From Erysipelotrichaceae bacterium MTC7 (GTDB lineage Bacteria; Bacillota_I; Bacilli_A; Erysipelotrichales; Erysipelotrichaceae): 32,000 nt of DNA. A program made the position numbers and the translations under genes. Each line of letters starts with the position of its first letter. The stretch's first letter is position 1. Positions 1 to 32,000 of this stretch are shown in pieces. The stretch lies in NCBI GenBank assembly GCA_001695645.1, contig LVZN01000011.1, positions 15,751-47,750 of the forward strand, read 5' to 3'. The notes beneath the pieces are model-generated. The model was not told the origin of the DNA, made no database searches, and saw only the letters and a list, made by a program, of their open reading frames with translations.

Positions 1-175
1 GTGTCATATTACTCACATCAACAAGGTCTTTTGCTATATTGCTCACTAAATCGTAACCAATAAAAGAACTTGCCACAACAACAGGTTTATCACTTGTTTT
101 CTTATCAATGGTATTGGTACATCCACTTATCAAGGCAATGACAAGCAAAAGTAATGGTAGTAGTTTTCGTTTCAT
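1..175 (-). CDS. Metal (Zn/Mn-type) ABC transporter substrate-binding lipoprotein, N-terminal part only (gene runs off the left edge)
   Basis: Minus-strand ATG at 175-173 preceded by AAGGAG. It translates to MKRKLLPLLLLVIALISGCTNTIDKKTSDKPVVVASSFIGYDLVSNIAKDLVDVSNMT: a lipoprotein signal peptide with lipobox LISGC, then a VVAS..F..YD pattern typical of ZnuA/TroA/AdcA-type binding proteins. Absent from the ORF track because it is truncated. Confidence 0.6.
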   Translation of the reverse strand, partial: MKRKLLPLLLLVIALISGCTNTIDKKTSDKPVVVASSFIGYDLVSNIAKDLVDVSNMT

Positions 176-186
176 GCATATTCTCC

Positions 187-239
187 TTTTGCGAATCATT
201 CGCAAAAATGATTATACCACCAAAGTTAGACAGTGTAAA
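187..239 (-). promoter_or_regulatory. Promoter (-35 TTTACA, 17-nt spacer, -10 TATAAT on minus strand) followed by a Fur-family-style palindrome TTTTGCGAAT-C-ATTCGCAAAA
   Basis: Perfect inverted repeat at 187-207 centred on 197, with 7-1-7 type geometry (compare Zur TCGTAAT-n-ATTACGA and Fur TGATAAT-n-ATTATCA). It lies between the -10 (211-216, minus strand) and the RBS of the metal-binding lipoprotein gene. Confidence 0.55.
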
Positions 240-323
240 CTCATACAAGCAGTAAATAGTAGCTTTTCTATTTCCATCGATAGATATTTCTACTATAATG
301 AAGTTATTGGGAAAGGAGCTTTT

Positions 324-578
324 ATGGTTGGATATATTGCAGCAACACTAACAACAATTTCATTTGTGCCCCAAGTGATACAAGTCGTAAAAACAAAAGA
401 TACCTCAAGTATTTCTTTAGGAATGTACAGTCTATTTGTTATTGGGGTCGCTTTGTGGCTAGTCTATGGTCTTGTTATTGGTGATTTACCGATGATTATT
501 TCAAATGCCATTACGACTGTGTTATCAAGTGTGATTTTATCGTATAAAATACGCGCGGTTCTAGCAGCAAAAAAATAA
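324..578 (+). CDS. SemiSWEET / PQ-loop sugar transporter (84 aa, 3 TM)
   Basis: ATG at 324 preceded by GAAAGGAG (311-318). MVGYIAATLTTISFVPQVIQVVKTKDTSSISL... carries the PQ motif and 3-TM layout of bacterial SemiSWEETs. The upstream part of ORF 108-578 is an artefactual extension. Confidence 0.85.
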   Translation: MVGYIAATLTTISFVPQVIQVVKTKDTSSISLGMYSLFVIGVALWLVYGLVIGDLPMIISNAITTVLSSVILSYKIRAVLAAKK

Positions 579-587
579 AGAAATAAC

Positions 588-628
588 AAGATGTCAACAA
601 CATGTATAGGTTCTTGACATCTTTTTCT
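588..628 (+). terminator. Rho-independent terminator after SemiSWEET
   Basis: 10-bp perfect stem AAGATGTCAA (588-597) / TTGACATCTT (614-623) followed by a T-rich run. Confidence 0.7.
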
Positions 629-721
629 TACACTTTCTCAGTTCTATATTTTTCATACCATATTTACCACATATCAATACTATGTTATAATTTATTTCGA
701 AAAATATAAGGGAGAAATTTT

Positions 722-1081
722 ATGATAAGAAAAAAATCAATTGTTACTTGCGTGCTATTAAGCATCTTCACTTGTGGTATTTACACGTTGTATTGGGTAT
801 CTACAATCACAAATGATGTTGCATACTTACGTCAAGATTCATCGTATCGCTCAGGTGGGATGGCAGTTCTACTAACGATCATCACTTGTGGTATTTATGG
901 ATACTACTGGGTTTACCAAACAAGTAGAGATATTTACAGCTTAGAACAAGATAAGGAGTTTAGATCTTCAGACAACACGATTATCAATGTAATCTTTGCA
1001 ATCTTTACAGCGTTTGTTGTTCCTTTAGCAATTATGCAGTCATCAGTCAATAACCTAATCGATGCATCGCAACCATACTAA
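722..1081 (+). CDS. DUF4234-type membrane protein
   Basis: RBS GGGAG before the ATG. An internally duplicated TM motif, FTCGIYTLYWV and ITCGIYGYYWV, is characteristic of the DUF4234 family as I recall it. Confidence 0.7.
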   Translation: MIRKKSIVTCVLLSIFTCGIYTLYWVSTITNDVAYLRQDSSYRSGGMAVLLTIITCGIYGYYWVYQTSRDIYSLEQDKEFRSSDNTIINVIFAIFTAFVVPLAIMQSSVNNLIDASQPY

Positions 1082-1466
1082 AGATTTCATTTTGATGGGC
1101 ATTGCCTTCATCATCCTGTTTTTTGTGTTAGGTTACCATTGTCCAATCAACAGCATCCTTGGCATCCCTTGCCCAGGTTGTGGTATGACACGTGCATTTC
1201 TACAACTGTTGCAACTAGATGTTGCAAGTGCACTCTACTATCACCCACTGTGTATTGTCTTTGGTTTCTATGTGATCTTTATGGCGTATGTGTATATCAA
1301 AGAACATACCTTTTATGGAAACAAAGCTCGTTATGCGACTTGGTTTATGATTGCCTTATTTTTGGTCGTCTATATCATTCGCATGATTTACATCTTTCCA
1401 AATGCACCAATGTCATTGGAAAAAGATGCTGTCATTTTCAGGCTGATTGAAGTCATAAAAAATTAA
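1062..1466 (+). CDS. DUF2752-type membrane protein (CPGCGMTRA motif)
   Basis: The CPxCGxTR motif (GIPCPGCGMTRAF) plus 3-4 TM helices. The start is ambiguous: ATG 1062 overlaps the upstream gene, ATG 1095 (MGIAF) is the alternative, and neither has a strong RBS. Confidence 0.7.
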   Translation: MHRNHTKDFILMGIAFIILFFVLGYHCPINSILGIPCPGCGMTRAFLQLLQLDVASALYYHPLCIVFGFYVIFMAYVYIKEHTFYGNKARYATWFMIALFLVVYIIRMIYIFPNAPMSLEKDAVIFRLIEVIKN

Positions 1467-1477
1467 ATTAGTGTTAG

Positions 1478-1527
1478 AAAAAAGGTGTTGCCTTCATCAT
1501 GTTAAGATGAAGGTAGCACCTTTTTAT
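1478..1527. terminator. Bidirectional rho-independent terminator
   Basis: 15-bp stem GGTGTTGCCTTCATC / GATGAAGGTAGCACC (two G-U pairs), flanked by an A-run and a T-run. It sits between convergent genes ending at 1466 and 1524. Confidence 0.8.
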
Positions 1528-1769
1528 TGTAACAGTTCATAAAAAATCACAAGGATCATCAATATGGATAGTACGATACGAACCACCTTATAAGGTTTAG
1601 GTAATTGACTTCGCATATCCAAATACAATTTATAGATAACCATCACAAACAATAGCAGCAACACAGCATAAAAGAAAATTCCATGATAGTTGAAATACAT
1701 GCAGATGGCTGCCAAGATTAATGTGAAAAATACGGCATAGGTCATGACTTGTTCTTTAATAAATTTCAT
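1524..1769 (-). CDS. Small hypothetical membrane protein (81 aa, 2-3 TM)
   Basis: ATG at 1769 (MKFIKEQV) preceded by AGAGGAA; strongly hydrophobic; no recognisable family. Confidence 0.55.
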   Translation of the reverse strand: MKFIKEQVMTYAVFFTLILAAICMYFNYHGIFFYAVLLLLFVMVIYKLYLDMRSQLPKPYKVVRIVLSILMILVIFYELLQ

Positions 1770-1828
1770 ACAAAGTTCCTCTTGCTTATAGTTTATCATA
1801 GTTATGAATACTTATACTATAAAAATTG

Positions 1829-1877
1829 TTGACATTTAGTGACTTTTCGTTATAATTAGTTGAGTCGTCAACTAATT
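1829..1877 (+). promoter_or_regulatory. Sigma-A type promoter (TTGACA 1829-1834, TATAAT 1851-1856) overlapped by a 10-bp perfect inverted repeat, likely the MarR operator
   Basis: AATTAGTTGA (1854-1863) - GTCG - TCAACTAATT (1868-1877), immediately upstream of the RBS GGGAGG of the MarR gene. Confidence 0.65.
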
Positions 1878-1888
1878 GGGAGGAAGTT

Positions 1889-2326
1889 ATGCAAAAAAAT
1901 ATCGGACGTTTAGTGTCGATTGTCTATCGAAAACGGCAGTCCATTATCAATTCACTTTTTCAAGAAGAAAACTTACCAAATGCCGAAGTAAGTATTCTAC
2001 TACATCTCTATGGAAATGATGGTCTTTCACAAGAAAAACTGACCAAATATCTTTCCATTGATAAAGCGGCCATTGCCCGTAGCATTTCCTCGTTAGAGAC
2101 AAAAGGATATCTCCGTCGTGTCAAAAATCCAAAAGACAAACGCGAATATCAAATTCATTTAACCAAGCTTGGTATGGATTCGGAAGTGCTTGTCAAAGGA
2201 AAACTTGATCGATTAAATGAATCACTGCTTGATGGGGTTTCACAAAAAGATATCGACATCGCCTACGATGTGCTAACAAACATCGTCAACAATCTTGGAA
2301 TCAAACTCCAAGAGGAAAGGAAATAA
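1889..2326 (+). CDS. MarR family transcriptional regulator
   Basis: 145 aa; winged-HTH region LSQEKLTKYLSIDKAAIARSISSLETKGYLRRVKNPKDKREYQIHLT is typical MarR. It is the first gene of an operon with two ABC exporter genes. Confidence 0.9.
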   Translation: MQKNIGRLVSIVYRKRQSIINSLFQEENLPNAEVSILLHLYGNDGLSQEKLTKYLSIDKAAIARSISSLETKGYLRRVKNPKDKREYQIHLTKLGMDSEVLVKGKLDRLNESLLDGVSQKDIDIAYDVLTNIVNNLGIKLQEERK

Positions 2327-2327
2327 T

Positions 2328-4073
2328 ATGATAAAAACCTTAAGTAAAAGTATCAGAGAATATAAAAAAGATTCCATCAAAACGCCAATTTATGTTTCTT
2401 TAGAAGTCATTATTGAATGTTTTATTCCGTTTCTTATCGCCTCTTTGGTCAATGAAATTAAAGCGGGAACCAATATTTCACATCTACTGTTTCAAGGAAT
2501 CTTCTTGGTCATTCTTGCAGGTGTTTCCTTAACCTTAGGAACCTTATCGGGTTATGCTTGTGCCAGTGCATCTTGTGGGTTTGCCAAAAACCTACGTAAA
2601 GATATGTACTACAACATTCAAAACTTTAGTTTTGCCAACATCGATCGTTTCTCGACATCATCACTGGTAACCCGACTAACAACGGATGTAACCAATGTGC
2701 AAATGGCATATATGATGATCATTCGTACTGCGGTTCGTGGACCGATTATGATTGTCTTTGCCTTTGTGATGGCGTACATCATGGGTGGAAAAATGGCGTT
2801 CGTTTATTTGTTTACTGCACCTGTGCTTGGTTTTGGATTATTCTTTGTGATGCGCAAAACCATTCCAATTTTCAAACGTGTATTTAAAAAATACGACAAA
2901 CTAAACTCATCTGTTCAAGAAAACGTAAAAGCCATTCGCGTGGTAAAAGCGTTTGTTCGTGAAGATTACGAAATGACAAAGTTTGAAAGTGCTGCTACAA
3001 GTGTAACAGCTGACTTTACCAAAGCCGAACGCATTCTTGCTTGGAATGCACCAATCATGCAATTCTGTATTTACTTTATGATGATTTTTGTCTTAACTGT
3101 AGGATCTTATACAGTGATTACCAGTCGTGGAATGGATTTGGATGTTGGACAAATGTCGGCATTGCTTACCTATTCAATGATGATTTTAAACTCCTTAATG
3201 ATGCTATCGATGGTCTTTGTTATGATCACCATGGCAGATGAATCAAGTCACCGTATCGTTGAAGTACTAAACGAAAAAACAACCATTGATGAAAACGTCG
3301 ATGGGCTTACGGATGTTAAAGATGGTTCGATTGATTTTAATGATGTTAATTTTGCTTACTCATCACACGCGCAAAAGATGGCGTTAAGCGATGTCAATTT
3401 ACACATTGCTTCTGGTCAAACCGTGGGAATTGTTGGTGGTACAGGTAGTTCCAAAACAACACTTGTGCAACTGATTGCGCGTTTGTACGATGTCACAACC
3501 GGAACGGTAAAAGTGGCTGGTACAAATGTTAAAGACTACAACCTCGATGCTTTGCGCAATCAAGTATCAATGGTCTTACAAAAGAACGTATTGTTCTCAG
3601 GTACGATTAAAGATAACCTACGTTGGGGAAACGAACATGCAACAGATGAAGAAATGATCGAAGCATGTAAACTTGCGCAAGCAGATGAGTTTATCTCACG
3701 CTTCCCTGAAGGATACGATACGTACATCGAGCAAGGTGGAACGAACGTTTCTGGTGGACAAAAGCAACGACTTTGTATCGCTCGTGCCTTATTGAAAAAA
3801 CCAAAAATCTTAATTCTTGATGATTCAACTAGTGCTGTTGATACCAAAACCGATGCGCTAATTCGTCAAGGGTTTGAAAAGTTTATTCCCGATACAACAA
3901 AAATCATCATTGCCCAACGAATTGCTTCAGTTGAAGACAGTGATCTAATTATTGTTATGGATAGAGGAAAAGTTCATGCAACTGGTACACACGATGAACT
4001 GCTTGCAAACAATGAGCTTTACCAAGAAATTTATTACTCACAAAACAAGAAAGGAGAAGTACTCGATGCATAA
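2328..4073 (+). CDS. ABC exporter permease/ATPase, degenerate-site subunit of a heterodimer
   Basis: Six-TM domain plus NBD. Walker A GGTGSSKTT, signature VSGGQKQR, Walker B ILILDDS (Asp instead of the catalytic Glu), switch IIIAQR (Gln instead of His). ATG at 2328 lies just after the MarR stop. Confidence 0.9.
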   Translation: MIKTLSKSIREYKKDSIKTPIYVSLEVIIECFIPFLIASLVNEIKAGTNISHLLFQGIFLVILAGVSLTLGTLSGYACASASCGFAKNLRKDMYYNIQNFSFANIDRFSTSSLVTRLTTDVTNVQMAYMMIIRTAVRGPIMIVFAFVMAYIMGGKMAFVYLFTAPVLGFGLFFVMRKTIPIFKRVFKKYDKLNSSVQENVKAIRVVKAFVREDYEMTKFESAATSVTADFTKAERILAWNAPIMQFCIYFMMIFVLTVGSYTVITSRGMDLDVGQMSALLTYSMMILNSLMMLSMVFVMITMADESSHRIVEVLNEKTTIDENVDGLTDVKDGSIDFNDVNFAYSSHAQKMALSDVNLHIASGQTVGIVGGTGSSKTTLVQLIARLYDVTTGTVKVAGTNVKDYNLDALRNQVSMVLQKNVLFSGTIKDNLRWGNEHATDEEMIEACKLAQADEFISRFPEGYDTYIEQGGTNVSGGQKQRLCIARALLKKPKILILDDSTSAVDTKTDALIRQGFEKFIPDTTKIIIAQRIASVEDSDLIIVMDRGKVHATGTHDELLANNELYQEIYYSQNKKGEVLDA

Positions 4074-5955
4074 TCAATCTCATACAAGTGTCGCATGGCG
4101 ACTGATTAAAACCGTATTCTCCTTTTATCCAGTGGCAATGCCAATTATGGTGGTTTGTATTGTCTTCAATGCCATCATTGGTAGTGTGCCTTCCATCTTT
4201 ATGCAAAATGTCATCGCCATCATCGAACAAAACTGGGAACATGGCTCATGGTCTAGCGTCAGTGGTGAAATCATCAGTCTTGTGTCCATTTTGATTGCAC
4301 TTTACGTACTTGCTTTACTTTCAAGTATTATCTTCAATCAAATGATGGCTGTTGTTTCGCAAGGGACTCTTCGTAAATTTCGCATCAAGATGTTTGAGAA
4401 AATGGAAAAACTACCCATTTCTTACTTTGATCAAAATCCACACGGAGACATTATGTCTTACTATACAAACGATGTGGACACTTTACGTCAAATCATTTCG
4501 CAAAGTTTCCCCCAACTACTCATCTCCTCACTAACGGTTATTACCATCTTTGGTATCATGCTTTATTTCTCACTTTGGATGACAGCCGTTGTGGCCGTTG
4601 GTATTATCATCATGTTATATGTGACACGTAAGATTGCTGGAGGAAGTGCAAAATTCTTCCTACGCCAACAAAACGCGTTAGCCAAAGAAGAAGGTTTTGT
4701 GGAAGAGATGATGAACGGTCAAAAAGTCATCAAAGTCTTTACACATGAAACACAAAGTAAAGAAGCCTTTGATGTCATCAACGAACAACTGTTCTCCGAT
4801 TCACGGCAAGCCAACAAATATGCAAATACTTTAGCTCCAATCATTATGAATATTGGAAACGTGTTGTATGTTGTAGCTGCCATCTTTGGTGGAATTTTCA
4901 TTGTAGCTAATGTACAAAACATTTCATTTTCGGGACTGGCACTAAGTGTCAGTGTGGTCATTCCCTTCTTAAACATGACCCGTCAATTTTCAGGAAACAT
5001 CAACCAAGTCAGTCAACAAGTAAATGCTGTAGTTATGGGACTTGCTGGTGCCCGCCGTGTCTTTGAACTCCTTGATCAAGAAGAAGAAAAAGATGAAGGA
5101 TATGTAACTCTAGTGAATGCAAAAGAAGTCGATGGAAAACTTGTCCCATGCAAAGAACGTACTGGTATTTGGGCTTGGCAGCATCCCCACAAAGCCGATG
5201 GAAGTATTACCTACAAAAAAGTAGAAGGTGATGTACGACTGGTTGATGTCGATTTCGCTTATGTTCCAGGAAAAACGATTTTACATGATATTAGTCTATA
5301 CGCAGAACCTGGGCAAAAAGTAGCGTTTGTTGGTTCAACAGGTGCTGGTAAAACAACCATCACTAACTTGTTAAATCGTTTCTACGATATCCAAAAAGGA
5401 AAAATACGTTACGATGGCATCAACATTGATAAAATCAAAAAATCCGATCTTCGTCGCTCCATTGGAATCGTGTTACAGGATACCAACCTATTCACCGATA
5501 CCGTACTAGAGAATATCCGTTATGGAAAACTTGATGCAACGAATGAAGAATGTATGATTGCTGCTAGACTTGCTGGTGCTGATGATTTCATCAGTCGTTT
5601 GCCAGATGGCTACAACACCATGTTAACAGGTGATGGAGCAAACTTAAGTCAAGGGCAACGACAACTAATCAGTATTGCCCGTGCAGCTGTTGCAGATCTT
5701 CCAGTTATGATTTTGGATGAAGCGACAAGTTCAATTGATACGCGCACCGAAGAAACCGTACAACGTGGTATGGACGCACTGATGTTGGGTCGTACCGTAT
5801 TCGTGATTGCACACCGTTTATCAACAATTAAAAACGCTGATGTTATCATGGTGATGGAACATGGACGCATCATTGAACGTGGAAGCCATGAAGAACTACT
5901 TAAAGAAAAAGGAACCTATTATCAACTGTACACTGGTGCATTTGAACTAGAATAG
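4066..5955 (+). CDS. ABC exporter permease/ATPase, consensus-site subunit of a heterodimer
   Basis: ATG 4066 overlaps the upstream stop (ATGCATAA). Walker A GSTGAGKTT, Walker B VMILDEATS, H-loop VIAHRLS, but signature LSQGQRQ (degenerate). Confidence 0.9.
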   Translation: MHNQSHTSVAWRLIKTVFSFYPVAMPIMVVCIVFNAIIGSVPSIFMQNVIAIIEQNWEHGSWSSVSGEIISLVSILIALYVLALLSSIIFNQMMAVVSQGTLRKFRIKMFEKMEKLPISYFDQNPHGDIMSYYTNDVDTLRQIISQSFPQLLISSLTVITIFGIMLYFSLWMTAVVAVGIIIMLYVTRKIAGGSAKFFLRQQNALAKEEGFVEEMMNGQKVIKVFTHETQSKEAFDVINEQLFSDSRQANKYANTLAPIIMNIGNVLYVVAAIFGGIFIVANVQNISFSGLALSVSVVIPFLNMTRQFSGNINQVSQQVNAVVMGLAGARRVFELLDQEEEKDEGYVTLVNAKEVDGKLVPCKERTGIWAWQHPHKADGSITYKKVEGDVRLVDVDFAYVPGKTILHDISLYAEPGQKVAFVGSTGAGKTTITNLLNRFYDIQKGKIRYDGINIDKIKKSDLRRSIGIVLQDTNLFTDTVLENIRYGKLDATNEECMIAARLAGADDFISRLPDGYNTMLTGDGANLSQGQRQLISIARAAVADLPVMILDEATSSIDTRTEETVQRGMDALMLGRTVFVIAHRLSTIKNADVIMVMEHGRIIERGSHEELLKEKGTYYQLYTGAFELE

Positions 5956-5956
5956 C

Positions 5957-5987
5957 AAAAAAGGATTCTTCGCGAATCCTTTTTTTA
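5957..5987. terminator. Bidirectional terminator
   Basis: AAAAAGGATTC-TTCGC-GAATCCTTTTTTT between convergent genes (stops at 5955 and 5985). Confidence 0.8.
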
Positions 5988-6647
5988 TATCCATTGGTTA
6001 TTCTCTATATATGCTTTTGCATCAAGTAATGACTTTGCAATATAGATCGCTTGTTTCTTTTGTATATCAGTAGCTAGTAGTAAATCAGGAACCATAATAC
6101 ATGGAATGCCTGCACGATATGCCGCTTCTACTCCTAAGTGCGAATCTTCTAAAATAAGTGCATGGTTCTTTTCTACACCTAAACAATCCACGATTGTGTT
6201 ATACATCTCTGGATCTGGTTTACGTTTACTGACTTCATTACCACATAGGATGTAGCAAAATTCATCAAAGAGATCTACTCGCTTTAAGCGTTCATCATTC
6301 AGTTCACGCTTTGTTGATGTTCCTACTGCAACCTTCACACCATGAGCTTTCAGATATGCAATAAGTTCTCTTGCTCCTGGTTTTACTTCCAGTTCTTGTT
6401 CCAATAGTTTCATTCCCGTCTCACGAACATCATCTAAGATTGCAAGTGGATCATTTTGGTCTTTTAATTCTTCTAGCATAATTGCTTCTACTACAGTGCC
6501 AGTATGCCCAACACATTTATAAAATACTTCATCACTTAAGCGCTCAATATTGTACTTTTTCCCAATCAGTTGCCATGCTTTTTGCCATACACTTTCCGTG
6601 TCTAGCAATAACCCATCAACATCAAATATAACTAACTCTAAACTCAT
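5985..6647 (-). CDS. HAD-superfamily hydrolase (beta-phosphoglucomutase-like sugar phosphatase)
   Basis: MSLELVIFDVDGLLLDTE (DxDG nucleophile motif), GTSTKRE, KPDPEMY, EDSHLGVEAA. Start at ATG 6647, preceded by AGAGGG. Confidence 0.85.
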   Translation of the reverse strand: MSLELVIFDVDGLLLDTESVWQKAWQLIGKKYNIERLSDEVFYKCVGHTGTVVEAIMLEELKDQNDPLAILDDVRETGMKLLEQELEVKPGARELIAYLKAHGVKVAVGTSTKRELNDERLKRVDLFDEFCYILCGNEVSKRKPDPEMYNTIVDCLGVEKNHALILEDSHLGVEAAYRAGIPCIMVPDLLLATDIQKKQAIYIAKSLLDAKAYIENNQWI

Positions 6648-6683
6648 GATAACCCTCTTTTTCTCTTTCAAGTATAGCAGTTC

Positions 6684-7541
6684 TTAGACATGCAAACAAT
6701 CTTCAGTTTTTTCTTGATTATGCATATTCACTTTTTCCATACAGACATTTACGAGTAAAGCACAAATCATCAAGCATGCACCAATCGCTGCCGTAAATGT
6801 AAATGACTCATGTAAAAATAGAAGCCCCCATAAAGACGTAAATAGTATTTCTGACATACAAATTACGTTTGCAGTAAATGCATTTGTGGTTTGAATACCT
6901 TTGGTAAAAAAGAAACCAGATAATCCATTTTGGATAATTCCAACAACCAAAATTAATGGAAGTTTAGGTAAAGCAAGAACAACTAATTCGCCTTGATATG
7001 CACATACTCCAAGAATGATATTTATCATAAATGCAAAAATCAATGCACTGTATGGATGTGCTTGATTCTTTGTATTGAGATAGAATTGGAGCCCAAAGAA
7101 AGCACCAGAAATAATTGCTAATGCATTTCCTACCATACCTCCTGCTTCTAAACTATCAACAAAGAATATTCCAATTCCTAAAAACGCGAGTAAAATTACA
7201 CCAATTTGATATGGCTTTGGCATTTTACGATGATCAATACTTTGATAGATCAATACAAAAATCATGGAACTATACTGTAAGACAATTGCATTAGAAATAC
7301 TTGTATTTTGATTGGCATATACAAAAGTTACCTGCATGAGCACTTGGCAAATGGCACATATGATAATAAAAAGACTGCACTTTATTGGGGCTTTTCGGTG
7401 GATCAGTAAGGTGAAAAGTAATGCGATAATACTTGTACTTCCTGATATAACAATACCAGGAAGGTCTAAGAACCTTACAAATAATCCTGAAGTACTCCAA
7501 AAAATAGCAGTCAAAAAGATATAAATTTTACCTTTATCCAT
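6684..7541 (-). CDS. EamA/DMT-family transporter (10 TM)
   Basis: Two-fold repeated 5-TM hydrophobic layout typical of the drug/metabolite transporter superfamily. ATG 7541 overlaps the IIA stop (TGATG); the ORF track begins at TTG 7544. Confidence 0.75.
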   Translation of the reverse strand: MDKGKIYIFLTAIFWSTSGLFVRFLDLPGIVISGSTSIIALLFTLLIHRKAPIKCSLFIIICAICQVLMQVTFVYANQNTSISNAIVLQYSSMIFVLIYQSIDHRKMPKPYQIGVILLAFLGIGIFFVDSLEAGGMVGNALAIISGAFFGLQFYLNTKNQAHPYSALIFAFMINIILGVCAYQGELVVLALPKLPLILVVGIIQNGLSGFFFTKGIQTTNAFTANVICMSEILFTSLWGLLFLHESFTFTAAIGACLMICALLVNVCMEKVNMHNQEKTEDCLHV

Positions 7542-7963
7542 CAATCATCAAATGGATCATCTTCACTTGCTGATGCAGTAAACATGCCAACTTGTTCCTT
7601 ACCGATTGTAGATACTTGTGCCAAAATCGTATCAATGTCTTCTTCCATACTCACTTTTACTGCAGTATCTAATAACATTCCTAGATTACATCCATAAAAT
7701 ACATGATACTTTTCTTCTTGCATCGCTTTCATAATAGCAGCATTAAATGGAGACCCACTTAATAAATCCGCAAAAACGATTACATGCTCATAGTCTTTCA
7801 TGCATACATATGCTTCATCTAAGTTTTTCTGTAATTCTGTCGCAGTGTCTGTGCTAGGAAAATCGACCGTATATACATGTGGTTGATTTCCCATAATCAC
7901 TTCAAGTGCACTTTTAAATCCACTTGGTAAATGACCATGTCCAATAATTAATATTCCAATCAT
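7541..7963 (-). CDS. PTS mannose/fructose/sorbose-family EIIA
   Basis: MIGILIIGHGHLPSGFKSALEVIMG carries the N-terminal phosphorylatable His loop of EIIA-Man. ATGA overlap with the upstream HAD gene. Confidence 0.85.
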   Translation of the reverse strand: MIGILIIGHGHLPSGFKSALEVIMGNQPHVYTVDFPSTDTATELQKNLDEAYVCMKDYEHVIVFADLLSGSPFNAAIMKAMQEEKYHVFYGCNLGMLLDTAVKVSMEEDIDTILAQVSTIGKEQVGMFTASASEDDPFDD

Positions 7964-8619
7964 ACTGATAATTCCTCAACATATTCTTTAATTTCTAATA
8001 AATCTTGAATCACGTGATCTGCTTTTCTATTATCATGCCTAATCACTCGATCTTCAAGAGCTAATACAAAAAGTCCTGCTTGTTTTGCTGCTTGAATACC
8101 ATATACAGAATCTTCAACAACAACGATATCCTCTCGATTTGCTTTCATTTTTTGAATCATTGTTTCATAGATTTCTGGATGTGGTTTGGTTTGTGTAAAA
8201 TCTTCTCCACTTAGTATATATGTAAAGTATGAACGAATCTTACATGCATCCAATACCTCAAGTATATTGTCCATTGGCGATGATGATGCAAGTCCAATTA
8301 CTATTTGATGTTCACTAAGGTAAGCTAGGATTTCATCAACTCCTGGCTTTTTAATTTTACTGTAGTCAACTGGATGTTGCACAAAGAATGCATCTTTGCG
8401 TTTACGTGTTTCTTCAATTGAAAGATTGAGAAAGGAAGAAATTAAAATGTCTTCCTTTTCTCGTGATGAACCGACAAGTTCGAGCATATCTTCAACAGTT
8501 TTATATACTCCTTGCTCGTGTAGAAACTGTACAAAAAGTTCTAAATACACGATTTCACTATTAATGAGTACACCATCCATGTCGAATACTACATAGTGTT
8601 TTTTATTCAAAGTGTGCAA
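7960..8619 (-). CDS. HAD-superfamily phosphatase
   Basis: YVVFDMDGVLINSE, ASSSP, KPHPEIY, EDSVYGIQAA motifs. It must start at a non-ATG codon (TTG 8619 or 8610) because the first ATG lies inside the DxDG motif. Overlaps the SIS gene end by up to 17 nt. Confidence 0.8.
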   Translation of the reverse strand: MHTLNKKHYVVFDMDGVLINSEIVYLELFVQFLHEQGVYKTVEDMLELVGSSREKEDILISSFLNLSIEETRKRKDAFFVQHPVDYSKIKKPGVDEILAYLSEHQIVIGLASSSPMDNILEVLDACKIRSYFTYILSGEDFTQTKPHPEIYETMIQKMKANREDIVVVEDSVYGIQAAKQAGLFVLALEDRVIRHDNRKADHVIQDLLEIKEYVEELSV

Positions 8620-9688
8620 GTGGGTCTTTAAATGGATTCACACATGTATCAATACCAATGTCTTTTGCCCCCTTAGCTGCAACAAATTGACAAGGTACTG
8701 TGTAAGCAATTGGTGCTAAATATTTGTTTGCTTTATATGTGAATTTTACATCGCGTGCATCTGTTTGCGTATCTTGACAAGTAATCAAATGTACTCTAGG
8801 TGTGTACTTTTTAAATACTTCTCTAAAATGTAACATGCGTTCGTATTCTTTATCATCTGAACCAAACATAATGATTGTTTGTTTGTCTGTTAATCCCATT
8901 GTTGGTCCATGAACAAACTCTTCCATCTCATAACCAATCGTTGGTATACGTAACATTTCTCCAATTTTCAACATTCCTTCCAAAGCTGATCCAAAGTCCA
9001 CTCCATATCCTAAAACAAAGATGCGATCACTGTTTACGATAGTTGTTTTATTTGCTTCATACCATGCTTCACTTTCTTCGATAACTGATTGAAAGTTTGC
9101 TGTAAAATCATCAACTTCTGCTAGCGCATGTTTATATGTTTCATCATCATACACACCCCAACTGTGTGCTGTTGCAATAGCCCACATATATAAAGTTAGT
9201 AACGTAACCGTATATCCTCTTGTTTCTGGTGGAGTTAATTCTTTTCCACAAAGTAGGTCGATAACTGTATCTACGTGTTTTGTGATTTCACTATCTAATG
9301 CTTCTGTTAGAGCAATGGTTTGATATCCTTGTTCTTTCGCATATTTCATCACATTTACTGTTGAAATTGATGTTCCTGATTGACTAATCCCCACAAATAG
9401 AATTTCATCATTTTCTAATGTATATGTCCAATCTGCTTTTTCATAGTTTTCAAATACGGTTGGGTACTCTGCACGTGCATCGATACCAACAATATGCTTG
9501 AAATAATATGAAGCGACAACTGCAGCATTGTAACTAGTTCCTGAACCAAAGAACAGAATCTTTTTTACTTTTTTATCTGCTAGTTTATTTACAAATGGTA
9601 CTGTATATACCTCGTGATCTTTAAACGCCGCTTGTAACGCTCTAGGTTGATCTTTCATATAACCTAATACTGTTGCTTTTTCCATCAT
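8603..9688 (-). CDS. Double-SIS-domain sugar-phosphate deglycase/isomerase-deaminase (FrlB/GfrF/AgaS/GlmS-C-terminal-like)
   Basis: 361 aa; FFGSGTSYNAA and GISQSGTSISTV SIS motifs in the first half and a second SIS-like half. RBS GAGAGGG. Confidence 0.8.
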   Translation of the reverse strand: MMEKATVLGYMKDQPRALQAAFKDHEVYTVPFVNKLADKKVKKILFFGSGTSYNAAVVASYYFKHIVGIDARAEYPTVFENYEKADWTYTLENDEILFVGISQSGTSISTVNVMKYAKEQGYQTIALTEALDSEITKHVDTVIDLLCGKELTPPETRGYTVTLLTLYMWAIATAHSWGVYDDETYKHALAEVDDFTANFQSVIEESEAWYEANKTTIVNSDRIFVLGYGVDFGSALEGMLKIGEMLRIPTIGYEMEEFVHGPTMGLTDKQTIIMFGSDDKEYERMLHFREVFKKYTPRVHLITCQDTQTDARDVKFTYKANKYLAPIAYTVPCQFVAAKGAKDIGIDTCVNPFKDPLAHFE

Positions 9689-9700
9689 TTGAACCCTCTC

Positions 9701-10183
9701 TTATTTCTTAAAGTCTTCTGTTATTTCTTCTCTTGGTTCACTTGGAACCATTTGTGAGAATACTTTCACCCCATATGTGTTGACTAATTCTTCAAAGTCC
9801 GCTTTTTCTTCAGGACTTACAAAGACCGTTTTCTTTATTTGTTTTGCATCATCTTTGGTTGACATATTACCAATAGTGATTTCGTTAACTACATATCCGT
9901 TTTTTGCCATTTCTAAAATTGGTTTTGGGCGATTACAAAGAATCAACACACGAATTCCTTCATCGATTTTACGGATAAATTTATCTGCTGCTTTCTCTGG
10001 TGAAAAGATTGAAAGCTTACTTCTTGCTGGTGTACCAAACTTCAATGCAGTTTTTCTTGCTTCATCATTCACAATAACATCATCAACAATTGCAATTCTT
10101 TCTACATTAAAATGTGGAATCCAAAATCCTACTACTTGACCGTGTATCAAACGATCATCAATGCGTACATCTACGATTGCCAT
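9701..10183 (-). CDS. PTS mannose-family EIIB
   Basis: MAIVDVRIDDRLIHGQVVGFW, the diagnostic EIIB-Man phospho-His motif. RBS AAGGAG. Confidence 0.9.
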   Translation of the reverse strand: MAIVDVRIDDRLIHGQVVGFWIPHFNVERIAIVDDVIVNDEARKTALKFGTPARSKLSIFSPEKAADKFIRKIDEGIRVLILCNRPKPILEMAKNGYVVNEITIGNMSTKDDAKQIKKTVFVSPEEKADFEELVNTYGVKVFSQMVPSEPREEITEDFKK

Positions 10184-10195
10184 AATATCTCCTTC

Positions 10196-11029
10196 TTATA
10201 AAATTCCTACAACTCCACAAATGAATCCAACAACACAGATTCCAAAAATAATTTTCATTACGCCAATTTTTTTGCGTAGACATCCATAAATCGTTAGTGT
10301 TGCAAGTAGTGGTAATAACTTAGGAACGATTTGATCTAAGTATTCTTGTAAGACGATTTCACTACCAGAGATCGTAAAGGCCAATGGTGAAGTAATATCT
10401 ACCCAAGAAGCGATCATACATCCAATAGCTGCTGCCCCAACAATACCCGCACAGAATGTAAATAATTCCATTTTTCCGCTAGATTCTAAATCATTTAATA
10501 ATTGACTACCATTTTTATATCCAAGTTTTAAACCAAACCAACGTGTTGCAAAGTTTGGAATATTGAATAATAGTAACAACATAATTGGTCCTAATGCATT
10601 TCCATCTTGAGCAAATGATACCCCGATCGCACAAGCGATAATTCTAAAAATACCCCAGAAGAATGTATCTCCAATTCCACTAAGTGGTCCCATTAAAGCA
10701 ACCTTAATTGAGTTAATTGTTGTTACATCAAAGTCTTCATCTTTTTTTGCTAACTCTTCCATTGCAATAGTAATTCCCATTACAAATGGTGCAGGTGCAA
10801 CTGTCATGTTGAAAGCTGCAATATGTCTATGACAAGCGGCTTTTAAACCTTCTTCATCATCTTTGTATATTTTTTTTAAAGCTGGAAGCATGGCATATAA
10901 ATATCCAAGACCTTCCATACGTTCATAGTTGAAAGAACCTAGTAAGGTAAATGAACGCCAGAAAATTGAACGAAAATCTTTTTTGGTAATGTTGTTTTCA
11001 ACACTGATTAGATCTGTATTCTTTGCCAT
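10196..11029 (-). CDS. PTS mannose-family EIID
   Basis: FWRSFTLLGSFNYERMEGLGYLYAMLP is typical EIID. Start at ATG 11029 (MAKNTD) preceded by GGGAGG. Confidence 0.9.
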   Translation of the reverse strand: MAKNTDLISVENNITKKDFRSIFWRSFTLLGSFNYERMEGLGYLYAMLPALKKIYKDDEEGLKAACHRHIAAFNMTVAPAPFVMGITIAMEELAKKDEDFDVTTINSIKVALMGPLSGIGDTFFWGIFRIIACAIGVSFAQDGNALGPIMLLLLFNIPNFATRWFGLKLGYKNGSQLLNDLESSGKMELFTFCAGIVGAAAIGCMIASWVDITSPLAFTISGSEIVLQEYLDQIVPKLLPLLATLTIYGCLRKKIGVMKIIFGICVVGFICGVVGIL

Positions 11030-11031
11030 AA

Positions 11032-11814
11032 TTAATCCTCCCATTCATCAACAACGTTTTGTTGAACTGCTGCAGGACTCTTTTGTTGTCCTGAACGAAG
11101 TAGAAATACCACCCATGCTATTGCAACCGCAATTGCTGTTACTGCTACCATTGTTAATTCTGTATATGCTGCAATCACGAATCCAATAACAAAGAAAGGA
11201 ATTAAATCTCTTTCCATGATAATGTTCATCAACAATGCAAATCCCATTGCAGGTAAGATTGAAGCAATTGCTTGTAATCCATTGTTTGCCCACTCAGGTA
11301 ATCCATTAACGATACTGTTAATCGCATCATTTCCAAAGTACATTACGATGAATGTCAAACCAAAATACAACAAGAATGTAAAGAATCCACATAAGTAGTG
11401 AATACTAATTGCACCTTTTAAATTTCCTTCATCAATTTTACGATCAGCTACAACCATCAATCCAGAGAATGCAGTTAATAGTAATGTGTTTAAGAATTGC
11501 ATAATTACTGCAACTGGTAAAGCAAATACAATTGCTGCTTCTGCCCCTTTCCCAGTCATAATTGCTACTGCAGCTCCAATTGTACCCCCTGTACCAATAT
11601 CGAGTTGAGCAGTTGGTCCAATTCCTGTTGCTCCCATCCACATCATTTGTAAAGCGGCACCAATCATTAATCCTTTTTCAACATCTCCAAGGATCATCCC
11701 TACTAGAAATCCGGTAATTACTGGTTCACGAAACTTCGCTTCACCAAGCCAACCACCTTCGAGTTGCGTCAATGCGGCCACACAACCAATTAATACTGCT
11801 TGAATTAGTGTCAT
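11032..11814 (-). CDS. PTS mannose-family EIIC
   Basis: 260-aa polytopic protein with a Gly-rich EIIC-Man pattern (GATGIGPTAQLDIGTGGTIGAA). RBS GAGGAGG. Confidence 0.9.
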   Translation of the reverse strand: MTLIQAVLIGCVAALTQLEGGWLGEAKFREPVITGFLVGMILGDVEKGLMIGAALQMMWMGATGIGPTAQLDIGTGGTIGAAVAIMTGKGAEAAIVFALPVAVIMQFLNTLLLTAFSGLMVVADRKIDEGNLKGAISIHYLCGFFTFLLYFGLTFIVMYFGNDAINSIVNGLPEWANNGLQAIASILPAMGFALLMNIIMERDLIPFFVIGFVIAAYTELTMVAVTAIAVAIAWVVFLLRSGQQKSPAAVQQNVVDEWED

Positions 11815-11853
11815 ACGTTTTCCTCCTCGTACATAACATGAAACACTGTGTTC

Positions 11854-11887
11854 ACAAATTGGTATATATTGGTATACCCTATATACC
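11854..11887 (-). promoter_or_regulatory. Putative GntR/HutC operator in the PTS operon promoter
   Basis: ACAAATTGGTATAT (11854-11867) is identical to 13294-13307. GGTATA-N15-TATACC (11861-11887) has the same geometry as the second site, with an internal GGTATACC palindrome (11871-11878). It lies 47-73 nt upstream of the IIC ATG. Confidence 0.6.
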
Positions 11888-11996
11888 TTTGATAATTAAT
11901 ATATACCACTATTTTTATTATATGACAAGTAAAAATGTGAAATTTTTGTGATTTTTAACGCAAATCATAAAAAACCAGCTAGATTTCTCTAACTGG

Positions 11997-12740
11997 CTAT
12001 CGTGTTTCATTGTTTTTTGCTTTTCTTGTAACATACCGAAATGATGTATATTCCGGTAAATGATAGGAAATGGTATACTCGATTAACCGATGGTCTTTAT
12101 CAAACCCAAAGTAGTCAAATAAGAATACATTTCGTGGTTTTTCTTCATGAAATAGTGATACATACATATCTGGTATTTTTGCAATTTTCAAATAAGAAAC
12201 AAGTTTGGAAGGACGATGTCCTTGTTCCTCCATATAATCATACAGAGACTCATCAACAAAATCAAAACGCTCTGCGTCTTTAAATAAATTACATGGAAAA
12301 TATGCTTTTTGTAAGGCATAAGGATTTCCGTTGATAAGCGACAACCGTACCAATTCGTATACAAATGCACTAGTTGGGAAGAAGTCATGCAATTCTTCTG
12401 TAGTTTTTATCTTTTGAAAAGATATAATTTCTCTTGATGGATGTAGACCTTTTTGGCGTATTTGACGCGTTAAACTAATAAGTTCATTTTCTCCAAGTTC
12501 AATCTTGCGGCTAACTACCGGAATCCCGCTGACAAAGGTTCCCCGACCTACTTCAGCTGATAGTATACGCTCTTGTTCTAGCAGTTTTATTGCTTTTCTA
12601 ACAGTCATGCGATTGATGCCGTATTGTACAGACATCATTCTTTCGCTTGGCAATCGATCGCCTAATGCAAGTTCACCATCCAATATCTTACTTTTAATAT
12701 TATCGGCCAATTGCTCATATAACGTACTTGGTTTATTCAT
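11997..12740 (-). CDS. GntR/HutC-family transcriptional regulator (wHTH + UTRA)
   Basis: N-terminal LPSERMMSVQYGINRMTVRKAIKLLEQERIL (GntR wHTH) followed by a UTRA-type effector domain. Confidence 0.9.
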   Translation of the reverse strand: MNKPSTLYEQLADNIKSKILDGELALGDRLPSERMMSVQYGINRMTVRKAIKLLEQERILSAEVGRGTFVSGIPVVSRKIELGENELISLTRQIRQKGLHPSREIISFQKIKTTEELHDFFPTSAFVYELVRLSLINGNPYALQKAYFPCNLFKDAERFDFVDESLYDYMEEQGHRPSKLVSYLKIAKIPDMYVSLFHEEKPRNVFLFDYFGFDKDHRLIEYTISYHLPEYTSFRYVTRKAKNNETR

Positions 12741-13257
12741 ATGGCATCACACTCCGAAAGCGATAAAAACTCGGTATCGCAATTAACTCAAAATACTCTA
12801 GTGGTGAAACATCATTGTCTGTATATGCTTTCCCTTTAATGAGTAATACTTCATTATCATCTTCTTGCAGTTCTAGAATCTCTTTCTCTTCTTCATTGGC
12901 TTCAACAATGAAAATCTCTTCTTCGCTTTTTGTGCTTTCTAATCCGTAAAGTTCTTTAATTTTGTCATAAAATGATTGATCTGTAAAATCGTGTTTCTCT
13001 ATCCCCGGTACTTTACGATAGTCGACATACGTCGTTTCAATGGATCGTGGTTTCCCTTCAACGATACGGATCTTCTTTAAGCAAAATACTTTTGATGCCA
13101 AGCTTAAACCCAACTGTTTACTAATCCGTCGATTGGCTTCTTGTACTTCACATATAAGAATTTTATAAGAGAAATGTAATCCTTGCGCTCGTATAGCATG
13201 CGTTACAGAGGAAAACTTATCCAACTCTTTTACTATATGTACATCTTCCATGTTCAT
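12733..13257 (-). CDS. Stand-alone UTRA-domain protein (GntR/HutC effector domain without DNA-binding domain)
   Basis: 174 aa. RBS AAGGAGG before ATG 13257. The sequence aligns by eye with the C-terminal UTRA half of HutC regulators (…KIRIVEGKPRSIETTYVDYRKVPGIE…) but has no wHTH. It overlaps the downstream GntR start by 8 nt. Confidence 0.65.
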   Translation of the reverse strand: MNMEDVHIVKELDKFSSVTHAIRAQGLHFSYKILICEVQEANRRISKQLGLSLASKVFCLKKIRIVEGKPRSIETTYVDYRKVPGIEKHDFTDQSFYDKIKELYGLESTKSEEEIFIVEANEEEKEILELQEDDNEVLLIKGKAYTDNDVSPLEYFELIAIPSFYRFRSVMPYE

Positions 13258-13293
13258 AAATGCCTCCTTTTCTTTGATTATATCACGAACTTT

Positions 13294-13335
13294 ACAAATT
13301 GGTATATGTGTAAATATACTCTATACCAATATTGG
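13294..13335 (-). promoter_or_regulatory. Putative GntR/HutC operator upstream of the UTRA/GntR genes
   Basis: ACAAATTGGTATAT (13294-13307). Inverted repeat ATTGGTATA (13298-13306) - N15 - TATACCAAT (13322-13330), plus the 10-bp palindrome CCAATATTGG (13326-13335). Confidence 0.6.
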
Positions 13336-13465
13336 ATATTTATAAAATTTATGTGACAAGAACAAGTAATGTTGATACACTTTCCGGGTCACATAAAAGG
13401 ATATAATTTTAAAAAAATGTTAATATAATATCGGAATGATTCTTAATTCCTAGGAGGGTATATAT

Positions 13466-13702
13466 ATGAATAGCAATAAAGCAGATAACTTAGTCACAAT
13501 GATCGACGGATATGCACAAAGTGGTGGTCACCATTTAAATGTTAACGTGTTTAATCGTGAAACACTTTTAGATGCACAACAACATCCAGAAAAATATCCA
13601 CAACTGACAATTCGTGTATCGGGATATGCAGTGAATTTCAATAAGTTGAGCAAAGAACAACAAGATGACGTTATTCACCGTACGATGCACAACGCCATGT
13701 AA
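13466..13702 (+). CDS. grcA: Autonomous glycyl-radical cofactor (GrcA/YfiD-like spare-part protein), 78 aa
   Basis: [54 protein letters not shown] matches the C-terminal glycyl-radical domain of pyruvate formate-lyase, including the RVSGYAV fingerprint. It has its own RBS (AGGAGGG). Confidence 0.85.
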
Positions 13703-13712
13703 TCTATGTAAA

Positions 13713-13741
13713 CTGTGTCCACAACTGTGGGCACTTTTTTT
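13713..13741 (+). terminator. Terminator after grcA
   Basis: GTGTCC-loop-GGGCAC hairpin followed by TTTTTTT. Confidence 0.65.
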
Positions 13742-13746
13742 ATAAC

Positions 13747-13788
13747 AAACACCCTCTATTCGCACATCTTGCTTCCTAGAGGGTGTTT
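13747..13788. terminator. Second hairpin between convergent genes
   Basis: 12-bp perfect stem AAACACCCTCTA / TAGAGGGTGTTT with an 18-nt loop, directly downstream of the stop (13796) of the minus-strand surface protein gene. Confidence 0.6.
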
Positions 13789-13795
13789 TATATCT

Positions 13796-16366
13796 TTATT
13801 TGTGGTGTTTTGTCTTTTTCATCAGTTCGTAGCTACCAACGATAGCTGCACTTACCATAATTAGAATCAAAAGATTCATCGGATCGTTATGCACAAAACC
13901 AGTGATTGGTCCCGTACCAGGATCCACCGCGTCGTCATCAGGAGTCTTAGGTGTTTGTGGCACTTCAGGTGTCACTGTCCCAGGGGTTTCTCCTGGGTCA
14001 GGATTTGGCACATTCGGCTCAACTTGATTGGTTTCAACCGTATTCATAATTTCCACAACACTGTCAGATGTGATTGTCACAAACGATGTGTCATAGTCAT
14101 GTTCACCACTACCTGTATCAGCGGTATAACTTGTTTTGAATCCATCAGATGGCACTTGAACAACCTTAACTTGATAATTTTCTGGAATGGATGTAATCAC
14201 AATTGGTTCATCACTTGGTTTTAAAGTGAAGGTGATCATTCCATTTGCATCAGCAATCACCACTTGTCCATTTGCTAAGGTAACATATCCGGTCACAGGG
14301 TTTCCAGTTTCATCTTTTAGATACACTTGGATGTTGTAGCTATGGTCAGTTAGTGTGGGATTGCTGCTATCTGTTACTTCAGCAATGGTTAATGTATGAT
14401 TACTTACCACTGGAACATCTTTCCAGACTGCATCAATATGCAACACTTTGGCACCTGATATTTCCTGTAGAATAACTCCTTCTGGTAACGTATTTAAATT
14501 AAGTGTCTTTGTTACATCTACCCCAGGTTTGCTTGGGTCATTGTCTACTCGATACACAAATTTCACAAAGTCACTTCCTGGAAACTCAAATCCAACTTCC
14601 TTTATTGTAAGAATTGGTACGGTTGGCAACACTTCTTCTTCTGAATTTGTAACTGTATATGTAAACACTTGTGATTTTGTTGCTTCAAGAACTGCTGGAT
14701 TTCGTCCATGATATTTCACAATGATGGTTTTTGTCGTAATTGTTTCCTCTTCATCAAAGTTAATGTCCCAACTGTTCAAAGGGCTTTTTTGATATGCTTC
14801 TGTCACTCCACTTTGATCTGGTGATACGCCAGCAACTTCAAGTGGGATGTATTCTCGATATTTTTCAATGGCATTATTTGGTGTGAATTTAATATCTGCG
14901 ATATTATTTGCAAACGTTGTATCTCCAGCAATGTGCATGCGTGTATACATATTGTAAACTTCACCATCTATTTCTACTTCTGGATTGACATAAATCGCGC
15001 CTCCATCACCTTTATTTTCTGCTGAAGTTTTTGAATAGTTAGTTGTTGCTGTATTGTTGGTAAACGAACTACTACCATCAATAGTTACACTAGTTGCGCT
15101 ATCGATATACATCGCACCACCAAATTCTGCTTGACCACCATCAATAGAAAGACCGGTTGCTTTAAACACCGTATTCCCCGTGATGTAGATTCCTCCTCCA
15201 TAGGTTGCATTTTCTGTACTTGCAGATATATCACCTGAAGTTAATGCACTTTCTAGCTTTGAATCATGTATCGTAAAGTTCGAATCAACAATCATCATCG
15301 CTCCACCTTTAAATCCGATAGCCGGTGCAAGATGTGTACTTTTATTGTCGATGAATTTTGAGTTACTAATGCTCACATCTGATAATTTTGCATAAATGGA
15401 TCCACCAGATCCGCTGGCATGCGCATCACTGGTTTGCAAACCATCAATGTCCATTGACGTATTGATTACATGGAAATCTCCACCAGAAAGTGATGAATTA
15501 CTGTTTTCAATATTTATTTCTTTGATGCGAATCTGTGGAGTCGTTACTCCACTACGATTCAAATCACTATTATCAATGTAGAATACTCCACCGTTTCCAC
15601 TTGTTGCTATATTGGAAACCCTCATGTTTTCTAAACGAGCCGTAACATCCTTAAAGAAAAAAGCTCCATTGAAAGTTGCGGTTGTCGTATCTACAGTACT
15701 GTTTGCAATCTGGATATTATAGCTTCCAGCAGCAAGATCACTATACGACTTGCTATTGTCATAATAGATTGCAGAACCATGTCCACCATAGGTTGGAGTT
15801 GTTGCTTTTGTTTTGCGGAAACTCACCGTATCCAATTGAAGTTTTGCATTGTCATATGCTTCAATCGCTCCACCAAGCTTAGCGACTGTTTGATTGAACG
15901 TAACATTGTTTAATTCCAGTGATCCACCAGAGACATTTATCCCTCCGCTGTAGGAACTTGGGTCAGCAACATTGGCATCTCCAGTTAAAACGATTGTTCT
16001 ATCACTTGTCCCAAGTAGATGTAAACTTCCGTTTTTCGTCACGTAAAAGTGTCGTTTTCCAGGTACGGCTTTTAGTGTCAAGTTGAGTGCATCGGAAGCG
16101 TTTCGTATACTCACATCATGGTCAATCGTAATCGTCTCTTGTATTGGATTATAGAACATATCATTACTTGTAATTGCGATATTTTGTGCTCCAGATGCAA
16201 CTGCATTTTTTAGTTCTTCATAACTTGCTACAGATACCTCTGCCGCTGCGCTTACAACGGTGTTTCTTACGTTTGTTTGGGGATAGCTAAACCCTGATAA
16301 AAAGGCAAATACCAAAGCAGTTGCCACAAACAAACGCACACCTTTTCTTTTTTGTGAATATTTCAT
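13796..16366 (-). CDS. Secreted surface protein: signal peptide, Pmp-type (GGAI) right-handed beta-helix repeats, Ig-like (Cna-B/SpaA-like) domains, Pro-rich stalk, C-terminal TM anchor
   Basis: N-terminal signal peptide. Repeated GGAIEAY, GSAIYYD, GGVFYID, GGSIYAK, GGGIYIT, GGAMYID and GGAIYVN motifs. C-terminus EPNVPNPDPGETPGTVTPEVPQTPKTPDDDAVDPGTGPITGF...LLILIMVSAAIVGSYELMKKTKHHK. Confidence 0.8.
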   Translation of the reverse strand: MKYSQKRKGVRLFVATALVFAFLSGFSYPQTNVRNTVVSAAAEVSVASYEELKNAVASGAQNIAITSNDMFYNPIQETITIDHDVSIRNASDALNLTLKAVPGKRHFYVTKNGSLHLLGTSDRTIVLTGDANVADPSSYSGGINVSGGSLELNNVTFNQTVAKLGGAIEAYDNAKLQLDTVSFRKTKATTPTYGGHGSAIYYDNSKSYSDLAAGSYNIQIANSTVDTTTATFNGAFFFKDVTARLENMRVSNIATSGNGGVFYIDNSDLNRSGVTTPQIRIKEINIENSNSSLSGGDFHVINTSMDIDGLQTSDAHASGSGGSIYAKLSDVSISNSKFIDNKSTHLAPAIGFKGGAMMIVDSNFTIHDSKLESALTSGDISASTENATYGGGIYITGNTVFKATGLSIDGGQAEFGGAMYIDSATSVTIDGSSSFTNNTATTNYSKTSAENKGDGGAIYVNPEVEIDGEVYNMYTRMHIAGDTTFANNIADIKFTPNNAIEKYREYIPLEVAGVSPDQSGVTEAYQKSPLNSWDINFDEEETITTKTIIVKYHGRNPAVLEATKSQVFTYTVTNSEEEVLPTVPILTIKEVGFEFPGSDFVKFVYRVDNDPSKPGVDVTKTLNLNTLPEGVILQEISGAKVLHIDAVWKDVPVVSNHTLTIAEVTDSSNPTLTDHSYNIQVYLKDETGNPVTGYVTLANGQVVIADANGMITFTLKPSDEPIVITSIPENYQVKVVQVPSDGFKTSYTADTGSGEHDYDTSFVTITSDSVVEIMNTVETNQVEPNVPNPDPGETPGTVTPEVPQTPKTPDDDAVDPGTGPITGFVHNDPMNLLILIMVSAAIVGSYELMKKTKHHK

Positions 16367-16480
16367 ATATCATCAACTCCCATCTTCTAGTTTAAACTTA
16401 ACACCAATGTAACTATACGGCAATTAAAACGACCAATACTGTTTGGTAACATATAACGATTTTACATACTTTTATATGAG

Positions 16481-16515
16481 AAAAAAACAGTCACTGGTTA
16501 TGCAGTGACTGTTTT
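16481..16515 (-). terminator. Strong rho-independent terminator of the RR-HK-GNAT operon
   Basis: 11-bp perfect stem AACAGTCACTG / CAGTGACTGTT with a 6-nt loop, followed on the minus strand by TTTTTTT. It abuts the GNAT stop codon. Confidence 0.85.
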
Positions 16516-16927
16516 ACACGCTTTGATTGAGATTGATAAAACCAATGCAATTGGCTTCTGCTAGAAAATGGAACCCTAGTTTCTTATAAAAGTTTCGATG
16601 CGTTTCATCATCTTCACTTATCAACACTTTTTGATAGCAGTTTTCATATTCTTTAAGGACAAGGTTCATTAGTTTTGTGGCTAATCCTTGTCGTTGATAG
16701 TCTGGATGAACTAATAAATCTTGGATATAAATAATCGATATTCCATCACCGATGACACGAATAGTCGCAACAAGTTTATCGTTGTCACGAAGCGTATAGA
16801 CACAAAGTGCCTGTTTGTAGCAGTGGTGAATATTCTTTACTTTCTCCATGTAGAAATCCCATCCCACCTGTTTGTAAAGTTCAACAAGTTCTGCTTGTGT
16901 AGGAATAAAATTCTTTTCTAAATTCAT
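16514..16927 (-). CDS. GNAT-family N-acetyltransferase (137 aa)
   Basis: ATG 16927 preceded by AAGGAGG. Acetyl-CoA motif A is present (HPDYQRQGLATKLM). It lies 13 nt downstream of the kinase stop. Confidence 0.8.
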   Translation of the reverse strand: MNLEKNFIPTQAELVELYKQVGWDFYMEKVKNIHHCYKQALCVYTLRDNDKLVATIRVIGDGISIIYIQDLLVHPDYQRQGLATKLMNLVLKEYENCYQKVLISEDDETHRNFYKKLGFHFLAEANCIGFINLNQSV

Positions 16928-16940
16928 GGTGCCTCCTTTG

Positions 16941-18776
16941 CTACTGTTGATGAATTGGCAATTGTAAATGAATCGTATATGTCGATGGACTTTCTTTAAC
17001 ATCCATGCGGCCTTGATGAATTTCAATCACTCGTTCCATACTTTTTAGTCCAATTTGATTGCTTTCTACATGATGTTTACTTGCAATCTTGTTTTCAAAC
17101 ACAAGATGAACATATCCTTTTTTTACTTCAATTAAGATAAGGACAGGCGCATCTTTACTTGCATACTTTTGAATATTCGAGAAAATGTTATCAAATGCTC
17201 GTTTCAATAATAGCAGGTTCATGTTAATAACAAGGGATGCATCGAACTGCACTTGTTTATACACTTGATATCCCTCATGTTCTAGCAATCCACATTCTTC
17301 ATTTACATAGGCATAAAGGTTGGCAAATGGTGTTGCAACAAGTTCTGCATGCTCTTGTTTTCCATAGACCAAGAAATAGGAAAACATTTCATCTGAAAGA
17401 CTGCGAATCTGTTCAACTTTTGCCAAGGATTTATCCAAATACTCAGCATTCTTTTCTGGGTCTTTTTGGTATTTTATGATTTCCAAATAACCCAGCAAGG
17501 AAGTTAGTGGTGTGCGTAAGTCATGTGAGATTGAAGTAATTAAATCACGGTTGGATTGTTGCAAGGCTTCCTCATTCGCTAACGTGTCAATAAATGATTT
17601 ACGCATCATGTTTACATCATTAGCCAACTGTGCAACCTCATCAGTTCCATCAATCACTACTTCATGATGCAAGTTTCCATCTGCAAGGATACCAATATCT
17701 TCTTGCATCTTGCGTATTTGTGTAACTTTGTATTGCATAAAATTTAACAAGATTATCATATAGATCAACACTGCAGTTAGCACGATAGCTATTTGAAAGG
17801 GATAAACTAATGATAGCAGTGGGTAATAATAAAACGTTAAGGTGTAAAGTTGATTTGCATTTTGCACATGCAAAGATTGCACCATCGGTGTTGAAATCAC
17901 TTGTACCCCTTGTTCGTAGACTTCAAATTCATTGTAACGATTGTACGTCGCTATATGCGAGCGATCCTCATCAAAGATATCAACTCCTGTATTGGTTGGG
18001 GCGATGGATTGCAATATTTTTGTAATGTCTTTGTATTCCAATGTACTGATATCAACATCCAAAAACGTGTCTTTAACCTTTTGCTCATCAACCTCAATCA
18101 TCGTGTTATAGACGTGATTGAACATAAACTCATAGAAGGCATATTTGTTTTGGTTAGCCAACGTATAAAAGCCTAGACCCAGGCTTATCGCTAATAGGTT
18201 CACTGTGACCAGTTGAACAGACAGACGATGAAGTACTTTCCATTTACACATGCGATTTGTTAGTGTGCGAATCCAACCATTTCGATAATTACAAGTTAGT
18301 AGAATGTAACAAGCAATTCCAACTAGTAAACTAACAAACGCCACAAGCATTGCGTATGTCGCAAACAATTCGCGAAAGTTTGGCCAGCTGATTAAGATAC
18401 ACGCTTCTTGACCAACATGCAATGCATACTCTCTTTCATATCGCGCTTGAAATAATTGCGATTCATTCGGCCATATTTCACTTAACAAGAAAACCTCAAA
18501 ATCCGAGCCTAGTAGTTGAACTGCATAATCAGGAAAATCTTCATTTAAATAATGATTGATTTTTTCTTGATCCTTGTAGTTTTTGAGATCCAAATCGATG
18601 ACTTTCTGTTGCAAAACTTCAATTCGCTTTTCACTTATTTCGATACGTTGCTCTGTCATCTGGTTCGTAACACGCAAGACATCATAACGAACTGCATAGA
18701 GAAAAAAGAAACAACAAATACTCATAATAAAACAAACCAGTGCACGGACACACTTACGTAGATTACTTGATTGCAT
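16941..18776 (-). CDS. Sensor histidine kinase with four TM helices and two ~100-aa extracytoplasmic loops
   Basis: H-box SISHDLRTPLTSLLGYLE, a HAMP-like linker and a C-terminal HATPase region. Start chosen at ATG 18776 (MQSSNLRK), which overlaps the regulator stop by 14 nt. Confidence 0.85.
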   Translation of the reverse strand: MQSSNLRKCVRALVCFIMSICCFFFLYAVRYDVLRVTNQMTEQRIEISEKRIEVLQQKVIDLDLKNYKDQEKINHYLNEDFPDYAVQLLGSDFEVFLLSEIWPNESQLFQARYEREYALHVGQEACILISWPNFRELFATYAMLVAFVSLLVGIACYILLTCNYRNGWIRTLTNRMCKWKVLHRLSVQLVTVNLLAISLGLGFYTLANQNKYAFYEFMFNHVYNTMIEVDEQKVKDTFLDVDISTLEYKDITKILQSIAPTNTGVDIFDEDRSHIATYNRYNEFEVYEQGVQVISTPMVQSLHVQNANQLYTLTFYYYPLLSLVYPFQIAIVLTAVLIYMIILLNFMQYKVTQIRKMQEDIGILADGNLHHEVVIDGTDEVAQLANDVNMMRKSFIDTLANEEALQQSNRDLITSISHDLRTPLTSLLGYLEIIKYQKDPEKNAEYLDKSLAKVEQIRSLSDEMFSYFLVYGKQEHAELVATPFANLYAYVNEECGLLEHEGYQVYKQVQFDASLVINMNLLLLKRAFDNIFSNIQKYASKDAPVLILIEVKKGYVHLVFENKIASKHHVESNQIGLKSMERVIEIHQGRMDVKESPSTYTIHLQLPIHQQ

Positions 18777-19470
18777 CAAAGGTATACCCCTTTCCCCAAA
18801 CGGTTTTAATGTACGTTGGATGTTGTGGGTCATCATGAATTTTCTTTCTTAGATTTCGCATGTGAACCATCACGGTATTACTGGCACTTTGATAAAAATC
18901 CTCCTGCCAAACGGATGTGAAAATGTGCTGGATGGAGAATACTTGTCTTGGGTGATTCACCAATAAATGTAGGATTTTATATTCGATTTCCGTGCATTCA
19001 CAATCCTTGCCAGCAAGCAGTACTTTTTGACTTGCTTCATCAATCACCAATTGCCCAAAGACAAGTTGTTTATATTCTGTACTTGGACTTTCTTTTCCTT
19101 GATAGACGTAATAGCGACGCAATAGTGCTTTTACTCTTGCGGTTAGTTCATTATAAGAAAATGGCTTTGTTAAATAGTCATCTCCACCACTTGAAAATCC
19201 AAGTGTTTTATCACTTTCTGCACCCTTTGCGCTTAAAAACAAAATGGGTGCTTTACTTATTTGACGGATTTGTTGACAAGCTTGATAGCCATTGCAATCA
19301 GGCATCATAATATCAAGAATGAGCAAATCAACATCTTGACTACATTTCTCGATGGCTTCATTTCCATCTTTTGCTTCAATAACTTCATAACCTTCACTAG
19401 ATAAAAGTACGCGAATGACTTCGCGTATTTCTTGATGGTCGTCTGCAACTAGTATTTTTGTGTTTTTCAT
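18763..19470 (-). CDS. OmpR/PhoB-family response regulator
   Basis: Receiver domain (KILVADDHQEIREV, DLLILDIMMPD, LSAKG) plus a winged-helix output domain (TYIKTVWGKGYTF). Start at 19470 (MKNTKILVADD) is preferred over 19509; neither has a Shine-Dalgarno. Confidence 0.85.
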   Translation of the reverse strand: MKNTKILVADDHQEIREVIRVLLSSEGYEVIEAKDGNEAIEKCSQDVDLLILDIMMPDCNGYQACQQIRQISKAPILFLSAKGAESDKTLGFSSGGDDYLTKPFSYNELTARVKALLRRYYVYQGKESPSTEYKQLVFGQLVIDEASQKVLLAGKDCECTEIEYKILHLLVNHPRQVFSIQHIFTSVWQEDFYQSASNTVMVHMRNLRKKIHDDPQHPTYIKTVWGKGYTFDAIK

Positions 19471-19509
19471 AATTTTATTATACACAAAGATGTTTTCGAT
19501 TTCCTTCAT

Positions 19510-19560
19510 TTAAGAATTAATTAAGAATTCTTAAGAATTACTTTATCCGATTCTTAAGAA
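19510..19560. promoter_or_regulatory. Array of TTAAGAAT repeats in the divergent promoter region, a candidate response-regulator binding site
   Basis: TTAAGAAT at 19510-19517, 19521-19528 and 19531-19538 (spacing 11 and 10 bp). TTCTTAAGAA at 19551-19560. AATTCTTAAGAATT (19526-19539) is a perfect palindrome. Confidence 0.6.
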
Positions 19561-19589
19561 GTTTTTGTCATACTATACACGAGGTATTT

Positions 19590-22007
19590 ATGAGAAAACA
19601 CAAAAACTATTTGTATGTATGCATCTTTGTCTTTGCATGCATACTTCCCTTTTTCTTACATGAAAATTCAACGCTTTTTGGTTCTACAACCGATTACGCG
19701 AATCAACATATCCAAATCGCAAAGGCAATTCGTCAAGCCGTCTATGACCAGGGGTTGTTTCCAACGTTTATGGAACAATTAGGAGCCGGTCAAAACATTT
19801 ATAACTTTTCATATTACGGCTTGTTTCGTTTGGACATTCTTTTGTCTTTACTTTTACCTAGTGTTGATATGTACATCATCATTTCAAGTTATATGGTGAT
19901 CAGCTATGCCATTAGCTTATGTTTGTTTTACAAACTGCTGTGTGAACATCATTGTCGCTGGAACATCGCCTTATGCACAACCATCATGTTTGCCTTGTCC
20001 TCGTACCTTTTTCAACTACATCGTCAGATTCTTTTCGTCAATTACATGCCATTTTTACTACTTTCCTTGCTTGTAATCAAAAAAAGTAAACCCCTGTGGT
20101 TGCTTGTCCCTTTATTTGTGATGATCATCTTACACAGTTTCTTTTTCAGCATCAGTTGTGCACTTGTTCTTGGCTTGTACTATTTGTATTGCAACCAAAA
20201 TCAATTACAGCCTAGAAAACTATTTATGTTTGCTTGCATGATTGCTCTTGCATATCTTCTTAGTGGTTTTTATCTGTTACCAACAGGTCTAGCAATTCTT
20301 GCGAATAGTCGTTTTGATGGCACACAAGAAGGGCTTGCACTATACAACTTTAGCTTCAACAATTTGTTATATGACAAATATGGCATGGGTTTGTCCTACC
20401 TTTCCCTTATTTGCTTGTATCTTGGTTTAAAAGATCGAAATCTTAGAAAACTTGTAGGTATCATTTTCATGATTCTCATGGTACCTGCGATTTCTTTAGT
20501 TTTAAACTGTGGACTTTATGTACGACCTAAGGTGCTCATCCCATTTCTTCCACTCATTTTGCTACTTGTTGGACAAGTGTTAACCAAGGTTGCACAAAGA
20601 GAAATTCAGATACACATCTATGACGTTCTTCCTTTAGCAATTCCACTTGTGATCAATCATTCACCAACCATAATGGTTCTAGATGCACTCTGTAGTTTCA
20701 GTGTGATATGTCTGATGTACTACCGTAAAAAAGCAGTGTATGTACAACTTTCACTATTCACTATGGTTTCGGTCATGCTAACTAATAACCACAGCGAAAC
20801 CTATGAGAAAAAAAGTACCTATCAAAAGCTCACAACGTTGGAACAAGATCCCTTACTTTCTACCTTGGATACTAAAAACTATCGATTGGAAGATATTCGA
20901 TTTGCTTCAACAAGTGTAAATACAGCACTCACAGACATCAAACGTACAACCATGTACACCAGCATCAACAATACTACCTACAACAAGTTTTTCTATGACA
21001 CGATGTTGCAAGCGATACCCAGTCGCAATCGTGTGATTACCAGTTATCAAGAACATCCCATCTTTGCCAATCTCATGGGTATTCGCTATCTTTACACAAC
21101 AAGTGATCACATCCCTTTTGGATACGATGTATATGCCAAAGCCAATGGTGGTACGGTGTTAGAAAACAAACAAGTTCGACCCATTGCCTATGGAACCAGT
21201 CAACTGCTTAGTGAAAAGACATTTCAAAAACTTACCCCAGAGAAACAAATCAACGCTTTACAAAACTACGTGATTACAAAGGAAAGCAACCATACCAAAA
21301 CGCAGCTTGTTGCAAAAGAAATGGACCTACAATACACACTTACAAAGCAAAGTAACAATTTGCATGTTACCAAAACAAAGACTGGTTTTTCCATACAAGC
21401 CAAAAAGAAAAGCAACATGACCTTACAGTTAGAGACACCTTGTCGTGACTTGCTTATGCTTTCTTTTGATGTGAAAAACATTTCCAATATCAACAAACAA
21501 GATCTTACCATTGAAATCAATGGTGTACGAAACAAACTATCTAGTTTGCGCGCAGCGTATCCAAACAAAAACCATCGCTTTACCTATATGCTTAGCGATG
21601 CCAAAGAAATCAGTGAATTGCAACTTAGTCTATCCAAAGGGACGTATGACATCACCAATTTGAAAATATATCAGCTTCCCGCATCTACACCATTCAACTT
21701 AACACCACTTAACCTTACAACATCTTCAAACGTACTTGAAGGAACCATCAACATGGAAGATGATGGAATGTTTGTGACAAGTATCCCAATGCAAGCTGGC
21801 TTTAGCTTACGTGTAGATGGAAAAAAACAAACCATTGAAACAGTCAACACAACATTTGTAGGATGCAAACTGAGCAAAGGTAACCACCATATCGAACTGC
21901 AATTTGAACCACCAGGTCAACAACTTGGTAGTTTGATGAGTTGTTTTGGCATCCTAATTTTTATTTGTGTATACATTTTTGAAAGGAAACATCAATATGA
22001 ACATTGA
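19590..22007 (+). CDS. yfhO: YfhO-family polytopic membrane glycosyltransferase (GT-C-like)
   Basis: 805 aa. Many N-terminal TM helices, a large C-terminal extracytoplasmic domain and a terminal TM. The N-terminal FGSTTDYANQHIQ region and the overall layout match the YfhO family as I recall it. Confidence 0.75.
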   Translation: MRKHKNYLYVCIFVFACILPFFLHENSTLFGSTTDYANQHIQIAKAIRQAVYDQGLFPTFMEQLGAGQNIYNFSYYGLFRLDILLSLLLPSVDMYIIISSYMVISYAISLCLFYKLLCEHHCRWNIALCTTIMFALSSYLFQLHRQILFVNYMPFLLLSLLVIKKSKPLWLLVPLFVMIILHSFFFSISCALVLGLYYLYCNQNQLQPRKLFMFACMIALAYLLSGFYLLPTGLAILANSRFDGTQEGLALYNFSFNNLLYDKYGMGLSYLSLICLYLGLKDRNLRKLVGIIFMILMVPAISLVLNCGLYVRPKVLIPFLPLILLLVGQVLTKVAQREIQIHIYDVLPLAIPLVINHSPTIMVLDALCSFSVICLMYYRKKAVYVQLSLFTMVSVMLTNNHSETYEKKSTYQKLTTLEQDPLLSTLDTKNYRLEDIRFASTSVNTALTDIKRTTMYTSINNTTYNKFFYDTMLQAIPSRNRVITSYQEHPIFANLMGIRYLYTTSDHIPFGYDVYAKANGGTVLENKQVRPIAYGTSQLLSEKTFQKLTPEKQINALQNYVITKESNHTKTQLVAKEMDLQYTLTKQSNNLHVTKTKTGFSIQAKKKSNMTLQLETPCRDLLMLSFDVKNISNINKQDLTIEINGVRNKLSSLRAAYPNKNHRFTYMLSDAKEISELQLSLSKGTYDITNLKIYQLPASTPFNLTPLNLTTSSNVLEGTINMEDDGMFVTSIPMQAGFSLRVDGKKQTIETVNTTFVGCKLSKGNHHIELQFEPPGQQLGSLMSCFGILIFICVYIFERKHQYEH

Positions 22008-22395
22008 TAAAGAGTTAGTAAAGTACATTCTTAATGGAGGTCTTACCACCGGAGTTAATTATGTTGTGTATTTTACTTTGACGCATCTACACATGCACTA
22101 TCTACTTGCCAACAGCATTGCCTGGGTAGTCGCTGTCTTGGTTGCTTTTTACACCAATCGCCGTTGGGTCTTTAAGTCAAGTGAAGCACCAACAAAACAG
22201 TTCGTAAGCTTTGTATCCTTGCGCGCAAGTACCTTGCTTGTCGAAAACGGCTTACTGTATATCTTCATTCAGCTTTTCGCATGTGCTAGTTTACCTGCAA
22301 AAATTGCGGTAAGTATCTTTACCATCATTGCCAATTATGCGATTTGTAAAACGAAAATATTTATAAAAGGAGAACCGACTTATGGAAACAATTAG
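21997..22395 (+). CDS. GtrA-like small membrane protein (putative polyprenyl-phosphate-sugar flippase)
   Basis: 132 aa, 4 TM. LVKYILNGGLTTGVNYVVYF ... NRRWVFKS pattern of the GtrA family. ATG 21997 preceded by AAAGGAAAC; overlaps yfhO by 11 nt. Confidence 0.8.
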   Translation: MNIDKELVKYILNGGLTTGVNYVVYFTLTHLHMHYLLANSIAWVVAVLVAFYTNRRWVFKSSEAPTKQFVSFVSLRASTLLVENGLLYIFIQLFACASLPAKIAVSIFTIIANYAICKTKIFIKGEPTYGNN

Positions 22396-23311
22396 TGTTA
22401 TCGTTCCGTGTTATAACGAAGAAGAATCCATTCCTCACTTTTATGAGGAAACAAGAAAAGAACTTTTGAAAATTGAACATACGAATTACGAATTCATTTT
22501 TGTGAATGACGGAAGTAGTGACCAAACCATACATGAAATCAAATTGTTAACACTGCAAGATCCATGTTGTCATTACCTTTCCTTTTCACGAAACTTCGGA
22601 AAAGAATCGGCCATGTTTGCAGGACTACAACGAGCTAGCGGTGATTATTGTGTCATTATGGATGCAGACTTGCAACATCCACCGACCTTACTAAAAGATA
22701 TGTATCATGTCTTAAAATATGAAAACTACGATTGTGCTGCAGGAAAGCGAATGGACCGCACGGGTGAAGGTGGTATGCGAAACTTTCTTTCCAAACAGTT
22801 TTACAAAGTCATCAGTGCATTGACGAAAATGGACATGAGTGATGGTTCTGGTGATTTTCGGATGATGCGTCGTGTCGTGGTTGATGCCATTTTGGAAATG
22901 AAAGAATACAACCGATATATGAAAGGTATTTTCTCGTTTGTTGGATTTGATACCAAGTGGTTGGAATTTCACAACGTTGAACGAGTTGCTGGACAAACGA
23001 AATGGAGTTTAAAGAGTTTATTTGCTTATGCATTTGAAGGCATTTTATCGTTTTCAACCAAACCGTTGTTGCTTGCTGGTATTGTTGGTATGTTGCTATT
23101 TGCCCTTTCAACTATTCTAGGTCTTAGTATTGTGGTGCGCTTATGCTTACAAGAAAGTATCTCTGCATCCTTTTACTTACTTACCGCTCTTGTGTTTTTG
23201 AGTAGTTTGCAAATGATCTTTGTGTCCATTTTGGGACAATACATTTCCAAAGATTATTTGGAAAATAAAAAACGTCCAATTTACATCATCAAAGAAAGTG
23301 ACAATGCATGA
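22382..23311 (+). CDS. GT2 polyprenyl-phosphate glycosyltransferase (GtrB/CsbB/ArnC-like)
   Basis: ISVIVPCYNEEESI, VNDGSSD, DADLQHPP (DXD), then two C-terminal TM helices. Confidence 0.85.
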   Translation: METISVIVPCYNEEESIPHFYEETRKELLKIEHTNYEFIFVNDGSSDQTIHEIKLLTLQDPCCHYLSFSRNFGKESAMFAGLQRASGDYCVIMDADLQHPPTLLKDMYHVLKYENYDCAAGKRMDRTGEGGMRNFLSKQFYKVISALTKMDMSDGSGDFRMMRRVVVDAILEMKEYNRYMKGIFSFVGFDTKWLEFHNVERVAGQTKWSLKSLFAYAFEGILSFSTKPLLLAGIVGMLLFALSTILGLSIVVRLCLQESISASFYLLTALVFLSSLQMIFVSILGQYISKDYLENKKRPIYIIKESDNA

Positions 23312-23934
23312 TTGCTAAAATACTAGTTGCTCTCACGCTATGTTTGCAAAGCATTCCTAGCCTTAAGCCAATCGAACAAAAAAGTTTGATGATTGTTGCA
23401 CATCCAGATGATGAATCCATTTTCGCAGGTGATGAAATTCGTAAACAATCCTACATGATTGTCTGTTTAACCAATGGTGATCATCCCACACGTCGTAAAG
23501 AATTTCAGCAAATGTTAAAAGAAACCAACAATACGGGGATCATTCTTTCCTTTCCAGATAAAGTCCATGGTAAACGTAGCACTTGGTCGATGCAACAACA
23601 TGAGATAGAAGCTTCCATCGAGAGTTACATAAGCATGTATCCTTGGAAAAAAATCGTAACGCACAATCCCAAAGGTGAGTATGGTCATCAACACCATAAG
23701 CTTACCAACCAAATGGTAACAACCATTGCTACACAACATAACCTAGAACAAAAACTGTATTACTTTTCCTACTTTACCCACAAGCAAAAACCAACCTATA
23801 AAAAACAGTTAAATAAAGAAGAACGACAAGCCAAACAGAAACTATTGGAAGTGTATGCTTCCCAAAAGAAAACCGTTCACAAATTCGATCACTTTATCGA
23901 ATATGAACGGCTTGTTCCTTATCGTAATTTTTGA
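23308..23934 (+). CDS. PIG-L/LmbE-family deacetylase with a hydrophobic N-terminal segment
   Basis: MIVAHPDDESIFAGDE and GEYGHQHH zinc-site motifs. N-terminal MIAKILVALTLCLQSIPSL looks like a signal peptide or anchor. ATGA start/stop overlap with the GT2 gene. Confidence 0.8.
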   Translation: MIAKILVALTLCLQSIPSLKPIEQKSLMIVAHPDDESIFAGDEIRKQSYMIVCLTNGDHPTRRKEFQQMLKETNNTGIILSFPDKVHGKRSTWSMQQHEIEASIESYISMYPWKKIVTHNPKGEYGHQHHKLTNQMVTTIATQHNLEQKLYYFSYFTHKQKPTYKKQLNKEERQAKQKLLEVYASQKKTVHKFDHFIEYERLVPYRNF

Positions 23935-25265
23935 AACAATTGTTGAATCTCGTCTTTCCTTTGCGCATCTAGTTTTTCTAGATGCTTTTTTAAAATTGGA
24001 TGCCAGTCACGCCCACTTTCCAATTTCTGCAAACATTTTGCATCAAGCGTTGGTGTTTGTTGAAACAAGAACTCTTCTGGATATACATAACGAACAAGTA
24101 GCGCTAGTGTCAAACTATCGAGTTGTTGGAAGTATGCAAGATACTCCGACTTTGTAAATATTGACATATCTAGTATATCCAAAACATCATGAATGGATAG
24201 TTTAGAGTTTTGCAACAGTTCGATTTTATCTTTACAATCTTGTACTCCTTTGATCTGCTCAACCACTTGTAAAAACGTATCGTTGTCTATGACATGATCA
24301 ACTTGAAACTTTACTTGTTGTGTTTCTTGTACCTTGTAAATGATGAGTTGATCTAAGCTTTGATTTTGGATTCCAATTTCAAGTTCAAGTAGAAAACGCG
24401 CTTGAAACCGTAGACTGTACTGATACGTTGCTTCATCAACAAGCGTGGCAAAACGTTGATATGCAATGTTCACACATGTTGCGGCATCTTGTATTTTCAA
24501 GACAAGAAAACGTACTTCCGTCTCACTAAAAAGTAATTGGTTTGCATGTGGCAGTAAACAGGCAAAGAGTTGTTGGCGTAACAGTAATTCCATCACATTC
24601 AAACCCAAGACATGAATGCTAACGCCTTTTTGTCTTTCATACCAAGCAACTAGTGTTTTCATTTGGGCTTCGTAGCGATTACAAAAACATTGTTCAAGAT
24701 AGAAACGATTGGCATACTCGCATGCCAAGTCCAGTCCTTGCAAGCCATACATGTGATGATCCAAAGCAAGTCCATCCAACAAGGGATAATCAAAGTCTTC
24801 TTTACATAAAGTTGCTTTGTAGGTCATGTCATAACCTTCAAGAAAGGTAAAGAATTGTCTGTGCACAACATCAAGATATCGTTCATTTTCCACTGGCAAG
24901 CGTTCGCATTTTATTTGCAATGCTTGATGTTGCAACGCTTTCATTTGTTGTTCCAATATAACGATACCTTGTTGGTAATATTCATAGATACGATCAGCTT
25001 GCAATAAACGCGGATCATCTTTGTATGTTTGTACATGATCCAAGGCATAAATCACACTGCGATAGATGTTTTTATACACATAAGTTGAGACGGTTGAACT
25101 TTTCTTTTGATTGTAGCTTATAACAAGCTTGGCAGTAATGTCTTGTAACACCTCTTTGATTGCTTGCACAGCTTCTTCACTTAGAAGTTTGGCTTGTTGA
25201 AGCTGCTTTAGCAAGCTAAGAAAAGAGATCGACTTATGCTTTGTTGAAATGAGTTGATTCATCAT
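23919..25265 (-). CDS. Hypothetical protein, 448 aa, helical, no catalytic motif recognised (possibly the family annotated DUF6179)
   Basis: Long clean ORF. ATG 25265 preceded by GGTGAGGG and overlapping the upstream stop (ATGA). The family name is from memory only. Confidence 0.6.
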   Translation of the reverse strand: MMNQLISTKHKSISFLSLLKQLQQAKLLSEEAVQAIKEVLQDITAKLVISYNQKKSSTVSTYVYKNIYRSVIYALDHVQTYKDDPRLLQADRIYEYYQQGIVILEQQMKALQHQALQIKCERLPVENERYLDVVHRQFFTFLEGYDMTYKATLCKEDFDYPLLDGLALDHHMYGLQGLDLACEYANRFYLEQCFCNRYEAQMKTLVAWYERQKGVSIHVLGLNVMELLLRQQLFACLLPHANQLLFSETEVRFLVLKIQDAATCVNIAYQRFATLVDEATYQYSLRFQARFLLELEIGIQNQSLDQLIIYKVQETQQVKFQVDHVIDNDTFLQVVEQIKGVQDCKDKIELLQNSKLSIHDVLDILDMSIFTKSEYLAYFQQLDSLTLALLVRYVYPEEFLFQQTPTLDAKCLQKLESGRDWHPILKKHLEKLDAQRKDEIQQLFQKLR

Positions 25266-25666
25266 TTTGCCCTCACCTGTTGGATACACGCATATACCAT
25301 TTCACTATGTATTTCACCAAAGTTAGCAAGATAGTGTTGATATAATAATGCAACCAGTTGCTCATCGTATAGCGTGGCTTTGATGTATTGACGAGTTGCA
25401 TAATACGCATGCATAAAATCAGCAATACGTTCCACAAAATCATCTTGTCGAATATATGGAGAACTCGCGAGTGTTGTTGCAATTGTATATACGATTTGAT
25501 GATTGATATCAACCAGTGAAAACTGATGACAACTTTGTTTTTGTCGCTTACATAAATAACGAATATCTTTTGCACGCAATTGATGTCCAGCAAGTGCAAT
25601 TTCTTGATTTGTCGCTTCAAGTTGTGCAAGCTGTTGTTGGTTTAAATGTTGTGGTGTTTGTATCAT
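25262..25666 (-). CDS. Hypothetical protein, 134 aa (possibly the family annotated DUF6323)
   Basis: ATG 25666 preceded by ACGGAGGG. Upstream promoter TTGTCA-17 nt-TATAAA. Translationally coupled to the 448-aa gene. Confidence 0.55.
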   Translation of the reverse strand: MIQTPQHLNQQQLAQLEATNQEIALAGHQLRAKDIRYLCKRQKQSCHQFSLVDINHQIVYTIATTLASSPYIRQDDFVERIADFMHAYYATRQYIKATLYDEQLVALLYQHYLANFGEIHSEMVYACIQQVRAK

Positions 25667-25763
25667 ACATGCCCTCCGTTTCTTCTTTATACGCCTGTTT
25701 ACACACCATGACAAGTCTTGAAAAAAGTACCAAAATGTGGTAATATAACTATATAAATGAAGC

Positions 25764-25810
25764 AAAAAAGTAGAGCTTTTTTCCCAAGCAGGAAAACCCT
25801 CTACTTTTTT
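25764..25810 (-). terminator. Terminator after the histidine phosphatase gene
   Basis: AAAAAGTAGAG...CTCTACTTTTT long hairpin with an inner TTTTCC/GGAAAA extension, flanked by A and T runs. Confidence 0.7.
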
Positions 25811-25843
25811 TATGTCTTTTATAGTTTATCAAACCTGTCAAGT

Positions 25844-26428
25844 CTACAAGTCTAATTCAGAAAAATCATGTTCGATGATTTCTTCTAAGATGAAGCTATG
25901 ATCTTCATAGGAAAACTTCAACACTGCGCAATTGCTGACAAGCCCTTTCCATTTGATGTTTGAACGACTCGCATGCGCACGAATCATTTGCGCACAAGCT
26001 GCACCATGTGAAACCATCAATACGGATTCATGGTCATCTTGCTCCATAATCTCTGTAATGGTGGAAAGTAGACGTTGGCGAAAATCGACTTCTGCTTCTC
26101 CTCCATATTGCACAAAGAAATCTCCATATGGTGGTTTTGGATCCACCACATCATTGGAACCTTCCAAGCGACCAAAATTCCACTCTTTTAAACCGCGAAT
26201 CCGTGTGTACGCTTCATCTGTAATAATTTCTAACGTATCACTAGCTCTTTCTGATGTTGATGCATAACAGTGATCAAAAGAAATTTTCGCATGTTGGAAA
26301 TAGCGTTTGGCAATACGTGCTTGTGCTTTACCTAAATCGGTCAATGGTGAATCACTCCACCCTTGTTTCAGATGTAAGACATTGAACAAGGTTTGTCCAT
26401 GTCTCATGAAATATAACGTTTTCTTCAT
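25844..26428 (-). CDS. Histidine phosphatase family protein (phosphoglycerate-mutase-like)
   Basis: MKKTLYFMRHGQTLFN (RHG catalytic motif), SERASDT, MVSHGAA. RBS GGGAGG before ATG 26428. Confidence 0.85.
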   Translation of the reverse strand: MKKTLYFMRHGQTLFNVLHLKQGWSDSPLTDLGKAQARIAKRYFQHAKISFDHCYASTSERASDTLEIITDEAYTRIRGLKEWNFGRLEGSNDVVDPKPPYGDFFVQYGGEAEVDFRQRLLSTITEIMEQDDHESVLMVSHGAACAQMIRAHASRSNIKWKGLVSNCAVLKFSYEDHSFILEEIIEHDFSELDL

Positions 26429-26439
26429 ATGCCTCCCTT

Positions 26440-27075
26440 TCAGACACACTTATTGATAATTTGTCTTTCTAAGCTCGCTTGTGTCTGTAAATATGTTGCG
26501 AGTTTTTTGACTTCACGGTATTCTACATACGTTTGTACAAGTATAGCATCAAGCTCTGGAATCAAGATTGGTGGAACTTGTTTACGTAAACAAAAATATA
26601 TCATGCATAGTTCTGCAAGACTTTGGTTGCCATGGGTAAATGGTGCTAATTCACATAACTCTATGTACATGGTTGCAATTTGTTGGTACACACTTGCTTC
26701 TTTGCGAAACTTCTTTTTCTCAAAGGTTTCCAACAAACTGGCCACCATTTGTCTGGACGAATCACTTGTGTAGTTTACATGGATAGGTGCATCTTTGTAT
26801 AATGTACGCGCGACTTCAAGCAATTCACTTTCACCCATCGTTTGTTTGGTATCAAGCACATGAAGCAATCTATCCATCGACCATTTATAGTTCAAGATTT
26901 CATAAATTTGTCGCGGTGAGACATAAATTAAAAAGTCTCCACCATTAAAAGCCAATGCATAGGTTTCGGTGTACGATAGATGGCTCCCTTGCTTCCGCAA
27001 TGTATAAAAAACACTTCGTGAGACGAAGCTGCGATAATAGAGTTGATTTTCTTTAAGTAGTTGCTTGTAGTTCAT
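26440..27075 (-). CDS. Fic-fold-like protein with a degenerate active-site motif
   Basis: ELAPFTHGNQSLAELCMIYFCLRKQVPPILI aligns with the Fic core HPFx(D/E)GNGRxxR...P-P. The catalytic His and both Arg are replaced (A-P-F-T-H-G-N-Q-S-L-A-E). The start is uncertain: ATG 27075, or GTG 27144 as in the ORF track; neither has a clear RBS. Confidence 0.5.
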   Translation of the reverse strand: MNYKQLLKENQLYYRSFVSRSVFYTLRKQGSHLSYTETYALAFNGGDFLIYVSPRQIYEILNYKWSMDRLLHVLDTKQTMGESELLEVARTLYKDAPIHVNYTSDSSRQMVASLLETFEKKKFRKEASVYQQIATMYIELCELAPFTHGNQSLAELCMIYFCLRKQVPPILIPELDAILVQTYVEYREVKKLATYLQTQASLERQIINKCV

Positions 27076-27185
27076 TACTGTTATTGTACATGACTTTTCT
27101 ACTTTTGTCCCTAGTATTCTGTCTTGTTTCTTGTCTTTTATCACGTAACTGCGTATATTGATAGTATATAGGAAATAAGATAACT

Positions 27186-28157
27186 ATGAAATATTTTTTA
27201 GGAATTGATGGTGGAGGTACAAAAACAGCCTTCTTACTTACTGACGTCCAAGGACATGTCAAAGCAGCTTGCAAAATGGGAACCACACATTATCTACAAG
27301 TTGGTTTTGATGGTGTAACAAATACATTACACCAAGGTATTACGACCTGCTTGCAACAAGCAAATTTAACTGAAGCTAATATCTGTTTTGCATTTGTGGC
27401 ACTTGCTGGCTATGGGGACATACAAACCGATTGTCCAAAATTACAACAAAGTGTTGCCAATGCACTTGCATCCATTCCTTTTCAAGTAGGTAATGATAAT
27501 GAAAACGCCTTGGCTGGATCCCTTGCTGGTAAACCCGGCATTAACATCATCGCTGGAACAGGTAGCATTGGCATGGGCATCAATGAACAAGGTGAACACT
27601 TTCGCTCTGGTGGTTGGCATCATGCATTTCTTGGTGATGAAGGTAGTGCCTACTGGATTGCCAGCAACATGCTTCGACACTTTAGTCGTCAAAGTGATGG
27701 ACGTGAAGCTCGTACCACCTTATACAACTATTTAAAAACAGAGATGCACTGGGATGATGATTCGCAAATGTTAAGTGATTGTGTAGTTAAGATGGACTAC
27801 GATCGTGTCCAAATTGCAGCTTTGGCTAAACATGCTTACAACCTTGCCAGACAAAACGATCCCGTCATTCTTGGTATTTATGATGAAGCTGCAAAAGAAC
27901 TCGCTGATATGATCAAAGCAATCTACAAAACTTTACATATGTCTCACGCGCTTGTATCGTATAGTGGTGGCGTCTTTCAAAGTGGCACCTACATTCTTAC
28001 ACCATTAAAGAAGTATCTAGCAGGGCTTGATATTGAGCTTGTTAAACCTATACTATCACCCGATAAAGGTTCCATTTTGCTTGCCATGAAAGCTGCAGGT
28101 CTCACAATACAAACAGACTGCATCACAACCTTACAACATGAACATGTATCCAAATAA
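27186..28157 (+). CDS. BadF/BadG/BcrA/BcrD-type ATPase (N-acetylglucosamine-kinase-like)
   Basis: MKYFLGIDGGGTKTAFLL phosphate-1 motif, IIAGTGSIG and GDEGSAYWI motifs of the ASKHA-fold sugar kinase family. Confidence 0.85.
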   Translation: MKYFLGIDGGGTKTAFLLTDVQGHVKAACKMGTTHYLQVGFDGVTNTLHQGITTCLQQANLTEANICFAFVALAGYGDIQTDCPKLQQSVANALASIPFQVGNDNENALAGSLAGKPGINIIAGTGSIGMGINEQGEHFRSGGWHHAFLGDEGSAYWIASNMLRHFSRQSDGREARTTLYNYLKTEMHWDDDSQMLSDCVVKMDYDRVQIAALAKHAYNLARQNDPVILGIYDEAAKELADMIKAIYKTLHMSHALVSYSGGVFQSGTYILTPLKKYLAGLDIELVKPILSPDKGSILLAMKAAGLTIQTDCITTLQHEHVSK

Positions 28158-28188
28158 AACAATCACCTAAGCAGATGATTGTTTTTTA
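28156..28188. terminator. Bidirectional terminator
   Basis: 10-bp perfect stem AAAACAATCA / TGATTGTTTT between convergent stops at 28157 and 28189. Confidence 0.75.
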
Positions 28189-29265
28189 TTATTGTTGAAG
28201 CGGTGAAAACTTAGCATCAAAAACTTGCATGTAGTATGTGTTTTCATCTTCAAGCAAACGCAATGCTGCTTCTTTATCAACAACTAACCGAAGACCATAA
28301 ACTTTTGATGCATGATGTTCAATGTTTTCCACTTCTTTGTTAATGACACCAATCATGTATTGCCCACTAATCACTCGATTGAGAAATTCGCTGTGATCTT
28401 TTAATAAGGTAAGCGAACTCTTGTATGTTTCTTGTAAACCTGCTGCTGAATAGGTGATGCCGCCACATAAGCCTGGATACGACTTTGAACAGACTTCTGT
28501 ATATGTCATGGTTGAAAAGCCAATGGTCTGGCTACCATGAATTGCAGTCGCAAAATACTCAACATTAGCTTCCAATGAGCGTTCCGTAATGTATTGCACA
28601 ATTTCATCAAAATCCATAGGTTTGACAAAGGAAACGGTTGTATCAACTAAAGCTGAATCCGGTAATTCTACTAGATCTTTTTTCAACTGTTCATCATGCA
28701 TACGTTTTTCCGTAGCAGACAGTTCATATCTTTTTTCTTCCGCCTGCTCTTCTACTTCTTTCACATAAAACTGATTCATTACGTATGATACATTCAAATC
28801 GATTCGATCATGGTTGACTTTAATCGTTGTATCCGGTGCTCCATACACACTTGTTTCTAAATAAGAATAATAGGAACCATAATACTCATAAGACCCATAA
28901 CCAAGATTTTTATATGCGCTATCACCAAACAACGGCATGTAGCGAACACCTGGATTTGCAACCGAGATGTAAACAGCGATGAGTTGTTGAAAATCATTTT
29001 GCATTTCTTCACTTCCATCCACATCGGGGTATTCATTGTAATATCCTTCAATTTTTTCACTGCGTGGATTGTAGTTTGTTGCTTCTTTAAGTTTTCCAAA
29101 GCCAAAGTAACCAGCACCAATCAGCAATGCGATAACCAGTGTATACACAACCATCCGTTTTAGAAAACTTTGATTCATTCCACGTTTAATTTTTTTAAAC
29201 GTCCGTTGATCAACATGTGGTTCTTCCAACGACAATAAGTTATCTAGTTTTTTATCTTCATTCAT
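28189..29265 (-). CDS. Anti-sigma factor-like single-pass membrane protein
   Basis: Short cytoplasmic N-terminus, one TM (MVVYTLVIALLIGAGYFGFG) and a ~290-aa extracytoplasmic domain. ATGA overlap with the upstream ECF sigma gene. Confidence 0.65.
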   Translation of the reverse strand: MNEDKKLDNLLSLEEPHVDQRTFKKIKRGMNQSFLKRMVVYTLVIALLIGAGYFGFGKLKEATNYNPRSEKIEGYYNEYPDVDGSEEMQNDFQQLIAVYISVANPGVRYMPLFGDSAYKNLGYGSYEYYGSYYSYLETSVYGAPDTTIKVNHDRIDLNVSYVMNQFYVKEVEEQAEEKRYELSATEKRMHDEQLKKDLVELPDSALVDTTVSFVKPMDFDEIVQYITERSLEANVEYFATAIHGSQTIGFSTMTYTEVCSKSYPGLCGGITYSAAGLQETYKSSLTLLKDHSEFLNRVISGQYMIGVINKEVENIEHHASKVYGLRLVVDKEAALRLLEDENTYYMQVFDAKFSPLQQ

Positions 29266-29759
29266 AAAAGTTCCTCCTCTTTTGCAAACACAATTAGTTT
29301 TTGTTTCACACGATAGCGAATGGTTCGTATATAATCGAGAGTTAAGCCAAGTAAAGAAGCAATTTCTTCATCTGTTAGTTGTGATACTAACGACAACAAC
29401 ATCACGTTTCTTTCTTTATCAGGAAGTTGATAGATTTTCTTATACATCCAGCGTTTTTGTTCATCCTTAATGTAATGCTTGGTTGCATCATAGGGATCCA
29501 CCAACCATTCCACTTGATATTGACCTTCATCCAACAAGTGGCGACGTTTTCGATACGAATCTATAAACTGATTTTTCAGAACACGAAACAACCAAGGTTC
29601 AACTTCTTTTTCGCTGGATAGACTAACAAATGCAAGTTTGATAAACGTTTCGGATACCAAATCTTCAGCACTTGCTTCATCCTTACATAACGACAAGGCA
29701 AAAAGAAACAATCGTTGATGATATGTTTGATATAAAATTTCTAACCAGCGATTTTCCAT
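29262..29759 (-). CDS. ECF-type sigma-70 family RNA polymerase sigma factor
   Basis: 165 aa. Region 2 (DLVSETFIKL...WLFRVLKNQFIDSYRKRR) and region 4 HTH (LTDEEIASLLGLTLDYIRTIRYRVKQKL). Confidence 0.85.
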   Translation of the reverse strand: MENRWLEILYQTYHQRLFLFALSLCKDEASAEDLVSETFIKLAFVSLSSEKEVEPWLFRVLKNQFIDSYRKRRHLLDEGQYQVEWLVDPYDATKHYIKDEQKRWMYKKIYQLPDKERNVMLLSLVSQLTDEEIASLLGLTLDYIRTIRYRVKQKLIVFAKEEELL

Positions 29760-29832
29760 TGTTTCTCCCCTCTCATTTATACAACGAATGAACGCTTAAT
29801 AAATGACAAAACTTTCTTATATTTTACATAAG

Positions 29833-29857
29833 AAAAAAACTAGTTTCCTAGTTTTTC
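29833..29857 (-). terminator. Weak AT-rich hairpin terminator after the interrupted lipoprotein gene
   Basis: AAAAACTAG-TTTC-CTAGTTTTT, flanked by A/T runs. Confidence 0.45.
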
Positions 29858-29883
29858 CTTTATTAACGACACAAACATATGAG

Positions 29884-30216
29884 TTAATCGCTTATATCCA
29901 CGCCATTTGCATCCTTAATATGCAAAATATATCCATCATTAGCGTATGTTACAATCATACCTTTTCGAGGTTTTGGTAAACCAATAATTTCCTCATTTAA
30001 AACAAGTTCTGGATAGCCACCTTTTTTGATGAGAAAGGAGCGTTCATCCTGAAATTCAATTACGGTTTCTGGCAACATACTTGCTGGAATTAAATTTTCA
30101 GTTGGCCCACACGGTTCGCATTCCATTTGTGTTTCTGTTTCAAACGTTCTTGATTCATGGCGAACCACACATCCTCACAAAAACATAAATGCAACAACAC
30201 ATAGCACTCTTTTCAT
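29884..30216 (-). pseudogene. Small lipoprotein gene interrupted by an in-frame TGA at codon 14, inside the lipobox
   Basis: AGGGGA RBS, ATG 30216, then MKRVLCVVAFMFL-TGA-GCVVRHESRTFETETQ... in a single frame. The TGA is at 30177-30175. The ORF track only reports the part from GTG 30168. Confidence 0.6.
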
Positions 30217-30245
30217 ATTCGTATCCCCTATTGATTCAATTATAC

Positions 30246-30503
30246 TTATTTCTTTGTTTCATCTTTATGCATTGGATGATCTGGATTGAATAAAGAAGAA
30301 TAACTATTCAAACGAACAAACAAATAAAACGATAACAATCCAATAAGCAAGACTGGTAAGAAGCGCTCGAAGTATGTTGTACTATCAACTGTGTGCAAAA
30401 CAAAGCAAGCAACACTGTCATAAATCAACCAAATAAAACAACAAATAGAAATCAACATCAATACATACGTCCACTTATCTTTTACTACAATTACATTTTT
30501 CAT
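30246..30503 (-). CDS. Small hypothetical membrane protein (85 aa, 2 TM)
   Basis: ATG 30503 (MKNVIVVKDKW) preceded by AAAGGGA. It lies 29 nt upstream of the lipoprotein gene, so the two are likely co-transcribed. Confidence 0.55.
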   Translation of the reverse strand: MKNVIVVKDKWTYVLMLISICCFIWLIYDSVACFVLHTVDSTTYFERFLPVLLIGLLSFYLFVRLNSYSSLFNPDHPMHKDETKK

Positions 30504-30866
30504 ACATAATCCCTTTCTGCTTAATACCTTTAGATACCACAAATCCAGACACACATATACACACTCTCTATATCTCTAGTATATCAAAATAATAGAAAAA
30601 ATAGAATTTACTTCATACATATTAAGGTAACTTGCGTGTGAAACAAAAAAGTGAATTGCTTTATAATGTAAAAACAGAAACACAAGGTTCTTTAGTACTT
30701 CTCTACATTTTACAATAGATGTACTCAAGTTATTATTTACTCAGACTTCATAACTGTATTTCTTAGACAGATGTATTCTATACAGTGTGTGGTATTATAA
30801 TTATAGAGAGTATCAATGTTTTAATTATCACTTATAATCTGGTATAAAACAAAGGATGATAGATTT

Positions 30867-31013
30867 ATGAATAAAGAAACTAAAAAAATGAATAAAGAAT
30901 GGGTTGAGAAACAAAAATCAATAGGAAAAGACTGGAGTGGCTATTATAAAGGTGGATTTATTGTCATGGCAATAATGATCGTATTATTACTTATCTATTT
31001 ATTTACAAAATAA
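30867..31013 (+). CDS. Tail-anchored mini-protein, 48 aa
   Basis: RBS AAGGA. MNKETKKMNKEWVEKQKSIGKDWSGYYKGGFIVMAIMIVLLLIYLFTK: a Lys-rich polar head and one C-terminal TM. Below the ORF-track length cutoff. Confidence 0.5.
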   Translation: MNKETKKMNKEWVEKQKSIGKDWSGYYKGGFIVMAIMIVLLLIYLFTK

Positions 31014-31061
31014 TCAAAAAACAAGACGTGACGTTTCACAGATGAATAGGAATGAAATATT

Positions 31062-31217
31062 ATGACTAACAAAAACACAAAAGACTTAAACAAGAGATCA
31101 ATTAAACTGCAAGAAAACATGAACAAGGGTTGGAAAATAGGTCCAATCACAATAATACTGGTTATCCTATTATTCATTATGTTCATTGCAAGTTTTGGTT
31201 TTGGTTGGTGGGGCTAA
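31062..31217 (+). CDS. Tail-anchored mini-protein, 51 aa
   Basis: RBS AGGAA. MTNKNTKDLNKRSIKLQENMNKGWKIGPITIILVILLFIMFIASFGFGWWG. It shares the MNK-x-W element with the 48-aa protein. Confidence 0.5.
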   Translation: MTNKNTKDLNKRSIKLQENMNKGWKIGPITIILVILLFIMFIASFGFGWWG

Positions 31218-31259
31218 TTCGTTCGCAAAACCAACTGATATATGATAGGAGGAAAAAAG

Positions 31260-31622
31260 ATGACATACGGGTATCCAATTGTGGGACTAACCGTTCAGGT
31301 TAGAAATCTTACAGATAAAAATATTAAAGATTTAGTATATGAATATGGAAATAAGGACAATTATATTAAGATTTCCGTAGATACAATTCAAGCTATGCAA
31401 ATTGAAAAGTTTATCGTTGTAAACTCACATTTAAAAGAAACAAGTGACCTAATCTTTCATTTTGAAAGTAATGGAGAGTCTTTTGTGTTTCACAAAGTTG
31501 TACATCCATATACCACCAAACAATTGTTCCCTTGCTTCTTTGTGAAGATAGTTGAAAACAATCATCAACTCATTATCGAGGAAGATGAAGATGGTGAATA
31601 CTTTTATAAACTTAATGGATAA
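31260..31622 (+). CDS. Hypothetical soluble protein, 120 aa, acidic C-terminus
   Basis: ATG 31260 preceded by TAGGAGGAAAAAAG. No recognisable motif. Confidence 0.6.
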   Translation: MTYGYPIVGLTVQVRNLTDKNIKDLVYEYGNKDNYIKISVDTIQAMQIEKFIVVNSHLKETSDLIFHFESNGESFVFHKVVHPYTTKQLFPCFFVKIVENNHQLIIEEDEDGEYFYKLNG

Positions 31623-31692
31623 ACATGAAAAGAAACTAAGTGTTCGTAAAGCAATACATCATAAATTTATGTGATTATAGGAGGAATCTACG

Positions 31693-31869
31693 ATGAAAAA
31701 AGAGAATAAGAAAATTGATAGTTACTGGGGACCAGAAGCAATGAAAGACAAGGTCGGTGATTATACTAACGGAAAACGTGATTCTATTTCACGAATTGTT
31801 ATACTTTCTGTTGTTGGTGTGATTATTATTTGTGTGCTGCTTTATATAAGTTTCATCCAACCTTTATAA
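31693..31869 (+). CDS. Tail-anchored mini-protein, 58 aa
   Basis: RBS AGGAGG. MKKENKKIDSYWGPEAMKDKVGDYTNGKRDSISRIVILSVVGVIIICVLLYISFIQPL. The first 12 residues are 6/12 identical to the 48-aa protein (M.KE.KK....W). Confidence 0.55.
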   Translation: MKKENKKIDSYWGPEAMKDKVGDYTNGKRDSISRIVILSVVGVIIICVLLYISFIQPL

Positions 31870-31938
31870 TCAAACAGCTTAAGACCACGATCAAATATAA
31901 AAAAAGGGGCTGTGACACTTAGTACAGCTTCAAATCAT

Positions 31939-31982
31939 AAAAATAACGCCTAAACTCGTAAGAGAATAGGCGTTATTTTTGG
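31939..31982 (+). terminator. Rho-independent terminator
   Basis: 10-bp perfect stem AAATAACGCC (31941-31950) / GGCGTTATTT (31969-31978) followed by TTT. Confidence 0.7.
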
Positions 31983-32000
31983 TATAATTTATTTGTGAAA

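Follow-up and report, generated by a model that had tools for sequence, protein, structure and literature searches.

A candidate surface-glycosylation locus of an Erysipelotrichaceae bacterium combining YfhO, GtrA and GT2 proteins with a predicted exported PIG-L deacetylase and a two-component system

Introduction

Three-component systems built from the same three protein families as the locus described here are known from Bacillus subtilis (CsbB-YfhO, with GtcA) and Listeria (GtlA/GtlB and Lmo2550/GtcA/Lmo1079), and share an inferred logic in which a C55-P-sugar is synthesised, flipped and transferred outside by YfhO (PMC5836110). CsbB/YfhO adds GlcNAc to LTA, and csbB-yfhO is controlled by σX/σB (PMC5836110). 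These systems include no deacetylase, the term "deacetyl" being absent from PMC5836110, and, unlike the present locus, they have no adjacent dedicated two-component system (TCS); B. subtilis ykcBC belongs to the YclJ/YrkP regulon, the regulators of which are not adjacent (PMC5836110). An earlier note on this DNA had held that neither a deacetylase nor a TCS is part of the described module, a view that stands for the deacetylase; TCS control of such modules has a partial precedent in ykcBC. The YfhO protein studied here is distantly related to the characterised members of a family whose enzymes serve LTA, WTA and proteins.

A second set of comparable pathways acts on lipid A in Gram-negative bacteria, among them Bordetella LgmABC(D), which is under the control of BvgAS (PMC4993483). 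Like the present locus, the Lgm, Francisella Flm and Arn pathways bring together a GT2 that synthesises a polyprenyl-P-sugar, a de-N-acylase, a small flippase and a transferase of the GT-C type with TCS control, and they end by placing a cationic amino sugar on an envelope polymer that is anionic. The respective roles are taken by the Lgm proteins, by FlmF2/NaxD/FlmK, and by ArnC/ArnD/ArnEF/ArnT with PmrAB. In M. tuberculosis, the GT2 of the PpgS-Rv3632-Rv3779 system makes polyprenyl-P-GalNAc and works alongside a GtrA-like protein and a transferase of the GT-C type, leading to GalN on arabinogalactan. The GalN substituent carries a free amine, implying a de-N-acetylation step, although to our knowledge the responsible deacetylase has not been identified; the GT-C family and the acceptor differ from those considered here.

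D-alanylation (Dlt) and MprF are the usual explanations for the surface charge of Gram-positive envelopes. A further charge-tuning mechanism is the de-N-acetylation of GlcNAc in wall polysaccharide by streptococcal PplD (PDB 6DQ3), which takes place extracellularly and protects against cationic proteins of the host (PMC8807736). As the PIG-L protein described below is predicted to be, PplD is an N-terminally anchored extracellular zinc de-N-acetylase; it converts GlcNAc to GlcN in the linkage unit of a rhamnopolysaccharide. Its metal triad is D-H-H and it falls outside the PIG-L family; the passages of PMC8807736 consulted mention no link to a YfhO/GtrA/GT2 operon or to a TCS.

Organization of the locus

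The window, that is, the whole stretch of 32,000 nucleotides analysed, comes from Erysipelotrichaceae bacterium MTC7, a gut Firmicute, and its relevant features are collected in Table 1. In the plus-strand operon, the yfhO stop is overlapped by 11 nt by the gtrA start, gtrA and GT2 overlap by 14 nt, and the GT2 stop and PIG-L start overlap by 4 nt (ATGA). In the divergent TCS operon, the response regulator (RR) gene is overlapped by 14 nt by the histidine kinase (HK) gene with its ATG at 18776, while the GNAT ATG at 16927 lies 14 nt past the HK stop and is preceded by a strong RBS, AAAGGAGG. The earlier note's coordinates, overlaps, families and catalytic motifs were confirmed, and its gene identities and operon logic hold. 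In Pfam profile searches, YfhO, GtrA, Glycos_transf_2, PIG-L, RR, HisKA and GNAT scored above gathering thresholds, and HAMP and HATPase_c below them.

Table 1. Features of the glycosylation and regulatory operons, in positions of the window
Feature	Position	Strand	Description
GNAT	16514-16927	-	acetyltransferase, 137 aa, last of the three TCS-operon genes
HK	16941-18776	-	sensor histidine kinase, 611 aa from ATG at 18776
RR	18763-19470	-	OmpR/PhoB-type response regulator, 235 aa
Shared divergent control region	19471-19589	.	between RR and yfhO
yfhO	19590-22007	+	YfhO-family membrane glycosyltransferase, 805 aa
gtrA	21997-22395	+	GtrA-like small membrane protein, 132 aa from ATG at 21997
GT2	22382-23311	+	GtrB/CsbB/ArnC-class polyprenyl-phosphate glycosyltransferase, 309 aa
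PIG-L	23308-23934	+	PIG-L/LmbE (CE14) zinc de-N-acetylase, predicted to be exported, 208 aa
Terminator-like hairpin and T-run	23965-23985	+	31 nt past the PIG-L stop
Terminator-like hairpin and T-run	16515..16484	-	13-bp stem followed by the T-run, at the GNAT stop

The intergenic region measures 119 bp when RR is taken to start at MKNTK. The longest RR open reading frame starts at 19509; the start at 19470 was favoured because a conserved -10 element falls 3' of the ATG at 19509. The plus-strand hairpin marks the predicted end of the glycosylation operon, and the minus-strand hairpin that of the TCS operon. At 150 bp beyond the TCS operon, a Pro/Thr-rich wall-anchored protein of 856 aa is encoded.

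YfhO, GtrA and GT2 proteins

YfhO matched Pfam PF09586 with 161 bits (cut-off 28.5, E 5e-47) over profile positions 8-835 of 835, and its hydropathy profile displayed at least eight N-terminal TM segments, a large outside C-terminal domain and one C-terminal TM segment. This full-length match, together with the polytopic N-terminus and the large extracytoplasmic C-terminal domain, places the protein in the YfhO family, and it is presumed to be an extracytoplasmic transferase using a C55-P-sugar. A sequence search of the PDB found no solved relative. GtrA matched PF04138 (GtrA_DPMS_TM) over the full profile (82.8 bits, cut-off 26.1, E 2.7e-23); a crude hydropathy scan detected two TM segments at its threshold, against four in the family type. 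This protein is the presumed flippase for the lipid-linked sugar.

The GT2 protein matched Glycos_transf_2 (PF00535; 117 bits, E 8.5e-34) and aligned over its full length (residues 4-304) with Synechocystis GtrB, 5EKP (E 3e-60), and likewise over the full length with ArnC (E 1e-35). It contains a GT-A domain with a DXD motif (DAD, in VIMDADLQHPP) and, by hydropathy, a C-terminal TM hairpin at 221-239 and 266-284, features that together assign it to the GtrB/CsbB/ArnC class. Among NCBIfam profiles, its best match was PgfS (299 bits, E 4e-89, below the cut-off of 500); ArnC (144 bits, also below cut-off) and PpgS (31.6 bits) matched as well. The YfhO C-terminus was weakly similar to PgfM1/M2 (49 vs 1400 and 52.3 vs 1500, below cut-offs). 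With these scores and no epimerase in the operon, the locus was not assigned to the S. mutans Pgf machinery. The GT2/GtrA/YfhO trio lies in one translationally coupled operon, as in a three-component system, and the same trio is present in 16 of the 80 PIG-L loci and, equally, in 16 of the 80 YfhO loci.

The PIG-L deacetylase

PIG-L was the only Pfam family found in the deacetylase (PF02585; 53.3 bits, cut-off 28.2, E 5e-14, profile positions 1-128 of 129). The motifs AHPDDE (H32, D34, D35) and GHQHH (H127, H130) align with MshB H13/D15/D16 and H144/H147, and these five residues are invariant among 37 homologues. The AF2 model (pLDDT 93.9) retrieved diacetylchitobiose deacetylase as the top Foldseek match, together with MshB and GalB (probability 1.0, E about 1e-6, TM-score 0.5-0.62), and the modelled structure is an LmbE Rossmann-like fold. 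Eukaryotic PIG-L, MshB, BshB and diacetylchitobiose deacetylase share this fold, the AHPDD(E) and HxxH residues and the hydrolysis of N-acetylglucosaminyl amides with the family, while being only 13-21% identical to the protein in the window.

A signal/anchor was predicted at residues 1-19, giving a short membrane-tethered form, and leader peptides occur in every sequence among the 37 aligned homologues that is not truncated N-terminally, with lipoboxes in several. Behind signal peptides, members of the subfamily are fused to choline-binding repeats, CWB2, ricin lectins or Big_2 (Ig-like) modules. One further fusion form consists of a GT2 domain, a single TM segment and then PIG-L, and in locus L077 PIG-L follows an 11-segment DUF6056 domain within a TagF/TagGH-like cluster. 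The protein belongs to a distinct subfamily, predicted to be exported and often fused to wall-binding modules, whereas MshB, BshB and chitobiose deacetylases are cytoplasmic. The cytoplasmic thiol-biosynthesis type, which the earlier note had named as an outcome that would refute its reading, was removed from consideration, with the MshB profile giving 21.7 bits against a cut-off of 224.35, no BshB match and export signals. At E≤1e-30, the exported CE14 subfamily comprises 279 clusters at 50% identity.

Since the enzyme is predicted to be exported, deacetylation would occur outside the membrane, in contrast to the Arn, NaxD and Lgm pathways, where deacylation is cytoplasmic and precedes flipping. 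Of the two sites that had been proposed, the outer one is supported by the signal/anchor and the leader peptides of the homologues, and the Arn-like inner-leaflet one is effectively excluded. The Arn/NaxD analogy also fails on homology; those deacylases belong to unrelated families, CE4 (ArnD) and YdjC-type (NaxD), and the GT-C protein is of the ArnT family in Arn and a YfhO protein here. The PplD type was rejected as well: structure 6DQ3 was absent from the sequence and fold matches of PIG-L, and the metal triad differs. From its D-H-H triad, we take PplD to be a CE4-type enzyme.

Gene neighbourhood and distribution

In 53 of 80 genomic relatives, no more than 300 bp separates PIG-L from a YfhO gene, against about one expected from YfhO density elsewhere in the loci, although the lineages are related and many metagenome loci are near-duplicates. 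This adjacency extends over Erysipelotrichales, Lachnospiraceae and Ruminococcus and takes at least four arrangements (co-directional overlapping, reverse order, divergent and convergent), the commonest having PIG-L directly 5' of yfhO with the genes overlapping. Holdemanella-type loci carry PIG-L as the first gene of the RR-HK operon, and one Ruminococcus locus has the order RR-HK-PIG-L-YfhO. About a quarter of the PIG-L relatives in the 80 loci have no YfhO nearby, and many are secreted enzymes of several domains that stand alone and carry lectin modules.

Unbiased neighbour clustering identified YfhO, GT2, GtrA, RR and HK as the only conserved partners; no LtaS, Tag or LCP gene was conserved near PIG-L, and the 856-aa surface protein was a conserved neighbour in 0 of 80 loci. 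Conversely, PIG-L was present in 11 of the 80 closest YfhO loci. TCS, GT2 and YfhO commonly occur together without PIG-L, and PIG-L and YfhO commonly occur without a TCS. PIG-L and the TCS are conserved additions to the GT2/GtrA/YfhO module and not chance neighbours, which supports the reading in the earlier note, with the qualification that PIG-L is optional: most close YfhO relatives lack it, so the core module can do without the deacetylase. The deacetylase-transferase pairing is widespread in gut bacteria and apparently undescribed; papers that connect YfhO to PIG-L or LmbE did not turn up in the literature search.

Two-component system and shared control region

The RR contains Response_reg and Trans_reg_C domains above gathering thresholds and, by sequence comparison, is a member of an orthologous group travelling with YfhO modules, being 55-68% identical to regulators beside such modules in at least 25 other loci across taxa. 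By hydropathy, the HK has four TM segments and, on the extracytoplasmic side, two loops of about 105-115 aa that carry a net charge of -9 apiece, followed by HAMP, HisKA and HATPase. HisKA passed its threshold, whereas HAMP (22.4 bits vs 25) and HATPase_c (19.9 bits vs 26.4) fell below theirs. The receiver and winged-helix architecture of the RR and the domain order of the HK, with HAMP and HATPase_c sub-threshold, correspond to an OmpR/PhoB-family TCS. The HK sensor region shares 21-28% identity with kinases from L001, L002 and L016-type loci. VanRS identity was rejected on NCBIfam scores under the cut-offs (VanR-F/M 247 vs 460 bits, VanS 76 vs 400). The TCS is predicted to be dedicated to the YfhO module.

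The control region contains three copies of TTAAGAATT (19510-18, 19521-29 and 19531-39, spaced by 11 and 10 nt) and two of ATTCTTAAGAA (19527-37 and 19550-60). Eight matches to TTAAGAAT were found window-wide, five of them in one 48-bp stretch of this region. By pattern-based assignment of promoters and boxes, a proximal TTAAG (19554-58) lies 10 nt 5' of a putative yfhO -10 hexamer CATACT (19569-74, with TG in front of it), GAGG follows at 19581-84 upstream of yfhO, and the RR has a putative -10 TATAAT on the minus strand (19482-19477), only 6 nt from its ATG at 19470, a spacing suggestive of a leaderless RR mRNA. Across 11 orthologous control regions, TTAAGA hexamers numbered 43 against 2.4±1.6 expected and were 41-fold denser than in the flanks; in 8 of 9 loci, the distance from a TTAAGA box down to the yfhO -10 hexamer is exactly 10 nt.

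Proposed function and alternatives

With a probability of roughly 0.55, we read the locus as a TCS-controlled three-component surface-glycosylation module with an exported de-N-acetylase. GT2, the class of which is clear from the matches above, would make C55-P-HexNAc, most likely with GlcNAc as the sugar, at the cytoplasmic face, and GtrA, judging from its family, would help it to the outer leaflet. YfhO would then move the sugar onto an acceptor outside the cytoplasm, probably an envelope glycopolymer of a teichoic-acid-like or other type, for which GlcNAc addition to LTA by CsbB/YfhO is the precedent (PMC5836110). Building on the predicted export and intact active site of PIG-L, the membrane-tethered enzyme would then act on the outer side of the membrane and strip the N-acetyl group, most likely when the sugar is already polymer-borne, leaving a hexosamine with a free, protonatable amine on the polymer; extracellular de-N-acetylation by PplD is the precedent for this step (PMC8807736). 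As for control, the conserved cis-elements are consistent with phosphorylated RR binding the TTAAGAAT boxes, the proximal one in the -35 position like a pho box; binding there would turn on yfhO-gtrA-gt2-pigL and subject the divergent RR-HK operon to autoregulation. More speculatively, the acidic outside loops of the HK might sense some envelope or cationic signal. Against this module reading we count the absence of conserved LtaS/Tag/LCP neighbours, the quarter of PIG-L relatives without YfhO, the rarity of PIG-L among close YfhO loci (11 of 80) and the relatedness of the lineages sampled.

A broader proposal, possible but tentative, is that the YfhO-PIG-L pair forms a widespread but undescribed, Dlt-independent route to free amines on envelope glycopolymers in gut Firmicutes (Erysipelotrichales, Lachnospiraceae, Ruminococcus), through glycosylation and extracellular de-N-acetylation. 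The switch in Erysipelotrichaceae would be the dedicated TCS, its acidic loops detecting cationic peptides or cations and its output running through the conserved TTAAGAAT regulon box, and the route would be a functional Gram-positive counterpart of PmrAB-Arn/BvgAS-Lgm with deacetylation outside the membrane. If true, this would represent a new resistance mechanism to host cationic peptides, lysozyme-like proteins and phages in abundant gut commensals, would assign a function to the exported CE14 subfamily, and would provide a unit of TCS, DNA box and operon for envelope-stress sensing in Erysipelotrichaceae.

Deacetylation could instead precede transfer, with PIG-L turning flipped C55-P-GlcNAc into C55-P-GlcN in the outer leaflet and YfhO transferring GlcN. 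Such an externalised form of the Arn/Lgm/NaxD logic would echo eukaryotic PIG-L, the founding family member, which deacetylates lipid-linked GlcNAc (GlcNAc-PI), and it fits the short, membrane-tethered PIG-L of the window, the commonest gene order with PIG-L overlapping yfhO, and the polytopic membrane fusion in L077. We nevertheless regard it as unlikely, given that many members are fused to wall-binding or lectin modules, which would hold the enzyme on polymers and not on the bilayer.

Pgf-like O-glycosylation, placing HexNAc or HexN on surface proteins such as the adjacent 856-aa protein in place of teichoic acid or polysaccharide, is suggested by PgfS as best NCBIfam match of GT2, by the PgfM1/M2 similarity of YfhO and by the Thr/Pro-rich stalk of that nearby protein. 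It appears rather improbable, as every Pgf score is far under its equivalog cut-off, PgfE epimerase and a second PgfM are absent, none of the 80 loci shows the surface protein as a conserved neighbour, and the PIG-L fusion in a TagF/TagGH-like cluster points to teichoic-acid-type polymers. Least plausible is a PIG-L co-regulated with the YfhO product but acting on another outside substrate (peptidoglycan GlcNAc, a polymer linkage unit as for PplD, or host/chitin oligosaccharides), which would suit the relatives without YfhO, the free-standing lectin-module enzymes and the diacetylchitobiose deacetylases within CE14, but leaves an adjacency kept through at least four rearrangements, often with overlap, hard to explain by co-regulation alone, and neighbour clustering offers no other conserved partner.

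Acetyltransferase gene of the regulatory operon

The GNAT protein matched Pfam Acetyltransf_7/10/1 above thresholds. Its gene occurs near PIG-L in 1 of 80 loci, and only in this genome does it follow RR and HK as a third member of their operon; although the earlier note had listed it with the system, GNAT lies outside the conserved system and is probably a passenger.

Operon structure and gene assignments

All seven ORFs of the two divergent operons (table below) were placed as described in the earlier note, and the junctions it reported proved exact in the sequence. The genes yfhO and gtrA overlap by 11 nt (gtrA ATG at 21997), gtrA and gt2 overlap by 14 nt, and gt2 and pigL share a common ATGA. 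The response regulator (RR) and histidine kinase (HK) genes overlap by 14 nt (HK ATG at 18776), and the GNAT gene starts 14 nt past the HK stop, preceded by a AAAGGAGG ribosome-binding site. Both operons end in terminator-like hairpins, and a search for RNA elements returned no Rfam match anywhere in the window. The family assignments all scored above the Pfam gathering score except the HAMP and HATPase_c domains of HK, which fell just below theirs; hydropathy agreed with the proposed four transmembrane segments of HK. The enzyme classes and the coupling of the genes into operons are established.

The GT2 protein aligned over its full length with solved structures of GtrB (5EKP, E 3e-60) and ArnC (1e-35). 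Together with a top NCBIfam match to PgfS that stayed below its cut-off (299 against 500 bits), this identifies it as a predicted C55-P-sugar synthase of the GtrB/CsbB/ArnC class, an assignment that leaves the sugar unspecified, as the sequence does not reveal it. The window proteins likewise miss the equivalog cut-offs of the Pgf machinery. Hydropathy places two transmembrane segments at the GT2 C-terminus, and a polytopic N-terminal half plus one C-terminal segment in YfhO, whose profile match spans the full length; a PDB sequence search found no solved relative of YfhO.

A gene pair encoding DUF6179 (456 aa) and DUF6323 (167 aa) converges on the plus-strand operon. The 3′ ends of the DUF6179 and PIG-L genes overlap by 16 nt, and the plus-strand hairpin sits within the DUF6179 coding sequence.

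Coordinates of features in the window and in loci of PIG-L relatives (L numbers denote genome or metagenome loci)
Feature	Locus	Position	Strand
yfhO	window	19590-22007	plus
gtrA	window	21997-22395	plus
gt2	window	22382-23311	plus
pigL	window	23308-23934	plus
RR	window	18763-19470	minus
HK	window	16941-18776	minus
GNAT	window	16514-16927	minus
Control region between RR and yfhO	window	19471-19589	
RR start codon and extended -10	window	19470-19486	minus
DUF6179 and DUF6323 gene pair	window	23919-25765	minus
856-aa surface protein	window	13796-16366	minus
GntR/UTRA and PTS island	window	5985-13257	minus
ECF sigma factor and putative anti-sigma partner	window	28189-29759	minus
MarR regulator and two ABC exporter genes	window	1889-5955	plus
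DUF6056-PIG-L fusion (11-segment DUF6056 first)	L077	8456-10570	
Choline-binding repeats, then PIG-L	L055	8990-10597	
PIG-L first in PIG-L→RR→HK operon	L016, L019, L020, L027, L021, L025, L007, L008	~9.7-13.1 kb in each	

Distribution of the PIG-L–YfhO pair

The co-occurrence census proposed in the earlier note was run on 80 genome loci with PIG-L relatives (Breznakia, Massilicoli, Thomasclavelia, Holdemanella, Absicoccus, Lachnospiraceae, Ruminococcus, Eubacterium and Blautia), with neighbours counted by iterated HMM searches. YfhO was found within 300 bp of PIG-L in 53 loci and within 5 kb in 58, and several of the 22 YfhO-less loci end beside PIG-L. GT2 was a neighbour in 22 of the 80, GtrA in 16, HK in 15 and RR in 13. 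GNAT, counted previously as the third gene of the minus-strand operon, adjoined PIG-L in a single locus and was rejected as a system component for lack of conservation. Unbiased clustering of the neighbours within ±6 kb at the 80 loci yielded no further conserved family, and none of the partners that might reveal the acceptor (LtaS, Tag, LCP) was conserved.

The arrangement of the pair varies. PIG-L lies upstream of YfhO with overlapping genes in about 32 loci, and the reverse order, divergent pairs and convergent pairs also occur. A PIG-L→RR→HK operon divergent from YfhO→GtrA→GT2 was observed in Holdemanella, Absicoccus and related genomes, so that the deacetylase would be co-transcribed with its own presumed regulators; one Ruminococcus locus reads RR→HK→PIG-L→YfhO. 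The linkage is conserved in the compared sequences, and the persistence of adjacency through many rearrangements indicates that PIG-L and YfhO are functionally linked.

A reverse census started from YfhO and took its 80 nearest relatives among metagenome contigs (29–34% identical), many of these loci being near-duplicates. It found GT2 in 58, GtrA in 16 and PIG-L in 11 (8 adjacent), with HK in 30 and RR in 29, the last two counts being upper bounds because some of the matches were rejected as PhoU-linked Pho systems. The PIG-L–YfhO pair is therefore one conserved unit and the two-component system with GT2 (and GtrA) and YfhO is another, and the window unites both. Among the metagenome loci, L091–L110 and similar ones show a layout that is very common in the human gut, in which GT2 overlaps YfhO and both GtrA and PIG-L are missing from the vicinity. 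L132-type loci have a Pho-like PhoU-RR-HK set directly upstream of GT2→YfhO.

Active site and export of the PIG-L deacetylase

PIG-L is 100% identical to A4S06_09385. As proposed from the sequence earlier, its zinc-site motifs are intact: H32, D34, D35, H127 and H130 match the zinc/catalytic residues of MshB and are invariant in an alignment of 37 homologues. The structure model (pLDDT 93.9) had as its only significant PDB neighbours the LmbE-fold MshB, archaeal diacetylchitobiose deacetylases and GalB. The possibility of a bacillithiol- or mycothiol-type enzyme was checked in NCBIfam, where PIG-L reached 21.7 bits for MshB, far below the cut-off of 224, and had no BshB match.

The hydrophobic N-terminus noted previously is present as the single hydrophobic segment of the protein. 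Every full-length homologue in the alignment has an N-terminal leader of basic and hydrophobic character, and several homologues carry classical lipoboxes (e.g., LLLSGC, VLGC). An exhaustive profile search (E≤1e-30) retrieved 279 clusters at 50% identity, in which many members are long proteins with a C-terminal PIG-L domain. A domain scan of ten of these showed, after signal peptides, choline-binding repeats, three CWB2 domains, ricin-type lectins with Big_2, or Big_2 alone preceding PIG-L; one protein has a cytoplasmic GT2 domain, a single transmembrane segment and then PIG-L. The fusions, seen in the homologues P0124, P0155, P0171, P0181 and P0188, include the order GT2-TM-choline-binding-PIG-L, and the ricin-lectin/Big_2-PIG-L type reaches 1190 aa. 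In L077, the fusion gene lies among two TagF-like glycerophosphotransferases and a TagGH-like ABC exporter; its DUF6056 part was rejected as a YfhO-like GT-C enzyme (hhalign against the YfhO profile, probability 0.7%).

These architectures put the catalytic domain of this predicted exported, active-site-intact deacetylase on the outer side of the membrane, and they make wall-associated glycans the likely substrates of the subfamily. The many fusions suggest that it belongs to a wider family of secreted enzymes de-N-acetylating cell-surface glycans, none of which, to our knowledge, has been characterised. The net charge of the mature PIG-L domain (+7) would fit binding to an anionic polymer.

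Control region and regulators

The 119-bp control region contains three exact copies of TTAAGAATT, spaced by 11 and 10 nt, and two of ATTCTTAAGAA; the 32-kb window has eight TTAAGAAT matches altogether, and five of them lie within one 48-bp stretch of this region. The 11 orthologous control regions, 1,353 bp in all, hold 43 copies of the hexamer TTAAGA/TCTTAA, compared with 2.4±1.6 in shuffles; this is 41-fold the density seen elsewhere in these loci. The box also precedes module-linked regulators in PIG-L-less loci. The spacing from the proximal TTAAG to a downstream -10-like hexamer is exactly 10 nt in eight of nine loci, as where a pho box stands in for a -35 element. Regulators adjoining YfhO modules share 55–68% identity with the window RR, and the HK sensor region is recognisably conserved in its nearest relatives. 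By sequence comparison, both the regulator and the DNA box are conserved, and we infer that phosphorylated RR activates the operon directly and regulates its own expression. The two outside loops of HK, each with a net charge of -9, would fit cation sensing.

The RR gene appears to be leaderless: an extended -10 (TGTGTATAAT) ends 6 nt upstream of its ATG, and the start has no Shine-Dalgarno sequence. The -10 (TGTATAAT) is conserved in the Breznakia, Massilicoli and Thomasclavelia loci. Unlike the window RR, that of locus L001 is preceded by a ribosome-binding site in a normal leader.

Proposed pathway and comparison with known systems

We read the locus as a regulated three-component glycosylation module with a putative exported CE14 de-N-acetylase. 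GT2 would make C55-P-HexNAc, which would be flipped, YfhO would then transfer the HexNAc, and de-N-acetylation outside the membrane would leave an envelope polymer with a free amine. Fusions to wall-binding and lectin domains favour the polymer-bound sugar as the PIG-L substrate. Possibly, PIG-L instead deacetylates flipped C55-P-GlcNAc, which would suit its short membrane-tethered form and the action of eukaryotic PIG-L on lipid-GlcNAc. Inner-leaflet deacetylation of the Arn/NaxD kind is effectively excluded on the predicted topology. The interpretation in the earlier note is therefore upheld for the three-component module with an extra deacetylase and abandoned for the Arn/NaxD-like one of its two sites of deacetylation.

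The core equals the CsbB/GtcA/YfhO-type system, which is described without a deacetylase (PMC5836110); the window adds one. The suggested Arn/NaxD parallel holds for overall logic, which resembles Lgm, NaxD and Arn under two-component control (PMC4993483), but the deacylase family is unrelated, and the compartment of deacylation, GT-C family and acceptor differ. The closest functional precedent is streptococcal PplD, a protein outside the PIG-L family with a D-H-H metal triad, which converts GlcNAc to GlcN extracellularly on a Gram-positive wall polymer and has a cationic-protein phenotype (PMC8807736). Homology of PplD to PIG-L was rejected on this triad and on the absence of 6DQ3 from the sequence and fold searches, leaving a functional analogue only. 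The triad is presumably of the CE4 type.

Among the papers searched, none pairs YfhO with PIG-L or LmbE; the pair is widespread in gut Firmicutes and appears to be undescribed. The slpA locus of C. difficile includes an uncharacterised LmbE-like gene, CD2790. Clostridium innocuum (Erysipelotrichaceae) has type III LTA with GlcN and GlcNAc substituents, a background not used as evidence here.

Neighbouring genes in the window

The 856-aa surface protein has a signal peptide, long Gly/Asn/Ser-rich repeats, DUF7601 and a Pro/Thr-rich stalk, and it ends in 'GPITGF', a hydrophobic stretch and the tail KKTKHHK, in the manner of a sortase sorting signal. The protein is possibly a glycoprotein; as a glycosylation target it was rejected, not being conserved in the 80 loci. 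The island beside it encodes a GntR/UTRA regulator, a second UTRA-only ORF, mannose-family PTS IIC/IID/IIB/IIA components, a SIS-domain protein, two HAD phosphatases and an EamA transporter. The gene content resembles that of a catabolic locus for amino-sugar or ketoamine utilisation, and no link to the glycosylation module is evident. Two further units are of kinds typical of envelope stress or efflux: the ECF sigma factor, whose putative anti-sigma partner matches Sigma_reg_C weakly, and the MarR regulator gene with two fused ABC exporter genes after it.
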